Positions 1-55,390 of a DNA stretch of 55,390 nt are shown one piece after another. Position 1 is the stretch's first letter. The number at the start of each line of letters is the position of its first letter. Both the position numbers and the translations under genes were made by a program. The notes beneath the pieces were generated by a model that was not told the origin of the DNA, made no database searches, and saw nothing but the letters and a program-made list of their open reading frames with translations. The stretch is from a virus (lineage: Duplodnaviria > Caudoviricetes): IMG/VR virus record IMGVR_UViG_3300030329_001437, positions 1 through 55,390 of that record; one strand, given 5' to 3'.

Positions 1-2223
1 GCGAACACCACATCAAATTACAACACGGCAATCGGCAGGGACGCTTTAAAAGAAAACACTACAGGAGCTTCAAACACAGCGGTTGGAGCTTTGACGCTAG
101 ATGCTAATACAACTGGAACTCAAGGAACGGCGATTGGATATGGTGTGTTAAGTGCTAATACAACTGGAAATTATAATACAGGTTTGGGGTATCTTGCTCT
201 CGTAGCTAACACCACAGCTTCAAATAACACTTCGGTTGGATTTGCCAGCATGCAATCCAACACCACAGGCGCAAACAATGTTGCCGTTGGTTATGCCGCA
301 CTTGATGCGAACACCACCGCAGACGGTAATGTTGCCGTAGGGTATGAGTCTTTAGGGGCCAACACTACAGGTGCAAAAAATGTTGCAGTCGGGTATCAGG
401 CTGGGCTGGCTATTACCACTGGCTCCGAACATACCCATATTGGATATCAAGCTGGCAAATCAATAACCACAGCAGATTCATCTACTATAATTGGTTATGC
501 GGCTGGGTCTAGCTTAACTACTGGAGCCGATAATACTTTTATTGGAGAAGAGGCAGGGTTTTATGTCACTACAGGGGACGACAACACTTACGTCGGTGCT
601 AACGCAGGGCCAAACGGTTCTACCTCTACAGGAGGCAATAATACTGGTGTGGGGGCTGGTGCTTTAGGGGCTAACACCACTGGTTCATACAACGCAGCCG
701 TTGGAGATGCGGCTTTAGACGCTAACACCACGGGGCAATACAACACTGCGCTTGGTCATGGCGCTTTAACCGCAGCCACTACAGTAAATAGCAATACCGC
801 TGTGGGAACGTCTGCTTTGGGAGCTAATAGTACAGGGACATCGAATACGGCGGTTGGTGCTTTTGCAGGAGACGCTAACACTACCGGAAGCTACAACACT
901 GCGCTGGGACAGGCAGCTATGGGCGCTAACACCACAGGTGGATACAACACCGCAGTTGGAGCTAGCGCATTAGACGCAAATACCACCTCATCAAACAACG
1001 TGGCGTTGGGATATGATGCTTTAGGGGCCAACACCACAGGTGATGGAAATACAGCGGTGGGAACGGTGGCTTTGACTTCTAACACTACAGGCGCTAACAA
1101 CACCGTTGTAGGTTATGGGGCTGCTGACGCACTAACCACTGGAGATGAAAATGTAGCGTTAGGTTATCTTGCTTTAACAGATGCTACAACTTCAGATCAG
1201 AACACAGCGATTGGAGGGGGTGCGCTCGCAAACGTAACAACAGGAAGTTATAACACTGCGGTTGGTCGAAGAGCTTTATTTACGATAACTACAGCGGGTT
1301 CACTAACTGCGGTTGGCGTAAAGGCATTGTATTTAAACACCACTGGTGGGGACAATAACGCTCTTGGGCTTGAAGCATTACAAGCTAATACCACTGGAAA
1401 CGATAATAATGCGTTCGGTAGTTTAGCATTGACATCCAACACTACTGGATCTGGCAATACTGCCATGGGCCATGTTGCTCTTGATGCTAACACGACCGCA
1501 GATAATAACTCTGCTTTCGGAAGAAATGCATTAACAAACTGTACAACTGGGCATTCTAACACCGCTGTAGGAATGAATGCTGCGAAGGATTTAACAACAG
1601 GGATTTATAACACTGCTCTGGGGGGATCTGCGGCTAATGCCATTACTACTGGGACTAGAAACACTGTTCTAGGTTCTGCTTCGGCGGCTGTTTTAACAAC
1701 TGGAAATTACAACACAATTGTTGGGTTTGCTAATGAAGTTAGCGCATCTGGGGCTGAGCATCAAAAGGTTTTGGGCTATGGGGTTACGGGTTCTGACAAT
1801 ACAACAAGGTTCGGTAACGGGAGCACGGACAGCCAAATTGCAGATGGCGGTACTTCGGTTACAGCGCCTTCAGATGTTCGATTAAAAGAAGATATTCAGA
1901 ATGAAGAAATAGGTCTTAATTTCATCAATGAGCTTAGGCCTGTTACTTATCTTTGGAGAAAAGCAAAAGATGTGCCTTCAGAAATGAAAGCGCACGACCC
2001 TGATTCTGAAGAACGAGTAATGAACGGTAAGCATAACCACGGTTTTATTGCTCAAGAAGTCAAAGAGGTTATGGATAAATACGATTTTAAAGAAGGTTTT
2101 GAGCTTTGGTCAGAAGATGATACCGATGGTCGCCAGCGTATTGGCGAAAGTGCGTTAATACCAATGCTTGTAAAAGCAATTCAAGAACTTTCGGCTGAAG
2201 TCGAAAAACTTAAAGGAGACTAG
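1..2223 (+). CDS. Tail fibre/spike with ~14-aa repeats and C-terminal Peptidase_S74-type intramolecular chaperone; 5'-truncated
   Basis: Frame is open from base 1, so the TTG at 91 is not the true start. Many NTTGxxNTAVGxxAL repeats. C-terminal SDVRLKEDI...GLNFINELRPVTY...GFIAQEV...LVKAIQEL chaperone signature. Confidence 0.9.
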   Translation, partial: ANTTSNYNTAIGRDALKENTTGASNTAVGALTLDANTTGTQGTAIGYGVLSANTTGNYNTGLGYLALVANTTASNNTSVGFASMQSNTTGANNVAVGYAALDANTTADGNVAVGYESLGANTTGAKNVAVGYQAGLAITTGSEHTHIGYQAGKSITTADSSTIIGYAAGSSLTTGADNTFIGEEAGFYVTTGDDNTYVGANAGPNGSTSTGGNNTGVGAGALGANTTGSYNAAVGDAALDANTTGQYNTALGHGALTAATTVNSNTAVGTSALGANSTGTSNTAVGAFAGDANTTGSYNTALGQAAMGANTTGGYNTAVGASALDANTTSSNNVALGYDALGANTTGDGNTAVGTVALTSNTTGANNTVVGYGAADALTTGDENVALGYLALTDATTSDQNTAIGGGALANVTTGSYNTAVGRRALFTITTAGSLTAVGVKALYLNTTGGDNNALGLEALQANTTGNDNNAFGSLALTSNTTGSGNTAMGHVALDANTTADNNSAFGRNALTNCTTGHSNTAVGMNAAKDLTTGIYNTALGGSAANAITTGTRNTVLGSASAAVLTTGNYNTIVGFANEVSASGAEHQKVLGYGVTGSDNTTRFGNGSTDSQIADGGTSVTAPSDVRLKEDIQNEEIGLNFINELRPVTYLWRKAKDVPSEMKAHDPDSEERVMNGKHNHGFIAQEVKEVMDKYDFKEGFELWSEDDTDGRQRIGESALIPMLVKAIQELSAEVEKLKGD

Positions 2224-2225
2224 AA

Positions 2226-2567
2226 ATGGCTATTAAGAAAACATTAATAGAGGCTAAACCATACAATGATGGCGGCAAGGTTGTTCGTTGGGATCTTGTA
2301 ATGAAATACGAGCAAGGCACTGAAGGTAAAGATGATTACTATACTAATGACAAACAAATTACCATCGAAGCGTCAGAAAAAGATTCGGAAGGAAAAGATG
2401 TTAGTAATTTTACTTCAAAAGCTGAAGGTGAGTGGACTAAGAAAGAGCTTGAAGATCTTTGCCCAACCGCTAAGTGGGATGAAATATTTGCAAGTCAGTA
2501 TGACTCGGTAATTACGAATCCATCGACTGATCCTGTGCCTAACAACGAGTTTTCAATACCTAGCTAA
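2226..2567 (+). CDS. Hypothetical tail fibre-associated protein
   Basis: 113-aa ORF with AAGGAG RBS directly after the fibre gene; role inferred from position only. Confidence 0.6.
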   Translation: MAIKKTLIEAKPYNDGGKVVRWDLVMKYEQGTEGKDDYYTNDKQITIEASEKDSEGKDVSNFTSKAEGEWTKKELEDLCPTAKWDEIFASQYDSVITNPSTDPVPNNEFSIPS

Positions 2568-3271
2568 TGGAGCCGCAACACTTTACATTTCATACGCTGC
2601 CAGCGGTGTTTATGCTGGAGGCACAGCTATCTGAAAATATGGTAGATGCGCTTAACGACTACCTAGATAAGTTGATGGTTGATGAGAAACGTAAAAGTCA
2701 TGCGGGTACGTTGGTAGGGCAGATAGCTCATGGTCAGCAATTAACTATGGATCATCATTGTGAAGAACTAAAAGACTTTAACTGGACGATTCAGGGTTTA
2801 GCAATGGATTACGTTAAGCAGTTCTGCGCTCAGTCTGGCAACCCATTAAAAGGCAAAAGAGAAGTATTAACCGATGAGTTGTGGTCGGTGCATAGTTATC
2901 AGGGAGATTATAACCCGATCCACGATCATGGGACTAAGACCATTATGGGAGTTTCCTGTACGACATGGACAAAAGTACCTCAACAAATCCTAGATCAGCC
3001 CACAGCGGGAAGCTCTGAGTACAGCTTATATAACTCCTCTGGTAATGCAGATGGTTGCCTAGCGTTTAGCTATGGCCGTAATAGTTTATTAGATACAGAG
3101 CGTCTAGCTCCTCCACAAAGTTTTGTCATAAAGCCAGAAGTCGGAAAGTTCTTGATGTTTCCTAGTTGGCTGACACATATGGTTTACCCTTTTGAGGGTG
3201 AAGGAGAACGGCGCACAGTCGCTGCAAATTTAAATGTTTGGAAGGTTGAAGAAGATGGAACAAGGCACTGA
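2567..3271 (+). CDS. 2OG-Fe(II) oxygenase-like protein
   Basis: HDH metal motif (YNPIHDH), FPSWLTHMVYP and RRTVAAN (distal His and 2OG-binding Arg). Confidence 0.85.
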   Translation: MEPQHFTFHTLPAVFMLEAQLSENMVDALNDYLDKLMVDEKRKSHAGTLVGQIAHGQQLTMDHHCEELKDFNWTIQGLAMDYVKQFCAQSGNPLKGKREVLTDELWSVHSYQGDYNPIHDHGTKTIMGVSCTTWTKVPQQILDQPTAGSSEYSLYNSSGNADGCLAFSYGRNSLLDTERLAPPQSFVIKPEVGKFLMFPSWLTHMVYPFEGEGERRTVAANLNVWKVEEDGTRH

Positions 3272-3473
3272 AGCAGAAGTTATAGAGGAAACTGAGGTTG
3301 TTGAGCTTCCTCCTAATCCTGAGATGCTAACTACTAGAATGGACGAGCTAAGAGAACAGATTGCTCAAATAACTCAGGTTATTAACTCTAATCAAAAGCA
3401 ACTCGATACACACATGGCAGCGTTTAACTGGTATGCGCAACAACTAGAAGCGGTTACTCCGGAGCAAGAATAA
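3255..3473 (+). CDS. Hypothetical acidic coiled-coil protein
   Basis: ORF 3234..3473; ATG at 3255 (MEQGTE) is the more likely start. Confidence 0.6.
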   Translation: MEQGTEAEVIEETEVVELPPNPEMLTTRMDELREQIAQITQVINSNQKQLDTHMAAFNWYAQQLEAVTPEQE

Positions 3474-3676
3474 TGGATTTTGTTCTTAATATAATATCTG
3501 TAGTAACGGGTATTGTGTGTGCGGCATCGATTATATGCAGCCTTACTCCCACACCTAAAGATGATGCGTTGATTGGACGTCTATATAAGATCGTTGAGAT
3601 CGCAGCGTTAAACATTGGTAAGGCAAAGGAAGGAGCCACAGCCAACCCAATCAAATTTGTAAAGAGGTCAGACTAA
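3473..3676 (+). CDS. Small membrane protein, holin-like
   Basis: N-terminal TM helix followed by TPTPKDD; located in the lysis cluster. Confidence 0.55.
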   Translation: MDFVLNIISVVTGIVCAASIICSLTPTPKDDALIGRLYKIVEIAALNIGKAKEGATANPIKFVKRSD

Positions 3677-3882
3677 TGGCTGCTAGAAAAGCCCAATCTA
3701 AAGTTTCAGATTCTCAGACGTTGAACGAGCTAAAAACGCATCAAAAAGAATGCACTTTAAGATACGAAAGGATAGAAGAAAGACTGAATGAAGGTTCTGA
3801 AAAGTTTAAAAAACTAGAAATGATGATTTGGGGAATGTATCCATTTATAGTCGCTACCATAGTTGTAGCTAAACTTCTATGA
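3676..3882 (+). CDS. Small coiled-coil protein with C-terminal TM helix
   Basis: Charged N-terminal helix and hydrophobic tail MIWGMYPFIVATIVVAKLL. Confidence 0.6.
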   Translation: MAARKAQSKVSDSQTLNELKTHQKECTLRYERIEERLNEGSEKFKKLEMMIWGMYPFIVATIVVAKLL

Positions 3883-3885
3883 CAA

Positions 3886-4113
3886 ATGAAAGGCACCATA
3901 CTAGCCTTTATGCTAATTACGGTTATTGAAGGAAACGTAACTCAAGGCTCAGAGCAAATGTTGTTTAGAGATATACATCGCTGTCAACAGTTCGCTTATT
4001 GGATAGAACATAATTGCAGAGATGTTCGTTGTAGAGGCGGTATTAAACAACACAACATAACGGCTTACTGCAAACCTGTAATGGCTGGAGCAAACCAAAA
4101 ATTTTGGGACTAG
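3886..4113 (+). CDS. Small Cys-containing protein, possibly exported
   Basis: Hydrophobic N-terminus and 4 Cys. Confidence 0.5.
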   Translation: MKGTILAFMLITVIEGNVTQGSEQMLFRDIHRCQQFAYWIEHNCRDVRCRGGIKQHNITAYCKPVMAGANQKFWD

Positions 4114-4115
4114 AT

Positions 4116-4436
4116 ATGGACCAGAAAAAACTACAAAAAAACTCTGTCTGGGAAAAATATGACATAGATAACGATGGGACTGTTACTGACGAAGAGCTAG
4201 AGCGTGCTACGCAAATGCTTGAGCTAGATCTAAGAGAAGAGAAACAAGATTCTCAAAGAAGAATAGCATGGGTAGCGATGTCTTCTATGGTGTTATATTC
4301 TCTATTACCTTTAATGCCTTTTGTCCCAGAAGATAGACTATCTACTCTTTCAGCTTTATCTGATATGTTATTTCTTTCTCAAGCTTCAATAATAGGTTTG
4401 TATTTCGGAGCTACCGCTTACATGGCGAAGAAATAA
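4116..4436 (+). CDS. Holin-like 2-TM protein with EF-hand-like loop
   Basis: DIDNDGTVTDEE loop, two hydrophobic helices ending IIGLYFG; directly upstream of the spanins. Confidence 0.6.
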   Translation: MDQKKLQKNSVWEKYDIDNDGTVTDEELERATQMLELDLREEKQDSQRRIAWVAMSSMVLYSLLPLMPFVPEDRLSTLSALSDMLFLSQASIIGLYFGATAYMAKK

Positions 4437-4437
4437 A

Positions 4438-4842
4438 ATGGGATTTAAACTTAGCATAGGATTAGGACTCGCTTTAGTGATTTTGTCAGGCGCATTTAAA
4501 CTGTACTACGATAAATCGCAAGCGGAACTTGAATCTTTTCACATACAGCTAGAACGTGCTTTGCAAAACGAAAAGATCCTGGAAGGAACAATACAACAAC
4601 AAAATGAAAACTTAAAACAGACAGTTGAAAGACACGAGCTAATGCTTGCAAGAGTAGATACGTTAACTGAAGAAAATCAAAAAGCACAGGAAGAGGTTAA
4701 CAGTATTAGAGAGAAATTTGCTAAACATGACCTCACTGTTCTGTCGCTTAAAAAACCTAAGTTGATTGAAAAAATCATCAATAAAGGAACTAAGGATGTG
4801 TTAAATGAGTTGGAAAGTATTACTACTGTGTCTAATTCTTAA
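4438..4842 (+). CDS. Inner-membrane spanin (Rz-like)
   Basis: N-terminal TM plus long coiled coil; overlaps a lipoprotein gene. Confidence 0.7.
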   Translation: MGFKLSIGLGLALVILSGAFKLYYDKSQAELESFHIQLERALQNEKILEGTIQQQNENLKQTVERHELMLARVDTLTEENQKAQEEVNSIREKFAKHDLTVLSLKKPKLIEKIINKGTKDVLNELESITTVSNS

Positions 4843-5191
4843 CGGTTGTTCAGTACTTGACCGTAAACCGTCTTTACCCGAAACTAAACAAGTAGAGGTG
4901 GTTACGGTTGTAGAGCCTGCACCACAGTATCACCCCCCGCTTCCGAATAAAGTTAATACGCTTCCTGTTGAATGGACTGTTTTAACACCTGCAACAATGG
5001 AAGAGTATTTAATTGATTTACACGAAGGGAATGCTCCTACTAACGCATTTTACGGGCTTTCTACAAAAGGATATGAAAACCTTTCGCACAACATGGCTGA
5101 AATTAAGAGATACATTAGACAGGTTTTATCTATAATTGACTATTACAAAGAATCCGATAACAAGGAGGAAGTCAGTGAACGAATTGATTGA
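4805..5191 (+). CDS. Outer-membrane spanin lipoprotein (Rz1-like)
   Basis: Lipobox LILNGC followed by a Pro-rich segment; overlaps the i-spanin 3' end. Confidence 0.75.
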   Translation: MSWKVLLLCLILNGCSVLDRKPSLPETKQVEVVTVVEPAPQYHPPLPNKVNTLPVEWTVLTPATMEEYLIDLHEGNAPTNAFYGLSTKGYENLSHNMAEIKRYIRQVLSIIDYYKESDNKEEVSERID

Positions 5192-5594
5192 AATGCTAAG
5201 AAGACACGAAGGCGTCCGAGATAAAGTTTATTTGTGTAGCGCAGGTTACGAAACGATAGGTGTAGGCCGTAATATAAGTGAAGATGGGCTAGGACTTTCT
5301 AAGGATGAAATTGACTTTCTTCTAAATAACGATATTAAAAGAGTTCGAGAAGAGCTTACAGAAGAATACTACTGGTTTGCAGGATTAAATGAAGCTAGAC
5401 AAGACGCTATGATAGACCTTAGTTTCAATCTTGGCCAAACAAGATTAAGAGGTTTTGTAAAGGCTTTAGAAGCAATGTCTCGTGAAGAATTCGAAAACGC
5501 TGCTGATGAGTTTATGGACAGCAGATGGAGCGAACAGGTTGGAGATCGTGCTGTAGAAGTTACAGAAATTATACGAACAGGAGAGTACCAGTAA
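5175..5594 (+). CDS. Endolysin, GH24 lysozyme family
   Basis: HEGVRDKVYLCSAGYETIGVGRN (E-x8-C-x5-T), FNLG and SRWxxQV motifs; GTG start after AAGGAGG. Confidence 0.9.
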   Translation: MNELIEMLRRHEGVRDKVYLCSAGYETIGVGRNISEDGLGLSKDEIDFLLNNDIKRVREELTEEYYWFAGLNEARQDAMIDLSFNLGQTRLRGFVKALEAMSREEFENAADEFMDSRWSEQVGDRAVEVTEIIRTGEYQ

Positions 5595-7477
5595 TGCCTC
5601 TTCAGAAGTTTATTTTTAATCCTGGAATAAATAAAGAAGGAACAGCCTACACTGCTGAAAACGGATGGTTTGACGGTAACTTAGTTCGGTTTAGAAAAGG
5701 ATTTCCAGAAAAGATAGGGGGCTGGGCTAAAAACTCTCTTAATACCTATCAAGGAACTGGGCGTAAACTTCACGCTTGGGTTAATCTTCAAGGCACAAGA
5801 TTCTTAGGTATTGGAACTCGTCTAAAACTGTATATCCAAGAGGGAGATGCTTTTTACGACGTGACTCCTTTGCGTTTAACTACGAGCGCAGGAGATGTTA
5901 CTTTTTCAGCCAGTAATGGTTCTTCTACTATTACAGCAACAGATACGAACCATGGAGCAGTAGCAGGGGATTTTGTTACGTTTAGCGGAGCTGCTACGTT
6001 AGGCGGTTTAGTTACAGCGGCTGTTCTTAATCAAGAGTATGAGATAGCTACTGTAACCAGTGCTAACGCATATACGTTTACTGCGAAAGATACTTCAGGA
6101 ACCACGGTTACTGCTAATGCTAGTGATAGTGGTAACGGAGGTAGTAGCGTAGTTGGAGCTTATCAAATTAATATTGGACTAGATACTTTCGTATCTGGTT
6201 CTGGATACGGTTCTGGTACTTGGGGTAGTGGTACGTTCGGCTCTGTTAGCGCACTAAGTGCTTCTAGTCAGCTAAGGTTGTGGTCGATTGATAATTTTGG
6301 TGAAGATATGGTTTCTTGCGTAAGAGCAGGAGGTATTTTTCTCTGGGATAATTCAGACACCGTTTCAGTTAGAGCAAAAGCCTTAGAAGATGTAGCAAAC
6401 GCTAACCTTCCTCCTACACTAGGTCTTCAGATTTTAGTTTCTGCGGTAGACCGTCATGTGTTAGTACTTGGCTCTGACCCAATCTCAGGCCCAACTCGTT
6501 CCAATGTTCTTGATCCGTTGTTAATCAGCTGGTGTGATCAAGAAAATATTTTAGAGTGGGAGCCGAAAAGTACGAATACTGCAGGAAACTTACGGCTTTC
6601 TTCAGGGTCACAAATTATAGGCGGGTTACGAGCTAGGCAGGAAACTCTGATATGGACAGATACCGCGCTATATAGTTTACAGTTTATAGGTGCACCGCTC
6701 ACTTTTGGCGTTAATCTAGTTAACGAAGGTGTGGGGTTAATTGGCCCGAATGCAGCAGTCAACTCACCTTCAGGTGTTTTCTGGATGGATCGTAAAGGGT
6801 TCTACGTTTATAACGGATCTGTTCAACCTGTAGAGTGTAGTGTACATAGTTATGTGTTTGACGATATTAATGAATCTCAGAACTTCCAGTTTTTTGGGCT
6901 TCTTAATCGTCAATTTAATGAAGTAGGCTGGTTTTATAATTCTAGCGATTCTGACTTACCTGATAGATATGTGACGTACAACTACGTTGATAAAGTGTGG
7001 GCTATTGGTAAATTAGCTCGTACCGCGTGGCTTGATGAAGGAGTGGAGAATAATCCTAGAGCAGCAGGAGAAGCAAGCAGCAGTTATTATATTTATGATC
7101 ATGAATCTGGGAACGATGCAGATGGTTCTCCTATGACTGACGTTTATATAGAGTCTGCTGATTTCGACATTGGAGAAGGCGAAAACTTCCAGTTTGTTCG
7201 TCGCATGATTCCAGATGTAAGTTTTACGGGAACAGGGGGTTCTGGACAACAAATTAACACTGTGTTGAAAACTCGTAATTATCCTGGAGACTCCTTAGCT
7301 ACGGATAGTACAACAGCGTTTACAGCAACTACTACTAAAATAGATATGCGAGCACGTGCAAGACAAGCCGTAGTCCGTTTTGAATCAGATGACGATGCGG
7401 CTGAAGGCATACAACTAGGGGTGGGTTTTAGAGTTGGCGGCACTCGTTTAGATATTCGTCCTAACGGAAGAAGATGA
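5594..7477 (+). CDS. Tail/virion structural protein, beta-rich (nozzle or stabilisation type)
   Basis: Start ATG 5594 (MPLQKF). Beta-rich ~627 aa with NVRF-like and WSD-like motifs; precedes the internal virion genes. Confidence 0.7.
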   Translation: MPLQKFIFNPGINKEGTAYTAENGWFDGNLVRFRKGFPEKIGGWAKNSLNTYQGTGRKLHAWVNLQGTRFLGIGTRLKLYIQEGDAFYDVTPLRLTTSAGDVTFSASNGSSTITATDTNHGAVAGDFVTFSGAATLGGLVTAAVLNQEYEIATVTSANAYTFTAKDTSGTTVTANASDSGNGGSSVVGAYQINIGLDTFVSGSGYGSGTWGSGTFGSVSALSASSQLRLWSIDNFGEDMVSCVRAGGIFLWDNSDTVSVRAKALEDVANANLPPTLGLQILVSAVDRHVLVLGSDPISGPTRSNVLDPLLISWCDQENILEWEPKSTNTAGNLRLSSGSQIIGGLRARQETLIWTDTALYSLQFIGAPLTFGVNLVNEGVGLIGPNAAVNSPSGVFWMDRKGFYVYNGSVQPVECSVHSYVFDDINESQNFQFFGLLNRQFNEVGWFYNSSDSDLPDRYVTYNYVDKVWAIGKLARTAWLDEGVENNPRAAGEASSSYYIYDHESGNDADGSPMTDVYIESADFDIGEGENFQFVRRMIPDVSFTGTGGSGQQINTVLKTRNYPGDSLATDSTTAFTATTTKIDMRARARQAVVRFESDDDAAEGIQLGVGFRVGGTRLDIRPNGRR

Positions 7478-7803
7478 CTAAACTTTTACAGGGAAGATTA
7501 CCTATTGAGCTAGAGCCTACGGTTCGTAATGAGACGTTTAATAGAGCTGTTAGAGTTTTAGAATTAAGCCTAGAGAGGGTTGACCCAGATAAAACCCCTG
7601 TTTTTACAAGTGACGAAAGAGATGAGCTAAAATTCGAATCTGGGAGTATTATTTGGAATACAACTGAAAGTGTTCTTCAGGTATATTTAGGAGATTCGTG
7701 GCAGAATATTTCCACGCCCACCACCTCTGGACTTAGTGGTACAGCTAGTCTAGGGGAAATACAGGTGATTGCAAGCGGATCAATAGTTGTAGAGGTTGGG
7801 TAA
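7474..7803 (+). CDS. Hypothetical virion protein
   Basis: ATGA overlap with the previous gene; GSIIWNTT...LQVY.G..W motif resembles fibre modules. Confidence 0.55.
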   Translation: MTKLLQGRLPIELEPTVRNETFNRAVRVLELSLERVDPDKTPVFTSDERDELKFESGSIIWNTTESVLQVYLGDSWQNISTPTTSGLSGTASLGEIQVIASGSIVVEVG

Positions 7804-7806
7804 TTT

Positions 7807-8775
7807 ATGACGAGTATATTTAGCGACGAACAACGAGCATCTTTAATGGATTCAATGACTAACCCTGAGTCTAACGCTCGTAAGATGATTGAGCAAAACG
7901 CTGATATCGGTATGTCTCCCGATTTAACTACTGAAATTCTTAATAAGTACGCTACCTACGGAGCTAATACAGGTATTGGAAATATTGGTGGTGGTCCTCT
8001 TGTTGATGCTTTAAACGAACAGTATCGCACTGTTGTTGATAAGCCATTAAGAGCTTCAGTTGGATTGGCAGTACCACAACTTCCAACCATAGCTGAAACA
8101 TTAGATTTAGATAGATTAACAAGTTTAGAAGCTATACAAGAACTGTCAGGATTAGATGCAGCAGATCAATTACAGGTATTGGAAACTCTTGGAGTAGATT
8201 CAGTATCAGAATTAAGCGAGCAACCTGCAGCAGCTTCAGCTGACGCCCCTGAAGATTTCAACACTCCCCCTGTAACAGAAGGGAGAATAGGAATAGATGA
8301 GATGGGAACGGCTCAAGAAGACCAAGATATCGCTTCTCCTACTGATCTTTCAGAACTTGAAGTTGATTCCCGAATGGAAACATTTAAAAAGTTCCTAGAC
8401 GAAAACCCTCTTGTTGCTAAACAATTAGCAGAGTCAGCAGGAGCAGGAATAGGTATTGCAGTAAAAGAGATTGTAGGTCGAGATAAAACTCCCCCAGCAA
8501 TTAGAGCACCGCGACCAAGATTTCAAACTTCAAGAGTCAATGTCCCAACAATAGGAAAAAGTGATGGCGGTACAATCCTTAACCGTAAAATGTTTCTAGG
8601 GGGTGGTGAAATTGATGGTCCTGGAGGCGAGAAAGAAGACTTAGTTCCTATTTGGGCTAGTCCTAACGAATACGTTGTCTCAGCTGACGCTGTGAGACGA
8701 ATGGGAGGTGGCGATCTTCAACAGGGAATCGCGACTCTTGATAAAATAAATTTTGGTGACGAACAGTATGGCTGA
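7807..8775 (+). CDS. Putative internal virion protein
   Basis: Acidic and low complexity; C-terminal GGEIDGPGxxxxDxVP...EYVVSADAV motif as seen in tape-measure and ejection proteins. Confidence 0.6.
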   Translation: MTSIFSDEQRASLMDSMTNPESNARKMIEQNADIGMSPDLTTEILNKYATYGANTGIGNIGGGPLVDALNEQYRTVVDKPLRASVGLAVPQLPTIAETLDLDRLTSLEAIQELSGLDAADQLQVLETLGVDSVSELSEQPAAASADAPEDFNTPPVTEGRIGIDEMGTAQEDQDIASPTDLSELEVDSRMETFKKFLDENPLVAKQLAESAGAGIGIAVKEIVGRDKTPPAIRAPRPRFQTSRVNVPTIGKSDGGTILNRKMFLGGGEIDGPGGEKEDLVPIWASPNEYVVSADAVRRMGGGDLQQGIATLDKINFGDEQYG

Positions 8776-10390
8776 AGATCAAACCGCATATAGTTATCAG
8801 GCTCCTGACCAATATATTTACAACCTCTTAACAGGGGGCGGTAATCGTTTTGGTCTACTTCCAGGAGTAGAACAGTATTACGCAAGTCAGTTCCAAAACC
8901 TAGGAGCTGCCGACAGTAGTCCATTTACTTATACAGGTGAGCGTATTGCAGATTTCTCTCCTAGAGAAAAACTTGCAATGGGAATGGCTGACACAGGTAT
9001 TGGTGCATTCCAACCTTATTTTAATCGTGCTGCAGGTTTAAGTGAAGAAGCCCTTGCTACGTTAGCAGGAGGAACTTCTGAAGCAAAAGCACAACTTTTA
9101 CGTTCTCTACAACAAGGAGAAGATTACACTCGTACAGGATTAGATAGAGCCGTAGGTGCAGAAGGCGAGTTTCGTGGCCAGTTGTCTGAGGCTGAACGCC
9201 TAGCTAGAGAAGGACAAGCACTTTCGGATCCGTATCTAAAAGAAGCGATAGGCGAAGCAAGAAGAAGTGTTTCAGATCAACAAGGTTATTTACAAGATGC
9301 ACAGGAGTACACTCGTGCTAGTACGGCAGGGTTTGATCCTTCTTCAATAAGTCAGTATATGGATCCGTATGAGGATCAAGTAGTTCAGCAAGCGATGAAA
9401 GATATTCGTGAATCGCAAGCTAAAAGCGATATTGGACGACGAGCTGGAGAAGTAGGACAAGGAGCTTTCGGAGGCGCAAGATCACGACTTACACAAGAAG
9501 AATCCGATCGTGTAACGGGTCGTGGCTTGATGGATGCTGTCTCTGGAATTCGTAGCCAAGGATTTCAAAGCTCACGAGATGCGGCTATGGGTGAGTTTGG
9601 AAGACAGCGCGGAGCAGAAGCTGCTGCCGCTGGAACTACAGCTGCATTAGGATCTCAAGCAGGAGGCGCAAGATCAGGATTGGCAGGACTTCTTTCCTCT
9701 ATAGGAGGTCAAAGAGGGGCTGGGATGGAAAGATTAGCTTCGAATGTTGCTGGTTTTGGGCAACAAGGGTACGGAGCAGGAATGGGCACTTCGGGGGCAC
9801 TTACGTCAGGAGGGCAACAGCTCTACGGCATGGGGACTGGGGCTTCTTCTGCGTTAAGTGGACTTGCAGGACAACTTGCTGGGGGACAACAGACTGGAGC
9901 AGGAGCAATGCAGGGTTATGCAGCGCAGCTTCCTGGATTAATGCAAGGCGATGTGTCTAATATGATGAATATAGGCGCAATGAACCGAGCCAGAAATCAA
10001 GCTCAGATGGATCTTAATTATCAGAATTTTGTAGGTCAGTACAACTTACCACAACAGCTTATGTCTGGTTACGCAAATTTCTTAACTGGTGCAGGGCCAC
10101 TGGCTGGTGGAACAGGATACTCAGGAACTACGCCACAAAATCCATATGGTACGACTGCAGGCACAGCAGGAGCATTTAACCCTTATGCGACCATGGGAGG
10201 ATATTTCGGTGGTGGAGGTTCAGTAGAGAAAGGCGGTAAGCCGATTCCTGAAGGAAATAAAGGATTAGCTTCCCTCGCTAATAAAGCACCAGACGTAGTG
10301 AGAAAAATGGGATTTAACCCCGCCAGAGCAATGCATGGAGGAATCGCGTCTCGTTTTCCAATGACTTCTCGTAAAATGAGGACTGGCTAG
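8768..10390 (+). CDS. Putative DNA ejection/internal virion protein
   Basis: Gly/Ala/Gln-rich helical protein with YMDPY and GAFGGAR motifs. Confidence 0.65.
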   Translation: MAEDQTAYSYQAPDQYIYNLLTGGGNRFGLLPGVEQYYASQFQNLGAADSSPFTYTGERIADFSPREKLAMGMADTGIGAFQPYFNRAAGLSEEALATLAGGTSEAKAQLLRSLQQGEDYTRTGLDRAVGAEGEFRGQLSEAERLAREGQALSDPYLKEAIGEARRSVSDQQGYLQDAQEYTRASTAGFDPSSISQYMDPYEDQVVQQAMKDIRESQAKSDIGRRAGEVGQGAFGGARSRLTQEESDRVTGRGLMDAVSGIRSQGFQSSRDAAMGEFGRQRGAEAAAAGTTAALGSQAGGARSGLAGLLSSIGGQRGAGMERLASNVAGFGQQGYGAGMGTSGALTSGGQQLYGMGTGASSALSGLAGQLAGGQQTGAGAMQGYAAQLPGLMQGDVSNMMNIGAMNRARNQAQMDLNYQNFVGQYNLPQQLMSGYANFLTGAGPLAGGTGYSGTTPQNPYGTTAGTAGAFNPYATMGGYFGGGGSVEKGGKPIPEGNKGLASLANKAPDVVRKMGFNPARAMHGGIASRFPMTSRKMRTG

Positions 10391-12729
10391 TGGCCGATAA
10401 TTTCGGATTTAATATAAACGCTGGTCTTGGAGAACTTTTTAAAGCTCCGAACGTAAACCCCGTAGCGAGTCGTCAGTTCGCCCCTGTACAACCTCTTAGG
10501 AGAAAAGAAAAAGACTCTAAGGACGCTATAACGGGGGCTATACTAGGAGCTATTGCCCCTGCTCTAGCTGAAGGCGGTGTCGATCTTTTAGGAAAACTTC
10601 CTGGATTAGAAAAAGTATTATTTCAGAAAGACCCTAAAGCCGCTGAAGAACTTGGAATCACTAGACCTGATGTTGGAGAAGATGCTGATGTGTTAAAAAA
10701 CGTTCGTAAACGATCCTTAGAGGGTCTTTTTAATGAAGGACGACCTCTAACTGACGATCAATATGAAGTGTTTGAAGATAGTGGACTTCTTAGAGATTTA
10801 AGAATTGGCACAGAGGTTGGTATAGATCCTGTTGCAGCAGAAAATTATAAAAGAAAACAACTTGTTGATAAACTTCTTCCTGAAGGCAAACTCCCTAGAC
10901 AAAAAACTTTTCTTGGAAAAGCTCTAACAGAAGGATTAACTTATTTACCTGCTTTAGCCGCTGACGAAGGAGTAAGTGAGTTTATTACTACCGCATCAGG
11001 TACTAAAAAAGTACAAGGAGCGTTAGAAGATACTAAACTTAAAAATTACTTAACAAATATACGAGAGCGTGGTAAAGCTCTAATTGATATAAAAGACTTT
11101 GAACGAAAAACTAGTCATAGTGCAGTGCTTCAAGAAGACGGGACATTCCAACCTATTCAAAGAGAAGTTTTAATATCCCCTGATAAAAATACTCGTTATG
11201 TCATAAGTCAGGGGAATCCTAAAGTAGATTTCGTTTTAGATGAGTTAGGTAAACGTCATACAGTACCCGCAGGTAAAAAGTTTATTCGTGAAGATTTATC
11301 TTTATCTGATACAGAACCTGGAAAACCCAACGATGTAAAATTACTGGCTACAGCAGGGCCAAATAAAGGACTTATTGGGTTCGGTTACGTTCAATACTCT
11401 ACAGGCCCAGAGGGACGTAAAAGTCGTATTGTGTTTAGAGACCCGCTTAACCGTGACGGAGATGACGAAGAAAAAACTAAAGCGTACTTAGATAAAAAAT
11501 ACGGTGATAACTGGGTTCCTTACGACCAAGAATTAGCTGATCTTATGAACGCGGTTAGTGAAACTAAAACAGATCCTCGATTGACATCAATGTACGAAGG
11601 CCGTAGAGATAAAGAAATAGCTTTATTAACAGTAGCTAATGTGGCTTCTGAATTATTACCTATTACGATAGCTGGCGAAAAAGATGCATCTTTACTAACA
11701 GGTGTAGGAAAAGGAGCCAGTATGCTGACTAAATTAAACGAAGAAGTAAAAGGTTTATACAGTATTTTCGAAAGAACTGGTAGATCGGTAGGAGATATTG
11801 TATATCAGCAAGCAGCTAATCCTCAAACAGCGATTAGTATGAACAATCTTCTTTTAGCTAGTAACGCTTACAGTGCAGCAATGTCTCAAGGAACTCCGCA
11901 ACAAAAATCAGATGCAACCGACAATCTTATTAATGCGTTACAACTAGTCCAGAAAAATGCAAAAGCCGAAGGACAAATAGACGATTTCACTGCGATGGAT
12001 CTTAGAGCTGATAAATTTAGAGAAATTTTATTGGCTCAAGGAAAGTTACAAGCTGGACAATTACGATTAGCTTATGCCGCTGCTGCTGCTGATGGTCAAA
12101 CTGGAACTTCTCTTTCTGATGCAGATATTACAAATTATTTAGCTCAACTTGGGTTTGGTTTAAACGATGCACAATCTATAGGATTGAAAATAGCTGGTTT
12201 CGTAAAAAACAGTTTTCAAACTTTTGACGGAGGAGAGTTTAGACTATACGCTAATACTTCAAGAACTCATGATCCGTTAATTGATATTGCAGTACAAGAT
12301 GACTTGATTGCAGGGGCTTTTTTGAATGAAAGTACCGATGATCTTAAAGCGTTAAGAGACCCAGAAAAAACGCAAGCGGAAAAAGAAGAAGCAGCAAGTA
12401 GGATTAGAAAAAGAATTGCTTCAAAAGCTCCTAATGCTGTAGGTGATTTCTTTTACGATAGAGAAAATCAACGTTTTCGTTATATAACGATATTAGAGCG
12501 ACTAGGTAAACTAGCAGAGTCTGACCATATTGGTTATAAACTGCTCTATGACAGGTATTTCGGAAAACCAAACGCGAAAGGTGTTCGGACAGGAGGCTTA
12601 TTCCAGCACTATGGAATTACTGAAGACGAAATAAACCTTGTATCAGACCCTGAATCGGTGGGTGTTGACGGTCGTATAATAGATCAACCACCCAGTGGAT
12701 TCAAATTAAGAATTCGACAACCACTATAA
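10390..12729 (+). CDS. Putative internal virion protein
   Basis: 779-aa ORF in a translationally coupled run after the tail genes. Confidence 0.55.
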   Translation: MADNFGFNINAGLGELFKAPNVNPVASRQFAPVQPLRRKEKDSKDAITGAILGAIAPALAEGGVDLLGKLPGLEKVLFQKDPKAAEELGITRPDVGEDADVLKNVRKRSLEGLFNEGRPLTDDQYEVFEDSGLLRDLRIGTEVGIDPVAAENYKRKQLVDKLLPEGKLPRQKTFLGKALTEGLTYLPALAADEGVSEFITTASGTKKVQGALEDTKLKNYLTNIRERGKALIDIKDFERKTSHSAVLQEDGTFQPIQREVLISPDKNTRYVISQGNPKVDFVLDELGKRHTVPAGKKFIREDLSLSDTEPGKPNDVKLLATAGPNKGLIGFGYVQYSTGPEGRKSRIVFRDPLNRDGDDEEKTKAYLDKKYGDNWVPYDQELADLMNAVSETKTDPRLTSMYEGRRDKEIALLTVANVASELLPITIAGEKDASLLTGVGKGASMLTKLNEEVKGLYSIFERTGRSVGDIVYQQAANPQTAISMNNLLLASNAYSAAMSQGTPQQKSDATDNLINALQLVQKNAKAEGQIDDFTAMDLRADKFREILLAQGKLQAGQLRLAYAAAAADGQTGTSLSDADITNYLAQLGFGLNDAQSIGLKIAGFVKNSFQTFDGGEFRLYANTSRTHDPLIDIAVQDDLIAGAFLNESTDDLKALRDPEKTQAEKEEAASRIRKRIASKAPNAVGDFFYDRENQRFRYITILERLGKLAESDHIGYKLLYDRYFGKPNAKGVRTGGLFQHYGITEDEINLVSDPESVGVDGRIIDQPPSGFKLRIRQPL

Positions 12730-15700
12730 TGACACAAGTAACTCAATTACCTTCTATTTTTCAAACGCAAGATTTTGTTAATTGGAGTAATTCGTTAAAA
12801 AAAGAACCTCCAATAAGAACAGATGAAGCGGGTAACGAACTAGCAAGGTCTAACTACACCATTGGAGAAATATTAGCTGACGACCCTGTTCGGCTTGAAT
12901 CGTTTCTACAGTCTGAATATATATTGCAACAAGCAGAACAAGGTAATGAAGAAGCTCTTTCTTTACGAGATAATCTTGATATAGATACAGCAAACGCAAT
13001 GCAAGACTACTTAGGACGTTATGTCTACGATATACAAGAACTTACTCCTATGGAGCCTCTTAAAACACAGCCTACACAGCGTCAGATTCCTATTCCTGGA
13101 AGAACAGCTGCGACAGTGATTCCTGTAGTTTCTGATGAAACTGATTATTCAGGACTTACTGAATCTTTAATGAGTGAGGAAGATAGAAAAGAGCTGGCAG
13201 ACTTCGGACTTAATCCCAACCGTATCTTTGATAAAGATAACGAAGATAAATGGTCTAGATATCTGCTTTCAATTCCTGAAATACTTAGTACAGAACAAAT
13301 TGAAACAGGGGAAACTGTATCTTTCCCAGACGCGGTAAAGGCGTTGTTGCCTAATAAAGATGATCCTTGGAGAGCTAAAGCAGCTTTCTTTCCTATAGAA
13401 ATGACTCCTTTCGAAGCTGAAAGGCTTCTACAAAATGACTTTCCCAATATAAAAGCTAGATATATAAACCCACATGATCCTGGAATGGGGATTGCAGTAT
13501 CTGTTCCTAAAGAAGGAGCAACTGCAACAGTAGGCCCAGATGGAAGAGTAGTTCCCGCTGAAAAAGAATGGGTTGCTTTACGGCCTCAGTTCGGATATGA
13601 GATGTTAAGTGAAGAAGTCCTTACCGCAATCGCCCAAGAAATGACAGGAATCATGATGGAAGGCGGTATGTATAAAGGACTGCAAAAAATATTTAAACGA
13701 GGTCTAAGAGAAAGCGGGGAATATCTTGCTAGACAAGGTTCTATTCCAGGAAAACTAGGTCGAGGAATGCTGTCTGCGGGGGCTATAGGAATCTCAGCAG
13801 GTATGGGAAGATTTTTACAACTAGCATACGGTAAAGGTGCTGGTATCAATAATATTGATGCGAAAAGAGCTTTTGAGGATGCAGGGTTAGCCACCGCTTT
13901 AGCAGGATCTAGTGCCGCAGTAATTGGCTCTACTATGGGTCTTTTATCTTCAGGTTGGGGTGCGCTCACTGGCTCTAATATACCAAAAGAACTTTTAGCT
14001 GAAATACAATCTACGATTGGTAGAGTAAAAACCGCTAAAAAACAACCTGAATTTTCTAATGAGGAATTAGTAGAAAGAACTAAAACTGCAGCACAAGCAG
14101 TTGGTGAAGGTTTAAGTGACGTTGATCGAGCTACTCCTCAAACATCTTTACGATATCAACCTACTCTAGGAGAAGAAACTCAAAGTGATTTCCTCAAAGC
14201 ATTAGAAATAGAGCTTTTTAGTGCTGTTTATCCTACAGATAAAGGCCGACAACTATATGATGCTATTTATGAAAACAATGCAGAAGTAACAGAACTTTTT
14301 TGGAAAGAACTTCAAAAAGACGCAGACTTAATACCTGAAGGAGTGACTTTTGCAGACTTCCAGGATTTTTTCAAAGCACAGCGGGAAGCCTATGTTAGCC
14401 GAGCGAGAGAGGCTGCTGAACTAAGAAAAATTGAACTTGAAAAAGGAGTTAAATTAGAAGACCTTCTTACAGACGAAGATCCCTTAGAAATGCTTACAGT
14501 AGACGAGCTAGGCTCAACTTTCAGACGAGGCGTTGAGGGTGGGGGAATTGTTTATAAACGAACTAGTCCTGAGTTTCTTAAAATATATGACGACCAGTAT
14601 GTCGCAGCTAGGGACGAAGTAGGTCGACAAGTAGATAAATTAGCTAATATAAAATATGATGAGGCAGGTCAGTCTAGTGAGCTGATTCAGCCTACATTCC
14701 AGAGTATATTCGGTGTAGGAGACGCTTCTGATCAAATTATTAGAGATTTGGGAGATGTTGAAGCTTCCGCTGAAATAAAGAAACTGATGCCTATGCGTGA
14801 CGGTATTAGTGCTGTTAGGCAACTAATAGGTTCTTTGAAAGATAAAGAAGGAAATGAAATTCCTTTAACCGATTATAATTACGGACAGTTGACAGGAATG
14901 TATAATTCTTTAAACACTTTGTTCATTTCTAATCCTAGTCGTGCCGTAAGAACCTCAGTAGATAAACTAAGAACCGCTGTTGAAACCCAGATGGACGATC
15001 TTCTTACAGTAGAGGCGAGAAGAAGATTACAAGCAAAAGAAATTTTTAGTCCGACTCCTGAGCAACTTCAAAAAGAATTAACGACTCTAGTAGGGCCGCT
15101 TAGAGAAGCGCAACAAAAACTTATGGCTTTTTCTGAGGGAATTGAACGTAAATGGTTGAAAGAATTTGTTGCGAAAGATCCTATAGAGATGGCTAACACT
15201 ATTTTATCTTCATCACCTAAACAAGTAACAGATCTATTAGATCAAATCTATAAATCCCCTGATTCGATTGTTCGACTAGGCAACCTTAGACAAATGGTTA
15301 TTGAGAATATTCGCACAACGATGGGCAACATGCCTTTGAAAGAACAAAATATAGCGTGGAAAGAATTCCTAGAAGAAAACGAAGGACAATTAAAAGCCTT
15401 ATTTCCTGAGTCTGATTTTTTAAAACTTACAGATTTCAGTAAAGTACAAGATGAAGCTCTGCAAGAGATTAACAGAGTTACTGAAAGTATGAAAGAATTA
15501 CAAGAAGAATTAGGTCAATCCCCTGTTAATTTTATTAAAGACTTCTTATTAGCTGGAAAGTCTGGAAGAGCTACTGGTGAAGTAGATATGAAATTAAATG
15601 ATTTGCGTAAGTTTATTGACCAGAACCCAGAAGTGCAGCCTTATGTGAATGCTTTAGTTAAAAATTTCATGCGAGATAATTTTGAGATGATGAGGCTTGA

Positions 15701-16310
15701 GGAAGGCAATATTTTTGAAACAGGGGCGTTTAAACAAAACGAGTTCATTAGTTTTATAGATGAACAAATGAAACCTGGAGCTGAAGGCACTCAAAAACTA
15801 GGTCTTCTTTTCGGAAAATTAATGGGTAGAGAAGAAGGAATGCAATATGCTAAAGATCTAAGGATGCTGGGTAAAATCTTAGATCGTGGTGTTAACCGTA
15901 GTCCTAGGGGTCGATTGGCTCAAGGATTAGTAGGCAAACAATCAATCGAAGATTATTTAGAAGAATCAACATACGCTATAAAGTTTTTTATTCCTCCTCT
16001 AACTCAAACAGGCCGAAGAATCACAGCTTTTATGTTAGGGTTTCGTCAGAAAGCAAGAAGCGATATTCTTGAAATATTAGCTGACCCTTCAAAAATAAAA
16101 CCTTTGATGGATAATCTTGACAAACAGATTTCGCGTCGAGAGTTTTTTAAAATTATCGGTGGTTTAGCTGCAGGTAGACAAGTGAATATTGGAAGTGAAA
16201 CTGAAGAAGATAAGTATGATAGAGCTGTTAAATCAGTGCGAGGGGAAGCTAAAGGAATTCTTGATGTGCTTGAAGAAGCGTTTAGCCAGCCTGTGGATGT
16301 AACATTATGA
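12729..16310 (+). CDS. Large putative internal virion/ejection protein
   Basis: 1193 aa, helical, with Gly/Ala-rich hydrophobic segments near aa 345-410. Confidence 0.6.
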   Translation: MTQVTQLPSIFQTQDFVNWSNSLKKEPPIRTDEAGNELARSNYTIGEILADDPVRLESFLQSEYILQQAEQGNEEALSLRDNLDIDTANAMQDYLGRYVYDIQELTPMEPLKTQPTQRQIPIPGRTAATVIPVVSDETDYSGLTESLMSEEDRKELADFGLNPNRIFDKDNEDKWSRYLLSIPEILSTEQIETGETVSFPDAVKALLPNKDDPWRAKAAFFPIEMTPFEAERLLQNDFPNIKARYINPHDPGMGIAVSVPKEGATATVGPDGRVVPAEKEWVALRPQFGYEMLSEEVLTAIAQEMTGIMMEGGMYKGLQKIFKRGLRESGEYLARQGSIPGKLGRGMLSAGAIGISAGMGRFLQLAYGKGAGINNIDAKRAFEDAGLATALAGSSAAVIGSTMGLLSSGWGALTGSNIPKELLAEIQSTIGRVKTAKKQPEFSNEELVERTKTAAQAVGEGLSDVDRATPQTSLRYQPTLGEETQSDFLKALEIELFSAVYPTDKGRQLYDAIYENNAEVTELFWKELQKDADLIPEGVTFADFQDFFKAQREAYVSRAREAAELRKIELEKGVKLEDLLTDEDPLEMLTVDELGSTFRRGVEGGGIVYKRTSPEFLKIYDDQYVAARDEVGRQVDKLANIKYDEAGQSSELIQPTFQSIFGVGDASDQIIRDLGDVEASAEIKKLMPMRDGISAVRQLIGSLKDKEGNEIPLTDYNYGQLTGMYNSLNTLFISNPSRAVRTSVDKLRTAVETQMDDLLTVEARRRLQAKEIFSPTPEQLQKELTTLVGPLREAQQKLMAFSEGIERKWLKEFVAKDPIEMANTILSSSPKQVTDLLDQIYKSPDSIVRLGNLRQMVIENIRTTMGNMPLKEQNIAWKEFLEENEGQLKALFPESDFLKLTDFSKVQDEALQEINRVTESMKELQEELGQSPVNFIKDFLLAGKSGRATGEVDMKLNDLRKFIDQNPEVQPYVNALVKNFMRDNFEMMRLEEGNIFETGAFKQNEFISFIDEQMKPGAEGTQKLGLLFGKLMGREEGMQYAKDLRMLGKILDRGVNRSPRGRLAQGLVGKQSIEDYLEESTYAIKFFIPPLTQTGRRITAFMLGFRQKARSDILEILADPSKIKPLMDNLDKQISRREFFKIIGGLAAGRQVNIGSETEEDKYDRAVKSVRGEAKGILDVLEEAFSQPVDVTL

Positions 16311-17764
16311 AAATACAAGTATACGAAGCACCTATGCCTACTATTGAGTCTCCCGTAGAAATGTCTGACGGTGGCAATGTTAAATCTCGCAAGATGTTTA
16401 GAGGAGGCATAGGGGGTTACGAACTTCCTGAAAATCTGCAAGAACTTATTGGTTATGCCCCAGATAAAAAAATCACTACGGAACAAAACTTAAACCCTGT
16501 AACAATAGATGAAACAGGGTTAACTCTTTCACCTGCTCAAACTGCACAGGAAGTCAGAGCAACAATACCGCCTAAACCTAAAAGAAGCGATCCTAAATAT
16601 CAGTTTGGACCATGGTCAGGTAAAAAAGGCATGGACGCCTATAAACGTGATTTATATCATTGGACAGAAAACTATGCTGGTCCAGGAACCATCGAGATTC
16701 CTGAATTTCCTGGGTCTGGACAAAACGTACCTGTAGACACTTCTGATCAAACTGAAACTACGGAAACAGTCCCAGCAGAAGAAGTAGTACAGCAAACTGT
16801 TGAAGAATTAATTGCAGAAGGAACACTTACCCCTGAACAAATACAAGGGTTGATAGATGAGGGAGGTTTAACAAAAGAAAATGTTCTTTCTATATTAGAA
16901 GGAGGTTTTCAGTTTTCTGAAGAACAATACGCTCAACTTTTTGAACAAGGACTGTTAACACGGGATGAGATTGCAACTCTTGTAGACGAGGCTATTGCAG
17001 CTTCGCAAGAAACAGGAGAGACGGAACTTAGCGAAGAAGAAATTGCAGAAATTGCAGCTAGTTCTGGCATGACTGAAGATCAAATAAACGAGCTTATCTC
17101 TCAACAGATTGGCGGTCAGGACATGAGCCAATTTGTAACGCAGCCTCAGTTACAAGAACAAATTTCAGGACTAGAAGGACTGTTTCAGAACTATCTAACA
17201 CCTGAACAGCTACAAGGCTATTTAGACGAGCAAGGAGCTGGTTACGATCAAACGATTCAAGAACTTCAAGGTAAACTAGGCACGTTGGAACAACAGTATC
17301 AAGACGTAACTTCTCAGTACGAAGCAGATGCGGTACAAAACCAAATCGATCAAACTAAAGATGATCTCAATACTTATTTTGCTAGTGCTGCTCCTACTGG
17401 TCCACGAACAGGATCTACGTCACAGTTTAAATCTGGGGCTTCATTCCTTCCTGGAGGTAGCCCGATGGCTAACTTAATAGGGATGCAGAGAGAAGGACAA
17501 GGACAAGACCCGTTTAGCACTTACTTAAAAACATTTACCCCTAGTTATTCGGATTATGATGCACCGTTTACTGCAGAAGAGTATGGTAGTCGAAACCAAC
17601 CACTTCTAGGAACACAGTATTCTAACCCGTTTACTGGTGGAGCTTCCTACACCGGAGCGAACGGTGGACAAGTTTCATCCAACGGAATTATGGATCTCAC
17701 GAACTTTGATACGAATGTTCAACCTTTTCAAAATGCTTTTAGACCGAATAAACCAAGGACGTAA
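16307..17764 (+). CDS. Acidic Gln/Glu-rich putative virion protein
   Basis: 485 aa with short LTxEQ-type helical repeats and GG motifs. Confidence 0.5.
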   Translation: MKIQVYEAPMPTIESPVEMSDGGNVKSRKMFRGGIGGYELPENLQELIGYAPDKKITTEQNLNPVTIDETGLTLSPAQTAQEVRATIPPKPKRSDPKYQFGPWSGKKGMDAYKRDLYHWTENYAGPGTIEIPEFPGSGQNVPVDTSDQTETTETVPAEEVVQQTVEELIAEGTLTPEQIQGLIDEGGLTKENVLSILEGGFQFSEEQYAQLFEQGLLTRDEIATLVDEAIAASQETGETELSEEEIAEIAASSGMTEDQINELISQQIGGQDMSQFVTQPQLQEQISGLEGLFQNYLTPEQLQGYLDEQGAGYDQTIQELQGKLGTLEQQYQDVTSQYEADAVQNQIDQTKDDLNTYFASAAPTGPRTGSTSQFKSGASFLPGGSPMANLIGMQREGQGQDPFSTYLKTFTPSYSDYDAPFTAEEYGSRNQPLLGTQYSNPFTGGASYTGANGGQVSSNGIMDLTNFDTNVQPFQNAFRPNKPRT

Positions 17765-17769
17765 TTATT

Positions 17770-18195
17770 ATGATGCCTATTAACCCACCAGAGAATAGAT
17801 TAGATCAAATGAGAGCCGCTATGCCTCAGAACACGGCCCCTATGCCTATGGGAGGCAACCAAACTCCCTTGAATACTCCCCCCGTAGGCTCTATGCCTCC
17901 TCCCCCACCTGCAGGGGGAGGCGGTCCTCAAATGGTTTCAGCCGCGCCTATGGGAACTGACGCTATGCCAGCAGAGGACAACACCCGTTTAGATGATCTT
18001 TTAGGTTCTGTTGCAAGCGAAGAAATGATGACTCCTGAAGAGATAGCGATGGAAGGAGAAGCTGGTTTAGATATAGCAGGAGGCCTCGCAGAAGCCGCTT
18101 TGAATTTTTCTGGGTCTATTTCTGGTGCTAAAGCAGAATTAGAATCAGCGTTAGCTCAACTAGATGCAATGGAGATGGCAGAAGGACTAGCGTAA
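17770..18195 (+). CDS. Hypothetical Pro/Met-rich acidic protein
   Basis: Last ORF of the virion run; its 3' end overlaps the convergent helicase by 9 nt. Confidence 0.55.
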   Translation: MMPINPPENRLDQMRAAMPQNTAPMPMGGNQTPLNTPPVGSMPPPPPAGGGGPQMVSAAPMGTDAMPAEDNTRLDDLLGSVASEEMMTPEEIAMEGEAGLDIAGGLAEAALNFSGSISGAKAELESALAQLDAMEMAEGLA

Positions 18196-19629
18196 CCAGT
18201 CTTGCCACTTATCATCTCCTAGAACTTCCTGAGCAAGATCTAGTTTATTTCTGAGAGCGTCGACAATCTTCTCGTCTATCGTGTCTTTTGCTACAAGGTC
18301 AACGTAAGTTACTTTATTAGTCTGACCAATACGGTGCGCTCTATCTTCTGACTGTAAGCGTTTCTCTAAGTCAAAATTATTAGAGTAATAGATTACATTT
18401 TGTGCTTGAGTCAGTGTAATCCCGTAGCCTCCTGTCTGTGTGTTTCCTACGAAAAACCGTAACGGGGACTCAGGGTCTTGAAAATCTCTAATAACACGTT
18501 CACGTTCATCAGGATGAGTATCTCCGAAATAAGAAGATACAGCTTGAGTGCCAAATATTTCATGTAGACTCTGTACTATCTCTATGATGTTTTGTCGATA
18601 GTTTGCCCAGATTATTATCTTTCCTTGCATCTCTGAAATTACTTCGAACAATGAATCAATACGATTATTGTCTATAGGGATGTCCTTGTCGTCATCGCTC
18701 TTGACGTGGCCGCATACTATCTGATGAAGTCTTAATAACTGTGTAAGTATGTTCGTAACAGAAATCTGTTCCTGATCTTCTAAGATCGTGATTGCATGTT
18801 CTTTTAGTTCGTTATAGAGCTTCTTCTGTTCCGATGTCAGTTCTACATCTCTACGCTGATAGACTTTATCAGGTAAGTCTAGGCAGTCTTTCTTCAATAC
18901 CCTGAAGGAAAACTTATCTAGTTTCGTGGTTAGTTCATCTAGGTTTCTAAACCCTACAACCTGTTTCACTGTTCTCCCTCCGAAGTACCGATTAACAACC
19001 TCACCGTAATGATTCTGAAAAGAATAGAAAGAACTAAACCCTAGCAGATTTCTCTCTAGGGTCTCTGTCTGGCTATACAGGTCTAGTGGTGATTGAGTTA
19101 TTGGAAACCCTGTCAGTATTCTTCTAAACTTAGCGTCTTTACTAAGTTTTATGATTGCCTTAGTTCTGGCAGCTTTCGGGTTCTTAATTGTCGTTGATTC
19201 ATCAACCGCGAACATTGTTAAGTGACTGAAGATAAACTTCTCAGTGAACGTCACTCCTTTCTTTGAGCTAAACGCCTCTACATTTATGACCAGGATCTTT
19301 AACTTATCCATTACGTCAAACAATGCGGTTAGATCTTCTTTCTCTTTTTTACGAGGACTAGGCGACCAAACGGCTACATGACGATCTATGTAGTCAGGAA
19401 GGTGCGCAGGGATCTCCCTAGAAGCCCAGTTTTTATAGACTCCTTTAGGAGCAACAATAACCGCTCCGTTGATGGCTCCTTTACCGTAAAGTATGCCAAT
19501 CGTATCAATTAAGACTTTCGACTTCCCCGTACCCATCTCCATAAACAATGCATACTTCTCTTTTTTCCATGAGCGAAGCAACGCAGTGCGTTGATGTTCA
19601 AACGGTTCAGTCTTGAATTCGTATTTCAA
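18187..19629 (-). CDS. SNF2-family (SF2) helicase
   Basis: MEMGTGKS, VDES, LTGFP, GGYGITL and QSEDRAHRIGQ motifs; TTG start with AAAGGA RBS. Confidence 0.92.
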   Translation of the reverse strand: MKYEFKTEPFEHQRTALLRSWKKEKYALFMEMGTGKSKVLIDTIGILYGKGAINGAVIVAPKGVYKNWASREIPAHLPDYIDRHVAVWSPSPRKKEKEDLTALFDVMDKLKILVINVEAFSSKKGVTFTEKFIFSHLTMFAVDESTTIKNPKAARTKAIIKLSKDAKFRRILTGFPITQSPLDLYSQTETLERNLLGFSSFYSFQNHYGEVVNRYFGGRTVKQVVGFRNLDELTTKLDKFSFRVLKKDCLDLPDKVYQRRDVELTSEQKKLYNELKEHAITILEDQEQISVTNILTQLLRLHQIVCGHVKSDDDKDIPIDNNRIDSLFEVISEMQGKIIIWANYRQNIIEIVQSLHEIFGTQAVSSYFGDTHPDERERVIRDFQDPESPLRFFVGNTQTGGYGITLTQAQNVIYYSNNFDLEKRLQSEDRAHRIGQTNKVTYVDLVAKDTIDEKIVDALRNKLDLAQEVLGDDKWQDWLR

Positions 19630-19723
19630 GACTCTATTCCTTTCTAAGTTCTAATAGAGAGTATAATTAATAATATATGAAAAAGAAACTTTATTTCCTG
19701 AGAAAAAGCCCCTTACTAATATT

Positions 19724-19863
19724 ACTAATATATTCTATTACTTTCCTCTTCCTGTTTTTCCCTTACGTCTCAACAGCTTAGAGCTGAGTTATTACTTCTA
19801 TTATTCTATTAGTCTTCTTTTACGAAATTTTTTAAAATTTTTTTATTTTAAAATCAAGTAATA
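19724..19863 (-). repeat. AT-rich TAATAG-box element, copy A (inverted relative to 40462..40604)
   Basis: Reverse complement of 19790-19814 matches 40511-40535 at 24/25 nt; flanking boxes have conserved spacing. Confidence 0.8.
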
Positions 19864-19876
19864 CAATAAATTCCGC

Positions 19877-19906
19877 TTTACTTACCAGCCCGACCTCGTA
19901 TAAAGT
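19877..19906 (+). promoter_or_regulatory. Sigma70-like promoter
   Basis: TTTACT-N18-TAAAGT; member of the repeated CTTTAC promoter family. Confidence 0.65.
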
Positions 19907-19932
19907 TTTTACCTATAAAGGAGAAATTAGAA

Positions 19933-20268
19933 ATGACAGTTTATATAGTCCAAGAAGCCCCTGGAAAAAACTTAGTTCCAGCCCAAAAATACGGAGAGCT
20001 AGAATTGTTACTCCCAGCGAGAACAAACCTGATGCTTTCTACTGGTCCTGAAGTACAGAAATTGAAAAGGGCACTCTCGAATTTTAATGATGAAGACTAT
20101 TTATTATTAGTAGGAGACCCTGCGGCAATAGGATTGTGTTGCGCTATCGCGGCCTCGGTAAACGGTAGATTTTCAGTTTTGAAATGGGATAGGCAAGAGA
20201 TGACGTACTATCCCGTGTCCTTTGATATTAGAAGAAACACAACAGAACTAGGAGAAGTATATGTCTGA
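19933..20268 (+). CDS. Hypothetical protein
   Basis: 111-aa ORF with AAGGAG RBS; first gene of the replication block. Confidence 0.7.
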   Translation: MTVYIVQEAPGKNLVPAQKYGELELLLPARTNLMLSTGPEVQKLKRALSNFNDEDYLLLVGDPAAIGLCCAIAASVNGRFSVLKWDRQEMTYYPVSFDIRRNTTELGEVYV

Positions 20269-20842
20269 GGTAGAAAACACAGAACTAACTTTCGAAGAAC
20301 TAACAGGTAATGCAACAACAGAAGAGTGGAACGACACTACCACTGATAATGAATTTTCTAAAATCTCTGCAACAGCGCAGAGACTATTAGATCAAGACAA
20401 ATTAGTAGAAAGTTTAGAAGCTGATCTGAAGGCGGCTAAAGAATTAGCTAGAACTATACGGGAACAAGAGCTTCCTGAAGCAATGCAGTCTGCTAACTTG
20501 ATGGAAATTAAATTAACAGATGGCTCTAAGATATCTATAGACCAGTTTTATAAAGGTCATATTTCCGAGCTTCATAAAAAGAAAGCACATCAATGGTTAG
20601 TAGATAACGGTCACGGTGGAATTATCAAACATGAAATCACTGTCAAGTTCGGTAAAGACGAAGACGAAAAGGCTACAAACACATTAGAAAGATTAAAACA
20701 GCAGGGGTTATCTCCTGAAGTTAAGCAAGGAGTTCATGCGCAGACGCTAAATGCGTTTGTGAAGGAGCAGCTCACGGGCGGGAAGGATATTCCTGCTGAT
20801 TTATTCGGGATATACGTGGGATCCCGCGCCAAAATAAAGTAG
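20261..20842 (+). CDS. Hypothetical replication-module protein
   Basis: N-terminal coiled coil and VHAQTLNAFVKE motif; precedes the SSB-like gene. Confidence 0.65.
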   Translation: MSEVENTELTFEELTGNATTEEWNDTTTDNEFSKISATAQRLLDQDKLVESLEADLKAAKELARTIREQELPEAMQSANLMEIKLTDGSKISIDQFYKGHISELHKKKAHQWLVDNGHGGIIKHEITVKFGKDEDEKATNTLERLKQQGLSPEVKQGVHAQTLNAFVKEQLTGGKDIPADLFGIYVGSRAKIK

Positions 20843-20852
20843 AGGAAAAACT

Positions 20853-21644
20853 ATGGCTAGTAAGAAAGTAGCAGAGCAGCAAGCCTCTGACCTCATACCT
20901 TTCGATGACGATTTGTTATCTGCGGGTACAGGGCTAGAGGAAGCGGAGGCTGGAGATTATGCAATCCCGTTTCTACGGATTCTCCAATCAATGTCACCTC
21001 AATTAAAAAAGAGTGACGGTAAATATATCGCTGACGCAGAAGAAGGTAACTTCTTCAACACGGTTACTGAGGCGGTGTACGATGGGTCAGACGGAGTATT
21101 GATTATTCCATGCGCCTATAAAAAGAAGTATATAGAGTGGGTGACTCGGGAAAACGGTGGTGGTTTCGTAAGTGACCAGCATTCTGTACAGACATTAGTA
21201 ACTTGTAAAAAAGATGACAGTGGACGTTACATTATGCAAAATGGTAATCAACTTGCTGAAACGGCAGAGTATTACTGTATTTTTGCGCAAGATGAAAATG
21301 CCCCTGAGCAAGTTCTATTGAGCTTGACTTCTTCACAGCTAGGCTTTTCGAGACGTTGGAATACAATGTTGAACAATGCTCGAGTGGTAAATAAGGCAGG
21401 AGAAGCTGTACCAGCCCCTATGTTTGCACATACATATCGACTAACTACAATTCCGCAATCTAATGATCAATATAGTTGGATGGGACTTTCTGTTGAAAAA
21501 GAAGGGCCAACTTCGTTGCCATTAGCAACAGCGGCATTAGAGTTTATGAAGGCGGCTAGACAAGGCACTGTTCAAGTACAACAAGAACAAGAATCAGTGG
21601 TAACAAACACGGAGGAAGAGAACGAGGACGACGTTCCATTTTAG
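20853..21644 (+). CDS. Putative single-stranded DNA-binding protein
   Basis: Acidic tail ending EEENEDDVPF, like SSB C-termini; next to primase and helicase. Confidence 0.65.
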   Translation: MASKKVAEQQASDLIPFDDDLLSAGTGLEEAEAGDYAIPFLRILQSMSPQLKKSDGKYIADAEEGNFFNTVTEAVYDGSDGVLIIPCAYKKKYIEWVTRENGGGFVSDQHSVQTLVTCKKDDSGRYIMQNGNQLAETAEYYCIFAQDENAPEQVLLSLTSSQLGFSRRWNTMLNNARVVNKAGEAVPAPMFAHTYRLTTIPQSNDQYSWMGLSVEKEGPTSLPLATAALEFMKAARQGTVQVQQEQESVVTNTEEENEDDVPF

Positions 21645-21659
21645 TGTTAAGGGTGAGCA

Positions 21660-23183
21660 ATGTCATTACAAGAAGAGTTTGCCCACCGTTTCGCGGGGTT
21701 GAGACACGGTCATAGTGTCTTTACCCCGACGAAAGAAAAACGGGAAGATGGCAAAGCGAAAGGAAAATATGTAACAATATCAAAAACTCTAAGCCAAAAA
21801 GAACTAGAAGACGTTTGGCTACAGCACCTGAAAGGTGAAAAAGGTCTCGGTATAGTACCGATTGACGAAGATAACAACTGCATTTGGGGATCTATTGATA
21901 TCGATGAGTTTTCAGTAGATCTGAAGGGGTTAGCTAAGAAGCTAAAGAAATTCAAATTACCTTTGGTCGTGTGTCGATCAAAAAGTGGAGGAGCACATTT
22001 ATTTCTATTTGTGTTCGACCCAGTTCCTGCCTCTACGATGCAACGAAAACTTAGACAAGTAGCGTCTGCTATTGGGTTTGGTCAGTCTGAGATTTTTCCT
22101 AAACAAACTAAGCTCTTATTAGAGCGAGGGGATAGGGGAAGTTCTCTGAATATGCCTTATTTTGGCGGGGAGAACTCTACTGGTTACGGCTTCGGCCCGA
22201 CTGGTAAAGTTCTCAGCCCAAAAGAATTCCTAGAGTATGTAGAGACACTTGTTCTAACTGAAGAAGAGTTAGAAAAACTAGAAGTGACTCCTATATTAGA
22301 GGACGCTGAGTGGTTAGATCAAGCTCCCCCTTGTTTAGAGCATCTTATAGCTCAGGGGTTTCCGAAAGGAATGCGAAACTCAGGACTCTTTAACGTAGGA
22401 GTTTTTCTACGAAAGAAGTTTCCAGATGACTGGGAGAGTCGAGTAGAGCAGGCTAACCACAAACACTTCTCTCCTCCTTTGAGTGCGCAAGAAGTATTGA
22501 CGGTTACGAAACAGGTTCAGAAGAAAGATTATTTCTATAAATGTAACGATCAGCCGATAGCAGGGCATTGTAACAGCCCTCTATGTAGAACTCGTAAATT
22601 CGGTATAGGAGCTTCGGGCGGCACTCCTCTGTTCAGTAATCTAACTAAACAGAATAGTGACCCTCCTATCTGGTTCTTAGATGTAGAAGGTGGACGACTA
22701 GAGTTAGAAACTGAAGAACTGCTGAACCAGAATAGGTTTCAGAGAAAGTGTATGGATAGCCTCAATATTATTCCTCAGAAGGTAAGGGATAATGTCTGGC
22801 GTCAGATTATACAACAGCTCCTGGATACTTTGACTATCATCGAAGTTCCTAAAGACGCATCAACTGAGGGGCATTTCAACGAATTATTAGAGACGTTTTG
22901 TACTGAACGTCCTGCTAGAGAACGTGACGAGTTACTATTAGGAAAGCCGTGGTCAGACAAGGATAGAACATATTTTAGACTAGGCGATCTGATGGACTAC
23001 TTACATCGCAAGAACTTCAGAGACTACCCTAGAAATAAACTTACAGCTAAGTTGAGAAATATGGGAGGAGATTCTTATTTCTTTAATATAAAAGGGAAAG
23101 GTGCGAATGTGTGGCATATACCACAGTTTGAAGCTCAAACAGAGTCACACAACTTACCTGATTTCGACGACAGCGTACTGTAG
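21660..23183 (+). CDS. Putative AEP-type primase (prim-pol)
   Basis: DxD (IDID), SKSGGAH motif, PPC...RN helical domain and Cys cluster (YKC...HC...LC). Confidence 0.75.
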   Translation: MSLQEEFAHRFAGLRHGHSVFTPTKEKREDGKAKGKYVTISKTLSQKELEDVWLQHLKGEKGLGIVPIDEDNNCIWGSIDIDEFSVDLKGLAKKLKKFKLPLVVCRSKSGGAHLFLFVFDPVPASTMQRKLRQVASAIGFGQSEIFPKQTKLLLERGDRGSSLNMPYFGGENSTGYGFGPTGKVLSPKEFLEYVETLVLTEEELEKLEVTPILEDAEWLDQAPPCLEHLIAQGFPKGMRNSGLFNVGVFLRKKFPDDWESRVEQANHKHFSPPLSAQEVLTVTKQVQKKDYFYKCNDQPIAGHCNSPLCRTRKFGIGASGGTPLFSNLTKQNSDPPIWFLDVEGGRLELETEELLNQNRFQRKCMDSLNIIPQKVRDNVWRQIIQQLLDTLTIIEVPKDASTEGHFNELLETFCTERPARERDELLLGKPWSDKDRTYFRLGDLMDYLHRKNFRDYPRNKLTAKLRNMGGDSYFFNIKGKGANVWHIPQFEAQTESHNLPDFDDSVL

Positions 23184-24677
23184 ATGCTAACACAACGGGC
23201 ACAAATAATACTTGGCCCTCCTGGAACTGGTAAAACAAGCACTTTGTTAGGGTTACTCGAAGAGGAACTCGATAAAGGAACAGACCCTGAAGACATAGGG
23301 TTCTTCACGTTTACGAAACAAGCAGTGCAGGAAGGAAAGAGCAGAGCGATGTCGAAGTTCTCTGTGACTAATAACCAACTGCGGTATTTTAGAACCCTCC
23401 ACTCGTTATGTTTTTATCAGCTGAGTCTATCTAAGGGTAGTGTTATGTCTTCTTCGGATATATACGACTTAAATGAAAAGCTGAACCTTAGATTAAAAGG
23501 TGCAGTAAGCACTGAAGAAGGACACATCTCTGGTATTTCTAAAGATGATCGATTATTGTTTATAGAAAATCTTTCGAGAATGCGACAGGTTAGTTTAGAA
23601 ACACAATGGCACGAGGCTGAGGATGCTGTAGGCTGGTTCGAACTAGAGAGATTCGCTAATGGCTTGAAACTGTTCAAACAAGATCGACTATTGATCGACT
23701 ACACTGATATGTTGCAACTGTTTCTTGATCGAGGAAAGGCTCCGAAACTAGACGTAATGTTCGTAGACGAAGCACAAGATCTTTCACCGTTACAGTGGGC
23801 AGTGGTTAGGAAGTTATGTGAATCAGCTGATCGTATTTATATTGCAGGTGACGATGATCAGGCTATTTATCGCTGGGCGGGTGCAGATGTCGATTATCTA
23901 ATCCGTAACTCTAAGAACGCCATGGTTCTCAAACAGTCCTATAGAATCCCTAAATCTATCCATAGCCTTGCCGAGCGTTGTATCGGACAAGTCGGTTCAC
24001 GTGTACACAAAGTGTGGAATCCTAGAAAAGAAGAAGGACAAGTTTCGTGGGAGCCGTCTTATGAAACTATAGACATGGAACAAGGAGAGTGGTTAGTGCT
24101 GGCACGAACTAACTATCTCTTAAACAGCATAGAAGAACATTGTAGGTCTGAAGGCTGGTTTTATAAAAGCAAGAACAGGCCAAGTGTCTCCGAAAGAAAG
24201 GTCATGGCGGTAAGGTCTTGGGAAAGTTTTAGGAAAGGAGGCGAAATGCCTTTCGTAGATTTCACCAAAGTGCTTAATTATTTAAAAGTTCGTCTACCTA
24301 ACTCCCTCGAGAAATTCGACTTTGATACTAATATCACATACGAAACGGCTCTAAGACACATTCCTAACCTTCCTAACGAATATTGGTACGATGTATTCAC
24401 GGCAATCTCAGTAGATGAGCGCAGTTACATACGAGCCATGCTCAGGAGAGGTGAAAAAATCACAAAAGAACCACGGATACGTTTATCAACCATCCACGCA
24501 GCCAAAGGAGGTGAAGCAGATAATGTGATTTTACTAACCGATATATCAAGTCGCGTGTACAAATCTTTCCAGGATAATCCTGATGATGAATCTCGTGTCT
24601 TTTATGTAGGACTTACTAGAGCGAAAGAAAATCTTTATTTAATTGAGCCGCAGACGCAAAAGTATTTTCCTCTTTAG
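23184..24677 (+). CDS. UvrD/Rep-like SF1 helicase
   Basis: GPPGTGKT, DEAQD, GDDDQAIY, STIHAAKGGE and YVGLTRA motifs. Confidence 0.93.
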   Translation: MLTQRAQIILGPPGTGKTSTLLGLLEEELDKGTDPEDIGFFTFTKQAVQEGKSRAMSKFSVTNNQLRYFRTLHSLCFYQLSLSKGSVMSSSDIYDLNEKLNLRLKGAVSTEEGHISGISKDDRLLFIENLSRMRQVSLETQWHEAEDAVGWFELERFANGLKLFKQDRLLIDYTDMLQLFLDRGKAPKLDVMFVDEAQDLSPLQWAVVRKLCESADRIYIAGDDDQAIYRWAGADVDYLIRNSKNAMVLKQSYRIPKSIHSLAERCIGQVGSRVHKVWNPRKEEGQVSWEPSYETIDMEQGEWLVLARTNYLLNSIEEHCRSEGWFYKSKNRPSVSERKVMAVRSWESFRKGGEMPFVDFTKVLNYLKVRLPNSLEKFDFDTNITYETALRHIPNLPNEYWYDVFTAISVDERSYIRAMLRRGEKITKEPRIRLSTIHAAKGGEADNVILLTDISSRVYKSFQDNPDDESRVFYVGLTRAKENLYLIEPQTQKYFPL

Positions 24678-24680
24678 TCC

Positions 24681-24709
24681 TTTACCTTCTAGGGGTCTTT
24701 AAGTAAACT
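24681..24709 (+). promoter_or_regulatory. Sigma70-like promoter heading the modification operon
   Basis: TTTACC-N17-TAAACT preceded by TTTAGTCC. Confidence 0.65.
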
Positions 24710-24732
24710 AATAAATAAGAAAGGAGAAATAA

Positions 24733-25257
24733 ATGAATATATTTGTTACTGACCCAGATCCAGTAATAAGTGCACAGACGTTGTGTGATAAACACGTTGT
24801 CAAGATGGTACTTGAATCAGCGCAGATGTTATCCACAGCTTGGCGAGAACCTAACGATTTAAGGTCGAGTGAATTCTCGTCAAAGTACGCAGACGAACAT
24901 GAATTATACAAAACCGCACATCCTAATCACCCCTGTAGTATTTGGGTTAGACAAGCTCGAGAAAACTACAAGTGGTTATACAGACACTTCGTTGCTTTGT
25001 GCGATGAGTACACACACCGCTACGGGAAAAGTCATGCCTCTGCTAGACTCAAGGGGCCGTTGATGTGGCGTCCTTTTAGATCTAGTGCCCTACTAGATGC
25101 GATAGAAGAACCTTACGGGTTCGTACTAGCAATGCCAGATGAATATAAGTCAGACGATGTATTTGACTCTTATCGAAATTATTTAATGAACGAAAAACAA
25201 CATTTTGCTAAATGGGAGAAAGACCCTAGCCGCAAACCAACATGGTGGAGAACATAA
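24733..25257 (+). CDS. Pyrimidine-dimer DNA glycosylase (DenV)-like family protein
   Basis: MNIF...DKHVVKMVLESAQMLST and YKTAHPNHPCSIW motifs. Confidence 0.7.
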   Translation: MNIFVTDPDPVISAQTLCDKHVVKMVLESAQMLSTAWREPNDLRSSEFSSKYADEHELYKTAHPNHPCSIWVRQARENYKWLYRHFVALCDEYTHRYGKSHASARLKGPLMWRPFRSSALLDAIEEPYGFVLAMPDEYKSDDVFDSYRNYLMNEKQHFAKWEKDPSRKPTWWRT

Positions 25258-26120
25258 TGGCTTCTATTAGAAAGAAACTCGAAGAAAACGTAAACAACAG
25301 CAAAAACACTCGCATGGATATTGCTAGTGGAAACATGCTAGGAAACTGGCGACCTGACGAGATCACCCACATGACTCGTTACGATAAGATCTCCTCGCTT
25401 TGTATTGAAGAAGCAAAGAAATTAGGCAGACCTATCAACACGCTAGAGGCAGGATGTGGAGAGATATGGGTTCTACGAAACCTGTACAAAGCCTACACCG
25501 TTAAGAAGTCTGACGTGATTTCTTCTTATTGCGGAGTCGATATAGACCCTGCGTGTCTCAACGAGAAGCAAGGGTACAGTAGCCCGACAGGACTAGTTGA
25601 AGACTCTACTTGGTTTAAAAACTTCAACGGCAGAATCGATATTCAAGATCTCACCGTTAATCCTGTGTTCGACTTACCCGATAACTCTATTGATTTCTTC
25701 TGGACTACAGAGGTTATCGAACACATGAACCGTGAGTTCATACAAGCATGGCTTGATGACGCTAATCGAGTATTACGACCAGGAGGATTAATTTATGTTT
25801 CTACTCCTAACCATGACGGGTCTAACGACAAGCTACCTGAAGACCACATATACGAGTGGGGGTTCGAAGAACTCAAGAAAGAATTAACTCGACATACTCG
25901 AGGATGGTTTTTACAGTCTGTAGTTGGCACGTTTGCTCAGATGCCTAAACTAAAAGCAGCTATGCATAAAGACGAAGAAGATACTGAGTGGCGGTTATGG
26001 CCTGATCAGTTTGAACTTTTACAAGAACGCTATGGTAAACAGTTTCTTAGAGTGGTTGCCGCGACGTTTTACCCAGAAGTTTCTAACAACTGCGCATGGA
26101 TATTAAGAAAGAGACCATGA
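25257..26120 (+). CDS. Class I SAM-dependent methyltransferase
   Basis: LEAGCGE (motif I), GVDID, EVIEH, LRPGG and STPN. No DPPY/NPPY or PCQ DNA-methylase motif. Confidence 0.88.
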   Translation: MASIRKKLEENVNNSKNTRMDIASGNMLGNWRPDEITHMTRYDKISSLCIEEAKKLGRPINTLEAGCGEIWVLRNLYKAYTVKKSDVISSYCGVDIDPACLNEKQGYSSPTGLVEDSTWFKNFNGRIDIQDLTVNPVFDLPDNSIDFFWTTEVIEHMNREFIQAWLDDANRVLRPGGLIYVSTPNHDGSNDKLPEDHIYEWGFEELKKELTRHTRGWFLQSVVGTFAQMPKLKAAMHKDEEDTEWRLWPDQFELLQERYGKQFLRVVAATFYPEVSNNCAWILRKRP

Positions 26121-27067
26121 GTAATACACCTTTTATCCCAGAAGAGATTGTTCTCTATCTTTATTGGATAGAGGAACGAGAGCGCATTAGGCAAAAGAAA
26201 GAAGAATTAGGAGAAGACCCTCCGTGGACTGAAGACGAGATTCTACAGAAGTTTAAATTTTGCCAAGTCTTTCGAGAAGACGATAGAACGACTCGCTGGT
26301 TTGCTGCTCATATACGCAGACCACTTTCTTCCGAACCAGAAGTATTGATGGCAACAATAATATTCAGATTCTTTAATCTAATTGAAACGGGTAGAACCCT
26401 ACTAGACCACAATCTCCATATCGAATGGGACAGAGAAAAAGCGATAGAAGAAGTCAGGAAACAACCGAAATGGGTGACTGGGGCTTACATCGTTAAAACG
26501 CCTAATCGAATGGACAAAGTCAACGGGGTAGCTGAGTGTGTCTCCCATATCTGGAGTGATCGTGAACGTATACTTTCTGCAATAGAGAAGATGACTACTC
26601 TCGAAGAGGCGTGGTCTTTTCTTATGCAATACCCTTATATCGGGCCTTTCGTTTCATATGAGATTATCACCGACCTACGACATACCTATCTGTTAGACGA
26701 AGCCACAGACATTTGTACTTGGGGTAATCCAGGACCAGGAGCTATGAGAGGGCTGAACAGACTAACAGGTAGACCACTAGACTTTACTCGTAAAACACAT
26801 GACTGGCACACAGAGATGCGAATCTTGTACGACATTTGTAAAGAAGAGTTAAAAGTTCCTGGAATGACTGTGGATAGTCCGTACTACCGAATGCCTTTTG
26901 AAATGAGAGAGGTAGAAGGAGGACTATGTGAATTCGATAAATACTCTCGAATCCACAATGGAGAAGGGCGTACACGGAGTATATATAACTACTCCAATAG
27001 AGAAACGCCATTAGTAGAAGATTTAGATAAAGGAGAAAGCAAATGGGTAAACTCAAACAACATGTGA
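26117..27067 (+). CDS. aGPT-Pplase clade 1-like DNA base hypermodification protein
   Basis: ERERI...PPWTED.IL..FKFCQVFREDDRTT, FRFFN, G.F.SYEI.TDL, GPGAMRGL and E..LCEFDKY motifs. Confidence 0.8.
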   Translation: MSNTPFIPEEIVLYLYWIEERERIRQKKEELGEDPPWTEDEILQKFKFCQVFREDDRTTRWFAAHIRRPLSSEPEVLMATIIFRFFNLIETGRTLLDHNLHIEWDREKAIEEVRKQPKWVTGAYIVKTPNRMDKVNGVAECVSHIWSDRERILSAIEKMTTLEEAWSFLMQYPYIGPFVSYEIITDLRHTYLLDEATDICTWGNPGPGAMRGLNRLTGRPLDFTRKTHDWHTEMRILYDICKEELKVPGMTVDSPYYRMPFEMREVEGGLCEFDKYSRIHNGEGRTRSIYNYSNRETPLVEDLDKGESKWVNSNNM

Positions 27068-27279
27068 TGGAAGGAGAGGAAACCTATACTGAAAAAGTGC
27101 TGTTTTATTACGGCAACTTTTTAGTCGGGTGTATGAAAGACAGGACGATCCCTAATACGTGGCAAGACGCTATCAACGCGATACATTGGTCTATGTATCT
27201 CGAGGGAAAAGAGATCAGTCGATTGCAGATCGAATATATTCTTAAAGAGAACACGGAGAGTTTATATGAAGACGATTAG
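27043..27279 (+). CDS. Hypothetical protein
   Basis: 78 aa with AAGGAG RBS; overlaps both neighbours. Confidence 0.6.
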   Translation: MGKLKQHVMEGEETYTEKVLFYYGNFLVGCMKDRTIPNTWQDAINAIHWSMYLEGKEISRLQIEYILKENTESLYEDD

Positions 27280-28333
27280 AGCTAGGAACGTGGATGAAGC
27301 TCTTTATTTAGGAGTGGACTTTTTTCGAGGCCCAGAAGGGGTCAACTACAGAAAGCAAGAAAGTAGAAATGGAATGACAAGAGAGTCTATTGGCCCTGTT
27401 GTTACACACTACACGAGACCTTGGGAACGTGTTTCATTTCAGAAAGAACGCGATGCAAATCCTTTCTTTCATTTGTACGAAGCTATCTGGATGTTAGCAG
27501 GATCTAAAGAGCTAAAGAAGCTGACTTATTTCAACGCAGGCATGGCTAACTTTTCAGACGATGGCGTAAGGTTAAACGGAGCCTACGGGTACAGGTGGAC
27601 TAAGACGTTTATGTGGAATCAGATCGACATAATTATAAAAATGTTGAAAGAAGACCCAGACTCTAGACGTTGTGTACTACAGATGTGGGATGCCGTGCAC
27701 GACTTAAACAGCTCGAGTATCGACATACCTTGTAACACAAACATCTATTTCAAAATCCGAGATGGAAAATTACAGATGACAGTCTGTAATCGGTCGAACG
27801 ATATGATCTGGGGAGCTTACGGAGCCAACGCAGTCCATATGTCAATACTGATGGAATACGTTGCCGTTGCAGTAAACGCCCCGATGGGTTCGTACTACCA
27901 GATCAGTGATAGTTTTCATATCTATGAAAATGAACAATGGGACAAGATAAAAGATTTATCAGGTAGAGGATTCGGCTCTTGGTTCTCTTCCACCTACCCT
28001 TCACCTCACTATCCCTTGGTCTCAGATCCAGCCACATTTACCGATGAGTGCATGAAGTTTATACAAACCACTCCTCCTACTCGACGGTCTGGAAACCCAG
28101 AAGAAGTGGATGCGTTCTCACCGTCGTTTACTACGGAAACCTATAACAACACGTTCTTTCCTGACGTGATGATACCGATGGTTTCAGCATTTAGAAGCCA
28201 CAAAGAAAGAAACTACAAGGAGGCTTATGACTTTCTTAAAGAAATTAAAGCACTGGATTGGCAAGAAGCCGCATTCCATTGGATTAAACGAAGACAACTT
28301 AATTGGGAGAAAAAACATGGGACTGGATCCTAA
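27266..28333 (+). CDS. Thymidylate synthase-fold enzyme, probable dUMP hydroxymethylase
   Basis: SRR, catalytic PC (DIPCNT), RSND, Asn at the base-specificity position (GAN) and HIY; divergent from canonical ThyA; C-terminal extension. Confidence 0.8.
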   Translation: MKTIRARNVDEALYLGVDFFRGPEGVNYRKQESRNGMTRESIGPVVTHYTRPWERVSFQKERDANPFFHLYEAIWMLAGSKELKKLTYFNAGMANFSDDGVRLNGAYGYRWTKTFMWNQIDIIIKMLKEDPDSRRCVLQMWDAVHDLNSSSIDIPCNTNIYFKIRDGKLQMTVCNRSNDMIWGAYGANAVHMSILMEYVAVAVNAPMGSYYQISDSFHIYENEQWDKIKDLSGRGFGSWFSSTYPSPHYPLVSDPATFTDECMKFIQTTPPTRRSGNPEEVDAFSPSFTTETYNNTFFPDVMIPMVSAFRSHKERNYKEAYDFLKEIKALDWQEAAFHWIKRRQLNWEKKHGTGS

Positions 28334-28661
28334 GTGGCAGGATGTTAAGTCTATTGCGCAGGAAGATATACACAGCCTGATTGAGTCTGAGAAGTCCTAC
28401 GGAGACTCTTGGAGAAGACGCGGCGGCACTGGGGCGTTTATGATGTTGGCTCGTAAATTCGACCGTATCGAACAACAGAGTAAAGACTGTAACTACGATA
28501 TTTTCGAAGCGGGGGATAAGTATAACGGCGAGGACGGTTTACTAGACGATATAGGGGATCTTAGACGATACCTCTTACTAGTAGAGCATCACATCAGATA
28601 CGGCTCTAACGAGCTTATAGAGGAGAGGAATGTCGAGACAGATACCGTTGATTCAGCCTGA
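28317..28661 (+). CDS. Nmad1/DUF1599-like all-helical protein, possible nucleotide pyrophosphatase
   Basis: KSYGDSW..RG..G...RKFDR...DDIGDL..Y pattern; lies between the TS-like gene and the polymerase. Confidence 0.6.
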   Translation: MGLDPKWQDVKSIAQEDIHSLIESEKSYGDSWRRRGGTGAFMMLARKFDRIEQQSKDCNYDIFEAGDKYNGEDGLLDDIGDLRRYLLLVEHHIRYGSNELIEERNVETDTVDSA

Positions 28662-30498
28662 AAGTGATTGGGCAGCTCCTGAGACGCTACCTTCGTTTAC
28701 ACCTACTGAGACGATTGCAATAGACCTTGAGACATACGACCCTGATTTATCGAAGACAGGACCAGGATGGGCCACAGGAAAAGGGCATACTGTAGGGATT
28801 GCGATAGCTACTAAAACGTGGTCAGGTTATCTGCCCATACGACACGAGGGCGGTGGTAATTTAGAAGAGGAACTTGTCTTACGTTGGCTCAAAAACACAC
28901 TCGAAAACCATAAAGGCACACTCGTTTTCCACAATGCACTTTACGATGTAGGCTGGCTCAAGCGAGAAGGGATCGACATAAAGTGTTCTATCAGAGACAC
29001 GATGTTCGCGGCCCCTTTGTTAGACGAAAATAGAAGATCATATTCGCTAAACAATTTAGGCAAGGATTTATTAGCGGAAGAAAAAGACGAAACGCTACTC
29101 GAGATGGCAGCAAAAGCGTGGGGAGTAAACGCGAAGAGTGGTATGTGGGCATTGCCTGCTAAATATGTTGGGCCATACGCTGAACAAGACGCAGTTCTAA
29201 CATTTAAACTGTGGGAGATATTTAAAAAGAAGATCGAAGCCGAAGGACTACAGAAGATTTTTGATCTTGAGTGTGATCTTATTCCTCTGCTAATCGAGAT
29301 GCGTTGGAGAGGAGTGAGGATCGATCTAGACCGAGCACATCAGGTATCAGAAGAACTCTCTAAAAAAGAGCAGCAGCTTCTGGTTGAGTTTAAGAGAAAG
29401 TTTGGCTCCACTGTTGAGATCTGGTCTAACGCTTCGATACAAAAAGCCTTTGATAACAATGACATATGGTATCCTCACACACAAAAAGGGATGCCTAGTT
29501 TCCAAGCTAACTGGCTCGAGAATCACGATCATGAACTACCGAAGATGCTGGTCGCTGCTCGAAAACTAAACAAAGCTCGGACTACGTTTATCGACGGAAT
29601 GATTTTAGAACACTGTTCAGACGGTAGGATTCATGCTGAAGCTCATCCACTGCGTAACGATGGAGGAGGAACGGTCACAGGTAGATTTAGTTACTCGAAT
29701 CCAAACTTACAGCAAGTTCCTGCTAGAGATCCTGAGATCGGTAAGATGATTCGATCCCTGTTCATTCCAGAGGAAGGCGCACATTGGGGGGTGTTCGATT
29801 ACTCTCAGCAAGAACCTAGAATCACAGTACATTACGCATCACTGCTCGGACTTACAGGGGCAAACGAAGCAGTAGAAGCCTACTCTAGCCAAGATGCAGA
29901 CTTTCATCAGATCGTAGCAGACATGGCTGACATTCCTCGGAAACAAGCTAAAAATATCAACCTCGGACTAACCTATGGCATGGGAAGAGAGAAATTAATT
30001 AAAGAGTTGGGGTTAGAACAAGACGAAGCGGAGGATTTGTTAGAAGTATACCACGCAAGAGTTCCTTTCATTAGAGGGATACAGGACAGATGCACTCGGA
30101 TAGCGCAAGAACGAGGGTATATAACGACTCTCGGAGGCAGGAAATGTCATTTCGACCTTTGGGAACCAGTCGGTTATCTATCTGACGAAAAACGAACACC
30201 TTTACCTAAAGAAGAAGCTATTGATCAATACGGAGACAATCTCAAACGATCGTTTACTTACAAAGCACTTAATAGATTGATCCAGGGATCAGCAGCAGAC
30301 ATGACGAAACTTGCAATGCGTGACTTGTGGAGAGAAGGACTTGTTCCACACCTACAGGTTCATGATGAACTCGACTACTCGATCGAGACAGAAGAGCAAG
30401 CTCAGCTCATTATCGACAAGATGGTGAACTGTGTTGAACTAAAAGTTCCACTAGTAGTGGATTACGAAAAAGGACAAACATGGGGCGAAGCAGAATGA
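28630..30498 (+). CDS. polA: DNA polymerase family A with 3'-5' exonuclease
   Basis: DLET, HNALYD and YAEQD exonuclease motifs; TGRFS, DYSQQEPR, KNINLGLTYG and VHDE polymerase motifs. Confidence 0.96.
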   Translation: MSRQIPLIQPESDWAAPETLPSFTPTETIAIDLETYDPDLSKTGPGWATGKGHTVGIAIATKTWSGYLPIRHEGGGNLEEELVLRWLKNTLENHKGTLVFHNALYDVGWLKREGIDIKCSIRDTMFAAPLLDENRRSYSLNNLGKDLLAEEKDETLLEMAAKAWGVNAKSGMWALPAKYVGPYAEQDAVLTFKLWEIFKKKIEAEGLQKIFDLECDLIPLLIEMRWRGVRIDLDRAHQVSEELSKKEQQLLVEFKRKFGSTVEIWSNASIQKAFDNNDIWYPHTQKGMPSFQANWLENHDHELPKMLVAARKLNKARTTFIDGMILEHCSDGRIHAEAHPLRNDGGGTVTGRFSYSNPNLQQVPARDPEIGKMIRSLFIPEEGAHWGVFDYSQQEPRITVHYASLLGLTGANEAVEAYSSQDADFHQIVADMADIPRKQAKNINLGLTYGMGREKLIKELGLEQDEAEDLLEVYHARVPFIRGIQDRCTRIAQERGYITTLGGRKCHFDLWEPVGYLSDEKRTPLPKEEAIDQYGDNLKRSFTYKALNRLIQGSAADMTKLAMRDLWREGLVPHLQVHDELDYSIETEEQAQLIIDKMVNCVELKVPLVVDYEKGQTWGEAE

Positions 30499-30701
30499 AG
30501 ATACAGAGTCTTACTCAGGAAAAAATATCTAAATTTGAAAAAAGGAATCTAGAAATTTTTCGATTATACTCAGAAGAGGGAATGACTCTGGAAGAGATCG
30601 GGAAGGATTATGGCCTGACTAAACAACGAGTGTGGCAGATTGTACAGCGTTGTTCAGAAGGTCAGGGGGACTATTATGCACAGCATCGACAGGAGAACTA
30701 A
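30495..30701 (+). CDS. Sigma70 region 4-like HTH protein
   Basis: GMTLEEIGKDYGLTKQRVWQI. Confidence 0.75.
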   Translation: MKIQSLTQEKISKFEKRNLEIFRLYSEEGMTLEEIGKDYGLTKQRVWQIVQRCSEGQGDYYAQHRQEN

Positions 30702-31090
30702 TGCCACAAGAAGCATCGCTCTGGAAGTTACTGAAAGCTAATCTTCCTAAAGAAGCCCATGTTCAAAGGATCGAGACTGGGGGGACTGCTCGAGGAGTAC
30801 CTGATGTCAACATTTGTCATGCAGGCAAAGAAGTCTGGATCGAACTGAAATCAATCAAAGGAAATAAACTAACTCTGACTGAGTTTCAGATTGTCTGGAT
30901 GCATAACAGAAGCATAAGCGGAGGCAACTGTTTTATCTTAGCAAAGAAAGATAAAGAGCTACGAGCATTTGATATTTCCGACTATGAACTAGAAGAGTTT
31001 TTAGAGGGAAAAGTGAATTGGAACAGTGATTTACGTGTGAGTCTTACTCCTCCTTACGAGTGGGAAAAACTCTTTAAATTCATTTTTTAA
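30701..31090 (+). CDS. PD-(D/E)xK nuclease (VRR-NUC or Holliday junction resolvase-like)
   Basis: GVPD...WIELK...Q..W motifs; ATG 30701 after AGGAG. Confidence 0.8.
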   Translation: MPQEASLWKLLKANLPKEAHVQRIETGGTARGVPDVNICHAGKEVWIELKSIKGNKLTLTEFQIVWMHNRSISGGNCFILAKKDKELRAFDISDYELEEFLEGKVNWNSDLRVSLTPPYEWEKLFKFIF

Positions 31091-31093
31091 TGC

Positions 31094-31151
31094 TTTACTT
31101 TCTTTTAATCGCGGTTTACGCTAATAAAAGGTAGCGCGGCATACGGCTACC
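31094..31151 (+). promoter_or_regulatory. Early promoter plus leader hairpin
   Basis: TTTACT-N17-TACGCT followed by a GGTAGC...GCTACC stem. Confidence 0.7.
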
Positions 31152-31185
31152 AAAGAAAGTAGAACTGAAACAAAGGAGGCCTATT

Positions 31186-32235
31186 ATGGCAGCAGCAGTA
31201 GAAACCATGGCGTACTCAGGTGAAGTACCGTGGCACCGCGAAGGTGTTGCAGTACAACCTGACCTAACGCCATATGAAATGATGGAAGCCGCAGGGCTTG
31301 ACTGGACTGTTACTAAACGTAACACTTGGACTTCGGCGATCCCTATGGATCAATACAAACCTGACGAAGACGGCAACATCGCGTTGCAACTTTTACCTAA
31401 CCCAGACCGCTTTGACATAGTACGCGATTCCGATAACGCCATACTTGGTAACAGCGGTAGCGACTACCAACCCATACAAAACGAGCGTATTTTTGACTTC
31501 TTCCAGAAGTTTTCTAAACACGCCGACATCACTATGGAAACGGCAGGTAGCTTAAAGAACGGCCAGAGCATATGGGGTCTTGCGCGTATTAATGACGCGT
31601 ACGAGCTTACTGGCGGCGACGAAATGAACAGCTTTGTACTGTTTCATCAACCGCACCAACCAGGATATTCTATGAATATTCGTGGCACGGAAGTTCGTGT
31701 TGTGTGCAACAACACATTGCAGATGGCAATGCGTAGCCAAGCACAAAACGAGTTTCGTATGTCACACCGTTCTGTATTTGACGAAGTACGAGAGGCCGAA
31801 GCTCTTAAAACTATGGGCGTTATACAAGAGATGCGTACCGAGTTTAAAGATGCTGTGAAGTTTCTTTCTACCAAGAAAGCTACGGAAGGTCAGGTACTTG
31901 AGTTTGTCACTAGGGTACAGCAGCCTACATTGTACAAAGAGTACGCTGAGCAACAACGGCTCAGAGAAGAAGGCAAGAAGATTGGCGAGCCTATCCTCTT
32001 ACGCGAACAGTTTAGTAAATACGCTGAACTAACGCGACGTTCACTTGAAGAATCTCCTGGAGCGCAACTGAAATCTGCCAAGGGTACTTGGTGGGGAGCA
32101 GTTAACGCGGTTACATTTATTGAAGATCACCAACGCGGTGGTGACAATAGAGTGTTTAACGCGATGTTTGGAGAAAATTCTACTCGTAAAACTAGAGCGT
32201 TGAACTTAGCTCTCGAATACGCGAGGGCAGCGTAG
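31186..32235 (+). CDS. DUF932-family protein
   Basis: PWH..G, AGLDW.V, Y.PIQN, ETAGSL..G..IW.LA, VRVVCNNTL and GTWWGAVNAVT motifs. Confidence 0.85.
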   Translation: MAAAVETMAYSGEVPWHREGVAVQPDLTPYEMMEAAGLDWTVTKRNTWTSAIPMDQYKPDEDGNIALQLLPNPDRFDIVRDSDNAILGNSGSDYQPIQNERIFDFFQKFSKHADITMETAGSLKNGQSIWGLARINDAYELTGGDEMNSFVLFHQPHQPGYSMNIRGTEVRVVCNNTLQMAMRSQAQNEFRMSHRSVFDEVREAEALKTMGVIQEMRTEFKDAVKFLSTKKATEGQVLEFVTRVQQPTLYKEYAEQQRLREEGKKIGEPILLREQFSKYAELTRRSLEESPGAQLKSAKGTWWGAVNAVTFIEDHQRGGDNRVFNAMFGENSTRKTRALNLALEYARAA

Positions 32236-32510
32236 TGGGAAGAGTTCAGAAGTTAAACAACGCAATAGTTGTGGACGAAGACACCATCAGTGAAATCTGG
32301 TGGTGTCTTAACAGGCTTTCAGACCACGAGGTTCTAGCCCTTCCACTTGAGGATTTCGAGGAGATACAGACACTTTGTCGAGCTCTCTCTCGCAACGTAG
32401 CCTTAAAAATGCGACTACAAGAATGTCAGTTATCACAAGACGTGATTTCAGCAGATCGATATTCTTTAGAAGATTTCAACAATCAGGCACTAGGAGACAA
32501 ACATGAGTGA
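32235..32510 (+). CDS. Hypothetical protein
   Basis: GTG start overlapping the upstream stop codon. Confidence 0.6.
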   Translation: MGRVQKLNNAIVVDEDTISEIWWCLNRLSDHEVLALPLEDFEEIQTLCRALSRNVALKMRLQECQLSQDVISADRYSLEDFNNQALGDKHE

Positions 32511-32865
32511 TTCAGATTTTGATTTTGATTTCGCTCTTCCCACCGATACTAGGAAGAAGAATCAGATACCGTGGGAGGAGTTTCCTCCCCCTAGATTTGA
32601 TAAAGAAACGAAGAGGCACATCTATGCTTCTAAGAGACTACTACCTGACGACACTGTTGACGAGGAAGGTAAGCCGATAGATACTGTTGGCAAACTAAAA
32701 AATCGAGTTGACCAATCGTTTAGAAACTACACAAAGAAGTTTAAGGACGATAAGGGAGACCCGCTTCTTGATGAGAATGGGAACGAAGTACTGATTCCCA
32801 AGTTTATCGCTCGAATTGTTCTTGAAGACGAAGTGAGTGTAGTTAGAGTATGGAGGGAAGAATGA
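32503..32865 (+). CDS. Hypothetical protein, possibly DNA-binding
   Basis: AGGAG RBS; ends VRVWR. Confidence 0.6.
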   Translation: MSDSDFDFDFALPTDTRKKNQIPWEEFPPPRFDKETKRHIYASKRLLPDDTVDEEGKPIDTVGKLKNRVDQSFRNYTKKFKDDKGDPLLDENGNEVLIPKFIARIVLEDEVSVVRVWREE

Positions 32866-33101
32866 AAGAAGAACGTGACATACTTGGTGAGCTTATGTCG
32901 ATGGCTGTAGAGCTTGGTACTACAGCAGAGCGACTAGACCAATACTGTGAGCAGTTAAAGGAGCTTGAAAAACGAACGTCAGATCTTTTGGCACTTATAG
33001 CAGAGAATAAACTTGAACCTGAGACAGGAAAGTTTTTCGACACTGGTAAGCCAACGAGTTCTTACGTTAATCAAGATCCCGACCTGAAGAGTAAGCATTA
33101 G
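32862..33101 (+). CDS. Hypothetical coiled-coil protein
   Basis: ATGA overlap start (MKEERD). Confidence 0.6.
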   Translation: MKEERDILGELMSMAVELGTTAERLDQYCEQLKELEKRTSDLLALIAENKLEPETGKFFDTGKPTSSYVNQDPDLKSKH

Positions 33102-33113
33102 TGTTCTTAGTGC

Positions 33114-33162
33114 TTTACTTTCGTAACGTCCTACGTTACGCTAGTTGTTCCTACTTAGTAGG
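33114..33162 (+). promoter_or_regulatory. Early promoter plus leader hairpin
   Basis: TTTACT-N17-TACGCT followed by CCTAC-TTA-GTAGG. Confidence 0.7.
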
Positions 33163-33198
33163 CAGAAAGAAGAATGGCTGATAGAAAGGAGAAACCAT

Positions 33199-33591
33199 AT
33201 GGCCTTAGCAAAGAAGGTAGCGAAAGCTACACCGAAAAAACCCGTTGTCAATAAGACAACACCGAAAGCTCCTGCTGGAGTTGTAAGTGTACCTCTACCA
33301 GAGGCACCCACTAAAGGCAGAGCTCAAAAACTGTATCGAAAGACAAACAAGTCTATCACAGAAGTCTCTAAAAAGACTCCACAGTTTCGAGCATTAGGAG
33401 TTGGTTTAGAAGATATCGAAAGTAAAGACTTCGATAGAAAATCATTTCCAATATCGCAACTTGTTAATCTCTCAGTTGAGGAGGGCCATTTAGAAATGGC
33501 CCGCACCAAAAACCCCGAGAAACAAAAGAAGCGTATTGCTAACGAATACACAAAAGATTTGATAGCAGAAGGTTTGATTGAGCTCGTGTAG
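33199..33591 (+). CDS. Basic protein with Lys/Pro/Ala-rich N-terminus, possibly DNA-binding
   Basis: ATG 33199 after AGAAAGGAG; own promoter and a downstream hairpin. Confidence 0.7.
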   Translation: MALAKKVAKATPKKPVVNKTTPKAPAGVVSVPLPEAPTKGRAQKLYRKTNKSITEVSKKTPQFRALGVGLEDIESKDFDRKSFPISQLVNLSVEEGHLEMARTKNPEKQKKRIANEYTKDLIAEGLIELV

Positions 33592-33598
33592 ACTAAAC

Positions 33599-33623
33599 GG
33601 GAGGCTTCGGCCTCCCAAGTTTT
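33599..33623 (+). terminator. Hairpin/terminator with UUCG loop
   Basis: GGGAGGC-TTCG-GCCTCCC followed by AAGTTTT. Confidence 0.6.
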
Positions 33624-33634
33624 CGGAGAATATT

Positions 33635-33799
33635 ATGAGAAAAAGCACAAGTTGTCGGATTGACGCGGTTATAGAAGCAGGGGAGAGAACGAAAAACGCC
33701 AAGATGAAAAAATACTGGGCAGACGTAGAGTCCTACCTAAGAACAGGATATTGGAGACGCGACGAAGTAGTAGGGACTCGAAGAGCAGGTCGACTATGA
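33635..33799 (+). CDS. Hypothetical protein
   Basis: ATG after GGAGA (MRKSTSC). Confidence 0.55.
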   Translation: MRKSTSCRIDAVIEAGERTKNAKMKKYWADVESYLRTGYWRRDEVVGTRRAGRL

Positions 33800-34170
33800 A
33801 AGCAAGAATAGTTGATGACGGTTCACCCGATACCATAGTCGAGTACAACGGAACAAAAAGAAGATACAGCACAGAATATAGAAACTCCTTCGATTCAGAG
33901 AAAGAGTTTCTAGACAGTGTCTTTAACGATTTTTACGACGCAGAAGGTGAGCAGTTAGACATACTCTACGAAAAGATGGAAGGCGATGCAACAATATGCC
34001 CTGAGCAGAAATGCGGAGAGTGGTTTAGTTTTGATAGACCTGACGAAAAGAAGTACAACGCGGTAGAGTGTGACAAGTGTGGATGGTTTATGTTATTAAC
34101 CAGGAAACTTCCTGAGATCCCACCGAACTTACACCGACGAATAGTAGTAGACGCGGAGACAATGTTTTAG
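33796..34170 (+). CDS. Hypothetical protein with Zn-ribbon-like Cys pairs
   Basis: CPEQKC...CDKC; ATGA overlap start. Confidence 0.6.
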   Translation: MKARIVDDGSPDTIVEYNGTKRRYSTEYRNSFDSEKEFLDSVFNDFYDAEGEQLDILYEKMEGDATICPEQKCGEWFSFDRPDEKKYNAVECDKCGWFMLLTRKLPEIPPNLHRRIVVDAETMF

Positions 34171-34253
34171 ACCGAAGCTTCCTTAGAGCTTTGTAAGCAC
34201 GTACCCGTCCGTGTGGTCGAAGACGGGCCTATTAATTCCAATGCAGGGGAAAT

Positions 34254-34562
34254 ATGGATATAGAAATTAGAAAGAATGTACCGCTTCCAGACTCACGTGA
34301 GGGAGGATCGCTTCCTCCAGGACGCAAAAAGTCTAAATTACGAGTCGCTGTTGAACAATTAGAGGTTGGTGACTCGTTTGAAATGGGACCGTATACCAGC
34401 CGTAAAGTTGCGGAAAAAATGAGAGCAAAACTTATTCGATGTATGGTGCACCACAAGCGTCGCCCTAATTCGAAAGACGTCAGACACAAAAAATTAGCCA
34501 CTCGGCTAAGACAAGATGAAGATAATGGCCAGTTTTATCTAGGGGCATGGAGAACTCGATGA
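34254..34562 (+). CDS. Small basic putative DNA-binding protein
   Basis: IEIRKNVPLP...LEVGDSF...GAWR, a pattern common in small phage proteins. Confidence 0.65.
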   Translation: MDIEIRKNVPLPDSREGGSLPPGRKKSKLRVAVEQLEVGDSFEMGPYTSRKVAEKMRAKLIRCMVHHKRRPNSKDVRHKKLATRLRQDEDNGQFYLGAWRTR

Positions 34563-34783
34563 AGAGAACAGAACAGGCGATTCGTGACTATATAGATCAG
34601 CATCAAGAGGAACTCAAACAACGAGTGATTAACATATTTATCGCAGAAATAGCAAACTCTGTGTTCTTTGCCGACCTACAAAACGTGACGATGCCCACAT
34701 GGTCGCACAAAGTACGCGACGATATAGAAGATTTAGTAAAAGAAGTTTTAGACTTTGACGAGGACCCCACGGTCTCGGCTTAG
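34559..34783 (+). CDS. Hypothetical protein
   Basis: ATGA overlap and GGAG RBS. Confidence 0.6.
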   Translation: MKRTEQAIRDYIDQHQEELKQRVINIFIAEIANSVFFADLQNVTMPTWSHKVRDDIEDLVKEVLDFDEDPTVSA

Positions 34784-34786
34784 TGC

Positions 34787-34840
34787 TTTACTCTCGGGTA
34801 GTCCCTAAGTAAAGTATAAACTGGCGCGGCCTACGGGCCG
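34787..34840 (+). promoter_or_regulatory. Early promoter plus UACG-loop hairpin
   Basis: TTTACT-N17-TAAAGT followed by CGGCC-TACG-GGCCG. Confidence 0.7.
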
Positions 34841-34866
34841 TAGATTGAAACAGAAAGGAGAAAGTA

Positions 34867-35358
34867 ATGGAACGATTCCACGGAAGCGACTTCGAACACA
34901 GTGTTCTTCGACGTTATTACGAAGAAAAATGTGAGTTCTCGTCGATACACACAGGCTACATGATTAACTATCAGATAAGCTCTTACGAAACAGTGAGCAG
35001 TTACATTCGTAACGACTTCCGAGAAGAAGCGCAGCATATCATGGTAGGTATGCATCTCGAAGCTATGTTTCATAGCATTGTCGGACAGTACGACCCGTTA
35101 GAAAGATGTAAGTATTTATTAGATGACGAGAACTACGTCATTTCATTACTTGCTCGAATACGACATTTTGTTGACTGGCTTCACGAAAAGTGTTCAGAAG
35201 ACCACATTTACCTAGAGAAGTATAAAACGCATGAGCAGGAAGTACTTGAAAAGCTCAAGCAGTTGTACATTTTTGATTTGATTTTCGAAGACCAGGATAA
35301 GAGTGTCTCTGACTATCGTGAAAATAACTACAGAGCAGGACCAGAATATGCCCAGTAG
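34867..35358 (+). CDS. Hypothetical protein
   Basis: 163 aa with AGAAAGGAG RBS. Confidence 0.7.
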   Translation: MERFHGSDFEHSVLRRYYEEKCEFSSIHTGYMINYQISSYETVSSYIRNDFREEAQHIMVGMHLEAMFHSIVGQYDPLERCKYLLDDENYVISLLARIRHFVDWLHEKCSEDHIYLEKYKTHEQEVLEKLKQLYIFDLIFEDQDKSVSDYRENNYRAGPEYAQ

Positions 35359-35590
35359 ATACAAGATGCTACCGAACAGAAAAAAGCCTGAACCACCGTT
35401 CAGGCCACTGCAACGCAGTACACAACCTGATTGGCAGTTACGAGCCGACTACCCTTCGCGTGAGCCTACGACTCACGCTACAGGGAAAGTCGAATCACGA
35501 CCGATTGCGAATGCGACGATTGCACCTGCGTACAACAAAGGTGCATATCAGGTTATTCCTGAGTCAGATGTCAAACATATAGGACGATAA
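35348..35590 (+). CDS. Hypothetical phage protein
   Basis: Start MPSRYK; C-terminal IAPAYNKGAYQVI motif. Confidence 0.65.
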   Translation: MPSRYKMLPNRKKPEPPFRPLQRSTQPDWQLRADYPSREPTTHATGKVESRPIANATIAPAYNKGAYQVIPESDVKHIGR

Positions 35591-35591
35591 T

Positions 35592-35813
35592 ATGGATATA
35601 AAAGAAGCATTACGGATTGTGATAGAACACGTAAGAGTTAACGGTGACGAGGATGTCGAAAAAGCAATCACCACGGTAGAGGATGCACTGAAACTTCTAC
35701 CAGTAATTAGCCACGGTGAGGGACAGCCGTTCCACTACGTTGACGAATATGACGACGAATTACACCCCGAGTGGGTTCGACGTAAAACTCTACACTCTAA
35801 CCAACAACAATAG
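35592..35813 (+). CDS. Hypothetical protein
   Basis: 73-aa ORF with AGGA RBS. Confidence 0.6.
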   Translation: MDIKEALRIVIEHVRVNGDEDVEKAITTVEDALKLLPVISHGEGQPFHYVDEYDDELHPEWVRRKTLHSNQQQ

Positions 35814-35820
35814 AAGGAAA

Positions 35821-36096
35821 ATGAAAATGGAAGAAGATCCTAACGGAAGATTTTTAGAACCAGTAGAACTGGAAAAATGCGTAATTTGTAAAGGTGGAAT
35901 CGAGCCTCACCGCAACAAAGAGGGCAAGATTATTTGGACTCACGGGCACCATGCCTTTCCAGTAGCGGAAGGACAGTGTTGTGACGACTGTCATAACACT
36001 TATGTTCTACCGAAAAGGTACGGTGATTCCAAAGCTCGATTTAAAGAGATACTAGTGTCACCTGATGCTCTTGTTATAGACTCAGACACATTGTAA
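35821..36096 (+). CDS. Small Zn-finger-like protein
   Basis: CVIC...CCDDC; ATG at 35821 or 35827 after AAGGA. Confidence 0.6.
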   Translation: MKMEEDPNGRFLEPVELEKCVICKGGIEPHRNKEGKIIWTHGHHAFPVAEGQCCDDCHNTYVLPKRYGDSKARFKEILVSPDALVIDSDTL

Positions 36097-36118
36097 AGAA
36101 GGATCGATGCATCATTGA

Positions 36119-36316
36119 AGCTGGCGAGTAGTAGCGTCTGTTGGGGATTCCTGCGGTTTATTCATAGCCGTTCTCACCACCTGACCACCGCAGTATGTTG
36201 GTCAAGGAGAAAAAGGAGCGATGAGGTGCGTCTGCATCGGGGAGTAGTTTTTGCGTTGCGTTTACTACTCTTGAATTTGACGTGAATCGCTCCGACTACT
36301 ACACTAGAAACCAGTT
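36119..36316 (+). ncRNA. Candidate multi-stem structured RNA
   Basis: Gene-free gap of ~245 nt with several nested complementary segments (see findings). Strand assumed from flanking genes. Confidence 0.45.
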
Positions 36317-36341
36317 CTACTCGATAACTAAAGAGGTGAAG

Positions 36342-36524
36342 ATGAGTAGCGAAGAGATAAATAAACAGATCGAAGAGTTCCTCAAGAAGGGGGGATCGAT
36401 CGAAACAGTTCCCGCAGGAGCCAGTGCAGACAGGCCGCTGAGCGAGAAGAAAAAGTTATTTGGATTGTCTAGCAGACGACCAGGATTCGACAAGGAACGA
36501 CTGATATTAACACCGAAAGAATAA
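36342..36524 (+). CDS. SutA-like RNA polymerase-binding protein
   Basis: INKQIEEFLKKGGSIETV resembles the SutA EEFLxxGGxV core; ATG 36342 after GAGGTG. Confidence 0.6.
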   Translation: MSSEEINKQIEEFLKKGGSIETVPAGASADRPLSEKKKLFGLSSRRPGFDKERLILTPKE

Positions 36525-36630
36525 TAACTACAGGTACTCATAATACAGCTGTTGGGATTGCTACTAGAGCGTTGTGACCGACCGCCATATTATCGCGAAG
36601 GGTCGTTATGTCGCCGCGTGCTTTTAGTGC

Positions 36631-36686
36631 TTTACCCTCGGGTGGTCGCGGGTTACGCTAAACGTAGCCCCGCGCCTACGGGTGCG
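36631..36686 (+). promoter_or_regulatory. Early promoter plus UACG-loop hairpin
   Basis: TTTACC-N17-TACGCT followed by CGCGCC-TACG-GGTGCG. Confidence 0.7.
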
Positions 36687-36716
36687 GATTGTTAGAAAGA
36701 TAGAAAGGAAGAATGA

Positions 36717-37088
36717 ATGAAAGAAAAGATACATTTAGTAGGAAAAGAGTTTGTTGACCATATAGTGGACGACAAATTCTGGATTTTAGAAGACCCCGAG
36801 TCTTGGCCTTGTTTAGAAACACCGAGGTTGTCAGAGGTAGCGAGACTTAATAGCGCAGAACTAGGACAGGAACCAGAAGAGTTCGTAATAGACCTAGCCA
36901 ACCATCCACAGATAACAGAAGTAGACCACTACAATTTCGGATGTATTGAGGTAGTCACTTTTAGATGGAACGACCCGCGAGATGGAGAGCTGTATTTTCC
37001 TGGAAAATACTATAAGTTCGATATCTGGAGGGGGCCAGCGACTAACTACGAAGCGAAACGCTGGACTGACCAAGACTACTCAGGATAG
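36717..37088 (+). CDS. Hypothetical protein
   Basis: 123 aa with AGAAAGGA RBS. Confidence 0.7.
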   Translation: MKEKIHLVGKEFVDHIVDDKFWILEDPESWPCLETPRLSEVARLNSAELGQEPEEFVIDLANHPQITEVDHYNFGCIEVVTFRWNDPRDGELYFPGKYYKFDIWRGPATNYEAKRWTDQDYSG

Positions 37089-37099
37089 AGAGGAAAAAT

Positions 37100-37354
37100 A
37101 TGACAAAAATGAACGAAAAGGCCGAGTGGGTAACACTCGGCCAATTAGTCAACCACTACGATGGGCTTAGTGAAAGTCTTGTTGACAAGATACAAGACAT
37201 TTTTTACGCCCAGCTGCCCACGAAAGAGGAGCGTAACCAAATGTTTGTAAGTAACTTTTGGGACAAGTTCAGCGAAGAACAACAATCGATGATCAACAAA
37301 GCTCTCGACAACCAGTGGGAACCACATTTCGGATACGAGAATCTTGAAAATTAA
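37100..37354 (+). CDS. Hypothetical protein
   Basis: GAGGA RBS. Confidence 0.65.
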   Translation: MTKMNEKAEWVTLGQLVNHYDGLSESLVDKIQDIFYAQLPTKEERNQMFVSNFWDKFSEEQQSMINKALDNQWEPHFGYENLEN

Positions 37355-37371
37355 ACAGAAAGGAGAAAGCA

Positions 37372-37689
37372 ATGGATGAAGAACTAAGAGATATAGTGGA
37401 TTACAACCACTTGTTCAAACTAGCCGAAGAACGGTTTTACAACAAGATCAAAGACCCCGAGGAGATGTTCGAGTCTTGGGCCCAGTACAACACTAAGATT
37501 GACCACCTTGGAGGAGCCTTGTTGATTCATATGGATCGCGGGTTTTTAGGGTTGACGGAGCACACCTACTGGGTACTGTTGGAAAACGGAGAAAGCCACT
37601 CAGTCGATAAAGACTGTTACGAGCACCTAAACGATATGCTGAGAGGGTGTTATTCAGAATCACCCTTCAGGGAGAAAGAACATGCCTAG
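37372..37689 (+). CDS. Hypothetical protein
   Basis: AGAAAGGAG RBS. Confidence 0.7.
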   Translation: MDEELRDIVDYNHLFKLAEERFYNKIKDPEEMFESWAQYNTKIDHLGGALLIHMDRGFLGLTEHTYWVLLENGESHSVDKDCYEHLNDMLRGCYSESPFREKEHA

Positions 37690-37993
37690 ACAGGTTATAG
37701 ATGCGCAGGAAATATATTGGGAGTGGGAAGAAGCGTTCGATAAGTTCGGATTCGATGACGGTAATGGTTGGAACGGAACCGATATCGTTGCCGACTTTAT
37801 TCAGATCTTCGGATACGAAACTAAACGACAGCAGTGGGGACTTCATAATTATTTCATCACAGATCTGATGGTACGCTGTGGACCGATACAGATATCAATC
37901 ATTCCAGAAAAAGTCGAGGTCGGGTACGACAACCCACGAGACTGGCTTCCACGAAGATTGATCGAAGATTTGGAGATGAAGTTCAATGGATAA
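37682..37993 (+). CDS. Hypothetical protein
   Basis: 8-nt overlap with the upstream gene; GGAG RBS. Confidence 0.65.
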   Translation: MPRQVIDAQEIYWEWEEAFDKFGFDDGNGWNGTDIVADFIQIFGYETKRQQWGLHNYFITDLMVRCGPIQISIIPEKVEVGYDNPRDWLPRRLIEDLEMKFNG

Positions 37994-38192
37994 AAGACAA
38001 GGATCGCCTTACGATCGAGGAGCCGCCGATGCGTATTACCATCGACCCCCCGATCCTCACTATTACAAACTAGGCCGCGCCTCGCAACGAGTCGACAAGG
38101 AAGATATGAGCGACGAACAGAGAGCTGAGTATCTTCTAGGACATTACGAAGAGCACGACCGCAAAGACTTTGGAGAATTTAACAATGAATAA
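37986..38192 (+). CDS. Hypothetical phage protein
   Basis: GSPYDRGAADAYY...YLLG motif. Confidence 0.65.
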   Translation: MDKRQGSPYDRGAADAYYHRPPDPHYYKLGRASQRVDKEDMSDEQRAEYLLGHYEEHDRKDFGEFNNE

Positions 38193-38718
38193 TTTACAAA
38201 AATACGTCTGGTATGTACAGCCAGTAATACAAGCGATACGTGAACACCACAATGAATTTTGCAACCTTCAATACCTACATATCGATCCTGAAGATTTGTT
38301 TGCCGAAGGAGGTTTAATAGAGTTTCGGGATCATCCGACCAAATACCTTCCTGGACATTTCGACGGTGAGTTACCTGTCATTCATGCCAGCTGGGGTGAA
38401 GAATCTGGTTCGAGTTTATTATTAGAAATATCCCCTGAACATCGTGAAAGACTAAGTCCAGAGGTAGTTGATGTACTCGAGTGGCCAAGGACGAAATTGG
38501 GAAAGTGGGCAAAGACTGCGAAGAAAACAATATATGTGCCACTAGACCATGAATATTATTTAAGTGGTTCTGGATTTGTCCCCCCGACTATCCCCTCGAC
38601 CGAGGTTGAAGATTGGGAGGGTATTGGTCACGGCTTAGATTTTCTGTCTCACCGTTTAGGTTTGAATTACCTAACAGTTCACGCAGGGATTTGCGACTTA
38701 GAAGCAATATTAGATTAA
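38185..38718 (+). CDS. Hypothetical protein
   Basis: ATG 38185 after GGAG. Confidence 0.65.
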   Translation: MNNLQKYVWYVQPVIQAIREHHNEFCNLQYLHIDPEDLFAEGGLIEFRDHPTKYLPGHFDGELPVIHASWGEESGSSLLLEISPEHRERLSPEVVDVLEWPRTKLGKWAKTAKKTIYVPLDHEYYLSGSGFVPPTIPSTEVEDWEGIGHGLDFLSHRLGLNYLTVHAGICDLEAILD

Positions 38719-38733
38719 CAGGGAGATAAACAG

Positions 38734-38937
38734 ATGTACTACATAAGTCAAAAAGACTCAAAAAACGGATATTATTTAGGAGTGAAAAGACTCCGAGATT
38801 ATGTGGCCAAGGACGGAGTTGAGTATTACGTTCGGAAAAATAAGAAGCCTTTAGATTTCGCGGATGTTGTTCCTATCTACATTGGCAAAGACGGGAAACT
38901 TAAAAAGACCGACAGTCTTGCAACGATGTGGTTTTAA
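38734..38937 (+). CDS. Hypothetical protein
   Basis: GGGAG RBS; last + strand early gene. Confidence 0.65.
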   Translation: MYYISQKDSKNGYYLGVKRLRDYVAKDGVEYYVRKNKKPLDFADVVPIYIGKDGKLKKTDSLATMWF

Positions 38938-38945
38938 AATCGCAC

Positions 38946-38970
38946 AAAAAAGCCCGCTCAGTGGCGGGCT
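38946..38970 (-). terminator. Intrinsic terminator between convergent genes
   Basis: AGCCCGC-loop-GCGGGCT with an A-tract that gives a U-tract on the minus strand. Confidence 0.75.
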
Positions 38971-38989
38971 AATCTCGATTAGTGGCTGG

Positions 38990-39220
38990 CTACCAGTCTT
39001 CCATTGAGTCTCCGCTCCACTCTCGGAGTGGAGTCTCGAAGTACCTTTTCCATCCAGGCGATCGTGCTTTCAGCTTTTCTATTCGCTCCTCGCACTCATC
39101 ACACTCTAGTCGCTGACCTTCTGGACCAGTTCCACCGCATCGAACGCTCACGTTAATCACTTCGTCCGGATTACTCAAGCGTCTCACTGGGTAGTTGATT
39201 TCGTTGTTGCACTCATACAT
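38990..39220 (-). CDS. Hypothetical Cys-containing protein
   Basis: ATG 39220 (MYECNN) after AAGGAGG. Confidence 0.65.
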   Translation of the reverse strand: MYECNNEINYPVRRLSNPDEVINVSVRCGGTGPEGQRLECDECEERIEKLKARSPGWKRYFETPLREWSGDSMEDW

Positions 39221-39347
39221 TTGCAAGTGCCTCCTTCTCAGCTTCTAGTGCAGCACGTCTCTTGGCTGCGCGTCGCTTTCTTAGAAGTTCCATGCCAACC
39301 GTTTTTCGGAAAGCATTCTCGTTTCGCTTCTGTCTTTTCTTACTCAT
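39213..39347 (-). CDS. 44-aa basic peptide (not in the ORF track)
   Basis: MSKKRQKRNENAFRKTVGMELLRKRRAAKRRAALEAEKEALANV; AAAGGA RBS; fills the gap in the minus-strand operon. Confidence 0.65.
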   Translation of the reverse strand: MSKKRQKRNENAFRKTVGMELLRKRRAAKRRAALEAEKEALANV

Positions 39348-39359
39348 CTTTCTTCCTTT

Positions 39360-39863
39360 CTATTGTTTAAGAATCTGGTCTCTGATTTCTATTACTTTTT
39401 CCACTTCTGCGGGGTCTGACCAGTTTGGACCCCCTGTGTGTTTCCGACACCATTTGATATACTGTTTGTCTGTCATCTCCTCCTTTCTACTGTTTAGTAG
39501 CTTTGTTTTGTTTTCGACATATTGTCGCCCTTCTCTAAATCTAACTTGTGCAAACCCTCCTGTCTCTGAGAGTTCTGCTAAATCTCTAATTAACCCCTCT
39601 TCTCCTACTTTCCGATAACGTATGTCGTAATGTGCTGTTTGATATGGAGGAACAATTCCGTTGTAATCAGGGCCGAGTTCCTTGCTAAATTTTCCATATT
39701 TTCGGTTAATAAGTGCTTGCCTGAGCCACATTCTCTCTGACCCCCACTCTCCTTCCCCGTAATGAGGTCCTGGTTTAAATGGACCTATCTCATAAACCTC
39801 TCCCAATTTCAAAGCGTCTATTGCTTTCATATGTTCGAGTTTTCTTTCTTGTGATCTTTTCAT
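39360..39863 (-). CDS. Hypothetical protein
   Basis: AAGGA RBS; preceded by a GCCCCC-TACG-GGGGGC hairpin. Confidence 0.7.
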   Translation of the reverse strand: MKRSQERKLEHMKAIDALKLGEVYEIGPFKPGPHYGEGEWGSERMWLRQALINRKYGKFSKELGPDYNGIVPPYQTAHYDIRYRKVGEEGLIRDLAELSETGGFAQVRFREGRQYVENKTKLLNSRKEEMTDKQYIKWCRKHTGGPNWSDPAEVEKVIEIRDQILKQ

Positions 39864-39903
39864 TTCAAATCCTTTAAGTGCCCCCCGTAGGGGGCGGGGT
39901 AAG

Positions 39904-40344
39904 TTAAATAATCTTAACTAGGTATGCGTGACAGTGGCTGTCGTAGATTATTCCCGTCATTCGGGTACTACCCGTATCAGGGTCACTCCACATAACAATC
40001 TGCCACTCTCCTGGCTCACCGTCTTCGGATTCAAACCACTGGGTGACTGTTACCGTTTCAGTGGGAGGTATCATTTCATATAGTGGCTTAAAGCCCCTTT
40101 CAGCCAGTTCAATGGCGTGGCCCCAATGATCTATTCTAGTGCTCCCAGTAATCTCATCAGTAGGCACGTCAGTGGGATAGTCTAATTCTATCAACTTTAA
40201 CGACATAGTCTCTGGGCGAAGTGGGCTCATTCCGTCAATCGTATTTTCGGGGTTAGCCAAAATATCAATCAATTCCCTACTAAACGTAGCAGTCGTAGTA
40301 GGTCTTTCGGAAAATACTTCCATGGTTATATCTTTCAAATCCAT
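39904..40344 (-). CDS. Hypothetical acidic protein
   Basis: First gene after the minus-strand promoter. Confidence 0.7.
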   Translation of the reverse strand: MDLKDITMEVFSERPTTTATFSRELIDILANPENTIDGMSPLRPETMSLKLIELDYPTDVPTDEITGSTRIDHWGHAIELAERGFKPLYEMIPPTETVTVTQWFESEDGEPGEWQIVMWSDPDTGSTRMTGIIYDSHCHAYLVKII

Positions 40345-40372
40345 CTTTCTACCTTTCTATCTTTCTAAGAAT

Positions 40373-40432
40373 CCCGCCCGTAAAAAAGGCGGGGCCGGTT
40401 ATAGTATAAGTTACCATAATAACCATAGTAAA
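40373..40432 (-). promoter_or_regulatory. Early promoter plus leader hairpin
   Basis: Minus-strand TTTACT-N18-TATACT followed by a CCCGCC/GGCGGG stem. Confidence 0.7.
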
Positions 40433-40461
40433 GGACTAAAAAGGTATTAGAAAGGAGCGGT

Positions 40462-40604
40462 TATTAGTCTATTTGAAAATAAAACTTTTTTTATTTTTTT
40501 CAGCAGAATTGACTAATAGAGTAATAGAAGTAATAGAATCGAGCTTAAAGTCTCGAGAACAGTGGATCTTGGTGAGTGACTAAAGTAATAGAAAAACTAT
40601 TAGT
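40462..40604 (+). repeat. AT-rich TAATAG-box element, copy B
   Basis: Inverted homolog of 19724..19863. Confidence 0.8.
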
Positions 40605-40721
40605 TATTACAAATGAAACAGAGAATAAGTAAGAGAGGGCGTGAGCGAAACATTTCGTTTTTTATATTTTATTTTCATTCTAATATATAGTTCACACATC
40701 GAAACACCTCGGAATTGCTGA

Positions 40722-41282
40722 ATGAAACACCTACAGTACACTCCCATGACACCTGCTGATGACGGCAATGGGTTCATCGACCCTGACGGTAAGAAGTGGC
40801 AACCGTTAAATCCAAAGCAGAAGAAGTTTGCTCGAGAGTATTTAAAAGGACAGAACGCCACAGAAGCAGCGGTGAAAGCGGGTTACACGAAGAATCGGAA
40901 CGCAGCAAAGAGGCAAGGCAGCGTATTACTGAATCACAACCCCTTACTCAGAAATTACCTGATAGACCAGGAAATAAAGGAGGCAGAGAGAGATAGAGTT
41001 TCTATGGAGGGACACCTCTCCGCACTCCATGATTTGAGGGAGGAGGCGAGGGGGCAGGGCCAAATCAACGCGGCAATCACAGCCGAGATCCACCGAGGGA
41101 AGGTCGGGGGGCTTTACATCGATCGACGCGAGGTCTTGACCGCACAGATCGACGCACTGAGCAAGGACCAGATCCTGGATCGACTGACGCAACTTATCAC
41201 CAAACGAGTTCCTCAAACGATCGAGGGAGAGATCACTAATCGACTCGGCTCGATCGAGACAGAAAGACAGACGGAGCGATAG
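40722..41282 (+). CDS. terS: Terminase small subunit
   Basis: LNPKQKKFAREYL.G.NATEAAVKAGY HTH signature. Confidence 0.85.
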   Translation: MKHLQYTPMTPADDGNGFIDPDGKKWQPLNPKQKKFAREYLKGQNATEAAVKAGYTKNRNAAKRQGSVLLNHNPLLRNYLIDQEIKEAERDRVSMEGHLSALHDLREEARGQGQINAAITAEIHRGKVGGLYIDRREVLTAQIDALSKDQILDRLTQLITKRVPQTIEGEITNRLGSIETERQTER

Positions 41283-41290
41283 CCGCGCCA

Positions 41291-41305
41291 CCCTCCCACC
41301 CACCC
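41291..41305 (-). other. G-quadruplex-forming motif
   Basis: Minus strand reads GGGTGGGTGGGAGGG. Confidence 0.6.
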
Positions 41306-41396
41306 TTTTACTCGAAAGATCGATCGACTCGACTCGACTAACAGAGGCACGCACGCTGCGGGCGACCCACCCACCCACCACATTTCTAGAGACACG

Positions 41397-41530
41397 GACT
41401 GACCGACCGAGAGACGGACTGACCGACCGAGAGACGGACTGACCGATCGATCGATCGACTGAGCGAGCGACCGAGCGACTGAGCGAGCGACCGAGCGACA
41501 GGACTGACGGATAGACGGACGGGACCGACT
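41397..41530 (+). repeat. GANN tetramer array with 20-nt super-period
   Basis: 26 consecutive GANN units at 41397-41500, e.g. GACCGACCGAGAGACGGACT x2 and GAGCGAGCGACCGAGCGAC(T/A) x2. Confidence 0.9.
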
Positions 41531-41572
41531 AGCGGCGGGCGGCGGCGGGCCGGTAGGTTTTTTAATAGGCAT

Positions 41573-41600
41573 AAAAAAAGGCCGGCTAGTTAGCCGGCCT
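41573..41600 (-). terminator. Intrinsic terminator
   Basis: AGGCCGGCTA-GT-TAGCCGGCCT inverted repeat with an A7 tract (U-tract on the minus strand). Confidence 0.8.
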
Positions 41601-41618
41601 AGTTAGCTAGTTAGTTAG

Positions 41619-42170
41619 CTATTTAGTTACCTTGAAGAAAGCAATCTTTTGCTCTTTTATAGGTAGGTTGTTAGCGGCTAACCATTTTTTAGTTTGCTTT
41701 GTTAGATCCCAAGGCACTAGCCCTAGTAACTGACCGCCCCAATTATGAATCATCCTATCATTATCTCTAGATACATCCGATTCAGTTTTAGTAGGGTAGT
41801 TGATTAGATGAGTATCACAAACATCGTTAGTATCAAAGTTTTCAACTTCACCTTGATTCTTAAACTCAAAAGGCTTGCCGTCATTTAGGCCTGACATGAT
41901 AGCCTTAGTCAATGCGTCAATCATAGAAATATGAAAACGCTTAGAAACTACAGTTGATTTAAATGAGTTAATCAAAGCAATATTTTCTATTACTACTTCT
42001 ACCTTACCTATCCAAGGGGCGGCGGTCATAGTCTCACTAACCGCTGGCTTAGTGTCTAGCATACCTTGTAATAAAGCACCTAGCTCTGCCGCTTTTTTGT
42101 CAGTGTCCGCTTGGTTAGCGGCTTGCTGATCCGCTGCTGTTAGTTGTTGTTTTAGATCCGGTTTAGTCAT
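41619..42170 (-). CDS. Hypothetical protein in a stand-alone transcription unit
   Basis: 183 aa; AAGGAG RBS, own promoter and own terminator. Confidence 0.75.
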   Translation of the reverse strand: MTKPDLKQQLTAADQQAANQADTDKKAAELGALLQGMLDTKPAVSETMTAAPWIGKVEVVIENIALINSFKSTVVSKRFHISMIDALTKAIMSGLNDGKPFEFKNQGEVENFDTNDVCDTHLINYPTKTESDVSRDNDRMIHNWGGQLLGLVPWDLTKQTKKWLAANNLPIKEQKIAFFKVTK

Positions 42171-42224
42171 AAATGACTCCTTAGTTGTTTAGTAAAGTAA
42201 GCTAGTTAACTAGCCTACCTAACT

Positions 42225-42254
42225 AGTATAACTAATTAGCTAGTAAAAAGTAAA
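42225..42254 (-). promoter_or_regulatory. Early-type promoter
   Basis: Minus-strand GCTTTACT-N18-TATACT. Confidence 0.65.
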
Positions 42255-42487
42255 GCGATAACCTAACTAATTTAACTAAAGGGGGGTATACCCCAAGCGG
42301 CCCTGCGGCCCTACCCACCCACCACGACCCCCTTGTTCCTGTCTCTTTTTTCGCTGTACTTTCGCTACAGGTTCCCTACTCAAAAATTTTTCGCAATGTG
42401 TATTGGGACTCCGGCCTTGAAAATTTTCGCCAAATTTTTTTTAGGCTGTTGCGTGGTATGCTATCTGGGAGTTACGATTGGCCCACT

Positions 42488-42952
42488 ATGATAATCGAAT
42501 CAGTCGCCGCTGCTGGCGCAATTCTATCCACGATCTCCACCGCCATTAATAAACTAAACGAAGTTGGCGACGGAGCTTCAAAAGCCGTTGAGTTAATGCA
42601 AGGGTTCTCTGACGCCTTGGATTCGTTTGAGCGCGAGAAGAAAGATTCGGTTATCAACAACCTCAGCTCACAGGAGCTTTTAAAATTGGAATCGATAAAA
42701 CACAGACGTGATCAGTGGGAGAAGTCACTGCATGATATGTTAGTGATTCACGATCCGGCATTGCTACAACGCTGGGACGAAGCTAAAGCAAGACAGAAAG
42801 CGAATCACAAACGACAGATGGAAGCTATCAAGGCAAGAGCCGCTGCCCGAAAGAAAATGATTCGTCAGATTTGGATAATTATGGGAGTAACAGCAATAGG
42901 GTTACTTTGTGCATTTATATTAATTGGAGGGGTCATACTGATCTTTAAATAA
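42488..42952 (+). CDS. Coiled-coil protein with C-terminal TM helix
   Basis: Start MIIESV; hydrophobic C-terminus. Confidence 0.7.
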   Translation: MIIESVAAAGAILSTISTAINKLNEVGDGASKAVELMQGFSDALDSFEREKKDSVINNLSSQELLKLESIKHRRDQWEKSLHDMLVIHDPALLQRWDEAKARQKANHKRQMEAIKARAAARKKMIRQIWIIMGVTAIGLLCAFILIGGVILIFK

Positions 42953-43158
42953 TGGACGTAGGAGCAATTACACCAGCTAACCAAATAGCGTGGCGGCAGG
43001 TAGCCGAAGAGCGGTATCAGAAGTTGATGGAAAACACCCAGCGCGAGGAAAGGCGACAAGCGGTGCAAAATCTGCAGTCAAAGTTGTATATCGCCAAGAA
43101 CGGTAAAGTAGAAGTACAGATTGCCAATACCAGACAGAATATTGACCTACTAGCGTAG
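42952..43158 (+). CDS. Hypothetical protein
   Basis: TAATG coupling with the upstream gene. Confidence 0.6.
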   Translation: MDVGAITPANQIAWRQVAEERYQKLMENTQREERRQAVQNLQSKLYIAKNGKVEVQIANTRQNIDLLA

Positions 43159-43185
43159 TTAAATTTTTCCAGTTACGATTCGCAC

Positions 43186-43482
43186 ATGGCTGAGAAGAAG
43201 AAAAAAGATTCACGGCTTGAAAGAGCTGGAGTCAGCGGTTACAACAAACCGAAGCGCACACCTAACCATCCTAAAAAATCGCATATTGTTGTAGCGAAAG
43301 AGGGTGATAAAATTAAAACCATTCGTTTTGGGCAGCAGGGTGTAAAAACTGCGGGTAAGCCTAAGAAAGGTGAGTCAGCAAAACAGAAGGCGCGGCGTAA
43401 GAGTTTCAAAGCTCGCCATGGAAAAAACATAAAGAAAGGAAAAATGTCAGCGGCTTATTGGGCTAACAAGGTGAAATGGTAA
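43186..43482 (+). CDS. Highly basic small protein
   Basis: Lys-rich; RFGQQG...RKSFKARH...SAAYWA..KW. Confidence 0.75.
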   Translation: MAEKKKKDSRLERAGVSGYNKPKRTPNHPKKSHIVVAKEGDKIKTIRFGQQGVKTAGKPKKGESAKQKARRKSFKARHGKNIKKGKMSAAYWANKVKW

Positions 43483-44654
43483 TGGCTAATAGTTATGATC
43501 AGATGAAAATGCAATCAGACTATGCTGATGAAGAAAGTATGGGGGCTGGTGGATTATATAGTCTTCTTCGCGCAGGTGGTGAATATTTGGTTGGGGGAGA
43601 AGCTATGGATTTGCTCCCTGAAATTTCAAGAGCATTCGATGAAAGTGCTGCAATGGAACGTGCTGTTCGTAGAGGGCCGTCCGAACAAGGTGACGCATTA
43701 ACTATGCGTATAGAAGAAATTAGAGCACAACCGTTAGACGAAGGAATGGCTTATAACATAAGTCAAGCTCAAGGATTAGAATCTTTGTTGAGTCCTGAAC
43801 TAGCCATGGTTGTTGGCGCAACTGGTCCTGGAAAGAAAGGCGAGGGTATTCAGTCGTTTATAGAACTTCTGAAAAGCATGAATATGAAACCTAATCAAAG
43901 TATCCTGGATGAAGCCAAAAAGTTAAAAGATCTTTCAGATGACTATTTGAGAGATTTAGGAAAGAAAAACACTGAGAGGGATATAGAACAAACGCGATAT
44001 CAACAGGGAACGGTTCCTGATGATACACGGTATCCTGAAGGACATCCGTTTAGAGATTGGAATAAATCTAAAACCCAGCTTGACAGGGAACGTAAAGCAC
44101 GACAAGAAAATACGGGAGAGGGTTTTTTTAGTGATTTAGAAGATCAGCAAAAAGATATGCCACCGATACTAGGAGGTAGCAAAAAGACTGATCCGACTAT
44201 GCGGTATGCGTCACGTCAAGAAAGACGCGCTGCGTTAGGTGAAGAAGGAATGGGGAGGATACGAGCCTTACTAGATCAGCGTCGAAGTAAGATGGCGCAG
44301 TTATTTGGACCTGAGAGAGATAAAGGATTAGGTTTTAAAAAAGAACAGCAGATCTTAGATGAGATTAGAGAGTTAGAAAGAAAACTTGATCCGTTTTATT
44401 CTTCATCCGAGTTAAAAGATATGGATTACTTTGCTGAAGGCGGTGCTGTTCGTAGAGGTGACGGGGGAGGACTCTATGCAAATATACACGCGAAGCGTAA
44501 ACGTATAGCAGCAGGTTCTGGTGAGCGGATGCGAAAGAAAGGTGAGAAAGGTGCGCCGACCGCTGAGAATTTTAAGCAAGCCGCGAAGACTGCAAAACGC
44601 GGAACAGGTGGTCTTGCATATAAGAAAGGGTATTACGGTAAGAGCTATAAATGA
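43482..44654 (+). CDS. Putative internal virion protein with basic C-terminal module
   Basis: GG motifs and GLYANIHAKRKRI...GAPT module. Confidence 0.6.
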   Translation: MANSYDQMKMQSDYADEESMGAGGLYSLLRAGGEYLVGGEAMDLLPEISRAFDESAAMERAVRRGPSEQGDALTMRIEEIRAQPLDEGMAYNISQAQGLESLLSPELAMVVGATGPGKKGEGIQSFIELLKSMNMKPNQSILDEAKKLKDLSDDYLRDLGKKNTERDIEQTRYQQGTVPDDTRYPEGHPFRDWNKSKTQLDRERKARQENTGEGFFSDLEDQQKDMPPILGGSKKTDPTMRYASRQERRAALGEEGMGRIRALLDQRRSKMAQLFGPERDKGLGFKKEQQILDEIRELERKLDPFYSSSELKDMDYFAEGGAVRRGDGGGLYANIHAKRKRIAAGSGERMRKKGEKGAPTAENFKQAAKTAKRGTGGLAYKKGYYGKSYK

Positions 44655-45283
44655 GCGAGCTTACAATGGAAATGATAAATGAGCAGATTGAAAATGCTCC
44701 TCTTTCCAAGGAAGAAGCTAGAAAACAGTTTATAGAAAAAACTGCTTCGTTAGATTTAAAACACGCATTTACATTTGATGAAGCGTGGGATTTTTTAGAG
44801 TATAAAAAGAAACAAACTGAATTCAGAGAAAAAATTACAAGATTTGAAGAGGCAGTAAATCAACACCCAGAATCTAGTAAAGATGAAGATCATAAAATCA
44901 ACCCGTTAAAACACAGTTTCGCAGACGGACAGTATATTCGAGAAATTTTTAATCCCGCAGGGTTGTTTATCGTCACAAAGATTCATAATAAAACGCATCC
45001 TTTTTTCTTGATGGAAGGAGAGATGTCGATTATTACTGAAGAGGGAGTTAACTATATAAAAGCTCCGTATCACGGTATTACCGAAGTAGGAACTAAACGA
45101 ATAATTTTTACACACACCCCATGTAGATTTATAACGGTTCATGCAACAGAAAAGCTGGATATTTCTGAAATAGAAAATGAAATAATTGCTAAGTCGTTTG
45201 ATGAAATAATTCCTTCCCTTCCTAATACAACTCAGATTGATCGTTTAATAGATCAAATACAGGAGAAAACAAAATGTCGTTAG
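44651..45283 (+). CDS. Cupin-like protein
   Basis: H.FADG.YIRE...KIH...H...G...AP.....GTKR......TVH pattern. Confidence 0.6.
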   Translation: MSELTMEMINEQIENAPLSKEEARKQFIEKTASLDLKHAFTFDEAWDFLEYKKKQTEFREKITRFEEAVNQHPESSKDEDHKINPLKHSFADGQYIREIFNPAGLFIVTKIHNKTHPFFLMEGEMSIITEEGVNYIKAPYHGITEVGTKRIIFTHTPCRFITVHATEKLDISEIENEIIAKSFDEIIPSLPNTTQIDRLIDQIQEKTKCR

Positions 45284-46272
45284 TAGGAGCTATAATCGCC
45301 TCCACTGTTATTACTGCAGCGGCGACCTCAGCATACGGAGCAAAACAAGGCCGTAAACGAGCAAAAGAACAAAGAGAAGCCCAAGGGCTTCGTGATTTAA
45401 TTGAAGGCGCAGCCCCTAATATTTCTCAAGTTGAAGAAATTATGGCAGAAGACATAGGTAGAGAGAACGAAGCTATTCTTGAAGACGCATTGAGTCAAAT
45501 GGATTATCAAACTCAGCAAGCGCAAGAGGGGGCTGATTTTGCAGCAGAAACCCAAATGGATGAAAGACTTCAACAACTAATTCAACAAGGACTTCCTCCT
45601 GAGTTTCTAGAACAACAAGGAGCCGCAGCTATGGCTCGTGGTGGTCCTATAGGAACTCCGAACGACACTTACTATTTTGACGTAGGCAACATCATGAACA
45701 TGATGACCGATGCTAATCCCCAGATTCAAGGAGTGGGAATGCAATTAGCTGAACAGATGACAGCTAATCCTGGAATGTCTATGGTTCCTGCAACGCGAGA
45801 CCAGATTCAAGGTATGGCTTACGGAGGTCAAGTAGAACCAAGAAAGCTCGCCTATGGAGATGTAGTAGAAAGTGACGGTAACGGGCTTGGACTTGAGGAG
45901 ATATTAAGACAGATACTTCCAGCTGACAAAGATCGCATGGTTGTAGATAAATATAGTCCTGAAGGAGAGTTACTTGGGAAGTCAATTACTTATTCTAGTT
46001 CCGAAAAAGGAGATCCGTTAGTTAGCGATGCAAGAAAATCAGCTGATTTTTATCAGGAAATAATGAACCTTCCTCGAGAACAAAAAGCGCAACCCCTCAC
46101 TGGTGTAGGTAAGATGGGAACACTGTCTTCAGCAGGACGTAGACTAGAAGCGATAAAAGACAGTTATCGAAAACAAGCTGAAATTAAAGCGAGAGAAGAA
46201 GGCTCAGCTCCCATGGGCAAAGAACTTAGTGATGCTGATTTAAGACGCTTTCTACCTACTCGTTCTCAGTGA
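45274..46272 (+). CDS. Putative internal virion/DNA transfer protein
   Basis: Ala-rich hydrophobic N-terminus, then a basic/Gln-rich helix; MARGG and MAYGG motifs. Confidence 0.55.
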   Translation: MSLVGAIIASTVITAAATSAYGAKQGRKRAKEQREAQGLRDLIEGAAPNISQVEEIMAEDIGRENEAILEDALSQMDYQTQQAQEGADFAAETQMDERLQQLIQQGLPPEFLEQQGAAAMARGGPIGTPNDTYYFDVGNIMNMMTDANPQIQGVGMQLAEQMTANPGMSMVPATRDQIQGMAYGGQVEPRKLAYGDVVESDGNGLGLEEILRQILPADKDRMVVDKYSPEGELLGKSITYSSSEKGDPLVSDARKSADFYQEIMNLPREQKAQPLTGVGKMGTLSSAGRRLEAIKDSYRKQAEIKAREEGSAPMGKELSDADLRRFLPTRSQ

Positions 46273-47786
46273 GTGATCCATTAGACCAGTTGCGAAATGT
46301 TGATCTTTCGCATCTGTCAAAACAAGAAGCTAAAGAGTTTACCCTTCTTCTTGAAGAACTAGATTTACGCGATAAACGAGATTCTTCCGCAGCGACCTTC
46401 TATGATTTTGTATTAAATATCTGGCCTGAGTTTATTGCGGGGTCTCACCATAAGAAAATGGCCGAGGCTTTCGACAAGATTGCAAACGGTGAATCAAAAA
46501 GACTAATTATTAATATGCCGCCCAGACATACTAAGTCTGAGTTTGCGTCATATCTGTTTCCTGCCTACTTGTTAGGCAAACGTCCTAAGTTAAAAATCAT
46601 TGAAGCAACACACACCGCTGACCTTGCAATAAATTTCGGTAGACGTGTGCGTGATTTAATTGAAAGCGATGATTATGGAGAAATTTTTCCCAGTACACAG
46701 CTAAAGGCTGACTCACGAAGTGCTGGTAAATGGCTGACTTCTCAGGGGGGAGAGTACTATGCCTCTGGTATTGGAGGTGCTCTCGCAGGGAGAGGTGCGG
46801 ATTTGTTTATTATTGACGATCCGCACTCTGAACAAGACGCGTTTTCCGACAAAGCGTTAGACGAAGCGTACGAATGGTATCAAACTGGGCCGCGTCAGCG
46901 TCTACAACCAGGAGGTGCCATCGTTATAGTGATGACTCGTTGGTCTAAAAAAGACTTAACGGGTAAGTTAATCAAACGAATGACGCAGGAAAAAGGGGGC
47001 GATGAGTGGGAGTTAATAGAATTTCCTGCAATTTTACCGTCAGGCACACCGTTATGGCCAGAATTTTGGAAACTAGAGGAACTTCAAGCAACGAAATCTT
47101 CGATACCTCCGTCTAAATGGGCAGCTCAGTACATGCAGCGGCCAACTGGTGAGGGTATTTCCATCATTCCGAAAGAATGGATTAAACATTGGCCTGAAGA
47201 CAACCCTCCATCTTGCGAATATTTAATACAAAGTTACGATACAGCGTTTCTAAAGTCCGAACGTGCTGACTATACTGCAATAACAACGTGGGGAGTTTTT
47301 CATCCAGAAGGAAAAATTGGGGATGAGCTGTATAATGGAGCTGATGCACACCTGATTCTGCTAGATTGTGTTAAAGAACGACTAGACTTTCCCGAACTCA
47401 AGCGTGAAGCGATGCGTTTATACGAACATTGGGACCCTGATTCTGTAATAATTGAGACTAAAGCGTCAGGTATCCCGCTAACGCAGGAATTACGGCGACA
47501 AGGAATACCCATTAACACGTTTTCCCCTAGCAAAGGACAAGATAAGATTGCAAGACTCAACACGGTAAGTGCAATTTTCCAAGAAGGACGTGTTTGGTTG
47601 CCTGAAACGTCTTGGGCACAAGAGTTAATGGACGAAATTGTTGATTTTCCTAACGGAGAGAACGACGATTGCGTAGATGCGACAACTTTAGCGTTAATGC
47701 GCTTTAGAAATGGTGGATTTTTGCGTTTAGAAACCGATTATCAAGACGAAGAAGATTATTACCCAAAAGTCCGTGCATATTATTGA
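46269..47786 (+). CDS. terL: Terminase large subunit
   Basis: MPPRHTKS Walker A, IIDDP Walker B, MTRW, SYDTA and DDCVDA nuclease motifs. Confidence 0.95.
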   Translation: MSDPLDQLRNVDLSHLSKQEAKEFTLLLEELDLRDKRDSSAATFYDFVLNIWPEFIAGSHHKKMAEAFDKIANGESKRLIINMPPRHTKSEFASYLFPAYLLGKRPKLKIIEATHTADLAINFGRRVRDLIESDDYGEIFPSTQLKADSRSAGKWLTSQGGEYYASGIGGALAGRGADLFIIDDPHSEQDAFSDKALDEAYEWYQTGPRQRLQPGGAIVIVMTRWSKKDLTGKLIKRMTQEKGGDEWELIEFPAILPSGTPLWPEFWKLEELQATKSSIPPSKWAAQYMQRPTGEGISIIPKEWIKHWPEDNPPSCEYLIQSYDTAFLKSERADYTAITTWGVFHPEGKIGDELYNGADAHLILLDCVKERLDFPELKREAMRLYEHWDPDSVIIETKASGIPLTQELRRQGIPINTFSPSKGQDKIARLNTVSAIFQEGRVWLPETSWAQELMDEIVDFPNGENDDCVDATTLALMRFRNGGFLRLETDYQDEEDYYPKVRAYY

Positions 47787-47823
47787 TTTACTGAGTTAAA
47801 AAAGAAGAGTATGGTGGCGAATT

Positions 47824-50196
47824 ATGGCAGAAATACAAGTTCCACAAGATCTTGAAGGGGAGGAAGAGCTAGAAATCCTTTTTGACGAGGATGACAATGT
47901 TCTTTACCCTGAAGCACTGCAAGCTGAGGGTGAAATGCCTTTCGGTGAGAATATGGCTGAGTATCTTGAAGATAGTACTCTAGGACAAATCTCTTCACAA
48001 CTTACTACTTCTTATGAAGACGACCTGTCTTCACGACAAGATTGGTACGAAACCTTTAAAAACGGTCTTGACCTGTTAGGGATTGATAGCGAGGCTCGTA
48101 GTGAGCCGTTTGAAGGTGCAAGCGGGGTGTATCACCCGTTATTGGCTGAAGCGACCACGCATTTCCAAGCACAGGCATACAAAGAACTTTTACCAGCTAA
48201 TGGACCTGTAGATACAAAAGTTATGGGAGCGACTAGCGATCCTAAACTGATGCAGGCTAACCGTGTAAAAGATTTCATGAATTATCAGCTAATGTATAAG
48301 ATGGAAGAATACGATCCAGAAATGGATCAAATGTTATTTTTCCTTCCGTTAGCAGGATCTGCATTTAAAAAATGTTATTACGATCCTTCGATGGGACGAG
48401 TCGTTTCCCGTTTTGTAAAAGCCGAAGATTTAGTTGTTCCTTACACAACCACAGATTTACACACCACTCCTCGAATTACGCACGTTATTAAAATGACTGA
48501 AAACGATATGCGTAAGCTACAGCTTAGTGGTTTTTATCGTGACGTAGGTATGACTCCTCCTGGATACGTTACAGATGAAAATGTTATACAGGAGAAGATT
48601 GACGAATTAGATGGAATTTCTAAAACAGGTTCTTCTGAAGAATATACGTTATTAGAATGTCATGTAGAACTAGACATAGAAGGTTTTGAACATACAGACG
48701 CAGACGGTGAGACTACTGGGTTAGCGTTACCGTATATTGTAACAATTTGCCAAGACAACAGTGAAATTTTGTCTATTAGACAGAACTACGACGAAGTCGA
48801 CCCTATGCGTAAAAAGATTGAATACTTTACGCATTATAAATTCCTTCCTGGATTAGGATTTTATGGCTTTGGGTTAATTCATATGATTGGTGGTGTAACT
48901 AAATCTGCTACAGCAATATTAAGACAGCTGATTGATGCAGGCACACTTGCTAATCTACCAGCTGGTTTCAAATCACGCGGATTGAACATACAGCGTTCAG
49001 ATGACCCATTACAACCAGGAGAGTGGCGTGACGTTGACGCTCCTGGAGGCACTATTCGCGATTCTTTCTTACCGTTGCCGTATAAAGAACCTAGTGCAAC
49101 TTTGGCCCAGCTGCTGGGGTTATTAGTTGAATCTGGACAACGGTTTGCGGCAGTAATGGATCAGCAGACTGGAGACGGCAATAGTCAAGCTCCTGTAGGC
49201 ACTACTGTCGCCCTTTTAGAAAAAGGCCAGAAGGTCATTTCTTCGATACATAAACGGCTACATTATGCACAAAAGAATGAATTTAAAATTCTAAAGCGAT
49301 TATTCGGAGAGTATCTACCCCCCGAATATCCGTACCAAGTACAAGGGGCACAACAGACTGTTTTTGCTCAGGACTTCAATAACAGTGTAGATATTGTTCC
49401 TGTTTGCGACCCTAACATTTTTAGTACTACGCAACGAATTATCCTAGCGCAGACGCAACTACAGATGGCGCAAAGCGCACCACAGATTCACAATATGAAA
49501 GAAGCCTTCCGCAAGATGTATCTTGCGTTAAATATTAAAGATATTGACGATGTGCTTCTTCCTGAGTTTGACCCAACGCCTAAAGATCCTGTTCAGGAAA
49601 ACATGGACGCATTAATGAATGTTCCATTGAAAGCGTTTCCTCAACAAAATCATGATGCACACATTCAAGCGCACATGGCGTTTATGCAAAGTCCACAGAT
49701 ACAACAGAACCCGCAAGCAATGTCAGCGTTACAAGCACATATCCAAGAGCACATCGCATTGAAGTACAGAGTGCAAATGGAACAGATTCTGGCACAGCAA
49801 GGTATTCAGTTACCACAACCAGGACCAGATGGTCAAATGCCACAGCTTCCACCTGAAATGGAAAGTCAGATTGCGGTAGCGGCTGCTCAAGCTACACAAC
49901 AAATAACAGGTCAAGAACAAGCACTAGCGCAAGCGATGGCTGCACAACAACAAGATCCGCAAAGACAAATGTTCGAAGAACAAATGGAACTTGAGTTTGA
50001 GAAAATTAATCAGCGTGATAGAGATTCTGAACGTAAGGTTCAGCTTGAAAGGGAGAAACTCGAATCACAAGAACAGCAGACAGACATAAAAGTAGCGGCT
50101 ACGTTACAAGAAGCTGAAATGCAAAACGAGCGAGATATGGACTCTAACTTAACTGAGATTGCGAAGGTTGTTCGTGAATCCAGAGAACAGGAATAG
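47824..50196 (+). CDS. Portal protein
   Basis: 790 aa directly after terL; helical with a Gln-rich C-terminal barrel-type tail. Confidence 0.85.
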   Translation: MAEIQVPQDLEGEEELEILFDEDDNVLYPEALQAEGEMPFGENMAEYLEDSTLGQISSQLTTSYEDDLSSRQDWYETFKNGLDLLGIDSEARSEPFEGASGVYHPLLAEATTHFQAQAYKELLPANGPVDTKVMGATSDPKLMQANRVKDFMNYQLMYKMEEYDPEMDQMLFFLPLAGSAFKKCYYDPSMGRVVSRFVKAEDLVVPYTTTDLHTTPRITHVIKMTENDMRKLQLSGFYRDVGMTPPGYVTDENVIQEKIDELDGISKTGSSEEYTLLECHVELDIEGFEHTDADGETTGLALPYIVTICQDNSEILSIRQNYDEVDPMRKKIEYFTHYKFLPGLGFYGFGLIHMIGGVTKSATAILRQLIDAGTLANLPAGFKSRGLNIQRSDDPLQPGEWRDVDAPGGTIRDSFLPLPYKEPSATLAQLLGLLVESGQRFAAVMDQQTGDGNSQAPVGTTVALLEKGQKVISSIHKRLHYAQKNEFKILKRLFGEYLPPEYPYQVQGAQQTVFAQDFNNSVDIVPVCDPNIFSTTQRIILAQTQLQMAQSAPQIHNMKEAFRKMYLALNIKDIDDVLLPEFDPTPKDPVQENMDALMNVPLKAFPQQNHDAHIQAHMAFMQSPQIQQNPQAMSALQAHIQEHIALKYRVQMEQILAQQGIQLPQPGPDGQMPQLPPEMESQIAVAAAQATQQITGQEQALAQAMAAQQQDPQRQMFEEQMELEFEKINQRDRDSERKVQLEREKLESQEQQTDIKVAATLQEAEMQNERDMDSNLTEIAKVVRESREQE

Positions 50197-50886
50197 GTGG
50201 CTTATTTATTAAGCAACATACCTCATTTTAACGCATGGATCCGAAAAGAATTTACATACAATCACATAGACTATCACGGGGAGTATTTACACGCGGTTGT
50301 TTTTGCGGTAAACACCATTCCAGACAGGTGTCTATCTTTTCAAGTAGTCTTTACGGGGTTTGAGCTTGACGCAGAAGAAGATGCAGAAAATATACACGGT
50401 GGCGCGATGTGGGCTAGGATGCCTATAACTGCGCTTGTTGCAGATTCCGTTTTAACGGAGATGCCTGAAGCTATGCCTACGCATTTAGCTCAGCCGTGGG
50501 ATTGTAGTTCTCATGAACACGCAGTAATCAAAATGGATCGTGTTTCCTCTAGTCCTTGGCTCTGTAAGATAGATAATGAATTCCACACTGGACGTTATTT
50601 ATTTACCGTTGACTACACTGGAAATGATATAGCAGATGATCCAGCACAACATAAACAAAGTCATGTGTTAGAACTAACGGATGCTGGTAAATGGACAGGT
50701 AATATTGTTGCACTTCCTAACAACCGTGTAAGAGCGACTAACCCAGCACTCTGGGAGACAGGATCAGGCGCACCTGATTTTTATCCTAGTCAGCACTTAC
50801 ACAGTGCAGAAATTCATGACAGCTATATGGATCCAAAAGTAACTTTCAATAATTTGTACTCAGAAGGAGACAAGAATGAAGGGTAG
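50197..50886 (+). CDS. Hypothetical head-module protein
   Basis: 229-aa globular-looking ORF with GTG start. Confidence 0.7.
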   Translation: MAYLLSNIPHFNAWIRKEFTYNHIDYHGEYLHAVVFAVNTIPDRCLSFQVVFTGFELDAEEDAENIHGGAMWARMPITALVADSVLTEMPEAMPTHLAQPWDCSSHEHAVIKMDRVSSSPWLCKIDNEFHTGRYLFTVDYTGNDIADDPAQHKQSHVLELTDAGKWTGNIVALPNNRVRATNPALWETGSGAPDFYPSQHLHSAEIHDSYMDPKVTFNNLYSEGDKNEG

Positions 50887-50983
50887 AAAGAAAATGCCTA
50901 AGATGATGAAAAAAGCTGGTGCTCGCAAAATGAAGCGAGGAGGCGCGGCTAAGAAAATGAAACGAGGAGGTAAAGCTAAATGA
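50876..50983 (+). CDS. 35-aa basic peptide (not in the ORF track)
   Basis: MKGRKKMPKMMKKAGARKMKRGGAAKKMKRGGKAK; AAGGAG RBS; ATGA overlap with the next gene. Confidence 0.75.
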   Translation: MKGRKKMPKMMKKAGARKMKRGGAAKKMKRGGKAK

Positions 50984-51183
50984 AGCGATATAACCGAGAG
51001 TATCCTTCGCCTAGTTCACAACCTGCTGGTGTAAAAATAGAGCCAATGACTGCTTCTTCAGAAGGATTTGCAACTCCGACTGAGCTCAAGCAAAAAACTA
51101 TCGACATTCCTGGGAAAAGTGTAAAAACTAAAGGAACAGGAGCGGCGACTAAAGGTTTAGATTTCATTAGTTATGTTAACTAA
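50980..51183 (+). CDS. Hypothetical protein
   Basis: 67 aa with KGTGAATKG motif. Confidence 0.65.
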   Translation: MKRYNREYPSPSSQPAGVKIEPMTASSEGFATPTELKQKTIDIPGKSVKTKGTGAATKGLDFISYVN

Positions 51184-51383
51184 TGGATTTTATAAAGACT
51201 TCGGAGCATTTGCTCCGCAAATTACGAGAGCGTCAACACGACCTTTCGCAATCACTCGCTTCGGGGAGTGCAAACGACTATGTTCAGTACCAACGAATAG
51301 TTGGGGAAATTTCAGGGTTAAATTTCGCTGAACAAGAAATAACTACCCTGCTTGGAAATATGGAAGATATAGATGACGACTAA
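51183..51383 (+). CDS. Hypothetical protein
   Basis: L.SG....Y...VGEI.GL motif; coupled to the GroES gene. Confidence 0.7.
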   Translation: MDFIKTSEHLLRKLRERQHDLSQSLASGSANDYVQYQRIVGEISGLNFAEQEITTLLGNMEDIDDD

Positions 51384-51804
51384 CAAAAAAGTAGAGGATA
51401 GAGTTTTAAATTTTGGGTCTGATACGTCTGAAGAACCGAAACCTACTCTAACGCATGAGAACGTAGATTCTCATTCAGATAAATTACCTAACCCAACTGG
51501 GTATAGGATTCTTATCCTACCGTTTACTCCTCCAGAGAAAACAAAAGGCGGCATTATGTTAGCTAAACAAACTCTTGATAAAGAGCGGATAGCTACCATA
51601 GTTGGGCTTGTTGTACGACTAGGCCCAGATGCTTATTCCGACAAAGAAAAATTTCCAGAAGGCCCATGGTGTAAAGAGGGCGACTGGGTAATTTTCGGTC
51701 GCTATGCGGGAGCTAGATTTAACATCGAAGGTGGAGATATGCGTCTCCTTAACGATGATGAAATTTTAGCCACTGTTAACAACCCAGAAGATATTCTGCA
51801 ATAA
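51373..51804 (+). CDS. groES: Co-chaperonin GroES-like protein
   Basis: P.GYRIL, EKTKGGIML mobile loop, GDWVIFGRYAG and LLNDDEILA motifs. Confidence 0.9.
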   Translation: MTTNKKVEDRVLNFGSDTSEEPKPTLTHENVDSHSDKLPNPTGYRILILPFTPPEKTKGGIMLAKQTLDKERIATIVGLVVRLGPDAYSDKEKFPEGPWCKEGDWVIFGRYAGARFNIEGGDMRLLNDDEILATVNNPEDILQ

Positions 51805-51814
51805 GGACATTAAA

Positions 51815-52684
51815 ATGGCTGAATCACAAGAAATTGAATTAGAACTTCCTGAGGAAGAAGTAGATATACATGAAGCGGATGTAATTCAAGAACGCGCTCA
51901 AGATGTAGATTTTTCTAATGAAGAATCAGTGTCTAACGAAGACGAAGTTAATGAATACAGCGATGGTGTAAAAAAGCGTATTGATAAATTAACTTATCGT
52001 ATGCGCGAAGCTGAACGTCAACGTGATGAAGCAGCTCAATATGCTAAAAAAATAGCAGAACAAAATGCTCAGCTTCAAACTAAACTTCAGTCTTCTGATT
52101 CCACCTTAGTTAACGAATATGCTACTCGTGTAGAGAGTCAAAAAGAACAGGCACGAAAAGCGTTGAAAGAAGCTCAAGAGTTAGGTGATGCTGAAGCTAT
52201 TGCATTAGCTACAGAGGCAGTTGCTAAAACTTCTTTAGAAGAGCAAAATGCTCAACGACTGAAACAAAGACAACAGAGACCAGCAGCTCAACAACCTCAA
52301 CAGGAGGTTCAACAACCTCAACAGCAAAACTTACAAGCTGCTCCTGTTGACCCTAGAGCTGAACAATGGGCAGAAGAAAACCCTTGGTTTGGTGAAAATG
52401 AGGGAATGACCTACGCAGCAATGGGCATTCATCAAAAATTATTAAAGGAAGGAGTTCCTCCAAATACGAAACATTATTATGAAAGAGTTAATAATGAAAT
52501 TAGAGAACTTTTTCCGCAACAGTTCGCCGATGAGACGAAAAACGTGAAATCCCCTGTAGCAGGAGCCAGCCGTGGTGTTGGTTCTGCAAAGAAAGGCTCA
52601 CGCAGTGTGAAACTCACTCCATCACAAATGGCTATTGCCAAACGTATAGGAGTGCCTTATGAAGAATATGCAAAATATGTATAA
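51815..52684 (+). CDS. Putative capsid scaffolding protein
   Basis: Acidic N-terminus, long coiled coil, WAEENPWF, and C-terminal helix-turn-helix LTPSQMAIAKRIGV..EEYAK. Confidence 0.7.
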   Translation: MAESQEIELELPEEEVDIHEADVIQERAQDVDFSNEESVSNEDEVNEYSDGVKKRIDKLTYRMREAERQRDEAAQYAKKIAEQNAQLQTKLQSSDSTLVNEYATRVESQKEQARKALKEAQELGDAEAIALATEAVAKTSLEEQNAQRLKQRQQRPAAQQPQQEVQQPQQQNLQAAPVDPRAEQWAEENPWFGENEGMTYAAMGIHQKLLKEGVPPNTKHYYERVNNEIRELFPQQFADETKNVKSPVAGASRGVGSAKKGSRSVKLTPSQMAIAKRIGVPYEEYAKYV

Positions 52685-52696
52685 AGGAGATGACAA

Positions 52697-53164
52697 ATGA
52701 CAGATCGAACCTCCAGATCTGCTGATACACGAGCAAAAAAAGCTCGCAAAAAGAAATGGCAACCACCTTCAATGTTGGACGCCCCAGAAGCACCTGAAGG
52801 ATTTAAACACAGGTGGATACGTGCAGAAGTCAGAGGACACGATGACAAAGCGAATATGTCTAAGCGTATTCGTGAAGGATTCGAACCAGTAAGAGCGGAA
52901 GATCATCCAGATTTTGATGCTCCTACAGTGGACGATGGAAAGCACGCGGGTATAATTGGAGTAGGTGGCTTAGTTCTTGCAAAAGTTCCAGAAGAAACCG
53001 TAGAAGAAAGAACCGATTACTTTGCACAAAGAAGTCGGGAACAACTTCAGGGAGTAGACAATGATCTTTTGCGGGATAGTGATCCTAGAATGCCTATAAG
53101 TAAAAGAGACATTCAAAGGAACTCTAAGGTTGAATTTGGCAGTCGGAACTCAGGTTCTGATTAA
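52697..53164 (+). CDS. Hypothetical head-module protein
   Basis: 155 aa with AAGGAG RBS. Confidence 0.7.
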   Translation: MTDRTSRSADTRAKKARKKKWQPPSMLDAPEAPEGFKHRWIRAEVRGHDDKANMSKRIREGFEPVRAEDHPDFDAPTVDDGKHAGIIGVGGLVLAKVPEETVEERTDYFAQRSREQLQGVDNDLLRDSDPRMPISKRDIQRNSKVEFGSRNSGSD

Positions 53165-53192
53165 TTTATCACTCTAATATGAGGGTTTAATA

Positions 53193-53732
53193 ATGGCTAA
53201 TACGGATGCACCTAATGGGTTCACTCCTGTAAAGTCCCTGTACGGGGGCACGGTTAGACCCAAGAAAATGCGTATTGCAAGTGCATACGGAACTGCTATT
53301 TATAGCGGTGATGTTGTCACACTTTCTTCGGGCTATGTTAATCAGGCGGGAGCAACTTCAACTCCTGTTGGCGTGTTTTACGGTGTGTATTACACGGCTA
53401 CAGATGGGACTCCTACGTTTTCTAAATCGTGGACTGCAAGCACAGCTACACTTGGCAGCGCAGATGCGGAAGCATATGTGTATGCTGATCCTGGCATTGT
53501 GTTTGAAGCACAGTTCACAGCAGGAACTCCTGCGGTAAGTTTTATCGGCAATAAGTACACTTTGAGTACTACTGCTGGTAGCTCTACTAACGGTCGTTCT
53601 AAAGAGGGTGTAACAGCCACTACTTCTAGTGGTGTTGCTTTATGTGTCGGTTTTGTAGATTCTCCTAGCAATAGCATCGGTGCTTATGCTCGGGCGTACT
53701 TTACATTCCCAACTAACACCTTCGCAGTTTAA
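53193..53732 (+). CDS. Putative capsid decoration/minor capsid protein
   Basis: Small-residue-rich beta protein directly upstream of the MCP. Confidence 0.6.
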   Translation: MANTDAPNGFTPVKSLYGGTVRPKKMRIASAYGTAIYSGDVVTLSSGYVNQAGATSTPVGVFYGVYYTATDGTPTFSKSWTASTATLGSADAEAYVYADPGIVFEAQFTAGTPAVSFIGNKYTLSTTAGSSTNGRSKEGVTATTSSGVALCVGFVDSPSNSIGAYARAYFTFPTNTFAV

Positions 53733-53744
53733 GGAGAGTAATTA

Positions 53745-54653
53745 ATGGCTATTAATAGAGCACAACTCGTTAAAGAGCTTGTTCCTGGCCTTCATGCTCT
53801 CTTTGGACTAGAGTATGATCGTTATCCGAATGAGCACGAAGAGATTTTCGACACAGAAAACTCTGAAAGAGCTTACGAGGAAGAAGTCATGCTAACTGGC
53901 TTTGGAGAAGCACCGGTCAAGAGCGAAGGCTCTGCGGTGAACTACGACACTGCACAGGAAGCATGGACAGCACGTTATACACACGACACGGTCGCTTTGG
54001 CCTTCAGCTTGACTGAAGAAGCCATCGAGGACAACTTGTATGACACTCTGTCTTCTCGTTACACACGCGCACTAGCACGTTCCATGATGACCACTAAGCA
54101 GATTAAAGCAGCTAACGTATTGAACAATGCGTTTAGTTCTTCTTATACTGGTGGTGATGGAAAAGAGCTTTGTGCAACTGACCACCCAACCGTTGGAAAT
54201 GAAGATCAGAAAAATGAGCTGTCTACTGCAGCTGATTTGAATGAAACTTCATTGGAGCAAGCGTTGATTGATATTGCTGCGTTCGAAGACGAGCGCGGTC
54301 TTAAAATTAACGCTCAGGCAAGAAAGCTAATTATCCCACCTGCTTTGCAGTTTGTTGCGGATAGGCTTCTTGAATCTCCTGGAAGAGTTGGTACGGCAGA
54401 CAATGATATTAACGCGGTTCGCAATATGGGCATGGTTCCTGAAGGCTACACCGTAAATCATTATCTGACTGATACTGATGCGTTCTTCCTGAAGACTGAC
54501 GTTCCTAACGGACTTAAGCATTTTGTTCGTACGGCTGTATCAACAAACATGGAAGGTGACTTTGAAACCGGAAATGTTCGTTATAAGGCCAGAGAGCGTT
54601 ATAGCTTTGGCTGGTCTGATTGGAGAGGTATTTTCGGCTCTCCTGGAGCATAA
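53745..54653 (+). CDS. Major capsid protein (Mu gpT-like)
   Basis: 302 aa; K.EG.A..YD, LIIPPAL and KARERYSFG.SDWRG motifs; strong RBS; terminator follows. Confidence 0.9.
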   Translation: MAINRAQLVKELVPGLHALFGLEYDRYPNEHEEIFDTENSERAYEEEVMLTGFGEAPVKSEGSAVNYDTAQEAWTARYTHDTVALAFSLTEEAIEDNLYDTLSSRYTRALARSMMTTKQIKAANVLNNAFSSSYTGGDGKELCATDHPTVGNEDQKNELSTAADLNETSLEQALIDIAAFEDERGLKINAQARKLIIPPALQFVADRLLESPGRVGTADNDINAVRNMGMVPEGYTVNHYLTDTDAFFLKTDVPNGLKHFVRTAVSTNMEGDFETGNVRYKARERYSFGWSDWRGIFGSPGA

Positions 54654-54659
54654 TACCAC

Positions 54660-54684
54660 AGGGGGGCTATGCCCCCCTTTATTT
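54660..54684 (+). terminator. Intrinsic terminator after MCP
   Basis: AGGGGGGC-TAT-GCCCCCCT followed by TTATTT. Confidence 0.8.
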
Positions 54685-54761
54685 CTGGGAATATAATAGC
54701 CCTAGCGACTGTCCCAGCAGACGCTTACGAAGACTCTAGGGCGAAACCTTTCGTAAGGAGG
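54685..54761 (+). ncRNA. Structured RNA (double pseudoknot), possibly Mu-gpT-DE-like
   Basis: Three perfect interleaved helices between the MCP terminator and the next start codon. Confidence 0.6.
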
Positions 54762-54769
54762 AAAAACCG

Positions 54770-55276
54770 ATGGCTCAGACGACTTTCGCTGGCCCCGTTA
54801 GATCACTCGCAGGTCTTATTAATGCTGGATACAATGGTGTTGTTAGTTTAACAGCTAATACAACAATTACTGTTGCTGATCATGCAGGACGACCACTTCT
54901 TTGTAACGATGCAGACGGTGTTTTTACACTACCTAGTATTGTTGTTACAGAACCTACTGATAAAGGTTCTCCAAGTCAAACAGCCAATTTAGGTGCACAG
55001 TTTACATTTATAGTTGTAACAGCTGCTACTGACATGGACATCGTAACGGACGGTACTGACAAATTTGTTGGTGGAGTTTACACAGGCGTAGATGACGCCA
55101 CAGGTAAGACTTTCATCTCAGGTGCTTCTAACGATGTGATTACTCTAAATGGCAGCACTAAAGGCGGTCTTGCAGGAAGCATCATAAGAGTAACCGCTAT
55201 AGCAAGTGCAAAATACGCAGTAGAGGGTATAACTCTTGGCTCAGGCACACTTGTTACTCCGTTTGCAGACGCTTAA
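54770..55276 (+). CDS. Putative virion structural protein
   Basis: Thr/Gly/Ala-rich beta protein after the MCP; AAGGAGG RBS. Confidence 0.65.
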   Translation: MAQTTFAGPVRSLAGLINAGYNGVVSLTANTTITVADHAGRPLLCNDADGVFTLPSIVVTEPTDKGSPSQTANLGAQFTFIVVTAATDMDIVTDGTDKFVGGVYTGVDDATGKTFISGASNDVITLNGSTKGGLAGSIIRVTAIASAKYAVEGITLGSGTLVTPFADA

Positions 55277-55293
55277 TACGGGAGTAAATTGAT

Positions 55294-55390
55294 ATGGCAG
55301 ATGCAGTTACCAGTACAACTATTATTGATGGTACGCATAGAGCAGTCATCCAGATAACTAACCTTAGCGACAGTACTGGTGAAAGTGCTG
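55294..55390 (+). CDS. Partial ORF (MADAVTSTTIIDG...), 3'-truncated
   Basis: GGAG RBS; open to the window end. Confidence 0.6.
   Translation, partial: MADAVTSTTIIDGTHRAVIQITNLSDSTGESA

What the first reader, a model, noticed from the sequence alone, without database searches (positions are those of the whole stretch)
24681..30498. Probable thymidine hypermodification operon with a methyltransferase and no visible hmdU kinase
Seen: one promoter followed by a chain of overlapping genes: DenV-like, SAM methyltransferase, aGPT-Pplase1-like, 78-aa ORF, TS-fold enzyme with Asn at the specificity position, Nmad1-like, PolA. Established: in phages such as ViI, M6 and PhiW-14, a dUMP hydroxymethylase supplies hmdU, a P-loop kinase activates it in DNA, and aGPT-Pplase-type proteins are part of the cluster that adds a substituent. 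Here the tailoring enzyme is a small-molecule-type methyltransferase without DNA-methylase motifs. I see no P-loop kinase, PLP decarboxylase or radical SAM gene in the window. Inference: the DNA carries hmdU plus a possibly undescribed methylated derivative made by a kinase-independent route, or the kinase lies outside the window. The Nmad1-like protein may remove dTTP or dUTP.
Basis: partly seen in the sequence, partly recalled or inferred. Interest (0 to 1): 0.82.

Follow-up and report, generated by a model that had tools for sequence, protein, structure and literature searches.

The report
Kinase-less hydroxymethyluracil cassette with partner methyltransferase
An uncultured marine phage carries a conserved gene set that probably replaces thymine with hydroxymethyluracil and then methylates it, using a methyltransferase family that also accompanies hydroxymethyl-pyrimidine enzymes in unrelated phages, so the final DNA base may be undescribed.

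Summary
The gene chain is real: DenV-like, class I SAM methyltransferase (MT), stand-alone clade-1 aGPT-Pplase (Pfam HMUDK_hel), 78-aa ORF, Asn-type TS-fold enzyme of the M6/PhiJL001 hydroxymethylase clade, a Pam3-gp54-like protein, and PolA. Two details failed: the consensus scan found no promoter, and Pfam does not support the 'Nmad1' label.

The window is the whole virus record (93% complete). It has no 5-hmdU DNA kinase, clade-2 transferase, PLP or radical-SAM gene. Five relatives that are 99-100% complete also lack the kinase, so 'kinase outside the window' is unlikely.

The MT-Pplase1-TS-PolA order holds in all 72 related IMG/VR loci.

New here: the MT family recurs outside this clade. 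In 5 of 6 usable contexts it sits beside a TS-fold enzyme (Asp-type, i.e. cytosine-type); in the sixth it sits near a ThyX gene. One context is cultured phage AXL3, whose DNA resists 35 of 37 restriction enzymes.

Best reading: the MT acts on the shared 5-hydroxymethyl group, probably by O-methylation, giving 5-methoxymethyl-dU here. This is inferred, not shown. The role of Pplase1 without a kinase is open.

This scan has reported the same cassette on other genomes.

The parts
24678..24732 (+). 55-nt gap between helicase and DenV-like gene, with an AAGGAG ribosome-binding site; the claimed promoter
   Evidence: Sequence read. The sigma-70 consensus scan reports no site here.
24733..25257 (+). 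DenV-like protein (T4 endonuclease V family); an optional member of the cassette
   Evidence: Pfam Pyr_excise 2.4e-12, 47.5 bits against cut-off 23. phrog_624 3.3e-62. Present in 35 of 72 related loci, and in 32 of the 64 loci where both helicase and MT are covered.
25242..26120 (+). Class I SAM methyltransferase of a phage family that accompanies hydroxymethyl-pyrimidine synthases
   Evidence: Pfam Methyltransf_23 1.8e-11, _11 7.3e-09, _25 1.4e-06. AlphaFold model pLDDT 76.2. Fold ties at Z 15.3-17.5 with many class I methyltransferases. Homologues in L087, L088, AXL3, MW202510 and MW202621 score 9e-34 to 7e-94 against the family HMM.
26096..27067 (+). Stand-alone clade-1 aGPT-Pplase (Pfam HMUDK_hel) with the Glu-x3-Cys active-site motif retained
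   Evidence: PF18723 1.8e-43. 34-44% identity to M6 gp55 and PhiJL001 gp19. E274 and C278 are invariant in 18 clade members, and the motif is shared with clade 2. Model pLDDT 84.2; HhH-glycosylase/PUGT fold at Z 9.4-10.8.
27043..27279 (+). 78-aa ORF of unknown function
   Evidence: No Pfam or PHROG family. Detectable in 24 of 72 related loci. More distant relatives carry a different 73-78-aa ORF at this position.
27266..28333 (+). TS-fold enzyme, uracil-type (Asn); probable dUMP hydroxymethylase
   Evidence: PF00303 2.6e-21. phrog_5131 5.2e-106. 41% identity to M6 gp58 and 39% to PhiJL001 gp24. All NCBIfam thymidylate synthase equivalogs fall below cut-off; the best is 88.2 bits against 174.55. 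The best solved relative is CMP hydroxymethylase MilA at 4.2e-24, against 5.9e-14 for the best TS.
28227..28661 (+).
   Evidence: A profile of 15 clade members hits Pam3 gp54 at 8.3e-35. No Pfam or PHROG hit. Alignment.
28630..30498 (+). Family A DNA polymerase with 3'-5' exonuclease
   Evidence: DNA_pol_A 8.3e-62 and DNA_pol_A_exo1 7.5e-14.
21660..24677 (+). Upstream replication genes (AEP primase 21660-23183, UvrD-type helicase 23184-24677) that flank the cassette in relatives
   Evidence: Primase found in 64 and helicase in 70 of 72 related loci.

Best explanation
This is the nucleotide-modification and replication operon of an uncultured marine siphophage. Its terminase is 50-57% identical to those of HTVC023P-type pelagiphages.

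Step 1 (inferred from homology): the Asn-type TS-fold enzyme makes 5-hydroxymethyl-dUMP from dUMP. PolA then puts 5-hmdU into DNA in place of some or all thymidine.

Step 2 (inferred from comparative genomics): the class I SAM methyltransferase is a dedicated partner of hydroxymethyl-pyrimidine synthases. It most likely O-methylates the 5-hydroxymethyl group to give 5-methoxymethyl-dU. This could happen on the nucleotide or on DNA. Capping the hydroxyl would play the role that glucosylation plays in T4.

Step 3 (open): the stand-alone clade-1 aGPT-Pplase keeps the Cys nucleophile and the Glu of the solved clade-2 transferase. It is therefore probably a base-flipping DNA enzyme that attacks C6 of the modified uracil without prior phosphorylation. 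It might convert a subset of sites to thymine or to another adduct.

No 5-hmdU DNA kinase, clade-2 amino acid:DNA transferase, PLP or radical-SAM enzyme takes part.

My odds:
- hmdU-based modification happens at all: about 0.75.
- The MT takes part in it: about 0.6.
- The product is specifically the O-methyl ether: about 0.3.
The confidence given (0.5) is for the cassette as described with the MT as a participant, not for the exact product.
For: Anatomy and families.

The TS-fold enzyme:
- It groups with M6 gp58 (41% identity) and PhiJL001 gp24 (39%).
- It fails every NCBIfam thymidylate synthase cut-off.
- It carries Asn at the specificity position.

The kinase route is absent:
- PF18748 finds M6 (1.1e-19), Pam3 (1.4e-7) and Ab18 (3.9e-4), but nothing in this record.
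- It finds nothing in 5 relatives that are 99-100% complete.
- There is no strict Walker A motif other than the helicase.
- PF18724 is absent.

The cassette is conserved:
- 72 of 72 IMG/VR loci with the MT (54-97% identity) have Pplase1 next to it.
- 66 of 72 have MT+Pplase1+TS+gp54-like+PolA. The other 6 loci are 9.2-10.8 kb, and none of the missing downstream genes is detected in them; I read this as truncation but did not verify contig ends.
- The MT stop and Pplase1 start overlap or abut in 65 of 68 ORF pairs.

The MT is linked to hydroxymethyl-pyrimidine synthesis outside this clade:
- L087, a complete 49-kb phage: AADT - 5-HMUDK - MT - x - TS.
- L088: MT - dNMP-kinase-like - TS.
- AXL3 (and its close relative PW916): MT - NTP-PPase - kinase-like - TS - dCMP deaminase.
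- MW202510: MT - NTP-PPase - thymidylate kinase - 'pyrimidine hmase' - dCMP deaminase - PolA.
- MW202621: MT - NTP-PPase - ... - 'pyrimidine hmase' - dCMP deaminase.

These five TS-fold partners carry Asp (cytosine-type), while the window clade carries Asn. What the contexts share is the 5-hydroxymethyl group, not the base.

AXL3 DNA was cut by only 2 of 37 restriction enzymes (PMC7504290, passages read).

The MT family has an invariant His/Glu pair, H202 and E205, as expected for a general base acting on a hydroxyl. That expectation is my inference.

Pplase1 keeps E274-x3-C278. This matches Glu243/Cys247 of PaMx11 gp46 (PMC11472151, passages read; PMC8989533, section 17).
Against: No chemistry is shown for any protein here.

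The 72 loci form one collinear clade, so conservation inside it is weak evidence of functional coupling.

The MT fold is generic. Z 15.3-17.5 ties METTL6, ChlM, CmoM, RebM, HEN1 and cap methyltransferases, so the substrate atom is not indicated.

Only 6 contexts outside the clade could be read. One of them, L086 (a divergent member), has no TS-fold gene in its 69-kb contig; it has a ThyX gene instead. L089 was uninformative because the MT is cut at the contig end.

AXL3's restriction resistance fits any complete C modification and does not show a methyl ether.

The genome lacks a recognisable dTTPase/HD hydrolase, dCMP deaminase or dNMP kinase, all of which hmU phages normally use to exclude dTTP. 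Replacement of T may therefore be partial or absent.

Many small ORFs remain unannotated, so a kinase of another fold is not excluded.

The genome search did not re-find PF18724 in the L087 genome, although hmmscan scored that ORF at 29.0 bits against a cut-off of 26.2.
Confidence: 0.5

Rival explanations
1. The DNA carries 5-hmdU only, or 5-hmdU partly converted back to thymine by Pplase1. The methyltransferase has a job outside base modification, for example methylating another small molecule, an RNA or a protein, or acting against a host defence.
For: The fold search cannot tell a nucleic-acid MT from a small-molecule MT. The MT is acidic (pI 5.4). Phages of this kind convert part of their hmdU to thymine by an unidentified enzyme (PMC8989533, introduction), and clade-1 Pplase is untested.
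Against: The MT family sits next to TS-fold or ThyX genes in 6 of 6 readable contexts outside the clade, across different replication modules and hosts. That is hard to explain for an unrelated function.
Confidence: 0.18
2. Pplase1 itself transfers a nucleophile (an amino acid, amine or other group) onto 5-hmdU without a kinase. The methyltransferase then methylates that appended group, giving a methylated hypermodified thymidine rather than a methyl ether.
For: Pplase1 keeps the Glu/Cys catalytic motif of the solved transferase. The MT stop overlaps the Pplase1 start in 65 of 68 pairs. In L087 the MT lies directly after an AADT-kinase pair.
Against: AXL3, MW202510 and MW202621 carry the MT with no PF18723, PF18724 or PF18748 gene anywhere in their genomes. 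The MT therefore does not need a transferase product as substrate.
Confidence: 0.12
3. The canonical route operates: an unrecognised kinase of another fold among the hypothetical proteins, or a host kinase, phosphorylates 5-hmdU in DNA, and Pplase1 uses 5-PmdU as in M6.
For: Many ORFs have no family. The record is 93% rather than 100% complete.
Against: There is no PF18748 hit, no M6 gp54 homologue and no spare Walker A motif in the record. Five relatives that are 99-100% complete also have no PF18748. PhiJL001, a cultured phage with Pplase1, lacks it too.
Confidence: 0.08
4. The TS-fold enzyme is an ordinary thymidylate synthase, the DNA is canonical, and the neighbouring genes are unrelated passengers.
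For: It carries the catalytic Cys and the uracil-type Asn of the TS family. The genome has no recognisable dTTP-exclusion genes.
Against: It scores below all seven NCBIfam TS equivalog cut-offs. It is closer to the solved CMP hydroxymethylase than to any TS. It belongs to phrog_5131 along with the M6-type enzymes and sits beside a Pplase1 gene, as in hmdU phages.
Confidence: 0.07

Closest known systems
Thymidine hypermodification clusters of Pseudomonas phages M6 and PaMx11, and of Pam3, ViI and PhiW-14 (Lee et al. 2018 PMC5889632; 2021/22 PMC8989533)
   Same: The gene order Pplase1 - TS-fold hydroxymethylase - small helical protein - PolA is the same. Pplase1 is 33-44% and TS 39-41% identical to the M6 and PhiJL001 proteins.
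   Different: It has no 5-HMUDK, clade-2 AADT, PLP, rSAM, FAD or acetyltransferase gene, and no Nmad5 or HD hydrolase. A methyltransferase sits exactly where M6, Pam3 and Ab18 have the kinase, directly upstream of Pplase1. The published metavirome survey was seeded with kinase queries, so kinase-less clusters were outside its design.
Alphaproteobacteria phage PhiJL001 (Keylargovirus)
   Same: It carries the closest cultured Pplase1 (43.8% identity). It also has no PF18748 kinase in the whole genome. Its order is Pplase1 ... TS - HD - PolA.
   Different: In place of a methyltransferase, PhiJL001 has a TET-associated glycosyltransferase (PF20691, 2.7e-53) and Nmad5. This suggests a sugar cap rather than a methyl cap.
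Stenotrophomonas phage AXL3 / Pseudoxanthomonas phage PW916 nucleotide operon (PMC7504290, PMC9414467)
   Same: Same MT family (family HMM 2.2e-36, with shared N- and C-terminal signature motifs), adjacent to a TS-fold enzyme. AXL3 DNA is strongly restriction-resistant.
   Different: The TS partner has Asp, i.e. cytosine-type. The MT sits with an NTP-PPase, a kinase-like protein and dCMP deaminase. No Pplase of any clade is present. MT identity to the window protein is only 28%.
PaMx11 gp46 (PUGT), the solved 5-PmdU glycinyltransferase (PDB 8z2m/8z2n; PMC11472151)
   Same: It is the top Foldseek match of the Pplase1 model (E 8e-3; VIA Z 9.4-9.6). The Glu-x3-Cys motif is shared.
   Different: It belongs to a different clade: profile-profile comparison gave probability 4.6%. 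The Z values tie with Ogg-type glycosylases and the queuine salvage enzyme. Here no phosphorylated substrate can be made by any known enzyme.
T4 hydroxymethylcytosine pathway with glucosyltransferases (recalled textbook knowledge, not from a call)
   Same: The logic is the same: a TS-fold hydroxymethylase makes a 5-hydroxymethyl pyrimidine, and a second enzyme caps the hydroxyl.
   Different: Here the cap would be a methyl group from SAM rather than glucose, on uracil in this phage.

Membership tests
M6/ViI/PaMx11-type thymidine hypermodification pathway | TS-fold dUMP hydroxymethylase (uracil-type Asn, M6 gp58 clade) | tested here: met
   PF00303 2.6e-21; phrog_5131 5.2e-106; 41% identity to M6 gp58; Asn at the specificity position. 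Enzyme product not tested.
M6/ViI/PaMx11-type thymidine hypermodification pathway | P-loop 5-hmdU DNA kinase (PF18748) | tested here: not met
   No hit at E<=1 in the record, while M6, Pam3 and Ab18 gave hits in the same call. No M6 gp54 homologue. No spare Walker A motif. 0 of 5 complete relatives carry it.
M6/ViI/PaMx11-type thymidine hypermodification pathway | Clade-2 aGPT-Pplase / amino acid:DNA transferase (PF18724) | tested here: not met
   No PF18724 hit and no M6 gp51 homologue. Caveat: the same genome search also missed the 29-bit AADT of L087 that hmmscan found.
M6/ViI/PaMx11-type thymidine hypermodification pathway | Known tailoring enzymes (PLP decarboxylase, rSAM isomerase, FAD lyase, acetyltransferase) | tested here: not met
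   tblastn with M6 gp52 and gp53 was negative. None appears among 40 Pfam-scanned window ORFs.
aGPT-Pplase clade 1 (Pfam PF18723 HMUDK_hel) | Profile match over the curated cut-off along the whole domain | tested here: met
   149.3 bits against cut-off 25; profile positions 6-276 of 281.
aGPT-Pplase clade 1 (Pfam PF18723 HMUDK_hel) | Conserved Cys nucleophile with nearby Glu (Glu-x3-Cys) | tested here: met
   E274 and C278 are invariant in 18 clade sequences and present in M6, PhiJL001, Ab18 and Pam3. The motif matches Glu243/Cys247 of PaMx11 gp46.
aGPT-Pplase clade 1 (Pfam PF18723 HMUDK_hel) | Helix-hairpin-helix DNA-glycosylase-like fold | tested here: met
   Model pLDDT 84.2. The top 41 VIA rows are HhH glycosylases, PUGT or the queuine salvage enzyme at Z 4.9-10.8. 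These Z values lie in the range the tool warns can be common for helical proteins.
aGPT-Pplase clade 1 (Pfam PF18723 HMUDK_hel) | Biochemical activity on 5-substituted uracil in DNA | not testable with these tools
   No clade-1 activity is reported in the passages read from PMC8989533 and PMC5889632.
Class I SAM-dependent methyltransferase | Rossmann-fold profile match and SAM-binding motifs (GxG motif I, acidic residue after strand 2) | tested here: met
   Three Pfam MT families over cut-off. G71, G73 and D100 are conserved across the family. Fold Z 15.3-17.5.
DNA methyltransferases (N6A/N4C or C5) | (D/N/S)PP(Y/F/W) motif, or PC plus ENV motifs | tested here: not met
   By reading the sequence: it has no PP dipeptide and no PC/ENV pair. 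No DNA-MT Pfam family was hit.
Canonical thymidylate synthase (ThyA) | Score over the NCBIfam equivalog cut-offs | tested here: not met
   Seven TS models were hit, all below cut-off. The best was 88.2 bits against 174.55.
Nmad1 / DUF1599 (PF07659) | Profile match | tested here: not met
   No hit at E<=1 for the protein or any of 15 relatives, and none at E<=10 in the genome search. An Atlas cluster carries DUF1599 on 11% of members; this is a lead only.
T4 endonuclease V / Pyr_excise (PF03013) | Profile match over cut-off | tested here: met
   47.5 bits against cut-off 23; profile positions 1-75 of 81. Activity not testable.

The most novel reading that the evidence does not exclude
The methyltransferase family is a 5-hydroxymethyl-pyrimidine O-methyltransferase. 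It would make 5-methoxymethyl-dU in this abundant marine phage clade and 5-methoxymethyl-dC in AXL3-type phages. These two natural DNA bases were not found in my literature searches. The stand-alone clade-1 Pplase would then act on this ether, or on hmdU, without phosphorylation, using water or methanol as the leaving group.
Probability: 0.3. Interest if true: 0.85.

Novelty: new variant of a known kind. Interest (0 to 1): 0.72.

Why it matters
All characterised routes from 5-hmdU to a hypermodified thymidine pass through a P-loop DNA kinase and a clade-2 transferase. This cassette lacks both. It is conserved in at least 72 viral contigs, and its protein family is widespread in marine metagenomes, Tara samples among them.

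If the methyltransferase caps the hydroxymethyl group, three things follow:
- There would be a new natural DNA base and a new minimal strategy against restriction enzymes and glycosylases.
- An enzyme that methylates 5hmU or 5hmC would interest people who map these bases.
- It would give the first clue to what clade-1 aGPT-Pplases do. They are present in M6, Pam3, Ab18/PaMx11-type phages, PhiJL001 and PhiW-14, and in ViI and SP10 per PMC5889632. They have no assigned activity.

The question can be tested directly, because AXL3 and PW916 are cultured and carry the same MT family.

Tried and rejected
- Complex prediction on Pplase1 plus MT: verdict 'no answer' (score 0.00, mark 0.32). This is no evidence either way.
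- Sequence search of the MT profile against solved structures gave only one generic MT, 2p8j at 1.5e-6.
- Foldseek and VIA-align on the MT model gave ties among many class I methyltransferases. They did not reveal a substrate.
- The search for homologous proteins on the MT listed only the window's own clade, all at >=64% identity.
- Scans for contexts of distant MT homologues found nothing usable with P0128, P0148, P0124 and P0122.
- P0135 gave only the divergent L086.
- P0150 in metagenome contigs gave one locus with the MT cut at the contig end.
- The alignment queries A5 and A6 were too diverse to search with.
- HTVC023P, HTVC027P, 023Pt_psg01 and DSL-LC04 are the closest cultured or named relatives by terminase. 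They gave no match to the MT profile or to PF18723. The tool warns that such empty answers show little. Neither group appeared in the tblastn searches either.
- Tet_JBP (PF12851) is absent from the window and from L086.
- Literature: 'aGPT-Pplase1' appears in 2 papers, both genome descriptions. Searches for methoxymethyl-pyrimidine terms returned 12 papers, none about phage or DNA bases. The search combining '5-methoxymethyl' with 'bacteriophage' listed no paper holding the chemical term.
- Supplementary files of the papers were not opened. Figure 2 and the supplements of PMC8989533 might show MT-containing clusters that I could not see.

Full report
WHAT IS THERE

The window is a complete IMG/VR virus record of 55,390 bp, estimated 93% complete. 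Between an AEP primase (21660-23183) and UvrD-type helicase (23184-24677) on one side and a family A polymerase (28630-30498) on the other lie six co-directional ORFs whose ends overlap.
- 24733-25257: DenV-like. Pfam Pyr_excise 2.4e-12; phrog_624.
- 25242-26120: class I SAM methyltransferase (MT). Methyltransf_23, _11 and _25, all over cut-off.
- 26096-27067: PF18723 HMUDK_hel, 1.8e-43. This is the current Pfam name for the helical domain that GenBank records of relatives annotate as aGPT-Pplase1.
- 27043-27279: 78-aa ORF, no family.
- 27266-28333: TS-fold enzyme. PF00303 2.6e-21; phrog_5131 5.2e-106.
- 28227-28661: 144-aa ORF.

- The sigma-70 scan finds no promoter in the 55-nt gap before the first gene. 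By eye there is an 8-of-12 match and an AAGGAG ribosome-binding site.
- The 144-aa protein is not a Pfam Nmad1/DUF1599 member. Neither it nor any of 15 relatives is hit at E<=1. A profile of its relatives matches Pam3 gp54 at 8.3e-35. That gene is annotated 'nucleotide modification' and sits at the same place in Pam3. Relatives start at the equivalent of 28317.

THE TS-FOLD ENZYME

It is 41% identical to M6 gp58 and 39% to PhiJL001 gp24 over its full length, including a C-terminal extension that ordinary thymidylate synthases lack. It scores below the cut-off of all seven NCBIfam thymidylate synthase models; the best is 88.2 bits against 174.55. Its best solved relative is the CMP hydroxymethylase MilA at 4.2e-24, ahead of the best thymidylate synthase at 5.9e-14. 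In those alignments its 'GAN' Asn aligns with the uracil-specifying Asn of TS and with the Asp of MilA. It is therefore a uracil-type enzyme. I read it as a dUMP hydroxymethylase by homology. The product itself was not tested.

THE KNOWN ROUTE IS ABSENT

In M6, PaMx11 and ViI, 5-hmdU in DNA is phosphorylated by a P-loop kinase. A clade-2 aGPT-Pplase (AADT) then adds an amino acid, which further enzymes trim (PMC8989533, introduction and sections 15, 17, 20, 21).

In this window:
- tblastn with M6 gp51, gp52, gp53, gp54, gp56 and gp59 finds nothing better than E 0.06.
- The only strict Walker A motif in six frames belongs to the helicase.
- PF18748 (the kinase) hits M6, Pam3 and Ab18 but not this record.
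- PF18724 (AADT) is not found.
- Pfam scans of 40 ORFs show no kinase, PLP or radical-SAM enzyme.

Five relatives with genomes 99-100% complete also lack PF18748. A kinase of an unrecognised fold remains possible, because many small ORFs have no family.

CONSERVATION

A scan of IMG/VR with the MT returned 72 loci at 54-97% identity.
- All 72 have Pplase1 beside the MT.
- 66 have the whole run MT-Pplase1-TS-gp54-like-PolA. The other 6 loci are 9.2-10.8 kb, and none of the missing downstream genes is detected in them; I read this as truncation but did not verify contig ends.
- None has an M6-type kinase, AADT, PLP, rSAM, Nmad5 or HD gene within about 8 kb.
- The DenV-like gene is present in 35 of 72, so it is optional.
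- The 78-aa ORF is detectable in 24.
- The MT stop overlaps or abuts the Pplase1 start in 65 of 68 ORF pairs. The exceptions are L037 and L038 (145-nt gap) and L050 (four small ORFs inserted).

All 72 loci are one collinear lineage, so this alone says little about function. By terminase the lineage is nearest to 023Pt_psg01, DSL-LC04 and Pelagibacter phages HTVC027P and HTVC023P, at 50-58% identity. Those four genomes gave no match to the MT or to Pplase1 (the tool warns that empty answers are weak).

THE INFORMATIVE RESULT: THE MT FAMILY OUTSIDE THIS LINEAGE

A profile search of 1.84 billion representatives found 2306 relatives at E<=1e-3 and 32 at E<=1e-30. Full-length members down to 26% identity share N- and C-terminal signatures and the invariant residues R24, G71, G73, Y96, D151, E157, E160, H161, P189, N190, H202 and E205. 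N190 is replaced in the AXL3 group.

I could read six contexts outside the clade.

1. L087, a complete 49-kb phage with a different replication module: AADT (PF18724, 29.0 bits against cut-off 26.2) - 5-HMUDK (PF18748, 4e-23) - MT (38% identity) - a 234-aa ORF - TS-fold gene. A Pplase1 gene lies about 10 kb away.
2. L088, a 6-kb fragment: MT - P-loop thymidylate-kinase-like protein - TS-fold gene.
3. Cultured Stenotrophomonas phage AXL3, with its close relative PW916: MT - NTP pyrophosphohydrolase - kinase-like protein - TS-fold gene - dCMP deaminase.
4. MW202510: MT - NTP-PPase - thymidylate kinase - 'pyrimidine hmase' - dCMP deaminase - PolA.
5. MW202621: MT - NTP-PPase - gap - 'pyrimidine hmase' - dCMP deaminase.
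6. L086, a divergent member: ThyX - HAD/glyoxalase - SDR - radical SAM - MT-like - DnaE with an intein and a UDG domain. Its contig has no TS-fold gene.

A seventh locus, L089, was cut at the contig end and tells nothing. AXL3, MW202510 and MW202621 have no Pplase of either clade and no 5-HMUDK.

In the alignment of the TS-fold partners, the window clade and M6, PhiJL001, Pam3 and Ab18 carry Asn. The partners in L087, L088, AXL3, MW202510 and MW202621 carry Asp, the cytosine-type residue. The MT family therefore goes with hydroxymethylase-type enzymes of both base specificities, with or without DNA-level transferases. What these contexts share is a 5-hydroxymethyl pyrimidine.

The AXL3 paper reports that its DNA was cut by only 2 of 37 restriction enzymes, the two whose sites contain only A and T (PMC7504290, passages read). 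This fits a complete cytosine modification but does not identify it.

MECHANISM

Inferred: the MT acts on the 5-hydroxymethyl group, most simply by O-methylation. This would give 5-methoxymethyl-dU here and the cytosine analogue in AXL3-type phages.

In favour:
- The comparative pattern above.
- An invariant His/Glu pair of the kind a hydroxyl-directed methyltransferase would use. This reading is mine.
- The position of the MT exactly where M6, Pam3 and Ab18 have the kinase that derivatises the same hydroxyl.
- PhiJL001 has Pplase1 and TS, lacks the kinase, and instead carries a TET-associated glycosyltransferase. That would be another way of capping a hydroxyl.

On whether the MT acts on the nucleotide or on DNA: the acidic pI of 5.4 and the nucleotide-enzyme neighbours in AXL3-type operons lean weakly towards the nucleotide.

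Against or missing:
- The fold is generic. Z 15.3-17.5 ties METTL6, ChlM, CmoM, RebM, HEN1, Coq5 and cap methyltransferases.
- No chemistry is shown.
- The window lacks recognisable dTTP-exclusion genes.

PPLASE1

The protein keeps a Glu-x3-Cys motif. E274 and C278 are invariant in 18 clade members. The same motif is found in M6, PhiJL001, Ab18 and Pam3 clade-1 proteins and, by eye, in clade-2 proteins. In the solved PaMx11 gp46, Cys247 attacks C6 and Glu243 binds the metal at O4 (PMC11472151, passages read). Mutating the Cys or the Glu abolishes activity in M6 gp51 and ViI gp247 (PMC8989533, section 17).

The AlphaFold model (pLDDT 84.2) has PaMx11 gp46 as its top Foldseek match (E 8e-3). VIA-align gives Z 9.4-10.8 for gp46, Ogg-type glycosylases and the queuine salvage enzyme. 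Pplase1 is therefore probably an active base-flipping enzyme.

What it does without a kinase is open. One possibility is conversion of some modified sites to thymine, a step whose enzyme is unknown in hmdU phages. Another is transfer of a nucleophile. A complex prediction for MT plus Pplase1 gave no verdict (listed under Tried and rejected only).

COMPARISON AND NOVELTY

The cassette shares the Pplase1-TS-PolA core with M6-type clusters but fails three of that pathway's defining features: kinase, clade-2 transferase and known tailoring enzymes. I file it as a new variant of the hydroxymethyl-pyrimidine DNA modification systems, not as a member of the M6-type pathway.

The library searches found no natural methoxymethyl-pyrimidine in phage DNA. 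A 2026 paper notes O-methyltransferase domains among the neighbours of phage thymine dioxygenases, without assigning them a function (PMC13229309, passages read). The published metavirome survey of thymidine hypermodification was seeded with kinase queries, so it could not have found kinase-less cassettes.

EARLIER NOTES OF THIS SCAN

I looked these up after my own analysis. The same cassette has been reported on several other genomes, and the follow-ups reached the same 'kinase-less hmdU cassette with methyltransferase' reading.

Noticed in passing
L087:5480-9154 (complete 49-kb IMG/VR phage): An AADT - 5-hmdU DNA kinase - MT cluster is paired with a TS-fold enzyme that carries Asp (cytosine-type) rather than Asn. 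A Pplase1 gene lies about 10 kb away. Either this is a kinase-based hypermodification of hydroxymethylcytosine, or the Asn/Asp rule does not hold here.
   Followed up: partly
L003 (PhiJL001):6932-11349: PhiJL001 has Pplase1, a TET-associated glycosyltransferase (PF20691, 2.7e-53), Nmad5, a TS-fold enzyme and an HD hydrolase, but no PF18748 kinase in the whole genome. This suggests glycosylated hmdU made without a kinase.
   Followed up: partly
L086:2590-12577: A divergent MT-family member sits after ThyX, a HAD/glyoxalase protein, an SDR and a radical SAM/SPASM enzyme. It is followed by a DnaE split by an intein and carrying a UDG domain. This may be another pyrimidine-modification cluster.
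   Followed up: partly
window 2567-3271: A 234-aa putative 2OG-Fe(II) oxygenase (PF13759, 1.1e-13) lies among the structural genes. It is not a Tet_JBP family member.
   Followed up: partly
window 19933-21644: Three consecutive proteins match the Pfam families named after Pam3 gp32, gp33 and gp34 (2.5e-28, 2.7e-28, 7.1e-67). This links the early region to the cyanophage Pam3.
   Followed up: no
window 21660-23183 and 18187-19629(-): The primase matches the AEP domain of the TOTE conflict system (PF22548, 3.6e-13). An SNF2-family helicase is encoded on the opposite strand just upstream. SNF2 genes also follow the MT clusters of L087 and L088.
   Followed up: no
L050:2574-3490: In one relative, four small ORFs (63-95 aa) are inserted between the MT and Pplase1, breaking the otherwise near-universal overlap of the two genes.
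   Followed up: no
window 30632-32235: After PolA come a 152-aa protein matching phrog_2165 and phrog_5702 (helicase / Holliday junction resolvase labels) and a DUF932 protein (1.6e-37). Both are conserved in the 72 relatives.
   Followed up: no
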